From assembly GCA_041658325.1 (NCBI GenBank), contig JBBAAI010000001.1, forward strand, positions 93,427 to 152,868: a DNA stretch of 59,442 nt, given 5' to 3'. Of this stretch, positions 1 through 59,442 are shown piece by piece. Positions within the stretch are counted from its first letter, which is position 1. Every line of letters starts with the position of its first letter. Made by a program: the position numbers and the translations under genes. The notes under the pieces are model-generated. The model worked only from the letters and a program-made list of their open reading frames with translations. It did not search any database and was not told where the DNA came from. The stretch is from Minisyncoccota bacterium (GTDB lineage: Bacteria; Patescibacteriota; Minisyncoccia; Phycocordibacterales; UBA9973).

Positions 1-574
1 CAATTTTTACCACTGGTAAATCTTCCGCCATTTCTTTTAGCTCTAGTTCGGATTTTTCTGTCGTCTTTTCCCTTTCTTCCCCAGAAGAAGGAGTTAGCGA
101 AGTAGATTCTTTTTGAATAAGATCCTGAAATTCACTTGTTAAACTTTGTCTATATTGGACTAAAACAAATTTGATAGAAGAAGTATCAGTAAGTCTAGGT
201 AAAATTTTTAATCCGGAACGTTTCTTAATAAAATCAATCACCGGCAAATCGTCTACATCTAGCATCGCCACCTCTAAACCTTTTTCATTTTTTTTATAAG
301 CGACAATATTGTAATTACGCGCGATCGGCTCAGGGATAAGAGAGAGTACAGAAAAATCTATTTTTTGATTGGTTAAACTGATGAATGGTATTCCTAAAAC
401 AAAAGCCTCCATTCGCTTCATGTCTGTTTCTGATATTTTGCCTTCAGAAAGCAAAACATCGCTGATCTTTTGCTTTTTACTCTCAGCTTTTTTAAAAGCA
501 TCCTCAACGTCTGCTTTAGAAACTAAGCCTGATTCTAAAATAAATTTCTTTAGATGTTCTTCATTGATTTGCAT
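1..574 (-). CDS. Type IV pilus / type II secretion ATPase (PilB/GspE family), N-terminal part only; the gene runs off the left edge
   Basis: Hand translation from ATG (574-572) gives MQINEEHLKKFILESGLVSKADVEDAFKKAESKKQKISDVLLSEGKISETDMKRMEAFVLGIPFISL...LIPEPIARNYNIVAY...LEVAMLDVDDL. This matches the GspE/PilB N-terminal (MshEN-like) domain pattern. It is absent from the ORF track because there is no stop in the window. Confidence 0.6.
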   Translation of the reverse strand, partial: MQINEEHLKKFILESGLVSKADVEDAFKKAESKKQKISDVLLSEGKISETDMKRMEAFVLGIPFISLTNQKIDFSVLSLIPEPIARNYNIVAYKKNEKGLEVAMLDVDDLPVIDFIKKRSGLKILPRLTDTSSIKFVLVQYRQSLTSEFQDLIQKESTSLTPSSGEEREKTTEKSELELKEMAEDLPVVKI

Positions 575-590
575 TAAATATATTATAGCA

Positions 591-618
591 AAAAAATTCC
601 CCATATGGGGAATTTTTT
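591..618 (-). terminator. Hairpin (aaaaaattcccc-atat-ggggaatttttt) between the adhesin-like gene and pilB
   Basis: Near-perfect palindrome flanked by A/T runs, immediately after the stop of the 629..2980 minus-strand gene. Confidence 0.5.
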
Positions 619-628
619 TGCTTATATT

Positions 629-2980
629 TTAGTCTTCTATAAAACTAGGTTTTTTAATGCACTTAGTGCCGTTCCACACGCTAGGAAAGGTACAAGTGCC
701 AACACAAGTATCTTCCGGTGGCAACACAGCAGAACAAGTAATACCATCACATCCATAAGTCCCCTCAAAAGTGCCACAGGAATTAGAAACTGAACATAGA
801 TTGCCCTGATTAATTGAACAATCAGCAACAACATTCACATCCGTCCAAGGACTACAGTTATTGTTTTCATTTGATTCTGCAATCGTACCATTTGGTTGCG
901 GAGGTAAATCAGCACAAGCTCGAATTGATTGAACACCAATAGATGTAAATTTATAAGATTTGCTAATATCATTATTAGCCCCTGCCTCAAGAGAATTCAT
1001 TGAAGATTTTAAAAGATCAGTTATTGTTCCTCCTCCATTCGGAGCGCTTGCTATCTGAAAGAAATCGAAGAAACTAGCTCCTGTAGAAACATTTCCAATG
1101 TTTGAAATAGTTGAAGTAAAGGTTTTAGTTGCACCGACTTTAATAGTAACTTGTGTAGGTATTGGAGCAGAAACTGTAAGATCTGGAGCAGGATTACTTA
1201 CAACCACAGTTGCCCAAGAACCACTACAGTTATTATTTTCATTTGATTCAGTAATAGTTCCAACAAAAGAAATATTATTGTCTGCGCAGGCACGCACATA
1301 CTTAGTTCCGACAGTACTAAAGGAATGTGAATTAGAAACTGTAACGGGAGCCCCAGATGTAATTGTATTTGTGCTTTGTGTTGTGCCATAAGTTACCCCA
1401 GAAGCATGGTCTGCATCATCATCATATTCAAACAAATGGGTGATTGTGCCTGAAGCTGAAACATTTCCATTGTTTGAGATATCTGAATAGTATGGTTGAG
1501 CAACACCAACAGCTGCTGTGGACGGTGCGGGGATAGAAGCAGTGAGATCAGGAGCCGGAACACCTACCACTACCTCCGTCCAAGAACCACTACAGTTATT
1601 ATTTTCATTTGATTCAGTAACAACCCCACCTCCAGCACTGGATGTTTTATCAGCACAAGCTCTTATGTAATACGTACCAGTAGAAGAAAAAGTATAAGAT
1701 TTCTTAGCTGTTTTTGATGTTCCTGCGTCTATCGGTGTCGTCATCGTAACTGATGAAAGATCTGTAAAAGTTGCACCTCCGTTTGTTGATATTTGAAAGA
1801 AATTAGAAAAAGAAGCTGGAGTTGAACCAGTAGATTCTGTGCCAATGTTTGAAATGGTTGAGGAAAATTCTTGAGAATCATTAATGGCAGCCGTATTTGG
1901 AGTAACAATAGAAGCAGTGAGGTCCGGACCAGATTGCGATGGAACGATGATAGTTTGCGTAACGAGAGCTGAATCCATTATCACATCACCAACAATTCTA
2001 TCAGCTCTAATTGCCACAGTGTGTTCTCCAGATACAGAATAAGTTTTAACTGGGTTATTAGGTGGAGGATTTTTACCTGGATAATATTGAATCCAGGTAT
2101 TTAAGCCTGAAGAAACATAGTCAAATGTGTAATAATACTTTATCCCTGTATAAACATCACCATCAGTTCCGCAACCCTCACCTAATTCACAGGGCTGAGC
2201 TCCACAATTCGCACCTCCGGAATACCCTCCTGACGGTGGACAACCAGTACTATCACAACATTGTGCTCCAGGAATCCCAGAACCACAACAAAGGGCAAAG
2301 GCTTTTTTGCCAACAATTTCTTCTTTTAAAGAAGACGCAAAATTACCCAAAATAGAACTTTCCTCTTTCTGTACAAGAAACTTTTCTGCGGGAAGAGAAG
2401 CGAGTTCCATGTTGCTTAATTTGGTTTTAATAGTAAATTCATTAGGATTTGTGCTTGACTGAACTACTGTCAACCCTAATTTATCAAAAACAAACGAAAC
2501 GGCAGTTGGTAAAATTTTAGTTGTAGCATTCCCGGCATGAAAAACGCTTCCTCCATTAATACTAACACCAGCTAAAAGATACCGATCATTGTTTACAGGA
2601 TTATCATATTGGACAGTAGCTGTATATTTACTGGTGGCAAGAGAGGGACATCCAGTCGACGGACAAGGGTACAAAAATTCAGTAGGAACGTTTGAATTAT
2701 TAAAAAGCGTTTGGTTGACAGGCTTTGTTATTTTTACATTTACGGGTATCCCCTCAAAAGATACTGGCACCCCAGTTTCTAAGCTTAAAGAATTAATCTT
2801 TAAGCCTTGATAACCATCAGGGGGATCTATTGGATCTGCTGGCCACTCTTCTCCTCCATCACCTGGATCTATAGAATCAAGAGCAAATACCTGACCATTC
2901 ATCACCAAAAAAATACCACCAACGATTATTGTTAATATAATTAAAAATAAAGCGAACTTACTTTGAAAATAATTTTTCAT
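629..2980 (-). CDS. Large secreted repeat protein with about 4 CARDB-like modules and a Cys-rich C-terminal domain (putative surface adhesin)
   Basis: N-terminal TM/signal (FALFLIILTIIVGGIFLVM). Repeated units start PDLTAS/PDLTVS and end (T/A)ESNENNNCS(G)(S)W. The C-terminal ~70 aa carry many Cys. Confidence 0.6.
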   Translation of the reverse strand: MKNYFQSKFALFLIILTIIVGGIFLVMNGQVFALDSIDPGDGGEEWPADPIDPPDGYQGLKINSLSLETGVPVSFEGIPVNVKITKPVNQTLFNNSNVPTEFLYPCPSTGCPSLATSKYTATVQYDNPVNNDRYLLAGVSINGGSVFHAGNATTKILPTAVSFVFDKLGLTVVQSSTNPNEFTIKTKLSNMELASLPAEKFLVQKEESSILGNFASSLKEEIVGKKAFALCCGSGIPGAQCCDSTGCPPSGGYSGGANCGAQPCELGEGCGTDGDVYTGIKYYYTFDYVSSGLNTWIQYYPGKNPPPNNPVKTYSVSGEHTVAIRADRIVGDVIMDSALVTQTIIVPSQSGPDLTASIVTPNTAAINDSQEFSSTISNIGTESTGSTPASFSNFFQISTNGGATFTDLSSVTMTTPIDAGTSKTAKKSYTFSSTGTYYIRACADKTSSAGGGVVTESNENNNCSGSWTEVVVGVPAPDLTASIPAPSTAAVGVAQPYYSDISNNGNVSASGTITHLFEYDDDADHASGVTYGTTQSTNTITSGAPVTVSNSHSFSTVGTKYVRACADNNISFVGTITESNENNNCSGSWATVVVSNPAPDLTVSAPIPTQVTIKVGATKTFTSTISNIGNVSTGASFFDFFQIASAPNGGGTITDLLKSSMNSLEAGANNDISKSYKFTSIGVQSIRACADLPPQPNGTIAESNENNNCSPWTDVNVVADCSINQGNLCSVSNSCGTFEGTYGCDGITCSAVLPPEDTCVGTCTFPSVWNGTKCIKKPSFIED

Positions 2981-3090
2981 AAATCAATTATACTATAAAA
3001 TAAAAACAATATTGCATTAAAATGTGGATTATGATATGCTTCCCCTATATGAGTCCTGTCAGAACAGGGCTTTTATTTTTAAAAACTTAA

Positions 3091-3096
3091 TAAAAT
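3091..3096 (+). promoter_or_regulatory. -10-like TAAAAT, 6 nt upstream of the nusA ATG (possible leaderless promoter)
   Basis: taaaat-agcctt-ATG. No SD motif is present. Confidence 0.35.
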
Positions 3097-3102
3097 AGCC
3101 TT

Positions 3103-4290
3103 ATGTTAGATCTAAAAACATTCAAATCTGCATTAGAACAATTAGAGGAAGAAAGGAAAATTCCTAAAGAAAAAATATTAGAAGCCATAGAACAAGCGAT
3201 GGCGGCGGCTTATAAAAAAGATTACGGCAAAAAAGGACAAATTATCCGAGCTAAGTTTGATATGGAAACAGGCAAAACGGATTTCTCTCAAATAAAAATC
3301 GTGGTAGATGAAAGCATCGCTATCTTAGATGAAGAAGAAGCGCCGAAAGAACCAACTCATAAGAAACATGACATAGAATATTCCACAAAAGATGCGGACA
3401 ATGAACGCGTGCACTTCAATGGGGAACATCATATTCTTTTAGAAGATGCAAAAAAAATAAAGAAAGGGGTAGAACTCAACGATGAAATCATTTTTCCATT
3501 GGAGGCGAAAGATGATTATGGGCGCATTGCTGCTCAAACAGCTAAACAAGTTATTATCCAAAAAATCCGTGAAGCAGAACGCACTTCCATCATAGATGAA
3601 TACGGAACCAAGGAGGGAGAAGTTATTTCCGGCATAGTACAAAAGGTGGAACGAGGCAATGTTTATGTTGACTTCAATAGAGCCACAGGAATATTACCAG
3701 CTGAAGAACAAATCCCAGGAGAATATTGGACTCGAGGTCAGAGAATACGAGCTTATCTTTATAGTGTAGAAGATACACCAAGAGGTATCAACCTGCGTCT
3801 TTCTCGCGCTCATCCAAAATTTGTAGAGAAACTTTTTGCTATGGAAGCCCCAGAAATAGAGAACGGCATAGTAGAAATAAAATCTGTTGCGCGTGAGGCT
3901 GGTGCACGATCAAAAATCGCCGTTCATTCAACTGACGAACATATTGATGCTGTCGGTTCTTGTGTCGGGCAAAAAGGCACTCGAGTAAACACCATTACCG
4001 GAGAACTTTCCGGAGAAAAAATTGATATAATTCCCTGGTCTTTGGATCCCAAAGAATTTGTTTCCAATTCCCTTTCTCCAGCAAAAGTTATTTCTATTGA
4101 AATAGATGAAAAGGAACACAAAGCAATAGTAGAAGTGGGCAACGATCAACTATCCCTCGCCATCGGCAAGGGTGGACAAAATGTACGCCTAGCCGCTAAA
4201 CTTACTGGATGGAGAATAGATATTAAGGGTGATGGTAAAGAAGTCGCTAAAACAGATGGAGAAAACGTTGAGGTAATAGAGGAAAAATAA
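3103..4290 (+). CDS. nusA: Transcription termination/antitermination factor NusA
   Basis: S1 and KH region motifs ([76 protein letters not shown]). Confidence 0.9.
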
Positions 4291-4302
4291 ATTATTAGCT
4301 TG

Positions 4303-4318
4303 CCCCGCCATGGCGGGG
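4303..4318 (+). terminator. Perfect GC palindrome CCCCGCCATGGCGGGG followed by an A/T-rich tract, after nusA
   Basis: 16-nt perfect palindrome. It contains the ATG (4310) that the ORF track used as the hppA start. Confidence 0.5.
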
Positions 4319-4336
4319 TTAAATAAAAATAAAAAC

Positions 4337-6349
4337 ATGAATTCATTTTTATTGTTTGCAGTTATCAGTTCGGTTGTTGCCATTGTTTATGGTCTATTTT
4401 TAGCTAAATCAATTTTTAAAAAAAGTCCTGGAAATGAACGCATGCAGGAAATCGCCAAAGCTATCCAAGATGGCGCCGGCGCATATTTGAATAAACAATA
4501 TAAAACTATTGGTCTGATAGCTGCGATTCTTTTCTTTATTATTGGCTTTATCCCAAAACTCGGCTGGACAATGGCCTTTGGATTTTTAGTTGGAGCTATC
4601 TTTTCTGCCCTTGCGGGATATATCGGTATGAATGTATCAGTTAGAGCAAATGTCAGAACAACAGAAGCTGCCAGAAAAGGAATTAACGAAGCTCTGGCTC
4701 TGGCCTTCCAGGGTGGAACAGTGACTGGACTTTTGGTTGTCGGCCTTGCACTTCTCGGTGTAACTTTATTTTATGCAATTACTAAAGATGTCACTGCCCT
4801 TGTCGGACTCGGTTTTGGTGCTTCTCTCATTTCTGTTTTCGCTAGGTTGGGTGGAGGAATTTTTACTAAAGCCGCTGACGTCGGAGCAGACCTTGTCGGG
4901 AAACTTGAAGCAGGAATTCCAGAAGATGATCCAAGAAATCCTGGAGTCATTGCCGACAATGTCGGAGACAATGTTGGTGATTGTGCTGGTATGGCCGCTG
5001 ATTTATTTGAAACTTATGCTGTCACTTCTGTCGCCACGATGCTCCTCGGTTCGCTTCTTTTTGCCAATTTTGAAAATGCAATTATTTATCCATTAGTAAT
5101 CGGAGGAATGGCAATTTTTGCCTCAATCATCGGTACTTGGTTTGTACGTTTGGGTAAATCTCAAAATATAATGGGTGCTTTATATAAAGGCCTTATTGCT
5201 TCCGGCATTATCGCTGCTGTAGCTTTCTACCCCGTTACAAAATTATTAATGTCAGAAAATGAAAAATATTCAGTAATGGCTTTGTTCATTTGTTCTCTCG
5301 TAGGACTTTTTGTTACTGGAGCTCTTGTGGTTATCACAGAATATTTCACCTCTACAAAATATTCTCCGGTAAAATCAATCGCCGAAGCATCTGTTTCTGG
5401 ACACGGCACAAATGTTATTCAGGGTTTAGCTATTTCAATGAAATCTACTGCCCTTCCTCTTATCACAATCGTTCTAGGAATATTGGTTAGTTATCATTAC
5501 GCTGGACTTTATGGCATAGCGGTTGCTGCGATGTCCATGCTCTCAATGACAGGAATAATTGTAGCTATTGATGCATATGGCCCTATCACAGATAATGCTG
5601 GAGGTATCGCCGAAATGGCAGAGCTTCCAGAATCAGTTCGCAATGTTACTGATCCATTAGACGCTGTGGGAAATACCACTAAAGCTGTCACGAAGGGTTA
5701 CGCTATCGGCTCGGCTGGTTTAGCGGCTTTAGTATTGTTTGCTTCTTATACAGAAGAAATCGTAAAAGCCGGAAAAGCTATAACTTTTGACTTGAGCAAT
5801 CCGTATGTAATTGTCGGACTCTTCTTGGGGGGTCTTCTTCCTTATTATTTCGGCGCTCTTTGTATGGAAGCAGTAGGAAAAACTGCAGGAAAAGTGGTAG
5901 AAGAAATTCGCAGGCAGTTTAGAGAAATAAAAGGAATTATGGAAGGTACGGCAAAACCTGATTATGCAAAAGCTGTCTCAATCATTACCGGTGCAGCCAT
6001 AAAACAAATGATCTTACCTGCTCTTATTCCAGTACTCGCGCCAATTCTAGTAATTTTAATTTTTGGAAAAGATAATGGTTTAGTAGTTTTGGGCGGACTT
6101 CTTGTCGGTTCTATTATTACCGGACTCTTCGTGGCAATCTCAATGACTTCCGGTGGAGGTGCCTGGGACAATGCTAAAAAGCACATTGAGCAAGGCAATC
6201 ATGGAGGCAAAGGGAGCGACGCTCACAAAGCTGCTGTTACTGGTGACACTGTGGGTGACCCATATAAAGACACCGCTGGTCCTGCTATTAACCCAATGAT
6301 AAAAATTCTTAACATTGTTGCTCTCCTTTTGGTGGCTTTCTTAATCTAA
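4337..6349 (+). CDS. hppA: Membrane-bound H+-translocating pyrophosphatase, predicted K+-independent type
   Basis: [75 protein letters not shown] has Lys in the GNTT(A/K) position, which marks K+-independent enzymes. The start was moved to ATG 4337 (MNSFLLF) because 4310 lies inside the nusA terminator hairpin. Confidence 0.9.
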
Positions 6350-6472
6350 TTTGTAATATTCACACCCTCACAACGTCATATATGGTGTATAATAAATAAG
6401 TGTCGAATTTATTTATTATTATTTTATAAATTATTAATTTAATAATCCGCTAAATTAGCGAAAAAAATATTT

Positions 6473-7207
6473 ATGAAGAAACTTTTAGCATTGTTTATTG
6501 TTTTGGCTGTGACAATTTTTCTCGGTTCAAAAATTGTTCAAGCAGAAGAGGAAAATAGATTTTCTAGCGACGTTGGGATAAAGTTTGAATTATCAGATGA
6601 CGATGACGAAGACTCCGACAAAGACGGACTTTTTGATAAAGAAGATCAAGATGATGACAATGATGGCAAAAGTGATGATGACGAAGAAGAAATGAATAGA
6701 GAGGCAGCTGAAAAAGCGATAGAAGCTATTCGTGAAGAAGCAAAAAGAAAAATGGAAGCTATCAGAGAAAGTATTAAAAATGAAAGAGACACATTGAGAG
6801 CAAAAATAAAAGAATTGAGAGTAACTGGCCGAGAAAAAGCCTTAGAGAGATTTGATAAAGCAATAGAGAGAATGACTGACTTAAAAACCAAGGTTAATGA
6901 AAAGATCGTTAAACTTGAAGCCAAGGGAGTAGCTGTTGTAAACGCAAAAGCTTTTGTGGCAACCGCCGAAACAAAACTTACCCAAGCAAAGAGTAAAATT
7001 GCGGAAATAAATGCATTGCTTGTTGTCTCAGTCAACGAACTTACTCTTGAAAACAAAACAAAGATAAGAACACTTTCACAAGAAACACAAACTCTTATCG
7101 TAGAAGCTCATAGAGCATTAAGAGATGCTGTAAAATCTCTAAAAGATGAAGTAAAAATAACAATGGGATTACAAACGAATACTATAAAGACCGACGATAA
7201 CGACTAA
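6473..7207 (+). CDS. Secreted hypothetical protein with an acidic Asp-rich (thrombospondin-type-3-like) segment and a long coiled coil
   Basis: Signal peptide MKKLLALFIVLAVTIFLGSKIVQA. Acidic run DDDDEDSDKDGLFDKEDQDDDNDGKSDDDEEE, then heptad-like Lys/Glu-rich sequence. Confidence 0.5.
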   Translation: MKKLLALFIVLAVTIFLGSKIVQAEEENRFSSDVGIKFELSDDDDEDSDKDGLFDKEDQDDDNDGKSDDDEEEMNREAAEKAIEAIREEAKRKMEAIRESIKNERDTLRAKIKELRVTGREKALERFDKAIERMTDLKTKVNEKIVKLEAKGVAVVNAKAFVATAETKLTQAKSKIAEINALLVVSVNELTLENKTKIRTLSQETQTLIVEAHRALRDAVKSLKDEVKITMGLQTNTIKTDDND

Positions 7208-7238
7208 ATTATAAATTAATTCGCTTAAATTAATAAAT

Positions 7239-7460
7239 ATGGAACCAGAAAAAAAATCAAATGGAGCATTTATTGGATTAGCCATTATAATAATAATTCT
7301 TGTTGTCGGTGGTATATATATGTGGCAATTGAATAAAAAAACTACAGAGACACTTCCAGAACCTGTTACAACAGAAGATTCCGATGCACTGAGTACACTA
7401 GAAACAGATATTCAAGCAACGGATACAAATATCAATGCAGATGTAAATGGTTTGAAGTAA
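7239..7460 (+). CDS. Small single-pass membrane protein, hypothetical
   Basis: One hydrophobic helix (AFIGLAIIIIILVVGGIYMW), followed by a terminator. Confidence 0.4.
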   Translation: MEPEKKSNGAFIGLAIIIIILVVGGIYMWQLNKKTTETLPEPVTTEDSDALSTLETDIQATDTNINADVNGLK

Positions 7461-7475
7461 ATAAATTAATTTTCT

Positions 7476-7512
7476 AAAAAATACTCCGATTTCTGGTCGG
7501 AGTATTTTTTTT
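7476..7512 (+). terminator. Rho-independent terminator (aaaaaatactccga-tttctgg-tcggagtattttttt)
   Basis: 9-bp GC-containing stem extended by A/T pairing, followed by a T8 run. Confidence 0.7.
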
Positions 7513-7539
7513 GACAAAAAGCACAAATAAATATAAACT
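7511..7539 (+). promoter_or_regulatory. Sigma70-like promoter for tig: TTGACA, 17-nt spacer, TAAACT
   Basis: TTGACA at 7511-7516 and TAAACT at 7534-7539. The start codon lies 8 nt downstream of the -10. Confidence 0.45.
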
Positions 7540-7547
7540 GAAAATCT

Positions 7548-8606
7548 ATGAAAATATCAGTCAAAAAATTACCAAAGAGTGAAATAGAGATTGAGGGAGA
7601 ATTAGAATCTGAAATATTTGAGTCTTATTTTGCCAAAGCACTGAAGAAAATCGGCGAAACGGTCAAATTAGATGGTTTTAGAACAGGCAAAATACCAGAA
7701 AGTGTTTTACTTTCTAAAATACCTGAAATTCAAGTTTTGGAAGAAATGGCAGAAATGGCCCTCGGTGAATACTATCCGAAAATAATTGCAGAGGAAAAAA
7801 TAGATGCCATCAGTCGTCCAGAAATTTCTATTACTAAATTGGCACGCAATAATCCTCTAGGTTTCAAAATCAAGACTGCCATCTTGCCGGAAATAAAACT
7901 CCCTGATTATAAAAACGTTGCTAAAAAAATAATCTCTGGAATTACAGAAGAAGAAAAAAATACCGAAGTTTCCGACAAGGAATTAGAAGATACGATAATG
8001 GATATCCGCAAATCTCGCGCGCCCAAGGTGCACATGGCAGAACATGAACATAAAGAAGGTGAAGTTCATGAACATCCGGAGCCAGAATTACCAGAATTCA
8101 ACGATGAATTCGTAAAAGCCCTTGGACCTTTTAAGGATGTAGAAGATTTCAAAATCAAATTAAAAGAAAATATCAAATTAGAAAAAGAAAATAAACTCAA
8201 AGAAAAAACACGCCTAAAAATAATTGAAAAAATAATTGATGAAAGTAAAATGGATTTACCGGAAATCCTCGTTGAGGTTGAATTGGATAAAATTTTATAT
8301 AGAATGGAATCTGATATTGCTCAAATGGGTCTCAAATTTGATGATTATTTGAAACATCTAAATAAAACGGTGGAAGATTTGAGAAAAGAATTTCGAAACG
8401 ACGCTGAAAAGAAAGCTAAATTTGCTTTAGTTTTAAATGAGATAGGCAAAGCAGAAAAAATTACCGCTGATCCGGAACAAGTAGCTAATGAGGTCGCCAT
8501 GATTTTGGAACATTACAAAGAAGCCGATCCTGAACGCGCTCAAATGCATGCTGAAAACGTCCTCACGAACGAAAAAATCTTTCAGTTTTTGGAAACACAA
8601 AAATAA
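7548..8606 (+). CDS. tig: Trigger factor lacking the central FKBP/PPIase domain
   Basis: N-terminal ribosome-binding domain with the GFRTGKIP signature. The C-terminal arm domain is present. A His/Glu-rich linker of ~20 aa (PKVHMAEHEHKEGEVHEHPEP) stands where the ~100-aa PPIase domain normally lies. Total length is 352 aa. Confidence 0.8.
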   Translation: MKISVKKLPKSEIEIEGELESEIFESYFAKALKKIGETVKLDGFRTGKIPESVLLSKIPEIQVLEEMAEMALGEYYPKIIAEEKIDAISRPEISITKLARNNPLGFKIKTAILPEIKLPDYKNVAKKIISGITEEEKNTEVSDKELEDTIMDIRKSRAPKVHMAEHEHKEGEVHEHPEPELPEFNDEFVKALGPFKDVEDFKIKLKENIKLEKENKLKEKTRLKIIEKIIDESKMDLPEILVEVELDKILYRMESDIAQMGLKFDDYLKHLNKTVEDLRKEFRNDAEKKAKFALVLNEIGKAEKITADPEQVANEVAMILEHYKEADPERAQMHAENVLTNEKIFQFLETQK

Positions 8607-8613
8607 ACGAAGA

Positions 8614-8645
8614 AGCACTCGGCTCGCCGAAGCGAACCGAGTGCT
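8614..8645. terminator. GC-rich hairpin (agcactcgg...ccgagtgct) between the convergent tig and GC-rich ORF
   Basis: 9-bp perfect stem with a 14-nt loop. It sits between two convergent stops. Confidence 0.55.
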
Positions 8646-8664
8646 GAGAATGTTTTTCTGATAC

Positions 8665-9156
8665 CTAATGTACAAACATCGGAGAAATGTTTCGAGAAAA
8701 TATCCGTCTTCCCTCCCTCCACTTCACCGAGTTGTCCTTGTCCACATGCAGACTCCACCCATTTGGGGTTGAGCAGAAACCACCAACGAAAGGAAGTCCT
8801 TCACGGTCGCTGGTGTAAAAAAGATTCGCGAGTCCACCATTCAGGAGGAAACCCTTCTTTTCACACTCTTGACTCTTTGTTAGAAAAAAAATGTCGGAAA
8901 GCTGAACACCTCCCCTTTCTCTCCCTCCCAGAGAGAGCAGAATACTTTTGTCTTCTGCTGGATAGAGCAAATCGCCAAAGTAAAGCACATGATCCGGGCT
9001 TGGTCCCTCCGTCTTCCCGAGGAACCTTTCGTAAAAAATTTTTTCCGCAAAAACTATGCCCATTGAAACAAGGTCCTCTTCACAAATGACAAAGGGGACC
9101 GTCCTTTCGGGGATGTTTACTGCAGAGATATTTTTGAAGATTTCGAGAGGGCTCAT
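8665..9156 (-). CDS. Orphan hypothetical protein, compositionally GC-rich, SD-led
   Basis: Hand counts give ~50-58% GC against ~30% for neighbours. A GGAGG lies 6 nt upstream of the second ATG (MSPLEIF...), so the start was placed at 9156. No recognisable domain. Confidence 0.45.
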   Translation of the reverse strand: MSPLEIFKNISAVNIPERTVPFVICEEDLVSMGIVFAEKIFYERFLGKTEGPSPDHVLYFGDLLYPAEDKSILLSLGGRERGGVQLSDIFFLTKSQECEKKGFLLNGGLANLFYTSDREGLPFVGGFCSTPNGWSLHVDKDNSVKWREGRRIFSRNISPMFVH

Positions 9157-9343
9157 AGTGGGCCTCCATTTCATTTACAGGTTTTGTCGCCCAAGTTTCA
9201 CGTGTTTCGCCACAGCAGGAAAAATCCTAAAAGATAAGATACTTTCTGCTGTGGCAACCCTCACAATGTAAAAGAACTCTGTCTCTTCATACTAAACACC
9301 CAACAGCAACTTTTGTCAAGTTACTCAAAATTATAAATTGGGC

Positions 9344-9349
9344 TATAAT
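9344..9349 (+). promoter_or_regulatory. TATAAT 6 nt upstream of the clpP ATG (possible leaderless promoter)
   Basis: tataat-gctcac-ATG(9356). A TTACTC sits 17 nt upstream. Confidence 0.4.
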
Positions 9350-9355
9350 GCTCAC

Positions 9356-9961
9356 ATGTTAATACCAACCGTTATAGAAAAAAGTCAGTTTGGGGAGCGA
9401 GCTTACGATATTTATTCTCGTCTTTTGCGTGAAAGAATTATATTTCTCGGAGGACCGATAGACGATCATACTGCGAACATCGTTATTGCTCAACTTTTAT
9501 TTCTTGAATCCGAAGACGCGAAAAAAGATATTCATCTTTATATAAATTCTCCTGGTGGATCGGTCACCTCTACCATGGCTATCGTAGACACGATGAACCA
9601 CGTACGTCCTGATATTTCTACTTTCTGCGTTGGTCTCGCCGCTTCTGGTGGAGCCATCATTTTATCTGCCGGCAAAAAAGGTAAACGCTTTATCCTTCCG
9701 AATGCAGAAGTTATGATTCATCAACCAGCCGGAGGAGTAGAAGGTCAAGCAACAGATATCGCTATTACCGCAAAACATATTTTAAAAACAAGAGATAATC
9801 TAAATAAACTTTTAGCAAAAAATACTGGTAAATCATTTTCTCAAATAGAAAAAGATGTAGAGCGGGATTTCTTTATGGACGCAGAAGAAGCGAAAAAGTA
9901 TGGGATTGTGGACGAAATAGTCACAAAATCCAAAAATCCTACCCAAAAACAGGGTAACTAG
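9356..9961 (+). CDS. clpP: ATP-dependent Clp protease proteolytic subunit
   Basis: [49 protein letters not shown]...[10 protein letters not shown]...MIHQP. Confidence 0.95.
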
Positions 9962-9991
9962 ACCCGGTAGTGAGATTCTCTACTGCCGGGT
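9962..9991 (+). repeat. Copy 1 of a recurring ~30-nt imperfect palindrome (CCCGGTAGTGAGA...TCTCTACTGCCGGG)
   Basis: Starts 1 nt after the clpP stop. 11-bp stem including 2 G-U pairs. Shares arm sequences with the copies at 11701 and 50862. Confidence 0.55.
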
Positions 9992-10180
9992 AGACATCTT
10001 ACTCTTTGTTTGTTATACTTAAAAAGTTGAATTTTAAAAATTTTTTCGCTTAATTTAAGTCGGTTCGCAAGAATATTCCATATATTATGAAGTGTTTAAA
10101 GGAAAATTTTCAAATCTTTTGCATTAAAAAGGAGAGATCGCAAATATAGTGGCGTGTTTTTGTAAGCTGACACAAAGCTT

Positions 10181-11707
10181 ATGAATATAACAATAATTTT
10201 AATTGGAGTCGCGGTGCTCCTTTTTGGCGTTGGAGTAGGATATTATCTTCGATTAATAATCGCCCTAGGGAAAAGAAGATCTATTGAAATAGATATCAAA
10301 CAGATGATGGTCGGCGCGAAAGAGGAAGCGCAAAAAATAACCGACGAAGCTAAAAAGAAATCTGAGGAACAACTTTTCAGCTTAAAAGAAGAAGAAAAGA
10401 AGAAAGAACAAGAATGGAGAGAAAAAGATATGAGACTTATCAAAAAAGATGAGTTTTTAGATACACGACAAATTGAAATAAACAAAGAAACAGAAAATAT
10501 TAAGCTAAAGGTGGAAGAAATAAAAAAGATCCAAGAAAAAGTCTTAAAAATAGAGGGAGAAAAGATAGTGGAGTTAGAAAAAATAGCTAAACTAACAGAG
10601 GAGGAAGCAAAAGATGAACTTCTTAAAGACGTTGAAAAAAAATATGAAGAAGATATTTTAATCAAAATACAAAAACTAGAAAATAACAATGAGGAAAAAT
10701 TAGACAGGCGAGCAAAAGAAATTCTAGCTACCTCTATCCAACGTTTAGCTTCAAGCACCGCTTCTGAATTAATGACAACGATAGTGTCTATCCCAAACAA
10801 CGAAATAAAGGGTAAAATAATAGGAAAAGAAGGCAGAAATATTAGAGCTTTTGAACGCGCGGCTGGGGTAGAGCTCATTGTGGACGATACTCCTGGCTCT
10901 ATCGTCATCTCTTCTTTTGATCCTATCAGGAGACAAGTGGCTCGTTTAGCGTTAGAGAATTTAATTCTGGATGGACGTATTCAGCCAGCCAAGATTGAAG
11001 AATTAGTAGAAAAAGCGAAAGAAGAAATCAACAAAATAATCAAAGAAAAAGGCGAACAAGCCGTCTATGAATGCGGAATATTTAATTTTGACCCACGCAT
11101 TATTGCTATAATCGGACGATTATATTTCCGCACAAGTTACGGACAAAATGTTCTACAGCACTCTATTGAAATGGCGCATATCGCTGGGATGATCGCTGAA
11201 GAGCTGGGAGCAGATGTAGCTATCGCTAAAGCAGGAGCTTTGGTACATGACATAGGTAAAGCCTTAGACCACGAAGTGCAAGGAACCCATATTGAAATAG
11301 GAATGCGTATCTTACAAAAATTCGGAGCAGATGAACGCATCATCACGGCGATGAAAAGTCACCACGAGGATCATCCTTATGAAACAATCGAATCTGTTAT
11401 TGTCCAAACAGCTGATGCTATCTCTGGCGGACGCCCTGGTGCGCGTCGAGATTCAGTGGAAAATTATTTGAAACGTTTGCAAGAACTTGAAGCCTTGGTA
11501 AACGCCTTTCCTGCTGTAGAAAAATCATATGCCTTACAAGCTGGACGTGAAATTCGTATTTTTGTTACCCCAGAGAAAATTTCTGACGCCGAAGCTAAGC
11601 TTATGGCTCGTGATATCGCTATAAAAATAGAACAAGAACTCAAATATCCAGGCGAAATAAAAGTTACCATGATCCGCGAAACAAGGATTATTGAATACGC
11701 CCGATAG
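10181..11707 (+). CDS. rny: Ribonuclease Y
   Basis: N-terminal TM, long Lys/Glu coiled coil, KH domain (GKIIGKEGRNIRAFE) and HD domain (HSIEMAHIAGMIA...VHDIGKA). Confidence 0.95.
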   Translation: MNITIILIGVAVLLFGVGVGYYLRLIIALGKRRSIEIDIKQMMVGAKEEAQKITDEAKKKSEEQLFSLKEEEKKKEQEWREKDMRLIKKDEFLDTRQIEINKETENIKLKVEEIKKIQEKVLKIEGEKIVELEKIAKLTEEEAKDELLKDVEKKYEEDILIKIQKLENNNEEKLDRRAKEILATSIQRLASSTASELMTTIVSIPNNEIKGKIIGKEGRNIRAFERAAGVELIVDDTPGSIVISSFDPIRRQVARLALENLILDGRIQPAKIEELVEKAKEEINKIIKEKGEQAVYECGIFNFDPRIIAIIGRLYFRTSYGQNVLQHSIEMAHIAGMIAEELGADVAIAKAGALVHDIGKALDHEVQGTHIEIGMRILQKFGADERIITAMKSHHEDHPYETIESVIVQTADAISGGRPGARRDSVENYLKRLQELEALVNAFPAVEKSYALQAGREIRIFVTPEKISDAEAKLMARDIAIKIEQELKYPGEIKVTMIRETRIIEYAR

Positions 11708-11737
11708 TAGAGCTTTGATTCAGAGTCTCACTACTGG
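11701..11737 (+). repeat. Copy 2 of the recurring hairpin (CCGATAGTAGAG...CTCACTACTGG)
   Basis: Overlaps the rny stop codon. It has the same TAGTAGAG / CTCACTAC arms and bulged A as copy 3. Confidence 0.5.
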
Positions 11738-11774
11738 ATACGCTAGATAAAATTGCTCACAAGGAAATACGTTA

Positions 11775-11780
11775 TATAAT
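11775..11780 (+). promoter_or_regulatory. TATAAT 6 nt upstream of ATG 11787 (possible leaderless promoter of the DUF2238 gene)
   Basis: tataat-atatcc-ATG. Confidence 0.4.
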
Positions 11781-11786
11781 ATATCC

Positions 11787-12470
11787 ATGACAAAATATCA
11801 TTGGTTCCTGGTGGTGTCATTTCTGGTGGTTTGGGTTTGAGCAGCGATAAATCCGCTTTTTAGAGACGGTTGGCTGTTGGAAAATTATCTGATTTTCCTT
11901 TTTGTGCCAATTATTCTTATCTTAGGTTATTATTTTAAATTGTCGAAAGTTTCTTACACTTTGCTAACAATCTTTTTGATTCTGCACGTCATCGGCTCAC
12001 ATTACACATATGCCGAAGTGCCCTTCGGTTTCACTTTACAAGACTGGTTCGGTGAGACTCGCAATATGTATGACCGATTGGTACATTTTCTGTGCGGATT
12101 TTTGCTTTTCTACCCGATTCGAGAAATGTTCATGCGCCTAGCGAAGGTAAAAGGTTTTTGGTCATACATCTTGCCGATAGATCTCTGGGGTTCTTTCGCA
12201 GCTATTTATGAAATTATAGAATGGCAAGCTGCGAAAAACGTGGACCCGGCCGCTGGGCTCGCCTTCCTTGGTAGTCAAGGCGACATTTGGGATGCACAGA
12301 AGGATATGTTTCTAGCCATTATCGGCGCCTGTATCGCCGCCCTCATCATTGCGTTAATAAACATGAAATATAAAAAAGATTTCTGGTCTGAAATGAAAGA
12401 AAGTTTCAAATTATCTGAAAATGATCATCCTTTGGGTGAAGTAGAACTCGAGAGGATGATAAAACAATAA
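11787..12470 (+). pseudogene. DUF2238 / YjdF-like inner-membrane protein interrupted by an in-frame TGA at 11838-11840 (pseudogene, read-through or sequencing error)
   Basis: ATG 11787 is in frame with the tracked ORF (TTG 11877). The translation is MTKYHWFLVVSFLVVWV*AAINPLFRDGWLLENYL...HVIGSHYTYAEVPFG...RNMYDRLVHF. Family-like sequence (INP..RDGWLLEN) lies upstream of any plausible internal start. Confidence 0.55.
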
Positions 12471-12604
12471 AAATTGTCTAGTTTGTCTTGGACTTGCCTT
12501 AAAAAACCCTTGATATATAATGAATGGGTAGTAATTATATAGGTTAAATGGCCCTCCATAGGCGGGCAAGGTCGAACTGATTATAAAAATAACTTTTAAA
12601 ATAT

Positions 12605-12877
12605 ATGAATAAACAAGCATTAGTTGAATTTGTACACGGAAAACTCGGTGGTACAAAGGTTCAAGCAGAAGAAATTGTTGACGGAATGTTTGATGCTATC
12701 ATCCAAACCTTGAAAAAGGGAGGTGAAGTTTCAATCGCCGGCTTCGGAATCTTTTCCGTAAAAGCTCGCGCTGCTCGCATGGCTCGCAATCCAAAGACTG
12801 GAGAACAAGTCAAAGTAGCTGCAAAGAAAGTTCCAAAATTCCGACCTGCAAAAGGTTTGAAAGATATGGTTGCCTAA
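12605..12877 (+). CDS. hup: Nucleoid-associated DNA-binding protein HU
   Basis: MNKQALVEFV...GGEVSIAGFGIFSVKARAARMARNPKTGEQVKVAAKKVPKFRPAKGLKD. Confidence 0.95.
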   Translation: MNKQALVEFVHGKLGGTKVQAEEIVDGMFDAIIQTLKKGGEVSIAGFGIFSVKARAARMARNPKTGEQVKVAAKKVPKFRPAKGLKDMVA

Positions 12878-12878
12878 A

Positions 12879-12931
12879 TTTTATCTCGAGATAAAAAACA
12901 AAAACACCCAATAAGGGTGTTTTTGTTTTTT
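12879..12931. terminator. Two consecutive hairpins (TTTTATCTCGAGATAAAA, then aaacaaaaacaccc-aataa-gggtgtttttgttt) between convergent genes
   Basis: A perfect 18-nt palindrome followed by a 14-bp stem with a flanking T-run. Confidence 0.7.
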
Positions 12932-12955
12932 ATTGATTACGCTATATTTTTTCTT

Positions 12956-13357
12956 TTATACATGCGCATTAAACATCGCCTGTATGAGTGCATACTCTAA
13001 GGAATTTTCCTCTCCTTGGGGAATAATTTCATATCCTTTTGCCATGAGAGCATTTTTTGCTTCAAGATTTTCTTTTTTATCTCCTGAAGATTGAACTAAG
13101 CTTTTGGCTTTTGCAATAATTCCTACTAATAATTCCAATTTGGCAATCCTCTTGTCCAACTCGGCGATTATTTCATCCTGTGTCTTTGGAACCCCTCCTT
13201 CCTTTACTTTTTCAATTTCTGGCTGTCTGAAAATATACCCTTCTCCTTCGATCTTAACGATAATCGCTCCTATGTGCCATTCCCTTTCTTGAATTTCTGC
13301 TTCCTTTTTCTTTTGTTCTGGGGTTTCTATTTCTACTGGCCCTTCTTTTTTTTCCAT
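12956..13357 (-). CDS. Hypothetical protein
   Basis: Long ORF with native composition. No recognisable motif. Confidence 0.4.
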   Translation of the reverse strand: MEKKEGPVEIETPEQKKKEAEIQEREWHIGAIIVKIEGEGYIFRQPEIEKVKEGGVPKTQDEIIAELDKRIAKLELLVGIIAKAKSLVQSSGDKKENLEAKNALMAKGYEIIPQGEENSLEYALIQAMFNAHV

Positions 13358-13404
13358 AGTTTTGTTTGATCTAATTATTATATAAACTCGACTTTCAATA
13401 CTTT

Positions 13405-13929
13405 TTATTTTAAACCCATGCTTCGCAAATCTTCCTCGGAAATTTCATTAACAGAATGTTCTTCTTCTGGGTCACTTGATGCCCCAAATGGATTTTTGAT
13501 CTTTTCTTCTAATTCTGTAAATCTGCTTTTGCCGTCTATCTTTTCTATCTCCTTGGTAAGAGTACTTATTTTTGTTTTAAGCGCTTGTTTTTCTCCAGAA
13601 GACATACTATCAAAAACATTCTTAAGAGTAGGTATTGATATTTTTTCCAATAAAGAAAGGAGTACAAATGGACTTAAATTTTCAATTAAAATATGAAAGT
13701 TCACTTTTCCCAACCACAGGAGAAGGTTCTCTCTTTTTTCTTTTGCTGAATCTGAAAGAAGCCAGTTCTGAAATTCTTCTTTTTTTTCAGGCTTAGTTTG
13801 TGCGACTGCGTATGAATGTGGATCTACTCCAAACTGACCTCCAAAATCCATTGGTTTTTGTTTTTTGGCTCGTTCTGATATTTCTCTTATTTTTTCCCAG
13901 TCTATCGATTTTGGTATTTTATCTTCCAT
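13405..13929 (-). CDS. Hypothetical protein
   Basis: Long ORF with native composition. A TATAAT lies 6 nt upstream of the ATG. Confidence 0.45.
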   Translation of the reverse strand: MEDKIPKSIDWEKIREISERAKKQKPMDFGGQFGVDPHSYAVAQTKPEKKEEFQNWLLSDSAKEKRENLLLWLGKVNFHILIENLSPFVLLSLLEKISIPTLKNVFDSMSSGEKQALKTKISTLTKEIEKIDGKSRFTELEEKIKNPFGASSDPEEEHSVNEISEEDLRSMGLK

Positions 13930-13935
13930 ATATGT

Positions 13936-13941
13936 ATTATA
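13936..13941 (-). promoter_or_regulatory. TATAAT 6 nt upstream of ATG 13929 (possible leaderless promoter)
   Basis: Minus strand reads tataat-acatat-ATG. Confidence 0.35.
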
Positions 13942-14015
13942 TTACAAAATTAAACTTTTTAACACCTTTAAATTACCTCCACATTATACTAATATGAAGC
14001 TTCTTTGTCAAGAAA

Positions 14016-15560
14016 TTATGAATTCACTTTCGGTCGATATTGTATCGCCTCTAGAATATGATTCTCTTCTACGTTCGGGGAATTTTCTAAGTCTGCTATG
14101 GTACGCGCAATTTTAATCACTCGATGATAAGCTCGAGCGGAAAGACCAAGGCGCTCTGCGCTGTCATCCAACATATCTCGCACCTTGCCACCCAGACTCA
14201 CCATCGTACCTAAATCTTTCACATTCATTTCACTATTTGTACTAATTCCCCTATTAAATTTTTTGAACCTATTTTTTTGAATTTCCCGCGCTTTGGTCAC
14301 TCTTTCTTTTATTTTTTCACTTTTCTCACCGTTTCCTTCTCCGCCGAGTTTTTTGTAATCCACGTTGCCGACAGAAACCCAAAGATCAATACGATCAATT
14401 ATCGGCCCCGATAGTTTTCTTTTATATCTATCTAAGTCAGACGGTTTGCAAATACACGCTTTTTGTTTATTCCCGGTGTTACCGCACGGACATGGGTTCA
14501 TCGCTGCCACCAAAATAAAATTAGAAGGAAAACAAGCCGAACCTTTCGCACGAGAGATAGAAACAATATTATCTTCCAGCGGTTGACGGAGAGATTCGAT
14601 AACTCTTTTTTCAAATTCTGGAAATTCATCTAAAAATAAAACTCCTCGATGCGCAAGGGTGACTTCTCCCGGCTTCGGGTAAGTTCCTCCGCCAATAATA
14701 GAAACATAAGACGAGGTGTGGTGCGGAGCGCGAAAAGGTGAAAAACAGACAAGTTCTCCATGTGTACTTCCAGCCACCGAATGAATCCCTGTGATCTCTA
14801 ATACTTCCTCAATATCTAAATCCGGAAGTAGTTGGGAGAAAGCTCGCGCCAACATCGTCTTGCCTGTGCCTGGCGGACCGTACATAGCGATATTGTGCCC
14901 GCCAGCTGCTGCGATCTCAAGTCCTCGTTTAGCGCCCTCTTGTCCACGAATATCTGAAAAATCCGCACCTTTTGATTCTTTTTTATAATTTACCTTAGTT
15001 TGCGGTTGAGCTAAGATTAGTTTTCCTGTTTTATTGGACTCGTTGAAACTAAGATGTTCTACCACTTCCTTTAAATTATTCACTCCAAAAATACTAATCC
15101 CTTCTACAAGCGCCGCTTCAACTGCATTTTCTTTCGGTAAATATATTTCTTCAAAACCCATTCTTTTTGCTTCTTGGGCAAGTGGTAAGGCGCCTCGAAT
15201 TTTACGAAGAGTCCCATCAAGCCCGAGCTCACCGAGAAAAATTTTCTTCTCTGAATTAAATTTGATATCTCCAGCCGCGAGCATATAAGAAAGAGCTATT
15301 GCTAAATCAAAAAACGGCCCTTCTTTTTTTAAGTCAGCCGGAGAAAGTGAAACAATTATTTTTTGATTTTTTGCTTTAGGAGATTGAAAACCAGAATTTT
15401 TTATTGCTCCACTTACTCTATCTTTGGATTCATCCACTGCCTTATCTGGAAGACCAACAACATTAAAAGAATGCAGACCCCGTGACAAATCGACTTCTAT
15501 CGTTACGATAGTGCCCTTCAGCAAATTAACTTGTGCGGAATAAACTTTAGCAAAACTCAT
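14016..15560 (-). CDS. comM: YifB/ComM-family Mg-chelatase-like AAA+ ATPase
   Basis: N-terminal Lon-like domain. Walker A MYGPPGTGKTMLA, Walker B VLFLDEFPEF. A C-terminal Cys cluster (CPCGNTGNKQKACIC) is typical of the family. Confidence 0.9.
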   Translation of the reverse strand: MSFAKVYSAQVNLLKGTIVTIEVDLSRGLHSFNVVGLPDKAVDESKDRVSGAIKNSGFQSPKAKNQKIIVSLSPADLKKEGPFFDLAIALSYMLAAGDIKFNSEKKIFLGELGLDGTLRKIRGALPLAQEAKRMGFEEIYLPKENAVEAALVEGISIFGVNNLKEVVEHLSFNESNKTGKLILAQPQTKVNYKKESKGADFSDIRGQEGAKRGLEIAAAGGHNIAMYGPPGTGKTMLARAFSQLLPDLDIEEVLEITGIHSVAGSTHGELVCFSPFRAPHHTSSYVSIIGGGTYPKPGEVTLAHRGVLFLDEFPEFEKRVIESLRQPLEDNIVSISRAKGSACFPSNFILVAAMNPCPCGNTGNKQKACICKPSDLDRYKRKLSGPIIDRIDLWVSVGNVDYKKLGGEGNGEKSEKIKERVTKAREIQKNRFKKFNRGISTNSEMNVKDLGTMVSLGGKVRDMLDDSAERLGLSARAYHRVIKIARTIADLENSPNVEENHILEAIQYRPKVNS

Positions 15561-15686
15561 AAATAATTATAAATTATTAAAAATTTTTTAGTTTGTTTTT
15601 TAGGGGGTTTCGAGGCTGTCGAGCCGAGAACTTCAGGATTTTTTAAGCTTCAAAAAATCTGTACCCTAGAAAAATATACTAAAAAA

Positions 15687-16043
15687 TTAGCCCTCAATGT
15701 GCTTCTTGCAAGTTCGAGCTGCGGGATTTGCTTCCAGGCGTGTCATCTCAATATCTTTTTTGCAAACTTCACATCTTCCGAAAGATTCTCTGTTTAGTCC
15801 CTTTAAGGCTTTCAAAATATTATCCAATCTTGGCTTTAAGGTTTTCATCATGGAGCTTCTCGCCTCAAAATCCTCAAAGCGGTCCGCTTTATCGTTGTCA
15901 TCTGATTCTGGAAATTCTAATTCTTCTGGGATTGTTTCCCATTCCTCTGTTTCTTTATCTAACTTACCCATATCTTTCATCTGCTCAAGCAATTCGTCTC
16001 TTTCTTTCTCTAATTTCTCTTTAATTTTTTTCTTGTCTAACAT
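15687..16043 (-). CDS. DksA/TraR-type C4 zinc-finger protein
   Basis: C-terminal FGRCEVCKKDIEMTRLEANPAARTCKKH. The start was moved to ATG 16043 (MLDKKK) because the longer tracked ORF overlaps metK. A TATTAT lies 6 nt upstream. Confidence 0.7.
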   Translation of the reverse strand: MLDKKKIKEKLEKERDELLEQMKDMGKLDKETEEWETIPEELEFPESDDNDKADRFEDFEARSSMMKTLKPRLDNILKALKGLNRESFGRCEVCKKDIEMTRLEANPAARTCKKHIEG

Positions 16044-16094
16044 AGGCAAATAATAGCATTTTAATATATCACCGCAAGTGCTATACTCATAATC

Positions 16095-17270
16095 ATGTTT
16101 TATAAGCATAATGATAACTACACTGTAGAGAGCGTTACTTCCGGCCATCCGGACAAAATTTGCGACCAAATATCAGATGCTATTTTAGATGCATATTTAG
16201 CAGAAGATCCGAAAAGCCGAGTCGCTGTGGAAACTTTCGGAGGTCATGGCAAACTCACGATAGGAGGCGAGGTTACTTCCAAAGGCAAAGTAGATTATGT
16301 AAAAATTGCTCAAGATATTTATAAAAAAATTGGTTATGAAAATGAGCTAGAAATTTCCGCCCACCTCGTCACCCAGTCTCCAGAAATAGCTCACGGCGTG
16401 GATATTGGTGGAGCGGGAGATCAAGGTATCATGTATGGTTTTGCGACCGACGAGACACCAGAATTTTTGCCAAAAGGTGTCGTCCTCGCGCACAAACTTG
16501 CGAAACGTTTAGAAGAAGCGCGAAAGGATAGCGAAGCGAATTTGCTTCGACAGGGTCTCTCGCAGACCGACGGGCCGAGAGTGAGCGCTGCGCCAACAGG
16601 CGCAGACAGCGACCCTGTTGAAGCAGAATTCGTGCAGCCACCCAGAATCTCATGGTTACGACCTGATGGTAAAACCCAAGTCACTCATGTTGATGGAAAA
16701 CTGAATACCGTTCTCGTAAGCGCACAACACGCTCCCGATATTTCACTGGAAGAAATTAGAAAAGAAATCACCGAGAAAATAATTTATCCTTTACTCACTT
16801 CCGAGGAACAAAAAAACGTGAAAATTTTAGTAAACCCGACAGGAAAATTTATTCAAGGAGGATTTGAGGCGGATACCGGATTAACAGGACGAAAAATAAT
16901 GGTGGACACTTATGGTGGCATCATTCCGCATGGTGGAGGATGTTTCTCAGGAAAAGATGCGACGAAGGTAGACCGTTCCGGCGCTTATATGGCGCGCTTC
17001 GTCGCGAAGAATTTAGTCGCGAATGGTTATGGTAAAGATGTTTTAGTGTCTATCGCTTATGCCATCGGTATGGCAGAACCACTTATGATAGAAGCCATAA
17101 ATGAAAAAGGAGAAGACCTCTCGGAAGTCGTTCGTAATAATTTTGATTTTAAGCCACTTGCTATCATCGAACGCCTAAATCTTCGTGCCCCGATTTTCCT
17201 CCAAACCGCCACCTACGGTCACTTCAGTAAACCGAATTTGCCATGGGAGAAGATAGAGAAGATAAAATAA
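16095..17270 (+). CDS. metK: S-adenosylmethionine synthetase carrying an in-frame insertion of ~40 aa
   Basis: ESVTSGHPDKICDQISDAILD, GAGDQGIMYGFA, GGGCFSGKD and TKVDRSGAYMAR motifs. The extra segment SEANLL...PPRIS lies between RK and WLRPDGK. Confidence 0.9.
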   Translation: MFYKHNDNYTVESVTSGHPDKICDQISDAILDAYLAEDPKSRVAVETFGGHGKLTIGGEVTSKGKVDYVKIAQDIYKKIGYENELEISAHLVTQSPEIAHGVDIGGAGDQGIMYGFATDETPEFLPKGVVLAHKLAKRLEEARKDSEANLLRQGLSQTDGPRVSAAPTGADSDPVEAEFVQPPRISWLRPDGKTQVTHVDGKLNTVLVSAQHAPDISLEEIRKEITEKIIYPLLTSEEQKNVKILVNPTGKFIQGGFEADTGLTGRKIMVDTYGGIIPHGGGCFSGKDATKVDRSGAYMARFVAKNLVANGYGKDVLVSIAYAIGMAEPLMIEAINEKGEDLSEVVRNNFDFKPLAIIERLNLRAPIFLQTATYGHFSKPNLPWEKIEKIK

Positions 17271-17324
17271 AAAATAAATGGTGACTGACCTCGACCTCCA
17301 AATTAAAAGCGCATAACCCTTTTT

Positions 17325-17582
17325 TTACCTACCAACTTGAGAACCTCCAAAAAGAGTAAATACTCCTAAAATAAATCCAACGTGATACCAATAAGTACTA
17401 TTAAATTGCTCGTATATCGTCATGTCTGTCCATATTAACTTTAAAAAAAGTCTAAACGGAAAAGTTATACCCTGCCAAAGACCAGACCAAAAACCAGCAT
17501 CCCCATAACCTGCATGAGCTAATTGTGGGATTAATATACCTGCGATCAAAATAAATGAAACAATATACATCTTGTTTTTCAT
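17325..17582 (-). CDS. Small membrane protein, hypothetical
   Basis: Signal/TM at the N-terminus and a C-terminal hydrophobic helix. Trp/Gly-rich. Confidence 0.4.
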   Translation of the reverse strand: MKNKMYIVSFILIAGILIPQLAHAGYGDAGFWSGLWQGITFPFRLFLKLIWTDMTIYEQFNSTYWYHVGFILGVFTLFGGSQVGR

Positions 17583-17585
17583 AAA

Positions 17586-18323
17586 TTATTTTTTATTTCC
17601 GTAAATTATATATAAAATAATTTTATTATAGATAAATAGAACTATAAAGATATATAACAACAGCCCAATAATGCTTAAAATAATATCTAAGATGAAACCA
17701 ATGAAATTGTTTTCATATCTGTAAACATTATATTTATAAATATCTACTGGTCTTAAAAAAGTATATTTAGAAGTAATTCCATTCTCGTTTTCAACACTAT
17801 AACTATCAACCATCACGCACTTTATATCATTGTTATACAGATAAGAATTAAAAGCATCTATGTTAGTAGATAATGTATTAAGAGTTGGGTTGGTTGTAGA
17901 AAATAACTTTATATTATTTTTATTAACTATATCTATTATTTGTTTGTCTAGTTTATTAGAACAAAAACTTTCAGTATCTTCTAGAAATATAGGTGAAAAT
18001 GGTAATAGATAATCTTTATCTTTTAAGTTTGGAAAATAATCTTTGGTATATATATCACTATCACCAATTATTTCTTCGTCATTATACAACTGTCTCATTG
18101 AAAGTATTTTGCCAGAATTATCATTCTTACTTAATCTTCCTGATAAAACATCAACAAAATTCCATTGATTAACAATTCTCGGATAAGAATTAGCAAAAAG
18201 TGTAATTACATATATGGTCAGAGAAATTACAGATATAATAAACAAAACTTTCAAAAACCTATGCCACCATTTATTTTTTAAATCTAAATCTCCCCCAAAC
18301 AACCAATTAATGATTTTTTTCAT
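17586..18323 (-). CDS. Membrane protein with N- and C-terminal TM helices, hypothetical
   Basis: TM helices FLKVLFIISVISLTIYVITLF and FILDIILSIIGLLLYIFIVLFIY. Confidence 0.45.
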   Translation of the reverse strand: MKKIINWLFGGDLDLKNKWWHRFLKVLFIISVISLTIYVITLFANSYPRIVNQWNFVDVLSGRLSKNDNSGKILSMRQLYNDEEIIGDSDIYTKDYFPNLKDKDYLLPFSPIFLEDTESFCSNKLDKQIIDIVNKNNIKLFSTTNPTLNTLSTNIDAFNSYLYNNDIKCVMVDSYSVENENGITSKYTFLRPVDIYKYNVYRYENNFIGFILDIILSIIGLLLYIFIVLFIYNKIILYIIYGNKK

Positions 18324-18500
18324 AAGATTTTGAAATTAGTTAATAGCATTTTAATCATACAACTAATACTAGAAAAAAGTAACGGGTATAAAAAATGGTA
18401 TTACCACATAATTATTTTTACAGATTGGTTTTTGTGGTTTTAAGCAGGCTCTTTCTATAATGGTTGTTTTGTGGTATAGTATCTCCGTTATAAGGTTTAT

Positions 18501-19556
18501 ATGATCGACATAACTAAACATCCAGAATACGATAACCACGAGCTTGTTTCTTTCTTTTTCGACAAAAAAACAGGACTCCGAGGAATCATAGCAATACACT
18601 CAACCATACTTGGACCTGCTGTAGGCGGTACTAGATATTTCAACTATAAAACAGAGAGCGAAGCGCTAGATGATGTTTTGCGTCTTTCACGCGGAATGAC
18701 TTATAAGTGCGCTATCTCAAAAGCACATTTTGGTGGTGGAAAGGCAGTCATTATTGCTGATCCAAAAAAGAAAAAAACAAAAGAATATTTAAAAGCTTAT
18801 GCAAAACAAGTCAACAGACTAAATGGATTATTCTTTACTGGAGAAGATGTTGGTATGTCTATGAACGACATCAAGGTTTTAATAAAAGAATCTCCTTTTA
18901 TTATTGGAAATCCTAAAAAAGCAGGTGATCCTTCACCGTGGGCTGCCCTTGGCGTATTTTATGCAATAGAACAAAGTTTAGAAATTATTGATAAAAAAAG
19001 AGGGCTCGCTGGTTATACTGTGGCTATTAAGGGTCTCGGTAAGGTAGGGATGGAACTTGCTCGTTTACTTTATAAACAAGGAGTTATTTTAATCGGTGCG
19101 GACGTAGATATCCTTCGCAATAAAGAATTTTTACACCGTTTTCCGGGAAGTAAAATCGTTCCTGTTTCAGAAATTCATAAACAAAAAGTAGATGTTTATT
19201 CTCCTTGCGCACTTGGGAAAGAATTTAATAAAAAAACAATCAATCAGCTTAAGTGCCGTGTCGTCTGTGGCTCAGCAAATAACCAATTAGTTGACCCTAA
19301 GGATGGATTGCTGTTGTATAAACGTAACATTATATATATTACGGATTATTTAGCGAACGCCGGAGGCCTCATCAATGTCATTGCTGACCTAAATCAAAAA
19401 AAATATAGTAAAAAAACAATTCAGAAAAATGTTTTTAAAATAAAAGCTACCGTTAAGGAAATTATTGCGCTTTCCAGAAAAAACAAACAACCTACCAATA
19501 TCATCACTGATCTCGTTGCCGAACAATTTATTCTTAAAAATAAAAAAAATAATTAA
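18501..19556 (+). CDS. Glu/Leu/Phe/Val dehydrogenase family protein (leucine/phenylalanine dehydrogenase-like)
   Basis: GPAVGGTRYFNY...LRLSRGMTYKCAISKAHFGGGKAVIIADP. Rossmann motif VAIKGLGKVGMELA. Confidence 0.85.
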   Translation: MIDITKHPEYDNHELVSFFFDKKTGLRGIIAIHSTILGPAVGGTRYFNYKTESEALDDVLRLSRGMTYKCAISKAHFGGGKAVIIADPKKKKTKEYLKAYAKQVNRLNGLFFTGEDVGMSMNDIKVLIKESPFIIGNPKKAGDPSPWAALGVFYAIEQSLEIIDKKRGLAGYTVAIKGLGKVGMELARLLYKQGVILIGADVDILRNKEFLHRFPGSKIVPVSEIHKQKVDVYSPCALGKEFNKKTINQLKCRVVCGSANNQLVDPKDGLLLYKRNIIYITDYLANAGGLINVIADLNQKKYSKKTIQKNVFKIKATVKEIIALSRKNKQPTNIITDLVAEQFILKNKKNN

Positions 19557-19565
19557 AAAAATTAT

Positions 19566-20642
19566 ATGCCTCTTCCTCAAAAATCTTCTCAAAATAATTT
19601 CACCCCGGTTTTTTTAGAAGACGAGAAAGAAATACAAACGTTATTACTAAAAAACCCACATATTGTTTTAATAGATGCCTTTTCACATCAATTAAAAGAA
19701 CTTTTTGTTATTGAAAATCCAATTTATGCTGGTGAAAGAAAAATAGAAGGCTTTCAAACAGAAAAATTTAAAGAATTTTGTGACCAACATAAAAATAATT
19801 TTACTCATGTATATTATTCGTGGAATCATTCGATTGTAAAAACAGTAAAAAAAGAGGCGTATTTAAAATTAAAAACAAACCGCAATCAGGATTTGATTAC
19901 TGCCGCCGAACAAGAAAAATTATCGCAATGTCGTGTTGGTGTTTTTGGTATGAGCGTCGGAAGTAATATTGCTCTTGTATTAACACAGGCAGGCATTTCA
20001 AATGACATTATCATTGCTGATTTTGACGAACTTGATACAACTAATTTAAATAGAATTATTGCGGGAAGCCATCAAATAGGCTTAAATAAATGCATTATTT
20101 CTGCTAGACATATTTATGAAGATAATCCATTTGCTAACGTTACAGCATGGCAAGATGGTATTAATGAATCTAATCTAGAAGAAGCTCTTAAGTTAAAAAA
20201 AATTGATATTATTGTGGAAGAAGTTGATAACTTAGCAATAAAAATAAAGACTAGAGAACTTGCACAAAAATATAAAATACCCGTAGTGATGATTACAGAC
20301 AATGGAGATGGGGCAATGCTTCATATTGAACGTTATGATTTGGGATACAATAAAATCTTCAATAAATCATTTGAATATTGGAGGGAATTGTTCCAAACAA
20401 AACCAAGCATGGAAGATATCGGTAAAGTTATCATCGGTGATGTGTTGGGTGGTCCGCAAAATGTCTCTCCGAGGGTTTTTGCATCAGTTGAGCGCATAAT
20501 GAAACACGAGCTTGTTTCGTGGGCACAGCTTGGAAGTGCGGCTGTTTTGGGGGGTGTTGTTACAACAATCGCGATTAAAAATATTGTTTCTGGAAAAGAC
20601 ACTGCCCCCTATGTAGAGAAAAATATTCAGATTGAATTTTAG
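19566..20642 (+). CDS. ThiF/E1-like protein of the Rv1355c type
   Basis: RVGVFGMSVGSNIALVLTQAGISNDIIIADFDELDTTNLNRI. This is the degenerate G-x-S-V-G nucleotide loop plus the DxD..SNLNR-like motif that I recall for Rv1355c-family E1-like proteins. Confidence 0.65.
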   Translation: MPLPQKSSQNNFTPVFLEDEKEIQTLLLKNPHIVLIDAFSHQLKELFVIENPIYAGERKIEGFQTEKFKEFCDQHKNNFTHVYYSWNHSIVKTVKKEAYLKLKTNRNQDLITAAEQEKLSQCRVGVFGMSVGSNIALVLTQAGISNDIIIADFDELDTTNLNRIIAGSHQIGLNKCIISARHIYEDNPFANVTAWQDGINESNLEEALKLKKIDIIVEEVDNLAIKIKTRELAQKYKIPVVMITDNGDGAMLHIERYDLGYNKIFNKSFEYWRELFQTKPSMEDIGKVIIGDVLGGPQNVSPRVFASVERIMKHELVSWAQLGSAAVLGGVVTTIAIKNIVSGKDTAPYVEKNIQIEF

Positions 20643-20665
20643 TTTATTTTGAAATAAACATTACT

Positions 20666-22153
20666 ATGAAAAAACAAGACATTCTAAAAAAAATATCAAC
20701 AGCAAGTGAAGCATACTGGGAACAACTCCTAAAAAAAGAAAAACTTCTTGTTTTTAAAGAAACATATGAAAAAGTACCAGCGTATCGAAAATTTTTAAAA
20801 ACACAAAAATATGATAAAAAAGTAAAAAAAGAGACTGATTTTGCAAAATTGCCCATAATGACTAAGGCAAATTATTTAAGAAAATACCCACTCCATGAAT
20901 TAGTAATGGGCGGTTCACTCGCCAAACCACTAATACTTACTTCAACCTCAGGCTCAACTGGAACATCTTTTTATTTCCCTCGCACAGAATTAATTGACAA
21001 TGAATATTCTTATATTCTTGAACGATTTTTAGCAGAAGGTGGTCCGCAAAAAAATGAACCGACACTTATATTGATTTGTTTTGGTATGGGAGTTTGGATT
21101 GGTGGAGTTATTACTTATCAAGCGTTTGAAACGGCAAGTCGTCGCAGTAATCTTCCTGTATCTATTCTTACTCCCGGAATTAATAAAGCTGAAATCATTA
21201 AAGCACTTAAGTCTATTGCACCAAATTATACCAACATAATCCTAGTTGGATATCCCCCGTTTATAAAAGACATTGTCGACGAGGCGATAGCGGAAAAAAT
21301 TAATTTTTCAAAATATAATACCCGATTTATTTTCGCTGCTGAGGTTTTCACTGAAGGATTTCGTGATTATCTTTGTAAAAAAACTTATGTAAAAAACATG
21401 TATCGAGACACATTGGCAATCTATGGAAGCGCTGATATCGGGGCAATGGCTTGGGAAACTGGAATACTTATACTTTTAAAACGTCTCTTGCAAAAAAAAG
21501 AAGGCCGAATGGAAAAATTCTTTGGCACAAAACACGCAATGCCAACAATAGGGTATTTTAATCCGGCTTGGCTCCAGTTTGAGAGCGAGAATGGTGAAGT
21601 TCTAATCAGCGGAAGAAACGCTATTCCTTTTGTGCGCTATGGCATAGGAGATCATGGTGGCACTTTTACCTTTTCTGACATGAAAAAACGTCTCGCCATA
21701 CTTAATATTGATTTTGATTCTGAAATAAAAAAGACTGGCTTGAATGATGCTGTATTAAAATTGCCGTGTGTTTATGTATATGAGCGAAATGATCTCTCAA
21801 CCACTCTTTATGGACTTCAAATTTATCCCGAAATCATTCGTGAAGCACTCCTTCATGTTGCCCTCCACCCATATATCACAGGGAAATTCAGCATGATAAC
21901 TAAATTTGATAAAAAACAAGATCAATATTTAGAAATAGTAATAGAAACAAAAAAAGAAATAAAAAAAATACCAAATCAAAAAAAGAAACAAGCTCTCAAG
22001 AGCATCATTGAAAATCTACATAAAAAAAGTTCTGAATTTAGTGAGCTTGAAAAACATTTAGGCAAACGAGCACATCCTAAACTTGTTTTTGTAACACACG
22101 AGCATCAAGATTATTTTAAGCCTGGAATAAAACAAAAATGGGTGAGAAAATAA
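20666..22153 (+). CDS. Adenylate-forming enzyme, PaaK / coenzyme F390 synthetase-like
   Basis: TSTSGSTGTSFYFPR (AMP-binding P-loop-like motif), GYPPF, YGSADIG. Length and layout resemble phenylacetate-CoA ligase-like proteins. Confidence 0.65.
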   Translation: MKKQDILKKISTASEAYWEQLLKKEKLLVFKETYEKVPAYRKFLKTQKYDKKVKKETDFAKLPIMTKANYLRKYPLHELVMGGSLAKPLILTSTSGSTGTSFYFPRTELIDNEYSYILERFLAEGGPQKNEPTLILICFGMGVWIGGVITYQAFETASRRSNLPVSILTPGINKAEIIKALKSIAPNYTNIILVGYPPFIKDIVDEAIAEKINFSKYNTRFIFAAEVFTEGFRDYLCKKTYVKNMYRDTLAIYGSADIGAMAWETGILILLKRLLQKKEGRMEKFFGTKHAMPTIGYFNPAWLQFESENGEVLISGRNAIPFVRYGIGDHGGTFTFSDMKKRLAILNIDFDSEIKKTGLNDAVLKLPCVYVYERNDLSTTLYGLQIYPEIIREALLHVALHPYITGKFSMITKFDKKQDQYLEIVIETKKEIKKIPNQKKKQALKSIIENLHKKSSEFSELEKHLGKRAHPKLVFVTHEHQDYFKPGIKQKWVRK

Positions 22154-22195
22154 AGTACTCATGTTATAATGCCTATGTTATTTTAATTTCAACTT

Positions 22196-23236
22196 ATGAA
22201 AGAAAATTATAAAGCCTGGGCAATAGATTTTGACGAATTTTTTAAGAAAACTACCGATACTGAAAGAACACGTTTTTTTCTTTCTTTTGTTTTACTTGCC
22301 CCGTCAGGGCACAATAGTCAGCCTTGGAAATTTAAAATAAAAGATAATATCGCAGATATTTTTTTTGAAAAGGAAAGACTAGTTACTGCAAGTGACGAAG
22401 AAGGAAGACAAACGTTCGTTGCTCTTGGTTGTCTAATTACTAACTTTTCGGAAACAGTAAAGGCTTATGGATATACGCCCATAATCAAATATAACAAGGA
22501 CTTATCAATTACAAACACATCATCTTTGGTGCAGCTTTCTTTTATAAAAGAAAGCAAAAATATTCAGCCCAATCTTGTTGTTTTAAAATCGATGACAGAT
22601 AGACACACTGATAGAAATAAATATAATCAAAAAGAATTTCCTGATCAATTGTTAAAATATATTTCACAATTATCAGATGATTCTTTCCTCGTCTCGACAG
22701 TTTCTGACACAATTAAAAGGAAAATTCTTGCCTCGTATGCAGTTGACGCGCAAATAGATATTATGGAAAAATTTTCGTTTAGGAATGAATTATCTCATTT
22801 TATAAAAAACACCCTTTCCTCTTCAAAATACGGGATGACCGGCAATACGCTCTGCTTGCCTTTATTTGTTTCATTTTTTGCTTCAAAACTTATCTCTAAA
22901 ATAAATTTATCAAAAATAACTAAAAAGAAAGATTTTTCTTTGCTTTATAAATCTACTCCTTCCTTTTTGTTTATTTCTTCAAAAGAAGATACTCCTCTTG
23001 CTTGGATTAAATCTGGAGAATTACTCGAGAATATATGGCTAGAATCAACCAAGCATTTAATCAGCTGTCATCCTCTTGCCGCAATAATACAAAATAAATC
23101 TTTTAGACAAAAACTTTCGGAAGAATTGAAAACTGATTTTTATCCAAATATTTTTATCAGGATTGGTTATTCGAAAGCTAATTTTTTTAAAATACCATCG
23201 AGCCCGAGATTTTTAGTATCAGATTTGATAATATAA
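22196..23236 (+). CDS. Nitroreductase-superfamily protein, Acg-like (double-length)
   Basis: LLAPSGHNSQPWKFKI near the N-terminus. At 346 aa it is compatible with tandem nitroreductase-fold proteins. Confidence 0.6.
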   Translation: MKENYKAWAIDFDEFFKKTTDTERTRFFLSFVLLAPSGHNSQPWKFKIKDNIADIFFEKERLVTASDEEGRQTFVALGCLITNFSETVKAYGYTPIIKYNKDLSITNTSSLVQLSFIKESKNIQPNLVVLKSMTDRHTDRNKYNQKEFPDQLLKYISQLSDDSFLVSTVSDTIKRKILASYAVDAQIDIMEKFSFRNELSHFIKNTLSSSKYGMTGNTLCLPLFVSFFASKLISKINLSKITKKKDFSLLYKSTPSFLFISSKEDTPLAWIKSGELLENIWLESTKHLISCHPLAAIIQNKSFRQKLSEELKTDFYPNIFIRIGYSKANFFKIPSSPRFLVSDLII

Positions 23237-23240
23237 TTAT

Positions 23241-24839
23241 ATGGAAATAAACATAGAAGTTTTACTTATAGGGATTACAATTTTTTCAAATTTATTTTTA
23301 GGATTTTTAACATTACTGTCTTCAAGGCGAAACCCGACCAACATCTTTTTTTTCCTCCTAACTTTTGTTTTAAATATTTGGATTGTAATAAACTATCTTT
23401 CATATCAATATCTAAATCCCGATAAGGCGTTTCTTCTAGCAAAACTAGTGCTGTTTTTTGCCATTCTTATTGGATATTTTTTCTATTTATTTATTGATAC
23501 ATTTATAAAAAACAGGTTTAGCTTTCGATCAACTACTATTGCCCTAACGGCGCTAGCGATCATCAATCTTTTTTTAACACTAAATTCAAAGTTTTTTTCT
23601 GGTATGTTGATAATTAATGACTCTTTTAAACCCGTTGTTGAGCCGTGGATAATTTCATTTTCCATACTTCCTGTCGGCGTAATATTATATAGTATTTTAA
23701 AACTCGCAAGAAAAACAATACAATCGGAGTCTCTTGATAGAAATCGATTAATTGATGTTTTGGTTGGAAGTGGAATTATGTTTTTATTTATTATTTTATT
23801 TGACTTTGTGCTTCCATCTTTCTTTTCAAATACAATTTTTATTCCCATGGGAACTCTTTTTACTATTCCCTTCACTGCATTTACTGCTTTCGCCATTATT
23901 AAATATAAACTTTTTAACATTAAGGTCATTGCCACTGAATTAATCATTTTTTCACTTTGGATTTTTCTTTTAATACGAACTCTTACTTCATCATCGCCAG
24001 AAGATCAAATTATTGATGGTGGACTTTTAATAACTACAATTATTATAGGGGTTTTACTTATTAGAAGTGTTATGAAAGAAGTAAAACAACGAGAGAAGCT
24101 CGAGATCTTAACTGGAGAACTAGAAGATGCAAACGACAATTTAGAAAATCTAATCAAACAACGAGAGAGCTTGGTGCACCTCATTACCCACAAGGTGAAG
24201 GGTTCATTTACTCGCACCAAGGTTCTTTTTGCCAGTATGCTGGACGGCACTTTCGGAGAGATATCTCCAGAAATTAAAAAACGGGCAGCACAGGGGTTAG
24301 AATTTGATAATGGCGGTATTCAGACAGTTGATTTAGTTTTGAACGTTGCCAATATGCAAAACGGCCTCATCAAATATGATCTGAAAAATCTTGATTTTAA
24401 GGAATTAGTTGAACAATCAATTTCTGAAAAAAGAATTCCGGCAGAAGCAAAAGGATTGAAATTAGAAATAGAACTTGAGGATGGTGTTTATAATGTCCTC
24501 GGCGATTCTATTTGGCTCAAAGAAGCAGTAAATAATTTAATTGATAATTCTATACATTACACGAAGGAAGGAAAAATTGTTGTGGAACTTAAAAAGAAAG
24601 ATAATCATATTTTATTGTCCATCAAAGATACTGGCATAGGTATAACCGACGAAGATAAACAAAATTTATTTAAAGAAGGTGGCCGAGGTAAAGATTCTGT
24701 TAAAGTAAACGTAGATAGTACTGGCTACGGTCTCTTCACTGTGAAACTAATCGTAGAAGCGCACAAAGGCCGTGCCTGGGTAGAATCCGAAGGCGAAAAC
24801 AAAGGCTCACAATTCTTTGTAGAATTGCCTGTGATATAA
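23241..24839 (+). CDS. Sensor histidine kinase with a polytopic (about 7-TM) N-terminal domain
   Basis: Multiple TM helices, then a coiled coil. H-box LITHKVKGSF, N-box NLIDNSIHYT, G-boxes DTGIGI and GYGLFTVKLIVEAHKG. No response regulator is adjacent. Confidence 0.8.
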   Translation: MEINIEVLLIGITIFSNLFLGFLTLLSSRRNPTNIFFFLLTFVLNIWIVINYLSYQYLNPDKAFLLAKLVLFFAILIGYFFYLFIDTFIKNRFSFRSTTIALTALAIINLFLTLNSKFFSGMLIINDSFKPVVEPWIISFSILPVGVILYSILKLARKTIQSESLDRNRLIDVLVGSGIMFLFIILFDFVLPSFFSNTIFIPMGTLFTIPFTAFTAFAIIKYKLFNIKVIATELIIFSLWIFLLIRTLTSSSPEDQIIDGGLLITTIIIGVLLIRSVMKEVKQREKLEILTGELEDANDNLENLIKQRESLVHLITHKVKGSFTRTKVLFASMLDGTFGEISPEIKKRAAQGLEFDNGGIQTVDLVLNVANMQNGLIKYDLKNLDFKELVEQSISEKRIPAEAKGLKLEIELEDGVYNVLGDSIWLKEAVNNLIDNSIHYTKEGKIVVELKKKDNHILLSIKDTGIGITDEDKQNLFKEGGRGKDSVKVNVDSTGYGLFTVKLIVEAHKGRAWVESEGENKGSQFFVELPVI

Positions 24840-24943
24840 AACACGGGTATTGATTTACTTTATTTAACTCTAAAAATTTTCAAAGCTGACAAAATACAAA
24901 AACAGAATATATCAAAATATAAAATTCATGATAAACTATAATT

Positions 24944-25528
24944 ATGAAAAATGAAATTGAAGCAACGTTTCTTTCAGTGAATAAAGATTCTGTGCGAACA
25001 AAGTTAAAAGAAGCTGGTTTTGAGTTAAAAACACCTGAATACATGATGAGGAGAAAAACGTTTGATTTTTCTCCTATCGCACCTGGACGCAGTAAATGGG
25101 GTCGCGTACGACAAGAATCGGACAAAATAACAATGACTGTTAAAGAAGTTCGTGGTTTAGGTATTAATGATACTTATGAAACTGAAATCGTAGTAAATGA
25201 TTTTGATGCAGCATCTGCTCTTTTTGAAGCTTGTGGTTTTCCCGCAAAAGCATTTCAAGAAAATATGCGCGAGGTGTGGACACGGGAAGAAGTTGAAGTA
25301 ACTATCGACACGTGGCCTAGCTTAAAACCGTTTGTTGAAATTGAGGGAGAAAATGAAGATATCGTAAAAAAAGTGTCTGAAGAACTCGGTTTTGATTTCG
25401 ATAAAGCAGTTTTTGGAAGTATCGATCTCGTATATGAAAAAGAACTTGGTGTTTCTGCAAAAACAATTATTAATTTGCCAGAAATAACATTTACAAATCC
25501 ACCAAAAAAAAACGTCACGGAAGCTTGA
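24944..25528 (+). CDS. CYTH-domain protein (triphosphate tunnel metalloenzyme family), divergent
   Basis: N-terminal EIEATF (ExExT rather than ExExK). Alternating beta-strand pattern and length are typical of CYTH/CyaB-like proteins. Confidence 0.55.
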   Translation: MKNEIEATFLSVNKDSVRTKLKEAGFELKTPEYMMRRKTFDFSPIAPGRSKWGRVRQESDKITMTVKEVRGLGINDTYETEIVVNDFDAASALFEACGFPAKAFQENMREVWTREEVEVTIDTWPSLKPFVEIEGENEDIVKKVSEELGFDFDKAVFGSIDLVYEKELGVSAKTIINLPEITFTNPPKKNVTEA

Positions 25529-25547
25529 AAGCTATCAACGTGACGTT
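25511..25547. terminator. Hairpin aacgtcacg...cgtgacgtt between the convergent CYTH gene and the radical-SAM gene
   Basis: 9-bp perfect stem with a 19-nt loop. It spans the TGA of the CYTH gene and ends 3 nt before the stop of the radical-SAM gene. Confidence 0.45.
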
Positions 25548-25550
25548 AGA

Positions 25551-26561
25551 TTACTTCATGATAAGAAGTGTTGGACGAATCTTCGGGTAAAGATACTCAC
25601 CCGGTTCTTCCATACACCATCCCTCTGTCGCACCGGGCACCCTGCAGTTGAAATTGCAGTACGGTGTCACAGTAAGACGCAGCGGGGTTTTAGCGAGAAG
25701 CTTCTCAATATTAGCTTCTCCAATTACTTCTTTGAGCTTCTGTTTCAGCTCCTTCGGCCGACCGAAGTACTCCGAGACATGGAACCCAATGTCTCTGCGC
25801 ATGTAGCAGAAATACAAATGAAGCCGCGGATCAACTCGCACATAGTCACCGAACGCCTCTTTGCAAACATGCTTGAAAGAACACGAAGCGCAAGGCTGGT
25901 TACCACGGTAGAGCTTATCACCAAGCTTCACCTCGACCGATCCGCCTCCCAGGAGGTGAAACTTTAGACGGCCACGACCGAGATTCTTCCGCACGCGCTC
26001 AATCTTGAGTGTGTGCGGAAGTACTGCATCACGTACAGGCTGGTGCCAGTCCTGATAATATGCCGTGCGTGTGGCAACACTTTTGGGCGTCCACAATAGT
26101 GTAAACAATTTGAGCCGACTATTGTAGCGCTCGATGAATGCCAACTGTTCAGGCAAATCATCTGTAAATCCCCGCATGAGTACGCGGTTGAAAGCCACCT
26201 TAATGCCTAACTCCAATGCAAGTGTTACACCACGAAGGAAACGATCGTAATCTCCAAAACCACCAGAGATCTCGCGGAACATAAGTGGGTTTGTTGAGTG
26301 CCAACTGGTTCGAATGAGAGAGAGACCAGCACGATCTAGATTCCCAGCGAAGATGTCTAGCAATTGTCCGTTCGTGGTCATAGAAACCTTGAAGTCACGA
26401 ATGGTCAGTGCACTAACGACGTCATGAATGCGGTAAGGTCCATCGTTCCAAAGAAGTGGTTCAAGCGCACCAATTTCTGCCTCTAGCGCACCACCCATGT
26501 CACGCCAGACATCAGCCATGGCAATGATATGCGCATAAGAGAGTGGTTTGAGGTTGTTCAT
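25551..26561 (-). CDS. MoaA-like radical-SAM-fold protein, apparently circularly permuted (cluster motif at the C-terminus)
   Basis: The N-terminus aligns to MoaA after its Cys motif (GALEPLLW ~ GGEPLLR, SMTTNGQLL ~ TTNG, AGLSLIRTS, GIKVAFNRVLMRG). An auxiliary-cluster-like PCASC...RVDPRLHLYFC is present. The last 45 aa read PLRLTVTPYCNFNCRVPGATEGWCMEEPGEY, compared with MoaA [18 protein letters not shown]. Confidence 0.65.
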   Translation of the reverse strand: MNNLKPLSYAHIIAMADVWRDMGGALEAEIGALEPLLWNDGPYRIHDVVSALTIRDFKVSMTTNGQLLDIFAGNLDRAGLSLIRTSWHSTNPLMFREISGGFGDYDRFLRGVTLALELGIKVAFNRVLMRGFTDDLPEQLAFIERYNSRLKLFTLLWTPKSVATRTAYYQDWHQPVRDAVLPHTLKIERVRKNLGRGRLKFHLLGGGSVEVKLGDKLYRGNQPCASCSFKHVCKEAFGDYVRVDPRLHLYFCYMRRDIGFHVSEYFGRPKELKQKLKEVIGEANIEKLLAKTPLRLTVTPYCNFNCRVPGATEGWCMEEPGEYLYPKIRPTLLIMK

Positions 26562-27124
26562 ACCCCCCCCTTTCCTTCTACAATGTTTCTGACGGTGGCA
26601 ACAACCTCTTCAACAGTAACATCACTCGTGTCGACGGAGATAAGACCAAGAGTCCGAAAAACTTCGTTGACCTGATCGAGAAACGCACCATTGCGCTCCA
26701 AGGTTGCGTCACTTGTGATCGTTGCACGTTTTGCCATGCGATCCTTGCGCACATCCGAACGTGCTTCGAGTAAGAACGCGAAGTGCGGAATCAGTAGCGT
26801 CGACTCTTCGTGAATCTCGCGGATGCGCGGGTCCATTGCGAAGTGGTAAGCCGCCGTGGATGCGATATACCGATCGCATATCACCGAAGTGGTCTGTAAT
26901 AGTTGGGATATCTGTGCTGAGTCATGTTGCGAGGCTAATCGGTAGAAGCAGTAGCGTTCGAGCGGTGTAGCGTGTAGGTCAACTTCACTTCGTAACTGCG
27001 CGAACATGCCAGAGGGCGACTTGTGATAGTGATATCCGCAGTCGGTGGCAAATAATTTTGCCACCGTTGTCTTTCCCACGCCATCGACCCCATCGATACT
27101 AATAAAAACGTGTTTTGATTTCAT
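26558..27124 (-). CDS. Thymidylate-kinase-family nucleotide kinase
   Basis: P-loop FISIDGVDGVGKTT and DRYIASTAAYH (the DRY..S..AY motif of dTMP kinase-like enzymes). The start was placed at ATG 27124, preceded by AAGGAGG. The stop overlaps the radical-SAM ATG (ATGA). Confidence 0.7.
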   Translation of the reverse strand: MKSKHVFISIDGVDGVGKTTVAKLFATDCGYHYHKSPSGMFAQLRSEVDLHATPLERYCFYRLASQHDSAQISQLLQTTSVICDRYIASTAAYHFAMDPRIREIHEESTLLIPHFAFLLEARSDVRKDRMAKRATITSDATLERNGAFLDQVNEVFRTLGLISVDTSDVTVEEVVATVRNIVEGKGGV

Positions 27125-27135
27125 TTCAACCTCCT

Positions 27136-27618
27136 TCAAGTTACCGAAACGACATTAAACCTTTTTGTTGTCTCTTGGATTTTGACTTCCACTTCGTCGC
27201 CTGCAACAGTGCCGATAAACGCACGGGCCATAGGCGCACCAATGCTAAGAGTGCTGATTTTTTCTCCATCCACTTCGTAGGTATCTCCACCACCTACTGG
27301 TAGCAAGAAATACTTTGACCTTACTCCATCATCAAGGTTTTCAACCTCGACGATGGCACAACTAGAACCCTTGGTGGTGGTTGGCAGATGATCCATGAAG
27401 CGCTTAAGTGCACCCAATGCTTGCCGGGTTTCAAAAAGTGATTGTTCTATCGCTTCAGCACGTCGGCTCATCTGCCATTTTGTTGTGTCGCTGTGCGATT
27501 GCATAGCCCCAGGAGCTTCTATCGCCGCCTGCTTGGTTGTTTCAAGACTCTGTTTAGTGCTTTTTTCCCTTTGCGTGAGCATTTCAACAACAAGCTGTAA
27601 GAGCTTTTGTTTGTTCAT
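27136..27618 (-). CDS. GreA/GreB/Rnk-like protein (coiled-coil N-terminus plus Gre-factor C-terminal domain)
   Basis: The C-terminal STLSIGAPMARAFIGTVAGDEVEVK matches the S..AP.G.AL.G...GD signature of Gre/Rnk C-domains. The N-terminal ~80 aa are helical but lack the canonical acidic DxxEN tip. AGGAGG lies 5 nt upstream of the ATG. Confidence 0.6.
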   Translation of the reverse strand: MNKQKLLQLVVEMLTQREKSTKQSLETTKQAAIEAPGAMQSHSDTTKWQMSRRAEAIEQSLFETRQALGALKRFMDHLPTTTKGSSCAIVEVENLDDGVRSKYFLLPVGGGDTYEVDGEKISTLSIGAPMARAFIGTVAGDEVEVKIQETTKRFNVVSVT

Positions 27619-27663
27619 TTTTTCCTCCTATTCAATTGTGAAAGGGCCTGTTTTCCGCTATTT

Positions 27664-27692
27664 ATTTTAAATTACTTTAATCGTTTTGTCAA
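27664..27692 (-). promoter_or_regulatory. Canonical sigma70-type promoter for the GC-rich operon: TTGACA, 17-nt spacer, TAAAAT
   Basis: Minus strand reads TTGACA (27692-27687), aaacgattaaagtaatt, TAAAAT (27669-27664). A ~45-nt leader containing AGGAGG follows. Confidence 0.55.
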
Positions 27693-27737
27693 TTCTCCGT
27701 TATTTTTAACGTAAGCGATTTTTGTTTATAAAGATAG

Positions 27738-27743
27738 TATAAT
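27738..27743 (+). promoter_or_regulatory. TATAAT 6 nt upstream of the GNAT ATG (possible leaderless promoter)
   Basis: tataat-ttaatt-ATG(27750). Confidence 0.4.
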
Positions 27744-27749
27744 TTAATT

Positions 27750-28340
27750 ATGAAACTAGAAACAAAAAGGTTAATTCTGAGAAAACCAAAAAGGAGTGAC
27801 TGGAAGGATGTTGTTGAAGGAATTGGAGATTTTGATGTATGTAAAAATATGGTAAGTGTTCCTTATCCATATCACAGAAAAGACGCTGAAAATTTTATAA
27901 AATTTCAAATAAAACAACCCGAAGAAAAGAAACCAAAAAATTATAATTTTTTTCTTGAGTTAAAATCTGAGAAAAAAGTAATTGGCTGTCTTAGTGTCGT
28001 AAAAATAGATTATTTTTCGGGGGTTGGAGAAACAGGCTCTTGGGTAAATAAAAAATATTGGAGAAAGGGGTATATGACAGAAGCAAAAATTACTGTGAAT
28101 GATTTTGCATTTAATAAATTAAACTTGAGAAGATTATATTCTCCAGTTTTTACTGATAACGCAGCATCAAATGCCACCCAACAAAAGATGGGATATAAAC
28201 TAGAAGGAAAAATGCGAAAATGCGTAAGAAGTAAAGCAACAGAAAAAATCCACGATGAAAACATCTATGGTTTGTTAAAAGAGGATTGGAAAAAAATCAG
28301 ACCCAAGCTTCTAATAAAAAATAAAAAAATATTTATATGA
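27750..28340 (+). CDS. GNAT-family N-acetyltransferase (RimJ/RimL-like)
   Basis: LETKRLILRKPKRSDWKDVVEG is the N-terminal pattern of RimJ/L-type acetyltransferases. WVNKKYWRKGYMTEA is the acetyl-CoA motif region. Confidence 0.75.
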   Translation: MKLETKRLILRKPKRSDWKDVVEGIGDFDVCKNMVSVPYPYHRKDAENFIKFQIKQPEEKKPKNYNFFLELKSEKKVIGCLSVVKIDYFSGVGETGSWVNKKYWRKGYMTEAKITVNDFAFNKLNLRRLYSPVFTDNAASNATQQKMGYKLEGKMRKCVRSKATEKIHDENIYGLLKEDWKKIRPKLLIKNKKIFI

Positions 28341-28879
28341 AATACGAAGTAGAAGTTAAGGCTAGGGTGAAAAATTTTGATGAAATAATTCCTAAACTAA
28401 AAGAGCTAGGTTGTGTTTTGTCAGAACCAATAATGCAGGATGATTATATATTCAACCAAAAAGGAATTGATCTTTATAAGGGTCACGGTGATTTGTCAGT
28501 TTTAAGAATTAGAGAACAAGATAAAAAAATAATTTTTACCCTGAAAAAGAATCGCAGTAACGAACTTGATTGCATAGAAAAGGAAATTGAAGTGAATGAC
28601 AAAAACACCCTAAAAGAAATTATTGAGTTGCTTGGTTTTGAAAGTAATGTTGAGGTTCACAAAAAGAGGATTAAAACTAATTACAAAGATTATGAAATTT
28701 GCTTGGACGAAGTTGATGGATTGGGTACATATATAGAAGTTGAAAAAATGTCTGACGAAGATGGAGAAAAAGTACAAGAAGAATTATTCGGTTTTTTGCA
28801 AACACTAGGAATTCTCAAAGAAGATAAAGTATTTAACGGCTACGATACTCTGATTTGGCTAAAAAATAACCAAAAATAA
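28337..28879 (+). CDS. CYTH-domain protein (class IV adenylyl cyclase / triphosphatase-like)
   Basis: Canonical N-terminal EVEVKARV (ExExK). 180 aa. ATGA overlap with the GNAT gene. Confidence 0.7.
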   Translation: MKYEVEVKARVKNFDEIIPKLKELGCVLSEPIMQDDYIFNQKGIDLYKGHGDLSVLRIREQDKKIIFTLKKNRSNELDCIEKEIEVNDKNTLKEIIELLGFESNVEVHKKRIKTNYKDYEICLDEVDGLGTYIEVEKMSDEDGEKVQEELFGFLQTLGILKEDKVFNGYDTLIWLKNNQK

Positions 28880-28884
28880 AATAT

Positions 28885-29754
28885 TTATTGCTTCTTTGAA
28901 GCGGAAGCGAGACGGAGCATTATTTCATGCACGGCGGGTTGGGAGTTCGTGATAACAACAGAATTTTCATCTGCAAACACATACATTAGTACTATTTTCT
29001 CATCTTTATCGCGAAGTATTCGCGCATTTTTGTTTTCTATAATACCATCCTCAAAATCTTTCGTGAGAAGATAATTTGTCTCGCCGGAAAGATTAATTCC
29101 CAAAAATCCACGTAGATCAAAAAACATCTTTCCTTCCCAGGCACGCAAAGCATCAAAAATATCAGCTGTGGAACGAACTTTAAGCAGAATAAAAAAACCT
29201 TCACCCATTATTCGAGTTTCACTTATTTTACTATTTACTACACCCATTAAAAAATTATCATTAACGAGAAGTGAATTAGCCTCTGGAACAAAATTACTCT
29301 TAATTATGGAAATAAAACGCCTCAATCCTATAATTTGTTTATTTTCTGTAAGATAAATTCCTTCTACTCCCCCATTTTTTACTTTTGTGGTATTAACTTC
29401 ACTCAAAACAGTTTGCATTATTTCCTCTTTTTTAAATCCTGAGACTTCCAAAAAAGTTATCTTATCGTTAAAAACTAAAGGAACAAATTGTTTTTCCACT
29501 GGAACAGTATTTATATCTTTTTTAAAAAAGAAAAAAGATAAGATCGCCAAGGAGAACACAATTAATAAAAAACTGATAAACATAAAAAGCTTATTTTTTT
29601 TCGATTCTGGAGATAAATTTCTTTTTTCAGCCTCATGTTCTTCCTCTCCGTGAATTATTTTTTTCACGAGACCCTCTGTGTCATTTTCAAGAACCTTCGC
29701 CATGTCCTCAGCATAAGTTTGAACCATCTTGTTCTTTACTTCGTCTTTGTCCAT
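28885..29754 (-). CDS. Membrane-anchored hypothetical protein
   Basis: One TM (LFMFISFLLIVFSLAILSFFFF) after a charged N-terminus. Lies directly downstream of pnp. Confidence 0.45.
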   Translation of the reverse strand: MDKDEVKNKMVQTYAEDMAKVLENDTEGLVKKIIHGEEEHEAEKRNLSPESKKNKLFMFISFLLIVFSLAILSFFFFKKDINTVPVEKQFVPLVFNDKITFLEVSGFKKEEIMQTVLSEVNTTKVKNGGVEGIYLTENKQIIGLRRFISIIKSNFVPEANSLLVNDNFLMGVVNSKISETRIMGEGFFILLKVRSTADIFDALRAWEGKMFFDLRGFLGINLSGETNYLLTKDFEDGIIENKNARILRDKDEKIVLMYVFADENSVVITNSQPAVHEIMLRLASASKKQ

Positions 29755-29757
29755 ATT

Positions 29758-31872
29758 TTATGATTTTGGTTTGAAAAAATCTTTATCAGCTTCCTTGATA
29801 GATAAACTAATCTTACCTTTTTCATTATCTATCTTTATAACCTTTACGGGCACGATAGTACCTTCCTTTATTATATCTGATACTTTGTCCACACGGAATG
29901 GTGCCATTTCAGATATATGCACCATGCCATCCGTGAAGGGATTCAAGGCAACAAAAACTCCAAAATCAGCAAGCTTTACCACCTCTCCTTTCAATATTTC
30001 TCCAACTTTAAATTCGTGAGTCATCTCTTCGACTATTTCTTTAGCTTTTTCGGCTGCTCCATCCTTTCCAGTCAAATATACTGTCCCGTCATCTTCGATG
30101 GTTATTTCCGCGCCAGATCTCTCTTTGATATCTTTAATGGTTTTTCCGCCACCACCGATAACCATACCGATTTTCTCTGGATTGATTTTTATAATCAAAA
30201 TCTTCGGTGCGTTAGAAGATATACTTTCTCGTGGTTTGGAAATTTCTTTTTCGATTGCATCTAAAATATGAAAGTGCGCTTTTCTAGATTGCTTCATCGC
30301 TTCAGCTAATATTTTTATCGGAACACCATCCACTTTCACATCGAGTTGTATAGCGGTAACACCATTTTTCGTCCCCGCAACCTTGAAATCCATATCACCG
30401 TGGTGGTCTTCAGGTCCTTGAATGTCAGTTAAAATTTTATATTTATTTTCATTTTCAAACATTAAACCCATAGCAATACCGGCAACGGGAGCTTTGATCG
30501 GCACTCCACCATCCATCAATGCTAAGGTTGAAGCACAGATAGAAGCTTGAGAAGTTGAACCGTTGGATGCCATAGATTCAGAAACGATACGAATAGTATA
30601 AGGAAATTCTTCGGTGGTTGGTAATACCATTGCAATAGCTTTTTCAGCGAGTGCTCCATGTCCTATTTCTCGACGATTTGTAAAACCAGAACGTCCAGTC
30701 TCTCCCGCAGAAAAAGGAGGAAAATTATAGTGGTGCATAAATCTTCTTTCAGAGGTCACATCCATTCCATTCACCGCTTGTTTGTCTCCTGGTCCGCCTA
30801 AAGTCAAAGCAGAAAGAACGTGCGTTCCTCCACGATAAAAAATTCCAGAACCATGTAATATTTTTGATAACCCTCCAGCTTGCGCGTAAAGATCGCGGAC
30901 TTCATCCATTGCTCGTCCATCTGCCCTTTTATTTTCTTCAATTGCTTTTTTGTGCAACATTTCATTTTCTGTATTATCAAACAAATCGTCTTCCAGCTCG
31001 TAATCTTTGTTGTCTGGAAATTTTTCCATAACCAAATTATTCCAAATGGTATGCAAAGCATCTATGTGTTTCTTCCCAGCTCCGGCAAAAATAGCTTCTT
31101 CCATTTTCGGTAAAATATTTTCTCTAAATAAAGTTTCTGCTTCAGGATTTATAATTTCTTTAGGAATAATTCTTTTTTCTTTACCAATTTCTTTAGCAAT
31201 ATTTTTTTGGAATTCTTCCAATTTAGAAATTTCAACACTCGCACTCCTTAGAGCTTCTTCTATCTCTTCTTCTTTTACTTGCCTGGCCGCAGCTTCAATC
31301 ATGTTGATATGTCCCTCTCTTCCGCACACAGTCAAATCAAACTTATATGGATATTCTTCTCCTCTGAAAACCGTAGATGGATTTATTTTTAAGGTCTCAT
31401 CGTCATATTTTCCAATACGCACACAGCCGACTGGTCCCCTCCATGGAATATTAGAAACAACGAGAGCAAGAGAAGCCGCATTGACGGCAAGCATGGCTGG
31501 ATCATTATCATCACAAGCGATAACCGTCACGATAACTTGCACTGCATGTCGTAAATGATTATCAAAAAGCGGGCGAATGGTTCGATCAATAACTCGACTC
31601 GCCAAAATCGCTTCGGTAGATGGTTTACCTTCTCTTCTAATATATTGAGAACCTAAAATTTTTCCAGCAGCATAAAACTTTTCTGCATAATCAACCGTCA
31701 AATTAAAAAAACCCAAACCTTCTTGTTTGTCATGAGACATGCAGGCAGTGGCGAGCACAATGGTCTCACCATATTTAAGCATTACACTACCGTGTGCTTG
31801 ATCTGCTAAATCAGTAAAAATGGCGGTTAATTTTTTACCTCCGATTTCCACACTATATTCTTTCTTTTCCAT
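29758..31872 (-). CDS. pnp: Polyribonucleotide nucleotidyltransferase (PNPase)
   Basis: Two RNase PH domains, a KH domain (IGMVIGGGGKTIKDI) and an S1 domain (GEILKGEVVKLADFGVFVAL). Confidence 0.95.
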   Translation of the reverse strand: MEKKEYSVEIGGKKLTAIFTDLADQAHGSVMLKYGETIVLATACMSHDKQEGLGFFNLTVDYAEKFYAAGKILGSQYIRREGKPSTEAILASRVIDRTIRPLFDNHLRHAVQVIVTVIACDDNDPAMLAVNAASLALVVSNIPWRGPVGCVRIGKYDDETLKINPSTVFRGEEYPYKFDLTVCGREGHINMIEAAARQVKEEEIEEALRSASVEISKLEEFQKNIAKEIGKEKRIIPKEIINPEAETLFRENILPKMEEAIFAGAGKKHIDALHTIWNNLVMEKFPDNKDYELEDDLFDNTENEMLHKKAIEENKRADGRAMDEVRDLYAQAGGLSKILHGSGIFYRGGTHVLSALTLGGPGDKQAVNGMDVTSERRFMHHYNFPPFSAGETGRSGFTNRREIGHGALAEKAIAMVLPTTEEFPYTIRIVSESMASNGSTSQASICASTLALMDGGVPIKAPVAGIAMGLMFENENKYKILTDIQGPEDHHGDMDFKVAGTKNGVTAIQLDVKVDGVPIKILAEAMKQSRKAHFHILDAIEKEISKPRESISSNAPKILIIKINPEKIGMVIGGGGKTIKDIKERSGAEITIEDDGTVYLTGKDGAAEKAKEIVEEMTHEFKVGEILKGEVVKLADFGVFVALNPFTDGMVHISEMAPFRVDKVSDIIKEGTIVPVKVIKIDNEKGKISLSIKEADKDFFKPKS

Positions 31873-32038
31873 ATTTTTTTATTTACTCCGATATGACGAA
31901 GCGAGATTCCCCTCCAGAATAAAGTATTGTTTCACAAAAAAGTGAGACATTATCTCTATCTAAAGGCGAATCAAATTAACTGATAAACTAAAAAGGACCT
32001 CTCGGTTATCCTAGCATTTTTCAGCTAAAATGCAAAAA

Positions 32039-32548
32039 TTATTTTGTACTCATCAAATATTTTCTGGGATTTTCAGATAAATCCACAAAATCATCTACCA
32101 CTTCACGAAGTTTACCAGAAGTTGATTTACCAAATGAAACAACTTCCACCTGCACTCCAATAGTTTGTAAATATTCCACCAATGGTACAAAATCTCCATC
32201 GCCAGAAATTATCACTACTGAATCCAGTCGGGGCGACATTTTGATAGCATCTACAGCGAGACCAACATCCCAGTCTGCTTTTTTTGCACCGCCAGCAAAT
32301 ATTTGTAAATCTTTTGTTTTGGTTTCAATCCCCAATTTACTCAAAGCTTCAAAAAAATTCTTTTCGTCTCCCGCTTCGGTGGTAATAACGTACGCGACTG
32401 CACGCACAAGCTTTCGCCCCGCTACGGCATCTTTCAATACCGCACCGAAATTCACTCGCGCTTGATATAAATTGCGAGCTGAATGATATAAATTTTGAGT
32501 ATCAATAAAAACTCCAACTCTTTGTTCTTTATGTTTTATGACTGTCAT
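32039..32548 (-). CDS. NYN-domain (LabA/DUF88-like) protein, putative RNase
   Basis: RVGVFIDTQNLYHSARN...VVIISGDGDFVPLVEYLQ is typical of the LabA-like NYN domain. Confidence 0.75.
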   Translation of the reverse strand: MTVIKHKEQRVGVFIDTQNLYHSARNLYQARVNFGAVLKDAVAGRKLVRAVAYVITTEAGDEKNFFEALSKLGIETKTKDLQIFAGGAKKADWDVGLAVDAIKMSPRLDSVVIISGDGDFVPLVEYLQTIGVQVEVVSFGKSTSGKLREVVDDFVDLSENPRKYLMSTK

Positions 32549-32554
32549 ATTTAG

Positions 32555-32560
32555 ATTATA
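32555..32560 (-). promoter_or_regulatory. TATAAT 6 nt upstream of the NYN-gene ATG (possible leaderless promoter)
   Basis: Minus strand reads tataat-ctaaat-ATG(32548). Confidence 0.4.
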
Positions 32561-32583
32561 ACACCAAAAAAGAAACTCGCCAT

Positions 32584-32847
32584 TTACGCGAGCTCCATTT
32601 TCTTCATTAGGGCCGTATAACGAGGTTTGCTTTTGCGTTCCAAATATTTCAAATGAGTGCGTCTGTCAGCTACCATCTTAATTAACCCTCGACGAGAATG
32701 ATTATCCTTTTTATGTTTCTTTAAATGTTTAGCTAAGGCATCAATCTGCGTAGACAAAACAGCCACCTGTACTTCCGGAGAGCCAGTATCCTTTTCGTGA
32801 ATTTGATGTTTTTTTATAACTGCTTGCTTTTTCTTTGTTGCTAACAT
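32584..32847 (-). CDS. rpsO: 30S ribosomal protein S15
   Basis: [53 protein letters not shown]. The start could instead be GTG 32853. Confidence 0.9.
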
Positions 32848-32944
32848 ATTCACATATTAGCATAAACAACCCAAAATTGCAAGGCTTTAGACTAAACAGA
32901 AAAAAGGCTTTGCGCAGATAGCCGAAGCAAATGCGCAAAGCCCT

Positions 32945-33391
32945 TTAGATCCTAATTCCAGCAAAATACCATCCTCTTTCCCAGATACGATAAGGGAAAC
33001 GAGGACCGACATCCACCTTGCGTTCTTTTTTGAATTTGCCAACCTCAAACCGGCAGATACACCACACACCTTTTTCATTTCGCCAATGGGTTCCAGTTCT
33101 GTAGTTCATCAAGAGAGAAGGATCTTCCTCGTGACATGCCGACAAAACATACGGATCAGCTGGAATACTCTTGTTTATTTCATATTCCTCCTTCAACCCT
33201 TCTTCATCTACTCCATGATCGAGACTAAAAAAACCAACTTCAACTTTTTCTATTTTTTCTCCACCTCCTGGCATTTCGTTGACCGTGCTTGAATCAACCC
33301 ACAGCCTACACCCCGTCGCGGAAAGAACTTGAAAAGAATCTCGTCTTCTGTCGACAAGAACTTTTCGAACAAATTCAAACCCTGGTTCCAT
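32945..33391 (-). CDS. Orphan hypothetical protein, compositionally GC-rich, SD-led
   Basis: ~52% GC on a sampled line. GAGGAGGTG lies 5 nt upstream of the ATG. No recognisable domain. Confidence 0.45.
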   Translation of the reverse strand: MEPGFEFVRKVLVDRRRDSFQVLSATGCRLWVDSSTVNEMPGGGEKIEKVEVGFFSLDHGVDEEGLKEEYEINKSIPADPYVLSACHEEDPSLLMNYRTGTHWRNEKGVWCICRFEVGKFKKERKVDVGPRFPYRIWERGWYFAGIRI

Positions 33392-33505
33392 GAGCCACCT
33401 CCTCTCTTATGGGTTTCGAAGAACTAAATACATCGTCATTATACACTAACAAAACTAAGTACACTAAAGGGCATAGTGTCGCACAATATATGCTAAAATA
33501 TTAAA

Positions 33506-34411
33506 GTGATCACAGAAATAGATAAACTCAAAAGAGAATTTTTAGAATATTTAGAAATTGAAAAAGGCTCGGCCTTAAGGACGGTGGAAAATTATGAGCA
33601 TTATCTCACCCGCTTTTTTGAATTTGGAAAAATAAAAAATGCAAAAGATATTACAGATTCTTCGGTGCGAGAATTTCGTCTCTGGCTCAATCGACAAATA
33701 ACGGGCAACAACAGAAAAACCGGAGAAACAGTTTCTAAAAAAACTCAAAATTATTACATGATTGCTTTGCGAGTTTTTTTGAAATATCTGACAAAAAGAG
33801 GAATCAAATGTATTTCTGCGGAACAAATAGAATTGGCGAAGGTCGGAGAAAGATCACTCGACCTAATTACTCACCTAGAATTGAAAAGATTATTAGATTC
33901 TCCAAAAGAAAATACTTTGAAAGATTTGAGAGATAAGGCGATTTTGGAACTTTTGTTTTCTACCGGGCTCCGTGTTTCAGAATTATGTTCACTCACTTCA
34001 GATATTGATTTACGCTCGGATGAATTGTCTATCCGTGGAAAAGGAGGAAAAATCCGCGTAGTTTTTATCTCGGACGAAGCAAAAAAATATGTCAGAAATT
34101 ATTTATCTGCACGTAAAGATATGGGCGATGCGCTTTTCGTGCAGGTTGGTGACAAAAACACTCCCCCGCTCACTCGCCGATCCATAGAAAGAATTGTAAA
34201 ACAGCACGCCATAAAAGCAGGCATTTCCAAAAAAGTTACTCCGCACGTAATGCGCCACATGTTTGCGACAGACCTACTCGGCAATGGCGCTGACCTTCGC
34301 TCTGTCCAAATAATGCTCGGGCATGCCAACATCGGCACCACACAGATCTATACTCACGTCACCGATAAAGCCCTTAGGGAAACCCATAAAAAATTTCATT
34401 CTACAAAATAA
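33506..34411 (+). CDS. Tyrosine recombinase, XerC/XerD family
   Basis: R..H..R..Y catalytic pattern: GLRVSEL, HVMRHMFATDLL, LGHANIGTTQIYTHV. GTG start with a TAAAAT 6 nt upstream. Confidence 0.85.
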   Translation: MITEIDKLKREFLEYLEIEKGSALRTVENYEHYLTRFFEFGKIKNAKDITDSSVREFRLWLNRQITGNNRKTGETVSKKTQNYYMIALRVFLKYLTKRGIKCISAEQIELAKVGERSLDLITHLELKRLLDSPKENTLKDLRDKAILELLFSTGLRVSELCSLTSDIDLRSDELSIRGKGGKIRVVFISDEAKKYVRNYLSARKDMGDALFVQVGDKNTPPLTRRSIERIVKQHAIKAGISKKVTPHVMRHMFATDLLGNGADLRSVQIMLGHANIGTTQIYTHVTDKALRETHKKFHSTK

Positions 34412-34423
34412 TAAAATAAATAG

Positions 34424-34429
34424 TATAAT
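34424..34429 (+). promoter_or_regulatory. TATAAT 6 nt upstream of the methyltransferase ATG
   Basis: tataat-aaaaga-ATG(34436). Confidence 0.4.
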
Positions 34430-34435
34430 AAAAGA

Positions 34436-35083
34436 ATGGGATATCTTGAACATAAAGAACATTTTAATATTGCTTACAAAACAGGGGCAGATACCTGGAC
34501 GCATCCATCTACTACCTTTGAGGGGAAAAAATTTATAGAAAAACTATCTCCCGGAGCAAACATTTTGGACGTTGGTTCCGGGCGCGGATTTTTTGCCAAA
34601 CATTTGGCAGATTTAGGATTTAAAGTAATCGGCATTGATTTTGCAAAAGAAGTCGTAGAAAAAGCAAATGAAAATATCGCTGATTGGGGGCTAGAAGGCA
34701 AACTTAAATTTGTGGAGGGAGATGTATTAAGCATTCCATTCGTGGATGCAGGCTTTGACGCAGTTTGCGACTTCGGGCTTTTTGAAACTTTGTACAAGGA
34801 AGACTGGCCAATCTATGCGAAAGAGATAAACCGTGTTTTAAAACCAGGCGGAATTTATTTAAATGTTTCTCTTTCCCGAGAAACACATCATTTCTTTGAA
34901 TTCTCTCCTAAGGCAGGAGTGGACGTAGACTTTGAAAAATACGGCATACATTATCATTTTTTCGGAGAAGAAGAGATGAAAACTATTTTTCTGGATAAAT
35001 TTGAAACAATTTCACAAAAAACTGAACTGGCTAAAACAGATGGGAAAATTGTTCTTCTGGAAACGCTTTTTCGAAAAAAATAA
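34436..35083 (+). CDS. Class I SAM-dependent methyltransferase
   Basis: Motif I ILDVGSGRGFFAKHLADLG, then VIGIDF and LKPGGIYL. Confidence 0.8.
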   Translation: MGYLEHKEHFNIAYKTGADTWTHPSTTFEGKKFIEKLSPGANILDVGSGRGFFAKHLADLGFKVIGIDFAKEVVEKANENIADWGLEGKLKFVEGDVLSIPFVDAGFDAVCDFGLFETLYKEDWPIYAKEINRVLKPGGIYLNVSLSRETHHFFEFSPKAGVDVDFEKYGIHYHFFGEEEMKTIFLDKFETISQKTELAKTDGKIVLLETLFRKK

Positions 35084-35851
35084 ATGAAATTAATTTCCTG
35101 GAATACAAATGGGCTCCGAGCAACGGCTAAACAAGGATTTTTCAGTCCCCTTTTTGAAAACAATCCTGATGTCTTGTGTTTGCAAGAAACTAAAGCAGAA
35201 CCTGACCAATTGCCAGAAAATGTACGAAATGTACCGGGATATTTTTCCCATTTTTCATATTGCAAAGTTAAAAAAGGCTATAGTGGCGTAGCAATTTATA
35301 CTAAAGAAAAACCTCTGGAAGTATTTTATGGTATGGATATTAAAAAGTTTGACGATGAAGGCAGATTGCTTGGGGTTAAACTTAAAAAATATACGATTAT
35401 AACTAGCTATTTCCCAAACGGCGGAGCCGGACCGGAGAGATTAAAATACAAATTGGAATTTTACGACGCTTTTTTAAAATTTATATTAAAACTTCGTAAA
35501 AATGGCGAAAAAGTAATTTTTTGCGGAGATGTAAATACTGCCCACGAAGCGATAGACCTTGCTCGCCCGAAAGAAAACGAAGAGAATACTGGATTTTTGA
35601 CCATAGAGCGAGCGTGGATTTCCAAAGTAATTAAAAACAATTTTTTAGATACTTTTAGAAAGTTCTACCCCAAAAAAACTGATTCATATACTTACTGGGA
35701 TCAAAAAACCCGCGCCCGAGATCGCAATGTCGGCTGGCGACTTGATTATTTTTTCGCTGATGCAAAAATTGTGCCAAAAATAAAAGACGCAGGAATGCTA
35801 TCTGATTATTATGGCTCCGACCACTGCCCCATTTGGCTAGAGATTAATTAG
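35084..35851 (+). CDS. xth: Exodeoxyribonuclease III
   Basis: KLISWNTNGLRA...DVLCLQETK...FCGDVNTAHEAIDL...SDHCPIWLE. Confidence 0.9.
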   Translation: MKLISWNTNGLRATAKQGFFSPLFENNPDVLCLQETKAEPDQLPENVRNVPGYFSHFSYCKVKKGYSGVAIYTKEKPLEVFYGMDIKKFDDEGRLLGVKLKKYTIITSYFPNGGAGPERLKYKLEFYDAFLKFILKLRKNGEKVIFCGDVNTAHEAIDLARPKENEENTGFLTIERAWISKVIKNNFLDTFRKFYPKKTDSYTYWDQKTRARDRNVGWRLDYFFADAKIVPKIKDAGMLSDYYGSDHCPIWLEIN

Positions 35852-35858
35852 TTTGTGA

Positions 35859-35864
35859 TATAAT
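35859..35864 (+). promoter_or_regulatory. TATAAT 7 nt upstream of the TMEM175-like gene ATG
   Basis: tataat-aatcaac-ATG(35872). Confidence 0.4.
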
Positions 35865-35871
35865 AATCAAC

Positions 35872-36534
35872 ATGAACCACACAAGATTAGATCAGCTATC
35901 CGACGGTATCTTTGCGATAGTTATGACGATTCTCGTTTTTGAAATTAACATTCCGACTATTTGGGGACCTGTAGATAACACGACTCTCTATTTTGAGATT
36001 AAAAAATTATTACCCGTTTTCTTAAGTTATGTGCTTAGTTTTACTTTACTCTTTACCTATTGGAGAGCGCATCACTTTTTCGTTTCTATTTATGCAAAAA
36101 ATTTAGATTCAATATTAACTAACATAAATGCCTTATTTTTTATGTTGATAAGCTTGGTTCCTTTTTCTGCCAATATCCTTGGTCAATATAATAAAAATGA
36201 ATTATCAGTAATAATCTTTAGTATACACACAATTCTAATCGGTCTTACTTTATACTGGATGCGTAGATATGTACTATATTCCCCGCACATCAAAAACCCA
36301 GAAATAACAAAAAGGGAGATTCGTGGTAGTACCATCCGTACTCTAGCCCCCGTATTTTGCGCCCTTGTCGCTATTCCGTTTAGTTTTTACAGTATCAAAC
36401 TGGCAATAATTTTGCTCACTCTGGCTGTAATTTTTAATCTTTCTTCTTACAGTACTCGCCTTTTTGAAGGTATTCTTAAAAAACTCCACCATCTTTTCTT
36501 CGGCGAAGATACCAAGGGCCACTTTGCGGATTAG
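35872..36534 (+). CDS. TMEM175/DUF1211-family putative K+ channel
   Basis: RLDQLSDGIFAIVMTILVFEI matches the RxxxFSDGxxAxxxTLLV signature of helix 1. Six predicted TM helices. Confidence 0.7.
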   Translation: MNHTRLDQLSDGIFAIVMTILVFEINIPTIWGPVDNTTLYFEIKKLLPVFLSYVLSFTLLFTYWRAHHFFVSIYAKNLDSILTNINALFFMLISLVPFSANILGQYNKNELSVIIFSIHTILIGLTLYWMRRYVLYSPHIKNPEITKREIRGSTIRTLAPVFCALVAIPFSFYSIKLAIILLTLAVIFNLSSYSTRLFEGILKKLHHLFFGEDTKGHFAD

Positions 36535-38127
36535 CTATTTTCTCCCGACTCCGTGTTTGGTGTGTAATTTTTCTACTTCCTTGTCCTCTAGTTCCTCTTT
36601 TTTTTCTTTTCCACGCTCGCCGAGAGTACGAAGTTCTTCGTCGCCTAGCATATTTAGTGATTTCACAAGTTCTGAGAGATGCTCTATGGTATTTTTTTCT
36701 GGAGCATCTAAGATTTCTTCTAATAATGCATGCAAAATCCAGCCCATTCGAGGTCCAGGGGCTATTTTAAGCTCTTTTTGCATATATTCCCCATTGATTT
36801 TGAGTTGTCCGACAGAAATCGGATCTCTCAAGGACTCCTCTATCATTGCGAAATATTTTCGCAAACGATACGGCGCTTCTTTTTTCTTCATCCCCACTCT
36901 GTCGCACTCACGGACATTCATCAAGGACCAAATATTTTCTTTACCTACTTTGTTGATAATTCTTCGCACCGCAGAGAGAGTAATTAATTCTGTATCAGAA
37001 AAAAACATATGTGAATAAATTAATTTTTCCACAAGATCAATTTCTTTTTTCGGAAATTTTAATCGCTCCATTATTTTTTTTGTCATCCGCGCGCCGACAA
37101 CTTCGTGGCCGTAAAAAGTAAATTTCTTTTTGCGCAAGGCTGAACCTGTGTGCTTTTGTGAATGGTCTGGTTGAGCCGAGCTTGGCGACCCGAGGACCTG
37201 AGCAGAAGCACCTGGCGAGGCCCTTCTAGCTCTTGGCTTGCCAATGTCATGAAAAAGGGCAGAAAGCCTTATCTCTAAAGGCCAATTCTTATTCGCGGCA
37301 TGTTGCACCGCGTGAAGTAAGTGATTCCAAACATCATAAATATGTTCGCCTGATTGTTCACAATTAATCCCCTCTTCTAATTCCGGAATTATATTTTTTA
37401 GTAAGTTATATTTTTGCAACATTACGATTCCAACGCCCGGATTTTCTGACATAATTATTTTTATAAACTCATCACGAATTCTTTCGGCAGATATTTTTTT
37501 TATTAAATTTGAATTTTTCAAAATACTTTCCGTTGTTTCATACGACACAGAAAAACCGAGCTGGCAAGCAAAACGGACAGCGCGCAACATTCGGAGCGCA
37601 TCTTCGGCAAATCTTTCATCGGGGCTTCCAACTGCTTTTAACATCTTGTCCTTAATGTCCTTTATCCCATCAAATAGATCTACAAGATGTCCTTTAGAAT
37701 CTAAAGCTAGCGCATTGACTGTAAAATCACGTCTTTTAAGGTCATCTTCCAGCTTATCGCTGAATTTAACCTCATCTGGGTGTCTAAAATCACTATATTT
37801 TGCCTCAATTCTATAAGGAGTTACTTCTATTTGCCGTAATGTTTCACGAGAAACATCCTCCTGAATAACAAGCACTGTCCCGAAGGTGTTCTCATAAACC
37901 GTTTTTTCAAAAAGACCGATAATTTGCTCTGGCTTAGCATTTGTGGTGATATCCCAGTCTTTTGGATCTTTTTCTCCTTCAACTTCGTTCAGGATCTGCG
38001 ACATTAAAAGATCGCGGACACATCCTCCGACTAAGTATGCTTCAAAGCCAGCCTTCTCGAGCGTCGTTGTTACATGTGAAACTTCTTTAGGAATTTTTGC
38101 TATTAAATTTTTAGTGTTTTGTTCCAA
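36535..38127 (-). CDS. cca: CCA-adding enzyme / poly(A) polymerase-family nucleotidyltransferase with an HD domain and an in-frame insertion
   Basis: AYLVGGCVRDLL, DWDITT, RDFTVNALA, HD motif LFHDIGKP...FYGHE. The tracked ATG (38163) overlaps a tRNA gene, so the start was tentatively moved to the in-frame TTG at 38127. Confidence 0.8.
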   Translation of the reverse strand: MEQNTKNLIAKIPKEVSHVTTTLEKAGFEAYLVGGCVRDLLMSQILNEVEGEKDPKDWDITTNAKPEQIIGLFEKTVYENTFGTVLVIQEDVSRETLRQIEVTPYRIEAKYSDFRHPDEVKFSDKLEDDLKRRDFTVNALALDSKGHLVDLFDGIKDIKDKMLKAVGSPDERFAEDALRMLRAVRFACQLGFSVSYETTESILKNSNLIKKISAERIRDEFIKIIMSENPGVGIVMLQKYNLLKNIIPELEEGINCEQSGEHIYDVWNHLLHAVQHAANKNWPLEIRLSALFHDIGKPRARRASPGASAQVLGSPSSAQPDHSQKHTGSALRKKKFTFYGHEVVGARMTKKIMERLKFPKKEIDLVEKLIYSHMFFSDTELITLSAVRRIINKVGKENIWSLMNVRECDRVGMKKKEAPYRLRKYFAMIEESLRDPISVGQLKINGEYMQKELKIAPGPRMGWILHALLEEILDAPEKNTIEHLSELVKSLNMLGDEELRTLGERGKEKKEELEDKEVEKLHTKHGVGRK

Positions 38128-38136
38128 TTTGTTTTG

Positions 38137-38208
38137 TGCACTCGGGGGGATTCGAACCCTCAATAATAGTTCCGAAGACTATTGTGATATCCATTTCACT
38201 ACGAGTGC
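38137..38208 (-). tRNA. tRNA-Arg (anticodon TCG)
   Basis: Hand-folded cloverleaf: acceptor GCACTCG/CGAGTGC, D stem GTGA/TCAC, anticodon stem ATAGT/ACTAT with loop CTTCGGA, T loop TTCGAAT. There is one A-C mismatch in the T stem and no encoded CCA. Confidence 0.75.
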
Positions 38209-38360
38209 AAAATTATTTATTAATACTGATATTTTACACTATTATTAAAATATAGGCAAATAATCCTTATTTTATAAGCCAATTTTACAATTGCATTAAT
38301 ATAAATTAAATATTATAATTAAGAAACATTTTTGTTTGATTATAATACATAAAGAACGTT

Positions 38361-38431
38361 GCGGTTATGGTTTAGTGGTAGAACACGTCCTTGCCAAGGA
38401 TGAGACGGGAGTTCGATTCTCCCTAGCCGCA
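38361..38431 (+). tRNA. tRNA-Gly (anticodon GCC)
   Basis: Acceptor GCGGTTA/TAGCCGC, anticodon loop TTGCCAA, T arm GGGAG-TTCGATT-CTCCC. Confidence 0.85.
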
Positions 38432-38681
38432 CATATTTAATAATTTATTCATGTCCCTTATCAAAAGCTTTGTACTACAAGGATTTAATGAAAAATGTGG
38501 ATAACTATGTGAGTAATGTTTATAAGGGACAAGATAAAAACTGTCTTTTAAAACACGTTTTCTTTAAAATATGTTGAAAAATAAGGATATTTTGATAAAA
38601 GACATAAAAAATTAGTAATTTGTTTCACGTGAAACGTGTTACACATGAAACTAGGAAATATGTTATAAAATAAGCTTATTT

Positions 38682-39092
38682 ATGCCAAAAGTATTTACTT
38701 CAGAAGCCCAGAAAATAGGAAAAATTGGGGAAAATGTAGCAGAAAAGTTTCTCGTGAAACATAGTTTTTCCATATTAGACAGAAATTACACTAAAAAATG
38801 GGGCGAAATAGATATAATTGCAGAAAAAGCTGATAAATTATTCTTTATTGAAGTAAAATCCGTTTCTAAACCAAGCCTAAATATCATTACCCGTGAAACA
38901 TTGGATCAATACCACCCAGAGGATAATATGCATCCGTGGAAATTGAAAAGAATGTCGCGCACAATACAAACTTATCTTTTATCCAAAAAAATACCAGATA
39001 AAAAAGAGTGGCAGGTGGATTTATTGGTTGTGTTTCTTGATATAAAAAACAAAAAAGCTAAAATAAAATTAGTCAAAGATATAATTTTGTGA
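38682..39092 (+). CDS. yraN: YraN-family (UPF0102) endonuclease-like protein
   Basis: GKIGENVAEKFLVKHSFSILDRNYTKKWGEIDIIAEK...LFFIEVKS. Confidence 0.8.
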   Translation: MPKVFTSEAQKIGKIGENVAEKFLVKHSFSILDRNYTKKWGEIDIIAEKADKLFFIEVKSVSKPSLNIITRETLDQYHPEDNMHPWKLKRMSRTIQTYLLSKKIPDKKEWQVDLLVVFLDIKNKKAKIKLVKDIIL

Positions 39093-39124
39093 TATTATTG
39101 CTCATAGTTTTTTACAAATTTTAA

Positions 39125-39195
39125 CGGGCCGTAGTATACCGGTAGTACAAGTGCTTTGGGAGCATTTAGACTGGGTTCAATTCCCAGCGGCCCGA
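39125..39195 (+). tRNA. tRNA-Pro (anticodon TGG)
   Basis: Acceptor CGGGCCG/CGGCCCG, anticodon stem AGTGC/GCATT with loop TTTGGGA, T arm CTGGG-TTCAATT-CCCAG. Confidence 0.8.
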
Positions 39196-39219
39196 CCCCA
39201 GGGGAGTAAAATAAGCATT

Positions 39220-39290
39220 GCGGGATTAGTTTAATGGTAAAACGTCAGTTTTCCAAACTGAGGTTGGGAGTTCGATTCTCCCATCCCGCA
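39220..39290 (+). tRNA. tRNA-Gly (anticodon TCC)
   Basis: Acceptor GCGGGAT/ATCCCGC, anticodon stem TCAGT/ACTGA with loop TTTCCAA, T arm GGGAG-TTCGATT-CTCCC. Confidence 0.85.
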
Positions 39291-39291
39291 C

Positions 39292-40041
39292 ATGATAACA
39301 ACATATCTATATGCGTTTATTGGTGTCAGCGTAGTGAGTATCGTTTCTTTTGTTGGAGTATTTTTACTTGCTCTTGGGGAAGATGAGGTAAAAAAATATG
39401 TTAAATTATTTATCGGCCTAGCCATCGGAGCTCTTTTGGGTGATGCTTTCATTCACTTAATTCCTGAGGTTTTAGAAAAATTTTCAAACAAAACTTTAGC
39501 TAGTATTTTGATTATCGCAGGAATTATAGTTTTTCTTATCATTGAAAAATTTTTACATTGGCATCATCACGAAAACGACATAGGAGAAAATCATATCCAA
39601 CCAGCAGGGAAGTTAATACTTTTTACTGATGGTTTTCATAATTTAATAGACGGCATAATCATTGGGGCAAGCTTCCTTATAAGTACTCCTATAGGAGTAG
39701 CTACCACCTTAGCAGTAATTTTGCATGAAATTCCACAAGAGATAGGGGACTTTGCTGTCCTTATACATTCTGGATACACAGCCAAAAGAGCCTTATTTTT
39801 TAACTTTCTTTCAGCCCTAGCCGCCATTCTCGGAGTTCTTTTGGCTCTAATTTTCGGCAGTGTAGCGGAAATTTTTACTTTATGGATTTTACCTATTTCC
39901 GCTGGTGGATTCATCTATATTGCTCTAGCCGACTTAATCCCAGAACTACAAAAAACAAAAGAGTTAAAACATTCTATCTTTCAAATTCTGACCGTACTTC
40001 TTGGAATTTTAACGATGGTGGCTTTGCTTTGGTTAGAATAA
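39292..40041 (+). CDS. zupT: ZIP-family divalent metal (zinc) transporter
   Basis: HEIPQEIGDFAVLIHSG and HNLIDGIIIG motifs, with a His-rich loop (HWHHHEND). The ATG lies 2 nt after the tRNA-Gly 3' end. Confidence 0.85.
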   Translation: MITTYLYAFIGVSVVSIVSFVGVFLLALGEDEVKKYVKLFIGLAIGALLGDAFIHLIPEVLEKFSNKTLASILIIAGIIVFLIIEKFLHWHHHENDIGENHIQPAGKLILFTDGFHNLIDGIIIGASFLISTPIGVATTLAVILHEIPQEIGDFAVLIHSGYTAKRALFFNFLSALAAILGVLLALIFGSVAEIFTLWILPISAGGFIYIALADLIPELQKTKELKHSIFQILTVLLGILTMVALLWLE

Positions 40042-40053
40042 AACACAGAAATT

Positions 40054-40091
40054 AAAAGAACCCCACGACCTAGGTCGTGGGGTTCTTTTTT
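40054..40091. terminator. Rho-independent terminator (aaaagaaccccacgacc-ta-ggtcgtggggttctttttt) between convergent genes
   Basis: Long near-perfect palindrome with A-run/T-run flanks. Confidence 0.75.
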
Positions 40092-40103
40092 GTTTATCAT
40101 TAT

Positions 40104-41336
40104 TTATTTTGCCCAAGACCAATCTGTTCCTGGGTTTTTAGCATTAAAAATCTCAAAGTGTACATGTGGCCCAGTAGAACGTCCAGAATTTCCCACCAAT
40201 CCAATTACTTCTCCTCGTTCTACTTGTGCACCCATACGAGTAAAAACTTTTGACATATGCGCGTAACGGGTCTTGGTTCCGTTCGGATGCTGTATGTCTA
40301 CTAGATTTCCATATCCTCCGCCACACCTAGACCTTAGTGATCCCTCACCACATCCTGTTTTTACCGCAACGACAACCCCTGGTGCTGAGGCATAAAGATT
40401 TGTGCCCCTAGGGGCTCCTATATCAATACCTCTAAGCCCTGGACCATGCAGACCTTGGGTTTTGTGCCCGGCTGGTAATGGATTTATAAAATACCCAATA
40501 ATGTTTTGGAGCAAACTCTTAGCATAATAATTTTTGTCCTTAACTTCTGTTTCTTTTAAGTTCGGCGCCGGCTTATCACCTCCTTCGTCCATCATTTCTC
40601 CGTCAGGAATGAGAAGTTTATCTCCGATGGACAATTTAGCGTTTTCCGCAAGATCATTATAAAAAGCAATATCACTCACCTCTGCTTTATAAAGTTTAGC
40701 TATACTTTGCATGGTTTGACCCTTAGCAACAGTATGTTCAACACCAGAAATAGGTAAAATGAAAAGAATGTCTCCCTCCATAAGCTTGTCTCCTTTTTTC
40801 ATGTCATTCGCCCAAAGAATGGTGTTTGTAGAAACACCAAACATGTTTGCGATAGAAGAAAGAGAGTCTTTTTTTCTAACCACATACACACTTGTTTCCT
40901 CTAAAGAAGGCAAATCAATGATTTCTTTTCCTCCTGAAACACCCATTGGGCCAGTTGCTGGAAGCATGGCATTATTTGAAACTATATTGATATTTGAATC
41001 AATTTGATCACTTTTGTCTTGTAAAATTGAGACGGAAGAAACATTCGCTTGAAGAAGGGCTATATTCTGAGAATTACTATCGAAAGAAGGTGTTTCTATC
41101 GCGGTTGGGTTAACTTCTGCATAAACTTGATCTCCCACACCAAAAAGGGAAGAGAAAAAACCAGCCTCTGCTTGAACAGGAACAAAAAGGGCCCCTGATA
41201 ACAGGGAAAAGGCTAGAATAGATCTTAATATTTTTAATTTAGGTTTTATAAAACAAACTAAATATCGCAAGATTTCCTTTTCTGCCCTTTTAAATAAGGC
41301 TAGAATTACAGGACGACCAATAGGTTCTGCAAACAA
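40104..41336 (-). CDS. Secreted LysM-domain M23-family peptidoglycan metallopeptidase
   Basis: Two LysM repeats (YVVRKKDSLSSIANMFGVS..., HTVAKGQTMQSIAKLYKAEV...). M23 motifs HGPGLRGIDIGAP and GNSGRSTGPHVHFEI. There is no ATG near the 5' end, so the true start is uncertain (for example TTG at 41270 before the signal peptide). Confidence 0.8.
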   Translation of the reverse strand: MFAEPIGRPVILALFKRAEKEILRYLVCFIKPKLKILRSILAFSLLSGALFVPVQAEAGFFSSLFGVGDQVYAEVNPTAIETPSFDSNSQNIALLQANVSSVSILQDKSDQIDSNINIVSNNAMLPATGPMGVSGGKEIIDLPSLEETSVYVVRKKDSLSSIANMFGVSTNTILWANDMKKGDKLMEGDILFILPISGVEHTVAKGQTMQSIAKLYKAEVSDIAFYNDLAENAKLSIGDKLLIPDGEMMDEGGDKPAPNLKETEVKDKNYYAKSLLQNIIGYFINPLPAGHKTQGLHGPGLRGIDIGAPRGTNLYASAPGVVVAVKTGCGEGSLRSRCGGGYGNLVDIQHPNGTKTRYAHMSKVFTRMGAQVERGEVIGLVGNSGRSTGPHVHFEIFNAKNPGTDWSWAK

Positions 41337-41535
41337 AGGTTCTCACGATGGTTACTGTCAGCTCTATCTTTCGGTCAATTTGCACCATACTTCTCTCCAG
41401 GGCTATGAGATTAAGGATAGCTCAAAATAGCCCAAAAGTCAATCTGACAAGAATCAACTGTGGATAACTGTTTTGGGGGCCAAAATTGCTCTCAGTAATT
41501 AAGGTACTTCGAAAAAGTTGTGTTATATTGAGAAG

Positions 41536-43575
41536 GTGACCATAGACAAACAATACCTAAAAGGCTTAAATAATGAGCAGAGAGAAGCGGCGCTTCACAC
41601 AAAGGGGCCACTCCTTATCGTGGCTGGAGCGGGGGCAGGGAAAACCAAAACTATTACACATCGCATTATAAATCTAATAAAAGAAGGCATCTCTCCAGAT
41701 AAAATCTTAGCTGTAACCTTCACTAACAAAGCGGCAAAGGAAATGAGAGAGCGAATAATGTCGGCTTTAGATAGAGAAAATGCTCGCGAGCGAACCCTTG
41801 GGAGGAGCGACGGCGACGGACAGAGAAAATTTTCAACAGAAAATTTTCGTGGTGAGTCCGAGAGCACTTTCTCTGGATCTTCTGCGCCTTTTGTCAGCAC
41901 TTTTCACTCTTTGGGAGTTTATATCATAAAAGAAAATGCTAGATTGCTAGGATTAACTAGATATTTTACTATTTTAGACGATGGCGATGCGACAACTTTA
42001 ATAAAAAACGTCTTGAAAGAACTAGGAATAGATCCAAAACAATACGATCCAAAAAAAATAAAAAACATAATTTCTAGAGAAAAAGGAAAGTTTGTGCACT
42101 TGTCTGACTACGCAGAAAAAGAAGAGGGCGGGGGAAGTTCTTTGGGGAAAATAGTGGCCCAAGTTTGGAATTTATATGAAAAACAAAAAACAAAAGAAAA
42201 TTCTTTGGATTTTGATGACTTACTTTTGAAGGCGACGAAACTATTGAAAGAAAATAAAGAAATTAGAAAATTTTATCAAGAAAAATGGGATTATATACAC
42301 ATAGACGAATATCAAGACACAAATGAAGTGCAATATTTGATGACTAAATTGCTTTCCGAAAACAATAAAAATATTTGTGTGGTAGGTGATGCAGATCAGA
42401 ATATTTATTCTTGGCGGGGGGCAAACTTGAAAAACATTTTAAATTTTGAGAAAGATTATCCGAATGCAAAAATAATTCTATTAGAACAAAATTATCGCTC
42501 TACTAAAAATATTCTGGAAGCGGCCAACGAAATAATCAAGAAAAATAAATATCGACCAGACAAAAACTTGTTTACTGATAACATAGAGGGTGAAAAAATT
42601 GGATTATATGAGGCATTGGATGAAAACGATGAAGCGGACTATGTTGCAACAAAAATATTAGAAATTTTAGACTCCGCCGGACAAGATGTTGCCATCCTTT
42701 ATCGCGCAAATTTTCAATCTCGCGCACTGGAAGAAGCGATGCTCCGATATAATATTCCATATCAAGTTTTAGGTGTTAAATTTTTTGAAAGAAAAGAAAT
42801 TAAAGATACTCTCGCTTATCTGCGCGCTGCCTTAAACCCCGAAAATCTTTCAGATATAAAAAGAATCATTAATTTTCCGGCTCGAGGTATTGGCAAAGTT
42901 ACTTTGGTAAAAATTTTTGCGAATGCTGTGGAAGATTTACCAATAAAGGTAAGAATAAAAGTAAATAATTTTTATAAAACCCTAGAGGAAATAAAAGAAA
43001 AAATAAAAAATTCAAAAACAAGCGAAGTAATAAAGTTTGTAGTGAAAAAGTCTGGGATTGAAGGAGAACTCAGCAGTGGAGGAGAGGAAGACATAGAAAG
43101 ATTGGAAAATATAAAAGAGCTAGCAACACTCGCGTTAAAATATGATAATTTAGAAAACGGACTGGGAGTGGAAAAGCTTTTAGAAGATGCTTCGCTTGCT
43201 TCGGACCAGGATTCATTAATGATTACAGAAGAAAAAAAAGAAAAGAAAGAAATAAATGCAGTGAAGCTAATGACCGTGCACGCCTCAAAAGGCCTTGAAT
43301 TTAAATATGTTTTCGTCACTGGAATGGAAGATGGCCTCTTCCCTCACAACAAACAAAATGAGGCACAAACAGGCGAAGACAAAGAAGAAGAACGCCGACT
43401 TTTTTATGTAGCGCTTACTCGCGCCAAAGAAAAATTATTTTTATCCTTTGCAAATTTCCGCACTATTTTCGGGGCGCGTAATATAAACGCACCGTCAGAA
43501 TTTATTGGAGATATTCCCACAGATTTATTAGAAAAAGAAGGCGAAGCAAGCGGAATAAAAACAATTTATTTATAA
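41536..43575 (+). CDS. uvrD: UvrD/PcrA-family ATP-dependent DNA helicase with an in-frame insertion
   Basis: LNNEQREAA, AGAGAGKTKTITHRI, TFTNKAAKEMRER, STFHS, DEYQDTN, VGDADQNIYSWRGA, QNYRST, MTVHASKGLEF, RRLFYVALTRAK. The start was placed at GTG 41536, which has a TATATT 6 nt upstream. Confidence 0.9.
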   Translation: MTIDKQYLKGLNNEQREAALHTKGPLLIVAGAGAGKTKTITHRIINLIKEGISPDKILAVTFTNKAAKEMRERIMSALDRENARERTLGRSDGDGQRKFSTENFRGESESTFSGSSAPFVSTFHSLGVYIIKENARLLGLTRYFTILDDGDATTLIKNVLKELGIDPKQYDPKKIKNIISREKGKFVHLSDYAEKEEGGGSSLGKIVAQVWNLYEKQKTKENSLDFDDLLLKATKLLKENKEIRKFYQEKWDYIHIDEYQDTNEVQYLMTKLLSENNKNICVVGDADQNIYSWRGANLKNILNFEKDYPNAKIILLEQNYRSTKNILEAANEIIKKNKYRPDKNLFTDNIEGEKIGLYEALDENDEADYVATKILEILDSAGQDVAILYRANFQSRALEEAMLRYNIPYQVLGVKFFERKEIKDTLAYLRAALNPENLSDIKRIINFPARGIGKVTLVKIFANAVEDLPIKVRIKVNNFYKTLEEIKEKIKNSKTSEVIKFVVKKSGIEGELSSGGEEDIERLENIKELATLALKYDNLENGLGVEKLLEDASLASDQDSLMITEEKKEKKEINAVKLMTVHASKGLEFKYVFVTGMEDGLFPHNKQNEAQTGEDKEEERRLFYVALTRAKEKLFLSFANFRTIFGARNINAPSEFIGDIPTDLLEKEGEASGIKTIYL

Positions 43576-43579
43576 ATAT

Positions 43580-44329
43580 ATGATACATAAAGCAAAAAAA
43601 TCATTAGGTCAGAATTTCTTAAAGTCAGAATTGGCTCTAAAAAAAATTATTGAAGCTGGAGAAATAAAACCCGAAGATATAATTTTAGAAATCGGCCCGG
43701 GAAAAGGCGCACTTACAGAAAAATTATTTGAGCACTCAAATAAAATTATTGCAGTTGAAAAAGATAGGAAACTTTATGAATTTTTAAAAGAAAAATTTTC
43801 TCTACAAATAAAATCAGGGGCCTTGTCGCTTTTAAATCAAGATATTTTGGATCTCAATATCAAAAATGAATATAAAATAATCGCCAACATCCCTTACAAT
43901 ATCACCGGTGCGATTTTGAAAAAATTTCTGACAGCCAAATATCAGCCAGAATGCATGGTGCTTATGGTTCAACACGAGGTGGCCAAAAGGATTATTGCTC
44001 GCGACAAAAAAGAAAGCATTTTATCCATTTCTGTCAAAGCCTACGGAGAACCCAAAATAATAATGAAGGTACCCGCCCGATATTTTTCTCCAGCACCAAA
44101 GGTAGATTCGGCCATAATAAAAATAAACAACATTTCTCGCAAAATTTTTGAAGAAAACAAAGTAAACGAAGAAAAATTTTGGGAAATAGTAAAAACTGGG
44201 TTCGCTCATAAACGAAAAAAACTCAGTAGCAATCTAAAAAAGATAGATAATATTTCTGTGGAAAATCTAAAAAATAAAAGAGCAGAAGACTTGAATCTTT
44301 TAGATTGGTTTAATCTTGCGAAAAACTAA
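43580..44329 (+). CDS. rsmA: 16S rRNA (adenine1518/1519-N6)-dimethyltransferase
   Basis: KKSLGQNFLKSE...ILEIGPGKGALTEKL...IIANIPYNITG. Confidence 0.9.
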   Translation: MIHKAKKSLGQNFLKSELALKKIIEAGEIKPEDIILEIGPGKGALTEKLFEHSNKIIAVEKDRKLYEFLKEKFSLQIKSGALSLLNQDILDLNIKNEYKIIANIPYNITGAILKKFLTAKYQPECMVLMVQHEVAKRIIARDKKESILSISVKAYGEPKIIMKVPARYFSPAPKVDSAIIKINNISRKIFEENKVNEEKFWEIVKTGFAHKRKKLSSNLKKIDNISVENLKNKRAEDLNLLDWFNLAKN

Positions 44330-45295
44330 TTAGCTAGGAGATGATCCTACCATTTTGCCGACAGTGCCCTGAGTAGGAATAGTAACAGTATAAGGACCAA
44401 CTTGGTATCGACAGTTACCATTGCCCGCATAGAATCCAAGTAGGTTTTTTGTATAAGGTATATTATAACTAGCAAACCCTTGTGTCCCCGGAGTATAACT
44501 TAGAAGAACCACGTATGTCGGGGGAAGAGGGGTTATCGTTATCATCCAATTCCCGCTTACTGGACAGTAAAAAGGGAAAATTAAAGTTCCTCCGAATGGC
44601 TCACCCACTGCCGCCTGAGCTACACGCGGGACAATTCCTAAAAAGGATAGGGCCTTTGCTAAAACTTTATCAAAAATAGTTACAGATGATTGCAAAACAT
44701 AGCTCGCGTTTGCTTCATTAACAAGCATTTCTTTAAATTCTTCATTATAATTTATCCTACTACTGGCGACTTCTTCTCTGAGAGAGTCAGCTATAATGGT
44801 CACCTCGTTTTTATTTAACCCCTTTTCTTGCGCCACTAGAACAACGGTTCCAATAAATTGATCTAAATTCGTAAGATCTGGATTTGTGTTATTGGTCTGC
44901 TCTACAGGATCGGGCGCGGTTAGACTACTGGTATTACACTTTTTACCAGTTGTTACGCTGTATCCATAAAAAGAACTGCAGCCTGCTGGATAAACATCCC
45001 CAACCGTTGTGATACTATTAATTATCGTGCGGGTTAGGGGTCCAACTATTCCGTCAGGCAACAATCCATGTCCTGACTGCCAAAACACAACAGAAGCTTT
45101 AGTCATGGGGCCAAATTTACCATCCACTTTTGTTCCGATTCTCTCCTGAAGACATTTTACTTGTTCGCCCGTTGAACCCACTCTTAATGTTGTGGTGATA
45201 GGACAAGAAGGAGAAAATGCGGACGCAGAAAATCCAAAAAACGTCTGTGAAAAAAAGAAGAGAAGAGAAAAAATAAATAAATAAAACAATTTCAT
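44330..45295 (-). CDS. Secreted protein with a peptidoglycan-binding (PG_binding_1-like) domain
   Basis: Signal peptide. LRVGSTGEQVKCLQERIGTKVDGKFGPMTKASVVFWQSGHGLLPDGIVGPLT. Confidence 0.6.
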   Translation of the reverse strand: MKLFYLFIFSLLFFFSQTFFGFSASAFSPSCPITTTLRVGSTGEQVKCLQERIGTKVDGKFGPMTKASVVFWQSGHGLLPDGIVGPLTRTIINSITTVGDVYPAGCSSFYGYSVTTGKKCNTSSLTAPDPVEQTNNTNPDLTNLDQFIGTVVLVAQEKGLNKNEVTIIADSLREEVASSRINYNEEFKEMLVNEANASYVLQSSVTIFDKVLAKALSFLGIVPRVAQAAVGEPFGGTLIFPFYCPVSGNWMITITPLPPTYVVLLSYTPGTQGFASYNIPYTKNLLGFYAGNGNCRYQVGPYTVTIPTQGTVGKMVGSSPS

Positions 45296-45398
45296 TTAAA
45301 TAAAGTATACCACAGCCATAAAATCATACATAGATATCCCCAAAAAACTAGTTTCTTATATAAATAAAGTATATAATTATACTGTTATAAGAATATTT

Positions 45399-46289
45399 TT
45401 GTTAAAACACAAAAGGACAATTTCAATCGTTTTTGCGGTGTTGTTTCTTGTTGCTCTTTTTTTAACACAAAGAACATCTATATTTAAAAACACGATTAGT
45501 TTTGTAAAAAATAAGCAAGAAGGTTTATCCTACGATGCAAAAATAGAGGACCTGGTAAATAAAGACACCGACGGAGACGGAGTATTGGACTGGGAAGAAC
45601 CTTTGTACGGGCTTGACCCAACAAAAAAAGAAACTACTCCTGGAATACCAGACATCACGGTGATAAATAAATTAAGAATTAACCAGGGATCTGATACGGA
45701 AACTAATCAAAACATAGAGAATCTAACCGAAACAGAAAAATTTTCCAGAGAACTTTTTTCTACGGTTGCCTCGCTTAACCAAAATGGAGTGATGGATCAA
45801 GCAATGGCAGAAAAAATAAGCAGTTCCTTGTCCGAACAAATAAAAAATTCTGCTCCCAAAAAAGTATTTCTGTATTCTGATATAAAAATCATAAATACTA
45901 ATAGCGCAAAAGCTATACAAACCTACAAAGATACTTTGATTAATATTTTTGAAAAAAATAAAATGCCGAGCTACACAGCGATGGATGTATTACAGAAGTT
46001 TATTGTTGATGAGAATAGCGTTGATGCGAGTGTGCTAACCGCGCTTGACCCAATCATAAAAAGCACGAAAGGAATAGTGGAAGCATTAGCTAAAATGAGC
46101 GTGCCTCAATCTCTCGCTTTTGCGCATATAGATTTTTTAAATGGATGGGAAAAAATAATGGAAAATTTAAGCGACATAAGACTTTATGATACCGATCCAG
46201 TTCTGTCACTTGGTGGAATAAGCCAATACGAAGACAATTCCAATTTTTTGTTTTCTGCTGGAGAAAATCTTATGGAATTAATCAACTAA
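45399..46289 (+). CDS. Membrane-anchored hypothetical protein with a DTDGDGVLDWEE calcium-binding-like motif
   Basis: N-terminal TM (ISIVFAVLFLVALFL). Thrombospondin-type-3-like Asp motif. Non-ATG (TTG) start in the track. Confidence 0.45.
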   Translation: MLKHKRTISIVFAVLFLVALFLTQRTSIFKNTISFVKNKQEGLSYDAKIEDLVNKDTDGDGVLDWEEPLYGLDPTKKETTPGIPDITVINKLRINQGSDTETNQNIENLTETEKFSRELFSTVASLNQNGVMDQAMAEKISSSLSEQIKNSAPKKVFLYSDIKIINTNSAKAIQTYKDTLINIFEKNKMPSYTAMDVLQKFIVDENSVDASVLTALDPIIKSTKGIVEALAKMSVPQSLAFAHIDFLNGWEKIMENLSDIRLYDTDPVLSLGGISQYEDNSNFLFSAGENLMELIN

Positions 46290-46342
46290 AAGCTTCCTCA
46301 TTAGACTAAGATGGGTTATAATAAAATATAAAAAAATAAAAA

Positions 46343-48286
46343 ATGACATTAAAAAATAAAACAATAAAATTAATCTCCGCCATCTTAATTATTTCAATAG
46401 TTGCGCCTGTCGCTTTATTTTTCCAACCTAAACAAGCAAGCGCGATAAGCGCATGTCCTCCAGGAACGCCAGACCTTAAATCTGTTCCAATTGTAAATAT
46501 GGCAATAAAAGGAGCAACGGGAACAACGTGTATCACTACGGTTAAAGAGTGGGTACAAAAACTCCTTGAAATAGCTCGTATGGCTATCGCTAAAAAGGTG
46601 ATAGAAAAAATCACCCAAAGCACTATAGCTTGGATAAACTCAGGATTTCACGGATCACCACTTTTCTTGGAAAATCCAGAATCTTTTTTCAAAGACATAG
46701 CGAAATCCGAATTGAGAACGATGGTAGACATGTTCGGTTATGATAGATTGAAATTTCCTTTCGGTAGAGATTTTGCCTTAAATGCTATAAATAGTTACAA
46801 AAGCACCCTCGAAAGAAACGCCTCTTATACCCTAAGTAGTGTTATGAACCAACAACAAGCGGAAGCCTTTAGAAATGATTTTAATGTTGGTGGATGGAAC
46901 GGTTTCCTTATTAATACTCAATATCCTCAGAATAACTATATGGGGTTCCAAATGATGGCAAACGAGGAACTTGCTAGGCGACTTCAAGGAACGAGCCAGC
47001 CTCCCGCCCTAGAAATAAAAGCACAGCTAGAACAAGGAAATGGTTTCTTGTCTCCACAAAACTGTCCAACAAACTCTGCTTATAATAATGGTGTAAATGA
47101 ATGGAACCAACCAAGCTTTGACACAGCGGCATATAATCAATCTCATCCATATAACCCTCCAAGCGGAGTCAGCGTTGGACCAAAAACACCAGAACAGCAA
47201 GCAATGGATGCTGCTTATGATGAAACTTATCAAATGAATCTTCAAAATACGAGAGATTCTTGGGCCCAAACAAACACTTGCCCTGGAGGCTTGCAGAACA
47301 CTACTCCTGGTTCTGTGGTGGCGAATCAAATAATGATGTCTATGAGTTCGAGTGTTCGCCAAAGCGAGCTTGCTATGGCTCTGGGGAATAGCTTGTCTGC
47401 TATTTTTGATGCTCTCCTTAATAAATTTTTGGGTGATGGCTTGAATGCATTAACAAACGCAGTAAGTTCACAACCCTCAACAGATAATTGGAGTTATGAC
47501 GGTGTTACTTTGGATGGAGATGTAAATAATCCTCCCGTCATTGGAGCTTTGGTTATTCCACAAAATGTCTCGGTTAATGTTAACCAATCAACCAGTACAA
47601 ATATTTCTGGAGGCACAGCGCCTTACAGAATAGAAACCCCTTCAGATGCCACAGTAGCGAATGCTCAGATTTCTGGTTCTGCCCTTACCATCACCGGTAT
47701 CGCTCCAGGCGAAACCACTACCGTTGTGAAAGATTCATCTTTACCAATTAAAAGAGTGACAGTAAGAATTACAATAGTTGACCCTGATGGTTTGATGGTC
47801 CTTCCGGCAAGTATTAAAATCGGTATTAATGATAATCTCGTCACGACTATCTCTGGAGGAGAAAAACCTTACAGAATATTAGTAAACCCTAATGAAACAA
47901 TAGCGACAGCCCTCCTTGATGACACAATCCTAATTGTCACCGGGATCACCGCCGGACAAACTTCTCTTGTAATAAAAGATTCATCTTCAACCCCTAAAAC
48001 CGCGACTGTCAATATTACAATTATTAATAATCAAACAGAAGGCCCAACAGTTACCTTAAGTGCTGACCCCTTAAGAATTCAACCCGGGCAAAGCTCTACT
48101 CTTTCTTGGACTTCTCAGAATACAACTTCTTGTTCCTCTTCTTCTTTGGGATTAAGAACCGTTCCCTTAAACGGAGAGACAACAGTTTCTCCGACTTCTA
48201 CAACCACTTACGATATCACTTGTTATGATAGAAATGGGGAAGACACAACTGATTCAACAACGGTTACAGTTGCAGGTAGTTTATAA
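46343..48286 (+). CDS. Large secreted hypothetical protein with two Ig-like (Big_2-like) repeats and a C-terminal beta domain
   Basis: Signal peptide ending QASA. Paired repeats GGTAPYRIETPSDATVANAQISGSALTITGIAPGETTTVVKDSS and GGEKPYRILVNPNETIATALLDDTILIVTGITAGQTSLVIKDSS. Confidence 0.55.
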   Translation: MTLKNKTIKLISAILIISIVAPVALFFQPKQASAISACPPGTPDLKSVPIVNMAIKGATGTTCITTVKEWVQKLLEIARMAIAKKVIEKITQSTIAWINSGFHGSPLFLENPESFFKDIAKSELRTMVDMFGYDRLKFPFGRDFALNAINSYKSTLERNASYTLSSVMNQQQAEAFRNDFNVGGWNGFLINTQYPQNNYMGFQMMANEELARRLQGTSQPPALEIKAQLEQGNGFLSPQNCPTNSAYNNGVNEWNQPSFDTAAYNQSHPYNPPSGVSVGPKTPEQQAMDAAYDETYQMNLQNTRDSWAQTNTCPGGLQNTTPGSVVANQIMMSMSSSVRQSELAMALGNSLSAIFDALLNKFLGDGLNALTNAVSSQPSTDNWSYDGVTLDGDVNNPPVIGALVIPQNVSVNVNQSTSTNISGGTAPYRIETPSDATVANAQISGSALTITGIAPGETTTVVKDSSLPIKRVTVRITIVDPDGLMVLPASIKIGINDNLVTTISGGEKPYRILVNPNETIATALLDDTILIVTGITAGQTSLVIKDSSSTPKTATVNITIINNQTEGPTVTLSADPLRIQPGQSSTLSWTSQNTTSCSSSSLGLRTVPLNGETTVSPTSTTTYDITCYDRNGEDTTDSTTVTVAGSL

Positions 48287-48300
48287 AATACAAATATATA

Positions 48301-50841
48301 ATGAAAAAGTTTTTACCTTACATTTTAATAATACTGTTTGTGTTAGTCGGGCTTTTTGGTTCGACAGCAAAAGCGAATGCGCAAGGAGTACTAGTAAATT
48401 GCAAATTTCCAGATGGCACAATAGAACAAATTAATTATGCAGAATGTTTAGATAGAGGCGGAGGTGCATTAGTGACTTGTGAACTATCTGATGGCACACA
48501 AGAACAACTTACCCAGGAAGAATGCAATGAAAGAAACGGGGGGACAGTTTCTGAATCAAAACCAAACTCTAGATCAGACTTTGAAAAAGAAATCACAAAA
48601 AATGAGTGCTCAATGACCCCTGTTGGAGATGGCACTTTTTGGCCTGGATGTTTTATCCAAGCATCTTATGGCATTTTTTATGCTATCCCTGCTTTTTTGC
48701 TTTGGCTTTCCGCTTATTTTTTCAACGTTTTAGTATCGATTACTTTATATAGTAAATTGTTTGCTGGATCTACTTTTATCTCTGAGGCATGGGCAGTAGT
48801 TCGAGATCTTTCAAATATTTTTTTCATCCTTATTCTTCTTTATATAGCTATAAAAATAATTTTGGATCTAGGCGGGGCAGAAGCTAAAAAAATGATAGCA
48901 AGGGTCATCGTTATAGCTCTACTTATTAATTTTTCTATGTTTTTTACTGGAATAATAATAGATTCAGCAAATATTTTGGCATTAATTTTTTACAACAAAA
49001 TAGACGTTCAAACAAAAAATGAAAATGGAACACCCAGAGACTATAGCAGTGCAACTGGAGAGAAAGATGTCGCGGGTGGCTTAGTAAAGGCTTTTGACCC
49101 CACCAGATTATTAACCAAAGAATTTTTTGATAAAGCTAAAATACAAGAAGTGCCAGGATATAGCCCAATCATAAGAGACCAAGTGCCGCCTGGAATACTA
49201 ATTGGAATTACAATTGTCGCGGGGTTACTTATGGGTTTTGCTGCTTATTGTTTTTTGTGGGCAGGATTCGCTTTTGTGGGCAGAATGATTGAGCTTTTTG
49301 TTCTAATTATTTTTTCTCCTTTTGCTTTTATGTCCTTCACGGTGCCAAAACTAGCAAGTATTGAATATTTGGGGTGGGAAGCATGGCTTAAACGCCTCCT
49401 TAAGGTATCCTTTATGGCGCCGATTTTTATGTTCTTTTTATATTTTATATTTATGTTGGTTAAAAAAGATATTTTTGGTGGCTTTATTGATCCATCAAAT
49501 GAGAGCATGATAGCAACCATATTACTTATTGTAATACCAGCAACTATTATTCTAATTCTTCTTCTAAAGGCTACCGAGTTTGCCAAAAAGGGCTCAGGAA
49601 AGCTGGGAGAAGTATTAATGACTGGCGCAAAAGTAGTGGGTGGTGTTGCTCTTGGTGCTGTAACAGGTGGAGTAGCTTTGGCCGCGACTAGTTTGATTGG
49701 AGGTACAGCAGCCAGCGTGGCAGGTAGCGAAGGACTAAAAACGGCAGCAACGAAAGGAGGACTCAAGGGGTTTGGAGCTAGAATGGCCTTAAAAACAGCA
49801 GACTATGGCTCTAAGGCTTCTTTTGATTTAGGAAAAGCTCCTGTCGCTGGAACATTAATCAAAAAAGCGGGATTAGATTTGCAATCAGCAAAAATATTGG
49901 GCTTGGGGCCTAGAGAGGGTGGATATAAAGGGGCAGTAGAAAGACAAACAATGGCTTTGAAAAAAGAATCCGAACTTTATAAAACAAAAAAGACAGACAA
50001 GGAGTTATTGGCAGAGCAAGAAGAATATGACACAAAAACAGGAAGAAAAGCAGCGCTTGAAACAGCTAAAAAGGCTCATGGTGGAAACCTTAATGATGAA
50101 CAACTATCAGCCTTCAATAAAGAGTTTGAAATAAAAAATGGCCCGAGACCATATGCCACAACCAGAGAAACAAACGACGCCAGAATGAGAGCATTTAAGG
50201 ATAGCCTTGGAAGTCGTTTGAATTTTGGTATTGGAGCAGATGCTGGAAAAGCTGCTTTCTCTAAGGATCTTGAAAAGGGATTTGGCCAAATGAAAAAAAT
50301 AACAGATAAAATGGATGAAAACAAAAAAGAAATGGGTCGTCTTACTGATTTTATGGAAAAATTTGTAGACCATGGTTTGGTAATCAAAGACAAAAATGGA
50401 GCTCTAAGCGTGGATATGGATGAAGTTGGAAAAGCAATAGCAAAATCGGAACTTAATGGACAAACAGCAAAAACAAGATATGAGGATCTTGTAAGGAGAG
50501 GGGTCTCTGAAAACGACGAAAGAATGACATCATTAAAAAACACCATGTTCCAAAGCACGATTGATCTTAACGAATTAAACAAATTAAAAACAGCACCAGA
50601 AAGAATTAAACAGATCAACAAGGAAAACTATGATTATGGTAAGGATCAATCAGCCCTAGCAGAAAAACAAGCAGCAGAAGCAAAACCAAAAGAAAATCCA
50701 AAGAAAGAAGGCGGAGGACATGCTCCGAAAGCATCAGCACCAAAACACGAAGAACATCCACCCGCAGCACCAGCTGCTCATCCGACTCCTCCAGCAGGTG
50801 GCGGGGAACACGAAGCATCAAGCGGAGGACACGGTCATTAA
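48301..50841 (+). CDS. Polytopic membrane protein, VirB6/TrbL-like, with a long hydrophilic C-terminal extension
   Basis: Signal peptide and duplicated Cys motif (CKFPDGTIEQINYAEC / CELSDGTQEQLTQEEC). At least 6 TM helices, then ~330 aa of charged coiled coil ending in a His/Pro/Ala/Gly-rich tail. Position is next to the PrgI- and VirB4-like genes. Confidence 0.5.
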   Translation: MKKFLPYILIILFVLVGLFGSTAKANAQGVLVNCKFPDGTIEQINYAECLDRGGGALVTCELSDGTQEQLTQEECNERNGGTVSESKPNSRSDFEKEITKNECSMTPVGDGTFWPGCFIQASYGIFYAIPAFLLWLSAYFFNVLVSITLYSKLFAGSTFISEAWAVVRDLSNIFFILILLYIAIKIILDLGGAEAKKMIARVIVIALLINFSMFFTGIIIDSANILALIFYNKIDVQTKNENGTPRDYSSATGEKDVAGGLVKAFDPTRLLTKEFFDKAKIQEVPGYSPIIRDQVPPGILIGITIVAGLLMGFAAYCFLWAGFAFVGRMIELFVLIIFSPFAFMSFTVPKLASIEYLGWEAWLKRLLKVSFMAPIFMFFLYFIFMLVKKDIFGGFIDPSNESMIATILLIVIPATIILILLLKATEFAKKGSGKLGEVLMTGAKVVGGVALGAVTGGVALAATSLIGGTAASVAGSEGLKTAATKGGLKGFGARMALKTADYGSKASFDLGKAPVAGTLIKKAGLDLQSAKILGLGPREGGYKGAVERQTMALKKESELYKTKKTDKELLAEQEEYDTKTGRKAALETAKKAHGGNLNDEQLSAFNKEFEIKNGPRPYATTRETNDARMRAFKDSLGSRLNFGIGADAGKAAFSKDLEKGFGQMKKITDKMDENKKEMGRLTDFMEKFVDHGLVIKDKNGALSVDMDEVGKAIAKSELNGQTAKTRYEDLVRRGVSENDERMTSLKNTMFQSTIDLNELNKLKTAPERIKQINKENYDYGKDQSALAEKQAAEAKPKENPKKEGGGHAPKASAPKHEEHPPAAPAAHPTPPAGGGEHEASSGGHGH

Positions 50842-50861
50842 AAAATTATTAGCTTAATAAT

Positions 50862-50890
50862 CCCAGTAGTAGAGAAAAGCTCACTACGGG
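50862..50890 (+). repeat. Copy 3 of the recurring hairpin (CCCAGTAGTAGAG-aaaag-CTCACTACGGG)
   Basis: 11 bp with two bulged A residues. Starts 21 nt after the stop of the VirB6-like gene. Confidence 0.55.
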
Positions 50891-50901
50891 ACAAGAAAAT
50901 T

Positions 50902-51492
50902 ATGGAAATAACACTAGAAGAAATACAAAAAAAGTTTGAAAGTTTGCCCGAAGATTTAAAATGGGCAATTATGGCGGCGAATGTGGAAGATAATATTATT
51001 GAAATAGGGCAGAATCAGGGTCTGAAAGTAGAACAAATGGGCCAACTGTCTTTAGCCACCCATATGGTAATGTTTGGTTTTACACACCCAGATAAATTTG
51101 AAGAATCTGTTAAAAATATTTTGAAATTACCAGATGAAAAAACCCGAGCATTAACAAATGCAGTTAATGAAAAAATTTTAAAAGAAATCAGAGCAAAAAT
51201 GATAGAAACTTCTGGTGGCACAGCAAAGGTATCAGAAACACCCAAAATTCCTGAAGAGGAAAAAAATGACACGCAAATATTAGATTCCGCAGGTATTCAA
51301 ATTATCCCAGAAAATGATGTCAGTGAAAAAAAACTTAAAGAAGATGTGCATGGCATTTTAGCTCAAAAACTATCTGTTCCTGTGCAAAACCCTATGGTAA
51401 AGACAGAACACACTATGGATAATATTACAAAAACAACCACCTCTAACCCTTATCCACCAAAAGGAGACCCGTATCGTTTACCACCGGAATAA
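50902..51492 (+). CDS. Hypothetical protein (T4SS-cluster associated)
   Basis: Co-directional and tightly spaced within the cluster. No recognisable motif. Confidence 0.45.
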   Translation: MEITLEEIQKKFESLPEDLKWAIMAANVEDNIIEIGQNQGLKVEQMGQLSLATHMVMFGFTHPDKFEESVKNILKLPDEKTRALTNAVNEKILKEIRAKMIETSGGTAKVSETPKIPEEEKNDTQILDSAGIQIIPENDVSEKKLKEDVHGILAQKLSVPVQNPMVKTEHTMDNITKTTTSNPYPPKGDPYRLPPE

Positions 51493-51496
51493 AAAA

Positions 51497-51919
51497 ATGC
51501 AATTCAAAGTTCCACAATTTTTAGAAATAGAAGATAAAATTTTTGGCCCTTTTACCTTTAGGGAATTTGTCTATTTAGCAGGTGGAGCGGGCTTGTGTTT
51601 TACTATTTATAAATTATTAGGACTTGCTTTGAGTATTATTCCGATTCTAGTTGTCGCAGGGATAGCTCTAGCTCTTACTTTTTATCGGCCGAACAATAAA
51701 CCATTTCTCAATATGGTTGAATCTGGTTTTAAATATTTTACGCAGAGTAAGCTTTATATTTGGAAAAAAGAAAAAAATAAAAAAACGCACAATCAACTGC
51801 AATCCACAGATAAAACATCAGAAAAATTTGGTTCAAGGTTAAGTAGTAGTAAACTGAAAGACTTGGCCTGGAGTTTAAATGTATTGGACTTAAATAAACA
51901 AAAAGATAATACCCAATAA
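51497..51919 (+). CDS. PrgI-family (VirB3-like) small membrane protein
   Basis: MQFKVPQFLEIEDKIFGPFTFREFVYLAGG followed by two TM helices, the pattern of PrgI/VirB3-like proteins of Gram-positive T4SS. Confidence 0.6.
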   Translation: MQFKVPQFLEIEDKIFGPFTFREFVYLAGGAGLCFTIYKLLGLALSIIPILVVAGIALALTFYRPNNKPFLNMVESGFKYFTQSKLYIWKKEKNKKTHNQLQSTDKTSEKFGSRLSSSKLKDLAWSLNVLDLNKQKDNTQ

Positions 51920-51924
51920 ATAAT

Positions 51925-52563
51925 ATGGCCCTAAAAGCAAAAGCAACACAAGAATTCATACCAATCAAAGAAGTTCGCGACGGAATAGTCGTGTTGAAAA
52001 ACGACGAGCTCCGGGCGATAGTGCTCGCTAACGCTATTAACCTTTCTTTAAAATCGTCTGATGAACAAAAGGCGACAATAATGCAATTCCAAAATTTTCT
52101 TAATACTTTAGATTTTTCTGTACAAATATCGGTTCAATCCAGAAGACTAGACATCCGACCATATCTTCTGCTTTTAGAAAACAGAATCAAAGTGCAAAAT
52201 GAACCCCTATTAAAATTACAAACCAGAGAATATATAGAATTTATTAAAAATTTTACCGATGCGGTCAGTATAATGACAAAGAACTTTTTTATTATAGTAC
52301 CCTACACTAACACTGTACTAAAATCAGATTCTGGGGTTTTTGATAAAATATTTTCAAGAAAAAACAAAGAAGAAATAAGAGCAGCAAAACAGGTGGCCTT
52401 TGAAGAAAAAAGATCTCAACTAGAAGAGAGGGTGGCTGTTATCCAACAAGGACTCGGACGTTGTGGTATAAATTCTGCCCAACTCGGCACCGAAGAGGTG
52501 GTGGAAGTCTTTTATAAAGTTTTCAATCCGGGAGAGCTAGAGGGAAAGATAAAAATAGAATAA
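51925..52563 (+). CDS. Stand-alone protein resembling the N-terminal domain of VirB4/TraE-type ATPases
   Basis: ATQEFIPIKEVRDGIVVLKNDELRAIVLANAINLSLKSSDEQKATIMQFQNFLNTLDFSVQI resembles VirB4 N-domains of Gram-positive elements. No P-loop. Confidence 0.45.
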   Translation: MALKAKATQEFIPIKEVRDGIVVLKNDELRAIVLANAINLSLKSSDEQKATIMQFQNFLNTLDFSVQISVQSRRLDIRPYLLLLENRIKVQNEPLLKLQTREYIEFIKNFTDAVSIMTKNFFIIVPYTNTVLKSDSGVFDKIFSRKNKEEIRAAKQVAFEEKRSQLEERVAVIQQGLGRCGINSAQLGTEEVVEVFYKVFNPGELEGKIKIE

Positions 52564-52591
52564 ACTACGAGCTTAACGCCACAAAAATTAT

Positions 52592-54436
52592 ATGGAATTT
52601 TTTAAAAAATTATTTGGAAAACAAAATGCGACTAAAGGCGAAGAGCCCCGAGCTTCTGTTTTAGCTGTTCTACCAGAAGAGATCTATGAATCTGCAAACT
52701 TAGAGCTTCAGGATGTCATCGCGCCATCCGCTTTAAAAATCGAATCAAAATCAATAAATTTGGGTGATAAAATAGCTCGTACTTTTTTTATAATATCTTA
52801 TCCACGATTTTTAAGTGATAATTGGTTTTCTCCAATAATTAATTTAGATAAAGTTTTTGATATTTCGATTTTTATTCATCCGATAGATACTTCACTCGTG
52901 TTGCGACAGTTTCAAAAAAAAGTTGCTGAAGTAGAAAGTCAGATAAATGTAAGGCAATCAAAAGGGATGGTTCGCGACCCGATGCTAGACACTGCTTATC
53001 AAGATTTAGACGGGCTTCGCAACAACTTGATACAAGCGCAAGAAAAAATGTTTGATGTGGGTGTTTATATCACCATATATGCTGACAATGATCTTGAACT
53101 TTTCAAAATAGAAAGTGAAATAAAATCAATGCTTGAATCAAAGCTAATATATATCAAGCCAGCACTCTTCCAACAAGAAGAGGGGTTCAAGAGTGTTATT
53201 CCAATAGAAACAGATCTATTGAAGATTCATCAAAAATTAAATTCGGAACCACTTTCAAGCGTTTTTCCTTTTATTTCTTCTGACCTTACTTCTGATAAAG
53301 GAATCCTTTATGGAATAAACAGACACAACTCTAGTTTAGTTATTTTTGATAGATTTTCTTTAGAGAACTACAATTCGGTAACCTTTGCCAAGTCTGGTTC
53401 TGGAAAATCTTACGCTACTAAGCTAGAAATTTTAAGATCCTTGATGTTTGATACTGATGTTATCGTGATAGATCCAGAAAGGGAATATGAATTTTTATCT
53501 GAAGCTGTGGGTGGACGATATTTCAACATTTCTCTTTCTTCGGACCACCATATCAATCCTTTTGATTTGCCAATTCCCCGAGAAGACGAAACAGCAGAAG
53601 ATGTTTTGCGTTCAAATATCATAAACCTCGTAGGACTTTTTAGATTAATGCTAGGCGGGCTCACTCCAGAAGAAGATTCGATGGTAGACCGAGCTATTTC
53701 AGAAACTTACGCAATAAAAGATATTACCCCAGAATCAGATTTCTCAAATATTGAACCCCCGCTTCTTTCAGATTTTGAAATGGTTCTCTCTGGTATGGAT
53801 GGCAGTGATTCTGTGGTTGCTAAGTTGGCGAAATACACACGAGGCTCTTGGTCAACGTTTTTAAACAGACCATCTAATGTGGATATTAATAAAAAATTTG
53901 TAGTATTTTCTGTTCGTGACATGGAAGATGAACTAAAACCAGTCGCAATGTATATCATAATGCACTACATCTGGAATACCATACGAAAAAATCTTAAAAA
54001 ACGCCTGCTAGTGGTAGATGAAGCTTGGTGGATGATGAAATCTGAAGATACTGCGTCGTTTTTATACTCAATAGCTAAAAGAGGTAGAAAATATTATTTA
54101 GGTCTTTCCACCATTACCCAAGACGCGGGAGACTTTATGAAATCTCCTTATGGAGTACCCATAATTACCAACTCTTCAATCCAACTTCTATTAAAACAAT
54201 CTCCCACTACCATTGATCTCTTGCAAAAAACTTTCAATCTTACAGACGAAGAAAAATATTTACTCCTAGAATCAGGACTAGGGGAGGGCATCTTTTTTGC
54301 TGGGTTAAAACACGTCGCTATAAAAATAATCTCTTCTTATACGGAAGATCAAATCATTACTTCTGATCCTTCTCAAATTTTATCAAACAAAAAAGCCAAA
54401 GAAGAACAAGAGATGGCGAGCGTCGCAGAGAAGTAA
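52592..54436 (+). CDS. VirB4/TraE/ConE-like T4SS ATPase
   Basis: Walker A FAKSGSGKSYATK and Walker B LLVVDEAWWMM. Downstream GLSTITQD is typical of VirB4-family ATPases. Confidence 0.8.
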   Translation: MEFFKKLFGKQNATKGEEPRASVLAVLPEEIYESANLELQDVIAPSALKIESKSINLGDKIARTFFIISYPRFLSDNWFSPIINLDKVFDISIFIHPIDTSLVLRQFQKKVAEVESQINVRQSKGMVRDPMLDTAYQDLDGLRNNLIQAQEKMFDVGVYITIYADNDLELFKIESEIKSMLESKLIYIKPALFQQEEGFKSVIPIETDLLKIHQKLNSEPLSSVFPFISSDLTSDKGILYGINRHNSSLVIFDRFSLENYNSVTFAKSGSGKSYATKLEILRSLMFDTDVIVIDPEREYEFLSEAVGGRYFNISLSSDHHINPFDLPIPREDETAEDVLRSNIINLVGLFRLMLGGLTPEEDSMVDRAISETYAIKDITPESDFSNIEPPLLSDFEMVLSGMDGSDSVVAKLAKYTRGSWSTFLNRPSNVDINKKFVVFSVRDMEDELKPVAMYIIMHYIWNTIRKNLKKRLLVVDEAWWMMKSEDTASFLYSIAKRGRKYYLGLSTITQDAGDFMKSPYGVPIITNSSIQLLLKQSPTTIDLLQKTFNLTDEEKYLLLESGLGEGIFFAGLKHVAIKIISSYTEDQIITSDPSQILSNKKAKEEQEMASVAEK

Positions 54437-54469
54437 AGTAATAATTATAAAGTTGTAAAGTGAGTATGA

Positions 54470-54475
54470 TATAAT
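54470..54475 (+). promoter_or_regulatory. TATAAT 6 nt upstream of ATG 54482
   Basis: tataat-tatatt-ATG. Confidence 0.35.
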
Positions 54476-54481
54476 TATATT

Positions 54482-55474
54482 ATGTTAAAAGGACTTTCTA
54501 AATCTTTATTTATATGTTTGTTTTTCTGGTTGATGGGTTTTTTTATTCTGCCATTTAATATAAGTGATGCTTCGGCTACTGATATATTGGTTAATATAGC
54601 CCCAGAAAATCCAGCTCCAAGAGAAAACACAACCATTACCCTAAATAGCTATGCTTATAATTTAGATATTGTTTTGATCTCCTGGTCTATGAATGGGAAA
54701 ACTACTTTGTCTGGAATTGGTAAAAAATCTTTTTCCCTTAAAGCTCCCAGCGCCGGAGGAGAAACAAACATTACCGCTACCATAGCTCTACCAGACGGCC
54801 AAACAAGCCTAAAAATAAAAATAAAACCAAATATTATGATTCTGCTCTGGCAGGCAAATGATTCTTATGTTCCACCTTTTTACAAAGGGAAAGCAATGCC
54901 TTCACCAGATAGCCAGATAAAGGTTGTCGCTATTCCAGAAATAAAATCTGGGTCTCAAATAGTAAATCCTAAAAATATGAATTATGTTTGGAAAAAAGAT
55001 TATACTAACAACGTAGATGGTTCGGGTTATGGAAAAAGATCCTTCATCTATACGAGCGATTATTTAGATGATTCAAACAACATCAGTGTAACAGCTTCAA
55101 CTGTTGACCAAAAATATTCATCCAAAGCAAGTGTAGATATCGGCGCTTTTCAACCTAAAATTTTATTTTATAAAAATGATGCCAACCTTGGAACCCTTTG
55201 GGAACAAGCACTCCAAAATGGACATAGGGTGCAAGGAGATGAAACAATAGAAGCTACTCCTTACTTTATCTCACCTAAAGATATAAGAATTCCGCTCCTT
55301 AAATGGAACTGGTCTATTAATGACAGTTCTGTGGATACACTTAATTCTACAAAAAATTTGATGCCCCTAAAAATACAGGAGGGAATTTCTGGAACAGCTA
55401 AAATAAAATTGGAAGTTGAAAATATATATAAAATTTTTACAACAGCTAGTAAAGAAATTACTGTAGAATTTTAA
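54482..55474 (+). CDS. Secreted hypothetical protein (T4SS-cluster associated)
   Basis: Signal peptide ending DASA, then beta-rich sequence. Confidence 0.5.
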   Translation: MLKGLSKSLFICLFFWLMGFFILPFNISDASATDILVNIAPENPAPRENTTITLNSYAYNLDIVLISWSMNGKTTLSGIGKKSFSLKAPSAGGETNITATIALPDGQTSLKIKIKPNIMILLWQANDSYVPPFYKGKAMPSPDSQIKVVAIPEIKSGSQIVNPKNMNYVWKKDYTNNVDGSGYGKRSFIYTSDYLDDSNNISVTASTVDQKYSSKASVDIGAFQPKILFYKNDANLGTLWEQALQNGHRVQGDETIEATPYFISPKDIRIPLLKWNWSINDSSVDTLNSTKNLMPLKIQEGISGTAKIKLEVENIYKIFTTASKEITVEF

Positions 55475-55475
55475 A

Positions 55476-56468
55476 ATGAAAAAAAATATATTTAAAAAAA
55501 CAATAGCATTACTATATCTGACTTTTATTTTAATTAGTTTTACTACTCCTGTATATTTTAGTTTAGCTGCTACTGTTTGTAGACCCCCAGAAGTAATTTC
55601 CCCTGATGGTAACTCGTGTGTACCACCAACAAGCACAGATTACGTTCTTTTGGCACCACTTCCAGGGCTAGAAACAAGTTTTGACCCAACACAACAAGGT
55701 AATTTAGGGGCATATTTAAACGTAATGATAAAGCTGTTCATCGGCATTTGCGCTGTGTTGGCTGTAATAATGATTGTCATGGGAGGAATTGAATATATGA
55801 CGAGCGAATTAATATCAAGCAAGGAACACGGGAAGGAGAGAATTAGAAATGCAATTTTAGGGCTTCTTTTAGCCCTTGGCGCCTATACTCTTCTTTTTAC
55901 AATAAACCCAGATTTATTAAAAACTGATTTATCGAGCTTAAAACAGCAAACAGTAATTGTAGATCTAGGTGGCGAAGGATCAGCACCCTTAACCCAAGCG
56001 ACATTGGACCAACTCGCAGCTATCGGCATAAATTGTCCCAAGAGTGGCGGGTCAGATGCTCTTCTTTCTATTGCTCAATCTTATGTTGGTCGCTCAGACT
56101 ACAGCAGGGAAAACAGAAATACAATAAGTAATGGCACAGCCCATGTTGACTGTTCTTCTTTTGCTGAACAGACTTATCGTTGTGCAGGATTATCAAGCCC
56201 TGGTAGTACCTCTGCTGGTATCTTTGGCCCTGGGACTAGAAGTATCCCCGTTACGAGTGTCAGTGCAGACGGCACAATGATAAATGGCCTGCCTATACAA
56301 ACAGGAGATTTGATTGGATGGACGGCGGGAGGTAGTGAAAAATATGGGCATGTAATGATTTACATAGGAGGAGGAAGGATGATAGACGCCCAAGGACAAG
56401 GAGGGGTAGGAGTAAGACCCGTAAGTTCTTACGCAGGAAGAATAAAATACGTTAATAGATATCCATAA
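55476..56468 (+). CDS. Fusion of a T4SS-pilin-like (VirB2/TrbC-like) two-TM module with a C-terminal NlpC/P60 cell-wall hydrolase
   Basis: Signal peptide. LGAYLNVMIKLFIGICAVLAVIMIVMGGIEYMTS...ILGLLLALGAYTLLF is a pilin-like hairpin. NlpC/P60 catalytic pattern DCSSFAEQTY...GHVMIYIGGGRMIDAQ. Confidence 0.65.
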   Translation: MKKNIFKKTIALLYLTFILISFTTPVYFSLAATVCRPPEVISPDGNSCVPPTSTDYVLLAPLPGLETSFDPTQQGNLGAYLNVMIKLFIGICAVLAVIMIVMGGIEYMTSELISSKEHGKERIRNAILGLLLALGAYTLLFTINPDLLKTDLSSLKQQTVIVDLGGEGSAPLTQATLDQLAAIGINCPKSGGSDALLSIAQSYVGRSDYSRENRNTISNGTAHVDCSSFAEQTYRCAGLSSPGSTSAGIFGPGTRSIPVTSVSADGTMINGLPIQTGDLIGWTAGGSEKYGHVMIYIGGGRMIDAQGQGGVGVRPVSSYAGRIKYVNRYP

Positions 56469-56473
56469 TTTTT

Positions 56474-57826
56474 ATGTCAAAAAGAAATTTTATACTTTTA
56501 ATAAAAGTTTTAATTCTCGCAGTAACAATAGTTTTGGGATTTTTATATTTTACAAAACCATCCAGCCAAACAGGGGAGGACACGAGTGGAACGAATTTTA
56601 TTGCGCAGTTTAATCCATTTGGAACGAATAAACCCGCAACCCCTCCAGTAGTTACCCCTCCGGCAGATATTTCTGGATATCAACCAGAACCTACTTCAAA
56701 AATTATTGTAAAATTACAAAAGGTTTCTAGTATGCCCATAGCTGGATTTACTGTGTTTAATAAAGAAAGATTAAAAGAGATACCGGTCGTTATCCCGACC
56801 CCAACCAACACAGACACTCCTCCTTCAGCTTCTTCTACGACGATCAAAAAAATAACCAAACCAACTCCACCACCGACTGAATTTATGCCCGCCTTGAGAT
56901 ATGTAGATAGGGCGACGGGAAATATTTACCAAACTTTTGCAGACAAAATAGCAGAAAGGAAGTTTTCGGGAACAATAATCCCTAAAGTTTATGAAGCCCT
57001 TTTTGGGAATAAGGGGCAATCTGTGATTATGCGATATTTAAAAACAGATGGAAGAACAATTATAACTTTCGTCGGCAATCTTCCTAAGGAATTATTGGGA
57101 GGGGACACTACAGAAAGCAACGAAATAAAAGGGTCCTTCTTGCCGGAAAACATAAAAGACATGAGTTTATCCTCCGACACAGGAAGTGTTTTCTATTTAT
57201 TTAATACCGGGGACAGTATGGTAGGTACAACCCTCAACCTCACAACAAATAAAAAGGTTCAAATTTTTGATTCACCTTTCACTGAATGGTTATCTTCCTG
57301 GCCAAATAGTAAAATAATTACTCTTACCACCAAGCCCTCATTTAGCGTGCCGGGCTATATGTATACAATAGACCCAAATACTAAAAATTTAATAAAAACC
57401 ATTGATGAGGTGCCGGGGCTTACCACCCTTCCTAGCCCTAATGGAAAACTTGTTCTTTATAGTAATAATACTTTATCTCTTAATCTTTTTCACACAGACA
57501 CAAAAACGAATGATTTATTCGGAGTAAAAACTCTTCCAGAAAAATGTATCTGGGGTAAGGCGAACGATGTTGTTTATTGTTCCGTTCCAAAATATATTAG
57601 TGGCGGACAATATCCAGATACTTGGTATCAAGGAGAAACATCTTTTTCAGATCAAATCTGGAAAATAGATATAAAAACTAGAAATGCCACCATTATTGCA
57701 GACCTGGCAACTATTACTGGAGGGGAGGAGATTGATGGTATTAAATTAATGCTGGATGAGGGTGAAAATTATCTATTTTTTGTAAATAAAAAGGATTCTT
57801 TCCTTTGGAAACTCCAATTAAAATAA
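56474..57826 (+). CDS. Membrane-anchored protein with a Pro/Thr-rich linker and a probable beta-propeller (TolB/PD40-like) domain
   Basis: N-terminal TM, then PATPPVVTPPADISGYQPEP and TPTNTDTPPSASS linkers. LPSPNGKLVLYSNN-type repeats. Confidence 0.45.
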   Translation: MSKRNFILLIKVLILAVTIVLGFLYFTKPSSQTGEDTSGTNFIAQFNPFGTNKPATPPVVTPPADISGYQPEPTSKIIVKLQKVSSMPIAGFTVFNKERLKEIPVVIPTPTNTDTPPSASSTTIKKITKPTPPPTEFMPALRYVDRATGNIYQTFADKIAERKFSGTIIPKVYEALFGNKGQSVIMRYLKTDGRTIITFVGNLPKELLGGDTTESNEIKGSFLPENIKDMSLSSDTGSVFYLFNTGDSMVGTTLNLTTNKKVQIFDSPFTEWLSSWPNSKIITLTTKPSFSVPGYMYTIDPNTKNLIKTIDEVPGLTTLPSPNGKLVLYSNNTLSLNLFHTDTKTNDLFGVKTLPEKCIWGKANDVVYCSVPKYISGGQYPDTWYQGETSFSDQIWKIDIKTRNATIIADLATITGGEEIDGIKLMLDEGENYLFFVNKKDSFLWKLQLK

Positions 57827-57829
57827 AAA

Positions 57830-58312
57830 TTATAAATTTCCAATATATTTTATAACCACACGGCGATCACGCCCCGTTCCCATAGATTCTGTTTTTAGAT
57901 CAGTTGCTAGAGATAAAAATTCATGAACGACCCTACGTTCAAAAGCAGACATCGGATCAACTTCTATATTAGATTTAAAATAACGCGCTCTTTCTGACAT
58001 CATGTGCGCAATAGCGCGAACGTTCTCCACTCGTTTTTTTTGAAAACCATTTACATCAATAAGAACACCTAACCCCTGTGATAAAACCTCGCCCTCCTGC
58101 CTAGGGGTCTTAGCTTCAATAATTCTATGAACGAGGTGATTTAGGGCATGTAACCCTTCACCCTCGCGTCCTATAAAAAAATGTGGTTCGCCAACCTCCA
58201 CCGAAATCCATATATTTTTTGGTCCGTCTTCTACAACAGAAATTCCATTTAATTTTATGGTAGTTTTTTCAACTAGTTCTTTTATTAAATTTTGGATTTC
58301 TTCCTTTTTCAT
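57830..58312 (-). CDS. jag: Jag/KhpB-like RNA-binding protein (KH plus R3H domains)
   Basis: The C-terminal R3H region SAFERRVVHEFL and its position downstream of yidC. Confidence 0.75.
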   Translation of the reverse strand: MKKEEIQNLIKELVEKTTIKLNGISVVEDGPKNIWISVEVGEPHFFIGREGEGLHALNHLVHRIIEAKTPRQEGEVLSQGLGVLIDVNGFQKKRVENVRAIAHMMSERARYFKSNIEVDPMSAFERRVVHEFLSLATDLKTESMGTGRDRRVVIKYIGNL

Positions 58313-58318
58313 TCTTTA

Positions 58319-59053
58319 TTATTTAATTACCGTTTTAAATGTTTTTTCTTTTTTAACATAAACTTGTTGGACAACCATAAAAAGATTGCTTGTAATCCAA
58401 TACAAGGCAACTGCGCCAGAAACACTGTAAGCAATAAAGGCCACAATGAAAGGAAAGATATATTTCATTTGCATACTCATACTTTTAGTAAAACTATCTG
58501 AAAAAGAGGAAGTCGAGCCACTAGAGACTGGAGAGGTGGCTGGTTTAGGGGTAAAGTGAGCCTGTAAGTATTGAGAAATTCCCGCTAAAATCGCTAAAAT
58601 TAAACTTTTTCCCCCAACATCAAGAATTCCTAAAAACATCATATTTACGTGTTCTGGAATATGAATAAAAGAATAAAGAAAACCCCCATCAAATTTTATT
58701 CCCTTAGAAAAAACATAATATAAGGCAAAAATAACAGGAATTTGAAGTAAAACCAAAAGACATCCAGAAAATGGGTTCACTTTGTGTTTTTTGTAAAGAT
58801 CAAAGGTAAGCTTTGCTTGTTCTTCTTTTGAGGCCCCGCCTGCTTTTATCTTATTGAGTTCTGGTGTTAAAATGTTCATTTCCGCCTGACTTTCAATGGA
58901 TTTTTGAGAAAGAGGGAAGAGAATAATTTTAACTAAAATAGTAAGAATAATGACCGCCAAGCCAACATCTCCGCCTGGGATAATTGAAACTAAAAAAGCC
59001 AAGGCGTTTAATAATGGCTGATATAAAACAATATTCCAAATATTTGAAATCAT
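58319..59053 (-). CDS. yidC: Membrane protein insertase YidC (short Gram-positive-type)
   Basis: LAVIILTILVKIILFPLSQKS...NPFSGCLLVLLQIPVIFALY...ALYWITSNLFMVVQQ. Confidence 0.9.
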   Translation of the reverse strand: MISNIWNIVLYQPLLNALAFLVSIIPGGDVGLAVIILTILVKIILFPLSQKSIESQAEMNILTPELNKIKAGGASKEEQAKLTFDLYKKHKVNPFSGCLLVLLQIPVIFALYYVFSKGIKFDGGFLYSFIHIPEHVNMMFLGILDVGGKSLILAILAGISQYLQAHFTPKPATSPVSSGSTSSFSDSFTKSMSMQMKYIFPFIVAFIAYSVSGAVALYWITSNLFMVVQQVYVKKEKTFKTVIK

Positions 59054-59109
59054 AATCTAATCTTATATTAAAATATTAAAAAGTCCACAAAGAAGACTTT
59101 TAAGAGAGT

Positions 59110-59325
59110 CTATTTAACAGGGTCAATGTGTTTATTTTGCCACGGGTGACAACGTAAAATACGTAAAAAACCTAAATAAATTCCTTTTAAAATACCATAT
59201 TTTTCTATGGCTTGTTTAGTGTATTCGGAGCAGGTAGGATAAAAAACACAACTTGGTTTTATAAAAACCGAAATATATTTTTGATAAAAATTAATTAATT
59301 TTAGAAAGAATTGTTTTAATTTCAT
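59110..59325 (-). CDS. yidD: Membrane protein insertion efficiency factor YidD
   Basis: YQKYISVFIKPSCVFYPTCSEYTKQAIEKYGILKGIYLGFLRILRCHPW. The start was placed at ATG 59325. Confidence 0.85.
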   Translation of the reverse strand: MKLKQFFLKLINFYQKYISVFIKPSCVFYPTCSEYTKQAIEKYGILKGIYLGFLRILRCHPWQNKHIDPVK

Positions 59326-59442
59326 TTTCAAGAATTAAAATATCCTCTTGATATTTTTTAAAAACAAAAACACCCAGTATCCCAGCAGGGAAGACTTTAA
59401 AATATTTTTTTAGCGCTGAATATCCTCTTCTTCTTAATAAAT
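59291..59442 (-). CDS. rnpA: RNase P protein component, C-terminal part (the gene runs off the right edge)
   Basis: Hand translation gives ...LLRRRGYSALKKYFKVFPAGILGVFVFKKYQEDILILENEIKTILSKIN*, overlapping the yidD start. The call rests mainly on the conserved rnpA-yidD-yidC-jag synteny. Confidence 0.5.
   Translation of the reverse strand, partial: LLRRRGYSALKKYFKVFPAGILGVFVFKKYQEDILILENEIKTILSKIN

Follow-up and report, generated by a model that had tools for sequence, protein, structure and literature searches.

A conserved protein of Patescibacteria reads as a circularly permuted radical-SAM enzyme, and its gene shares an operon with those of a nucleotide kinase and a Gre/Gfh1-like factor

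We describe a gene whose product (rSAM) is almost certainly, judged by its sequence order, a circular permutant relative to MoaA and all canonical radical-SAM members. Strand beta-1 and the SAM-cluster loop appear to have been relocated to the C-terminus. The gene belongs to a three-gene operon in a 59,442-nt stretch of DNA (the window), together with the genes of a dTMP-kinase-family enzyme and a Gre/Gfh1-like factor. The radical-SAM superfamily is among the largest enzyme superfamilies, and its members are recognised, annotated and described in their mechanism by a Cys motif that lies on the loop following the first strand, near the N-terminus. Searching the literature, we found no description of a circularly permuted radical-SAM core ("circularly permuted" led to lipoate ligases, the RAGNYA fold and phage genomes), and nothing relevant on CX3CX8-10C motifs or on radical SAM with thymidylate kinase and Patescibacteria.

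Results

The Cys motif of rSAM lies at the C-terminal end

The rSAM protein has Cys at residues 224, 227, 233, 252, 302, 306 and 316 and at no others. As the first of these is residue 224, the protein is devoid of an N-terminal Cys. Its C-terminal end reads LRLTVTPYCNFNCRVPGATEGWC, where C302, C306 and C316 make a CX3CX9C motif, which is the canonical CX3CX2C plus seven residues. The translation of residues 291-321 is TPLRLTVTPYCNFNCRVPGATEGWCMEEPGE. The aromatic residue W315 precedes the third Cys, C316, as in canonical loops. The core carries the SAM-binding GxxEP (G31-A-L-E34-P35), TTNG (62-65), SWH (86-88) and FNRVL (124-128) motifs. In the auxiliary-cluster region, C224, C227 and C252 align with the Cys of the MoaA CX2CX13C motif, and C233 is an inserted, invariant residue. 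The motif thus becomes CX2CX5CX18C, with an 11-residue insert compared with the MoaA-like protein P0250. The linker (residues 264-291) varies within the family and is missing in non-permuted relatives. Table 1 lists the features of the locus.

Table 1 Features of the rSAM operon and its neighbourhood in the window.
Feature	Coordinates	Strand	Evidence
Circularly permuted radical-SAM gene, predicted (MoaA/twitch-like)	25551..26561	(-)	336 aa ORF; Pfam Radical_SAM 1.1e-12
Barrel core, helix alpha-1 onward, rSAM residues 7-139	26145..26543	(-)	Pfam, invariant columns, alignment to MoaA residues 50-176
Auxiliary-cluster (twitch-like) region, rSAM residues 223-253, PCASCSFKHVCKEAFGDYVRVDPRLHLYFCY	25803..25895	(-)	Translation, hhalign to MoaA-like P0250, conservation
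Two-helix linker from ancestral C-terminus to ancestral N-terminus, rSAM residues 264-291	25689..25772	(-)	AF2 helices 269-280, 285-291
Relocated strand beta-1 (LRLTV) and SAM-cluster loop (CNFNC-RVPGATEGW-C), predicted, rSAM residues 291-321	25596..25688	(-)	Translation, invariance, MoaA N-terminus alignment, swapped-order profile matches
dTMP-kinase-family nucleotide kinase, 193 aa	26558..27139	(-)	Pfam Thymidylate_kin 9.3e-15; PDB thymidylate kinase 5x7j
Gre/Gfh1-like RNA-polymerase secondary-channel factor, 160 aa	27136..27618	(-)	Pfam GreA_GreB C-terminal domain 1.7e-7; GreA 1grj, Gfh1 2etn profile matches
Sigma-70-like promoter TTGACA-17-TAAAAT ahead of the three-gene operon	27664..27692	(-)	Consensus scan, 11/12; pattern match alone
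CYTH (triphosphate tunnel metalloenzyme) protein, convergent with the rSAM gene	24944..25528	(+)	Pfam CYTH 2.1e-5; PDB 1yem, 7ns8
Hairpin between convergent CYTH and rSAM genes, candidate bidirectional terminator	25511..25547	.	RNAfold -16.2 kcal/mol

The rSAM gene starts with an ATG that shares bases with the stop codon of the kinase gene upstream of it (ATGA). In every complete related locus, the rSAM gene directly follows the kinase gene, and the two usually overlap by ATGA or GTGA; nearly all related loci have an AAGGAGG Shine-Dalgarno-like site along with this overlap. By this arrangement, the two genes are predicted to be translationally coupled. A run of eight G stands directly 5' of the rSAM start codon. 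We considered this run as a phase-variation tract and rejected it; the homopolymer is not conserved, and the relatives have AAGGAGG there.

Profile alignments run across the C-to-N junction

Aligning the native sequence with Pfam Radical_SAM, we find that residues 7-139 correspond to profile positions 28-161. The match lacks profile positions 1-27; therefore, nothing at the N-terminus corresponds to the part of the profile that contains beta-1 and the Cys motif. The native protein scored 48.8 bits against PF04055, above the curated threshold of 29.5. The re-permuted protein scored 52.1 bits and covered profile positions 2-161. When the rSAM sequence was duplicated and used as a query, Radical_SAM profile positions 2-161 aligned over residues 297-475, across the C-to-N junction. 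The re-permuted sequence is also collinear with the archaeal MoaA model from position 11, and with S. aureus MoaA (1tv7) from residue 16, as LRLSVTDRCNFRCD-------YCM. The hhalign score against a canonical MoaA-like protein was 105 over 247 columns before re-permutation and 120 over 274 columns after it. Residue for residue, the C-terminal segment is the homologue of the strand and loop that canonical members have at the N-terminus, which argues for a true circular permutation.

The predicted fold is closest to MoaA

The AF2 model of rSAM is a compact monomer (pLDDT 89.9, pTM 0.89). It places a strand at residues 294-296, with block-mean pLDDT of 87-94 for residues 281-300; around the third Cys, over residues 311-320, pLDDT is lower, at 68. 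The loop that separates the cluster motif from helix alpha-1 is where the new termini lie, and these two elements stand side by side in MoaA-like folds. We infer from the sequence and the model that residues 292-316 dock at the beta-1/cluster position. Performing a Foldseek search of the PDB with the model, the best 50 matches listed were all radical-SAM enzymes (E down to 3.5e-4). The closest folds were MoaA (1tv7/2fb2; E 1e-11, TM 0.60), followed by AbmM (8wm2) and BlsE (7vob). The latter two are twitch-domain enzymes that tailor nucleosides or nucleotides, and their place as the next-best folds is consistent with a nucleoside or nucleotide substrate. They differ from rSAM in their canonical topology, in belonging to antibiotic biosynthetic clusters and in having no kinase and Gre-like operon.

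The layout is common to a family and is swapped in its relatives

We found ~155 homologues of rSAM, of ~335 aa each and mostly from Patescibacteria, with the same layout. Since the layout is common to all of these, it is neither a frameshift nor an assembly error. In 24 homologues (47-88% identity), C302, C316, R295, N303, P309, G310 and W315 are invariant and C306 is nearly so; because of this invariance, the pattern of the Cys segment is not a matter of chance. In the same 24 proteins, G31-x-x-E34-P35, TTNG and FN are invariant, and GxxEP aligns with the MoaA GGEP motif.

Non-permuted relatives carry the expanded motif at the N-terminus, as LRLxVxxxCNFxCxFPxxxxxWCH. Against the family profile, they give two domain matches whose order is swapped; their residues ~14-64 correspond to profile positions 281-320 and residues ~47-335 to positions 4-270. 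A separate clade has the canonical CX3CX2C at the C-terminus. In a neighbour-joining tree of the shared core, the four motif/topology classes separate, with the deep branching order not resolved. These sequences are compatible with a broader set of relatives that could combine the permuted order and an expanded CX3CX8-10C loop in different ways.

The initial annotation of this DNA had read a CX3CX9C motif at the C-terminus with no Cys motif at the N-terminus, and had proposed that beta-1 and the SAM-cluster loop moved there. The Cys positions and the translation confirm the reading, and the junction-spanning alignments and the swapped-order relatives support the proposed move. The annotation had also suggested a duplicated-query alignment, a structure prediction and a search for homologues of the same topology. 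Run here, these gave a Radical_SAM alignment that crosses the junction, an AF2 model that is confident through the C-terminal strand with MoaA as the closest fold, and numerous (~155) homologues. A frameshift or a canonical motif encoded upstream, either of which it had named as fatal to the idea, was looked for, and neither was found.

rSAM differs from MoaA and viperin

Against the MoaA models TIGR02666, TIGR02668 and NF001199, rSAM scored 54.1, 74.8 and 58.8 bits, respectively, where the cut-offs are 284, 325 and 231. The best MoaA score of the re-permuted protein was just 76.6 bits. Neither MoaC nor other Moco genes occurred among the annotated neighbours at any locus examined. The scores far under the MoaA cut-offs and the lack of a MoaC gene nearby support the earlier suggestion that the substrate may be unlike that of MoaA. 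We take R17, R266 and R268, which are mutated together in 2fb2, to be the GTP-binding arginines of MoaA. R17 corresponds to R295 and R268 to R242, both invariant in the family; the R266 position is K/E-variable and stands beside the insert. rSAM resembles MoaA in its partial barrel, its TTNG and FN(R/x)V motifs, its C-terminal auxiliary-cluster Cys and these R17/R268 equivalents. However, MoaA has an N-terminal CX3CX2C and a CX2CX13C motif, whereas rSAM has a C-terminal CX3CX9C and a CX2CX5CX18C motif, and the partners of rSAM are a kinase and a Gre-like factor instead of MoaC.

The viperin model NF038283 gave 11.9 bits against a cut-off of 180, a score so far under the cut-off that rSAM is not a viperin. 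The PADLOC pVip match was weak (E 1.2e-3) and limited to residues 34-156, and relatives showed weak to moderate matches to pVip models. The viperin/pVip systems are similar in pairing a radical-SAM enzyme with a thymidylate-kinase-family kinase, and in their sporadic, horizontally transferred distribution. They differ in that rSAM is permuted, has an auxiliary cluster region and comes with a dedicated Gre-like partner. To our knowledge, viperin has no auxiliary cluster region. We found no report of a Gre-like partner beside pVips in the literature.

Other non-canonical cluster motifs exist in HmdB (CX5CX2C) and QueE (CX14CX2C), which are precedents for a SAM cluster without the N-terminal CX3CX2C loop. 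We know of no characterised precedent for the nine-residue spacing between the second and third Cys. ThiC binds its SAM cluster through a C-terminal domain (PMC4389238). ThiC and rSAM would be alike in having the SAM cluster away from an N-terminal CX3CX2C loop, but the ThiC cluster domain is a separate CX2CX4C module and not a relocated beta-1 and loop.

The operon partners are a kinase and a Gre/Gfh1-like factor

In PADLOC, the kinase matched the candidate defence kinases PDC-M51B (2.5e-25) and VakA (4.8e-17). The PADLOC candidate PDC-M51 stems from a guilt-by-embedding study (bioRxiv 10.1101/2024.01.29.577857). We rejected a PDC-M51 identity of the pair; the B protein matches the kinase, but rSAM does not match the PDC-M51 A protein.

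The Gre-like factor scored 31.5 against PF01272 (cut-off 26.9). Its AF2 model (pLDDT 89.3) shows helices at residues 3-34 and 42-75, which form a coiled coil, and then a beta domain. The best Foldseek matches were GreA, Gfh1 and GreB (E ~1e-7), the HelD N-terminal domain and Rnk. It thus resembles the Gre family (GreA, GreB, Gfh1, Rnk, DksA) in having a coiled coil and a C-terminal globular domain. The conserved residues of the coiled-coil tip are G37, S41, D44, T45 and K47. The family motif of the tip is GAMxSRYDTFKEE, which is GAMQSHSDTTKW in this window; the tip reads GAMQSHSDT here and GAMESRYDT in the family, without D41/E44 of GreA in register. The sole invariant acidic residue, D44, stands in another register, and the Gfh1 tip aligns more closely. 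Unlike GreA, this factor lacks the acidic pair and is encoded as a paralogue within a nucleotide-enzyme operon. Some genomes also encode a housekeeping-type GreA separately, close to the module.

Searching Rfam, we obtained four tRNAs only, and no riboswitch at the operon.

The three-gene cassette occurs in four phyla

Loci of Patescibacteria, Acidobacteria, Verrucomicrobia and Gemmatimonadota contain the Gre-like gene, and so does the locus of P0148, a distant member of the rSAM family (rSAM-profile E ~1e-57). The kinase/rSAM/Gre-like trio is conserved across these four phyla. The cassette has a GC content of 47-50% vs 36% for the rest of the window, and in other genomes its GC departs from that of the host in both directions. 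We infer that the three-gene cassette moves horizontally. A scan of viral contigs found no relatives, and within this window the module is not flanked by classical defence genes. Elsewhere, the cassette has a MobL relaxase, a CAP12-type TIR domain or a weak Card1-like nuclease match among its neighbours.

In Patescibacteria, the neighbourhood of the module is chromosomal and conserved, with the CYTH gene and, frequently, a HisKA_7TM histidine kinase gene. The CYTH protein is a conserved neighbour in Patescibacteria, co-occurring in 25 loci (E 1e-31 to 1e-105), and is absent from the non-CPR loci. Such a conserved neighbourhood could equally indicate a housekeeping or a regulatory role.

Discussion

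The explanation that we consider probable is a permuted radical-SAM enzyme with a kinase-fed nucleotide modification acting on RNA polymerase. Taking its parts separately, it is quite likely that rSAM is an active radical-SAM enzyme with a C-terminal SAM cluster. From the gene neighbourhood, we lean towards a nucleotide as the substrate, and hold RNA polymerase as the target of the product to be slightly short of an even prospect. The chain would run from helix alpha-1 through the barrel, the MoaA-type auxiliary-cluster region and a helical linker of ~28 residues to beta-1 and the SAM-cluster loop. The C-terminal segment would fold back beside beta-2, so that C302, C306 and C316 would hold the SAM-binding [4Fe-4S] cluster at its usual place, and C224, C227 and C252, with or without C233, may hold a second cluster. 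Ordinary reductive cleavage of SAM would be followed by H-atom abstraction. The co-translated dTMP-kinase-family enzyme would phosphorylate the nucleotide substrate, as in the viperin/CMPK2 and pVip/kinase pairs, and the product and the Gre/Gfh1-like secondary-channel factor of the operon would act on RNA polymerase. The product may be a nucleotide of the chain-terminator type with antiviral action, from which the Gre-like factor would spare the polymerase of the host; alternatively, the two may form a nucleotide-plus-cofactor pair like ppGpp and DksA. Only tentatively, and with less conviction than for the polymerase target as such, we suggest that the kinase, the permuted rSAM and the Gre/Gfh1-like factor make an undescribed RNA-polymerase-directed nucleotide system. 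Here, the factor would either shield or rescue the host polymerase, as self-immunity to a viperin-like antiviral, or deliver the nucleotide, or co-bind it as a regulator of the ppGpp/DksA kind. Among natural proteins, rSAM would be the first circular permutant of the radical-SAM core.

Is the layout genuine, and does the C-terminal segment serve the active site of its own chain? The eight-G run immediately before the rSAM start codon and the GC content of the cassette, unlike its flanks, would fit a frameshift, a misassembly, a wrong start that hides an N-terminal motif, or a decaying fragment. However, a search of all six frames from 24900 to 27800 for a hidden motif or frameshift found no CX3CX2C, the upstream kinase gene is intact and overlaps the rSAM start codon, and the same length, start and C-terminal motif recur in >150 independent assemblies. 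This reading is already refuted, as it survives only if all those assemblies share one error, and we give it practically no weight. That rSAM is simply the MoaA (GTP 3',8-cyclase) of the organism, merely rearranged and serving molybdenum cofactor synthesis, is also very improbable. JGI names such as 'cyclic pyranopterin phosphate synthase', the agreement of several database sources, the best fold and profile match and the invariant R295/R242 speak for it. Against it stand the scores of 54-75 bits where 231-325 are needed, the R266 equivalent that is not conserved, the 11-residue insert with its extra Cys, the absence of Moco genes including MoaC from the examined loci, and the constant partnership with a kinase and a Gre-like factor. 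We find it unlikely, but less remote, that the cluster segment works in trans in a domain-swapped dimer, in which the barrel of a subunit is completed by the strand and Cys loop at the C-terminus of its partner. The long helical linker ahead of the segment, the lower AF2 confidence around C316 and the case of ThiC, whose C-terminal cluster-binding domain serves a neighbouring active site (PMC4389238), would allow this. The AF2 monomer is nevertheless compact, with a confident strand at 294-296, and the new termini fall between two elements that are neighbours in MoaA-like folds, the cluster motif and helix alpha-1. Somewhat less likely again is that the segment forms a tail of its own, binding zinc or an extra Fe-S site, on a nucleotide-binding or scaffold protein that lost radical-SAM chemistry. 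The unusual X9 spacing would agree with such a tail, but the segment is homologous to beta-1 and its loop (the LRLxV strand, CNFxC and the aromatic residue before the third Cys), the SAM-motif residues GxxEP, TTNG and FN are invariant, and in relatives this expanded loop stands where it normally belongs, at the N-terminus.

A different question is the role of the module. Instead of an antiviral system, it may be a regulatory one, in which a signalling nucleotide binds RNA polymerase with a Gre-like cofactor, as ppGpp does with DksA, under the control of the histidine kinase and the CYTH protein. This would suit the invariant tip of the Gre-like factor, which is unlike the cleavage-type GreA tip, the conserved CYTH and frequent HisKA_7TM neighbours in Patescibacteria, and the absence of phage-encoded relatives from the viral contig scan. 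On the other hand, the trio occurs outside Patescibacteria without CYTH or histidine kinase, the cassette is mobile and sometimes stands beside a relaxase, TIR domain or nuclease-like gene, and its kinase resembles defence-candidate kinases. We regard the regulatory role as rather improbable, though well above the in-trans arrangement.

The relocated strand and loop account for the mis-annotation of these proteins as truncated or MoaA-like. A conserved natural family with a C-terminal strand and a widened CX3CX9C loop would mean that the radical-SAM catalytic core tolerates re-threading, and nature here provides a test of how far chain connectivity matters for the cluster loop, SAM binding and barrel closure. 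With non-permuted relatives that have the same loop and permuted relatives that have the canonical loop, the evolutionary path can be tested directly. The constant company of a kinase and a Gre/Gfh1-like factor points to unexplored chemistry directed at the secondary channel of RNA polymerase. If true, this would widen the viperin paradigm or supply a new nucleotide that regulates the polymerase, in Patescibacteria, a group whose accessory biology is poorly known.

A circularly permuted radical-SAM core in an intact gene

A single ORF encodes the 336-aa radical-SAM (rSAM) protein. All seven of its Cys residues (224, 227, 233, 252, 302, 306 and 316) lie outside the N-terminal two thirds. The translated residues 291-321 (TPLRLTVTPYCNFNCRVPGATEGWCMEEPGE) contain CX3CX9C, matching the spacing that the initial annotation had read at the C-terminus. 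Pfam Radical_SAM pairs residues 7-139 with profile positions 28-161 of 166 (E 1.1e-12), leaving the profile part with strand beta-1 and the Cys motif unpaired at the N-terminus. The family retains its SAM-motif and auxiliary-cluster residues. In 24 homologues (47-88% identity) R295, C302, N303, P309, G310, W315 and C316 do not vary and C306 hardly does; C224, C233 and C252 are likewise invariant, with C227 nearly invariant.

We considered whether a frameshift hides an N-terminal motif, and rejected this reading because the upstream gene is intact, its overlap is conserved and the layout recurs in many independent assemblies. The rSAM ATG overlaps the stop codon of the dTMP-kinase-like gene (ATGA), which encodes an intact 193-aa protein, and an ATGA or GTGA overlap after AAGGAGG is common to almost all related loci. 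No CX3CX2C occurs in the six frames from 24900 to 27800. Neither the frameshift nor the upstream canonical motif against which the initial annotation had cautioned was found. Searching 5.8 billion proteins, we found 155 homologues, nearly all 330-340 aa, from many independent assemblies, those named being Parcubacteria, Kerfeldbacteria and Portnoybacteria. A run of eight G at the rSAM start is probably a Shine-Dalgarno variant, since relatives have AAGGAGG there; the homopolymer could also be slippage-prone.

The rSAM order is permuted and conserved. The proposal that strand beta-1 and the SAM-cluster loop moved to the C-terminus was supported by junction-crossing, re-permuted and swapped-order profile alignments. 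With a duplicated query, Radical_SAM positions 2 to 161 align over residues 297-475, crossing the C-to-N junction. When the last ~50 residues were placed first, the archaeal MoaA model was covered from position 11, compared with position 40 for the native query. By phmmer, the re-permuted query is collinear with S. aureus MoaA (1tv7) from residue 16, with 'lrltvtpycnfncrvpgategwcm' over 'LRLSVTDRCNFRCD-------YCM' and seven extra residues ahead of the third Cys. Profile-profile comparison with P0250, a canonical MoaA-like protein, gave 247 columns (target 40-292, score 105) for the native family alignment and 274 columns (target 14-292, score 120) for the re-permuted one. Two-domain matches in swapped order are the standard mark that a circular permutation leaves. 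N-terminal expanded-loop relatives match the rSAM family profile in just this manner, profile ~281-320 pairing with target ~14-64 (best independent E ~1e-6 to 1e-7) and profile ~4-270 with target ~47-335. The cut falls in the loop that leads from the third Cys to helix alpha-1, and residues 264-291 link the old termini.

Running AlphaFold2 on the 24-sequence alignment, we obtained a model (pLDDT 89.9, pTM 0.89) in which residues 269-280 and 285-291 are predicted as helices and 294-296 as a strand; block pLDDT was 87-94 over residues 281-300, 84 over 301-310 and 68 over 311-320. Foldseek against the PDB ranked MoaA first (1tv7, 2fb2; E ~1e-11, TM 0.60), then AbmM, BlsE, NifB, HydE and PqqE, with viperin lower. 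Sequence and model together argue strongly that the C-terminal strand would take the beta-1 position.

Distinction from MoaA and viperin

MoaA equivalog models scored 54-75 bits against cut-offs of 231-325 and the prokaryotic viperin model 11.9 bits against 180, so the protein was assigned to neither. No MoaC gene lies near any rSAM member in the loci examined, and the suggested distinction from canonical MoaA is supported. We take 2fb2, from its title, to be the MoaA GTP-binding triple mutant (R17, R266, R268). R17 and R268 have invariant equivalents in the rSAM family (R295 and R242), whereas the R266 position varies and adjoins an 11-residue insert carrying the invariant C233. NCBIfam and Pfam hold no dedicated model for the family, and source names for homologues are MoaA or plain 'radical SAM'. 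Literature searches turned up neither a circularly permuted radical-SAM core nor a CX3CX9C-type motif. ThiC (PMC4389238) comes closest as a precedent for a cluster site at the C-terminus, but its arrangement is different and non-homologous.

Motif position and spacing vary among relatives

A profile search of 1.84 billion representatives recovered every combination of motif position and spacing. Among the 148 representative matches listed, full-length proteins (at least 285 aa) carried an expanded CX3CX8-10C motif at the C-terminus (23) or N-terminus (12; for example P0162, VIRLIVTTDCNFNCKFPDKDLMFCH), or a canonical CX3CX2C at the C-terminus (5) or N-terminus (58); the others were 41 fragments and 9 without a terminal motif. 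Neighbour joining on the shared core keeps the four classes apart; the deep order of that tree is unreliable. Non-permuted expanded-loop relatives adjoin HEPN and EVE genes (HEPN_RiboL-PSP and EVE at locus L034) or a PfkB kinase. The clade with the canonical motif at the C-terminus is located in a sugar-nucleotide cluster, and this different context indicates that the permuted topology need not serve a single function. At the locus of its member P0163 (L035, 1762-7566), inositol-phosphatase-like, AIR-synthase-like, DegT aminotransferase and NTP-transferase genes look like a sugar-nucleotide tailoring cluster.

A fixed and mobile three-gene operon

Features of the operon and its surroundings in the window
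Feature	Position	Strand	Remark
ThiF-like E1, unknown 495-aa protein, nitroreductase-like 346-aa protein, HisKA_7TM histidine kinase	19566-24839	plus	same order upstream of module in relatives' loci L004 and L005
CYTH gene	24944-25528		convergent with operon; hairpin in between
rSAM gene	25551..26561	minus	last of operon
Eight-G run	26562-26569	minus	directly 5' of rSAM start, within kinase gene end
dTMP-kinase-like gene	26558-27139	minus	middle of operon
Gre-like protein gene	27136-27618	minus	first of three-gene operon
Putative sigma-70-like promoter	27692..27664	minus	good match; in front of operon
GNAT acetyltransferase	27750-28340	plus	overlaps next gene by 4 nt
CYTH protein	28337-28879	plus	Pfam 1.4e-20; scores better than convergent CYTH
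Polynucleotide phosphorylase	29758-31872	minus	ordinary housekeeping neighbour
NYN-domain protein	32039-32548	minus	ordinary housekeeping neighbour
XerC/D-type tyrosine recombinase	33506-34411	plus	ordinary housekeeping neighbour
Four-tRNA cluster	38136-39291		Arg-TCG, Gly-GCC, Pro-TGG, Gly-TCC

The gene partnership of the trio is fixed. We collected 28 loci from 185,579 species genomes (mainly Patescibacteria; also Acidobacteria, Verrucomicrobia and Gemmatimonadota) and five from metagenome assemblies. The kinase gene stands immediately upstream of the rSAM gene in all complete loci, nearly all loci also have the Gre-like gene, CYTH is confined to Patescibacteria loci, and a HisKA_7TM kinase is close by in ten. 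A distant member, P0148, keeps all three genes and adjoins a CAP12-type TIR protein. L004 and L005 carry the module without its own Gre-like gene.

Defence-type or mobile-element genes adjoin several relatives: besides HEPN and EVE at L034, these are a CAP12-PCTIR TIR domain (L037), a weak Card1-like nuclease match (L033), and a MobL relaxase, SRAP and ATP-dependent DNA ligase (L024). In the window, two CYTH paralogues flank the cassette, and the ThiF and nitroreductase-like pairing recalls azole-forming peptide-modification clusters.

The cassette (25551-27700) has a GC content of 47-50%, the remaining window ~36% and the convergent CYTH gene a host-like 36%; in other genomes the cassette lies above or below the host value. 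As GC departs from the host both ways and an Acidobacteria copy adjoins a MobL-type relaxase, we consider the trio horizontally mobile. The deviating cassette beside a host-like CYTH gene, with deviation in both directions elsewhere, suggests repeated horizontal replacement at a conserved locus. No relatives were found in viral contigs.

Partners and proposed function

For the kinase, matches came from Pfam Thymidylate_kin, from thymidylate kinases in the PDB and from two PADLOC models, PDC-M51B (2.5e-25) and VakA (4.8e-17). PDC systems were put forward as candidates by a guilt-by-embedding screen (bioRxiv 10.1101/2024.01.29.577857). The Gre-like coiled-coil tip is invariant at G37, S41, D44, T45 and K47 of that protein (family consensus GAMESRYDTFKEEAQ; in the window GAMQSHSDTTKW), and its profile matches GreA (1grj, 3.5e-6) and full-length Gfh1 (1.2e-3). 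Its AF2 model (pLDDT 89.3) shows an antiparallel coiled coil and a beta domain, the best PDB matches being GreA, Gfh1, GreB, the HelD N-terminal domain and Rnk, each of which binds the RNA-polymerase secondary channel. Some genomes have a separate, housekeeping-type GreA near the module; in some Patescibacteria loci, such as L004 (7720-8184) and L017 (7698-8201), a GreA-type gene other than the module paralogue lies just past CYTH.

We infer that the C-terminal loop would hold the SAM cluster at its normal place, allowing radical chemistry. The substrate would be a nucleotide delivered by the coupled kinase, by analogy with the pairing of viperin and CMPK2 and of pVips and their kinases; the nearest structural relatives all have nucleotide or nucleoside substrates. 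As the one further constant partner is a secondary-channel factor, the product would act at RNA polymerase. The trio may be antiviral, with the Gre-like factor giving self-protection, or it may be regulatory, by analogy with ppGpp and DksA. The family is of interest for radical-SAM enzymology and, via its operon, for RNA-polymerase-directed nucleotide systems.
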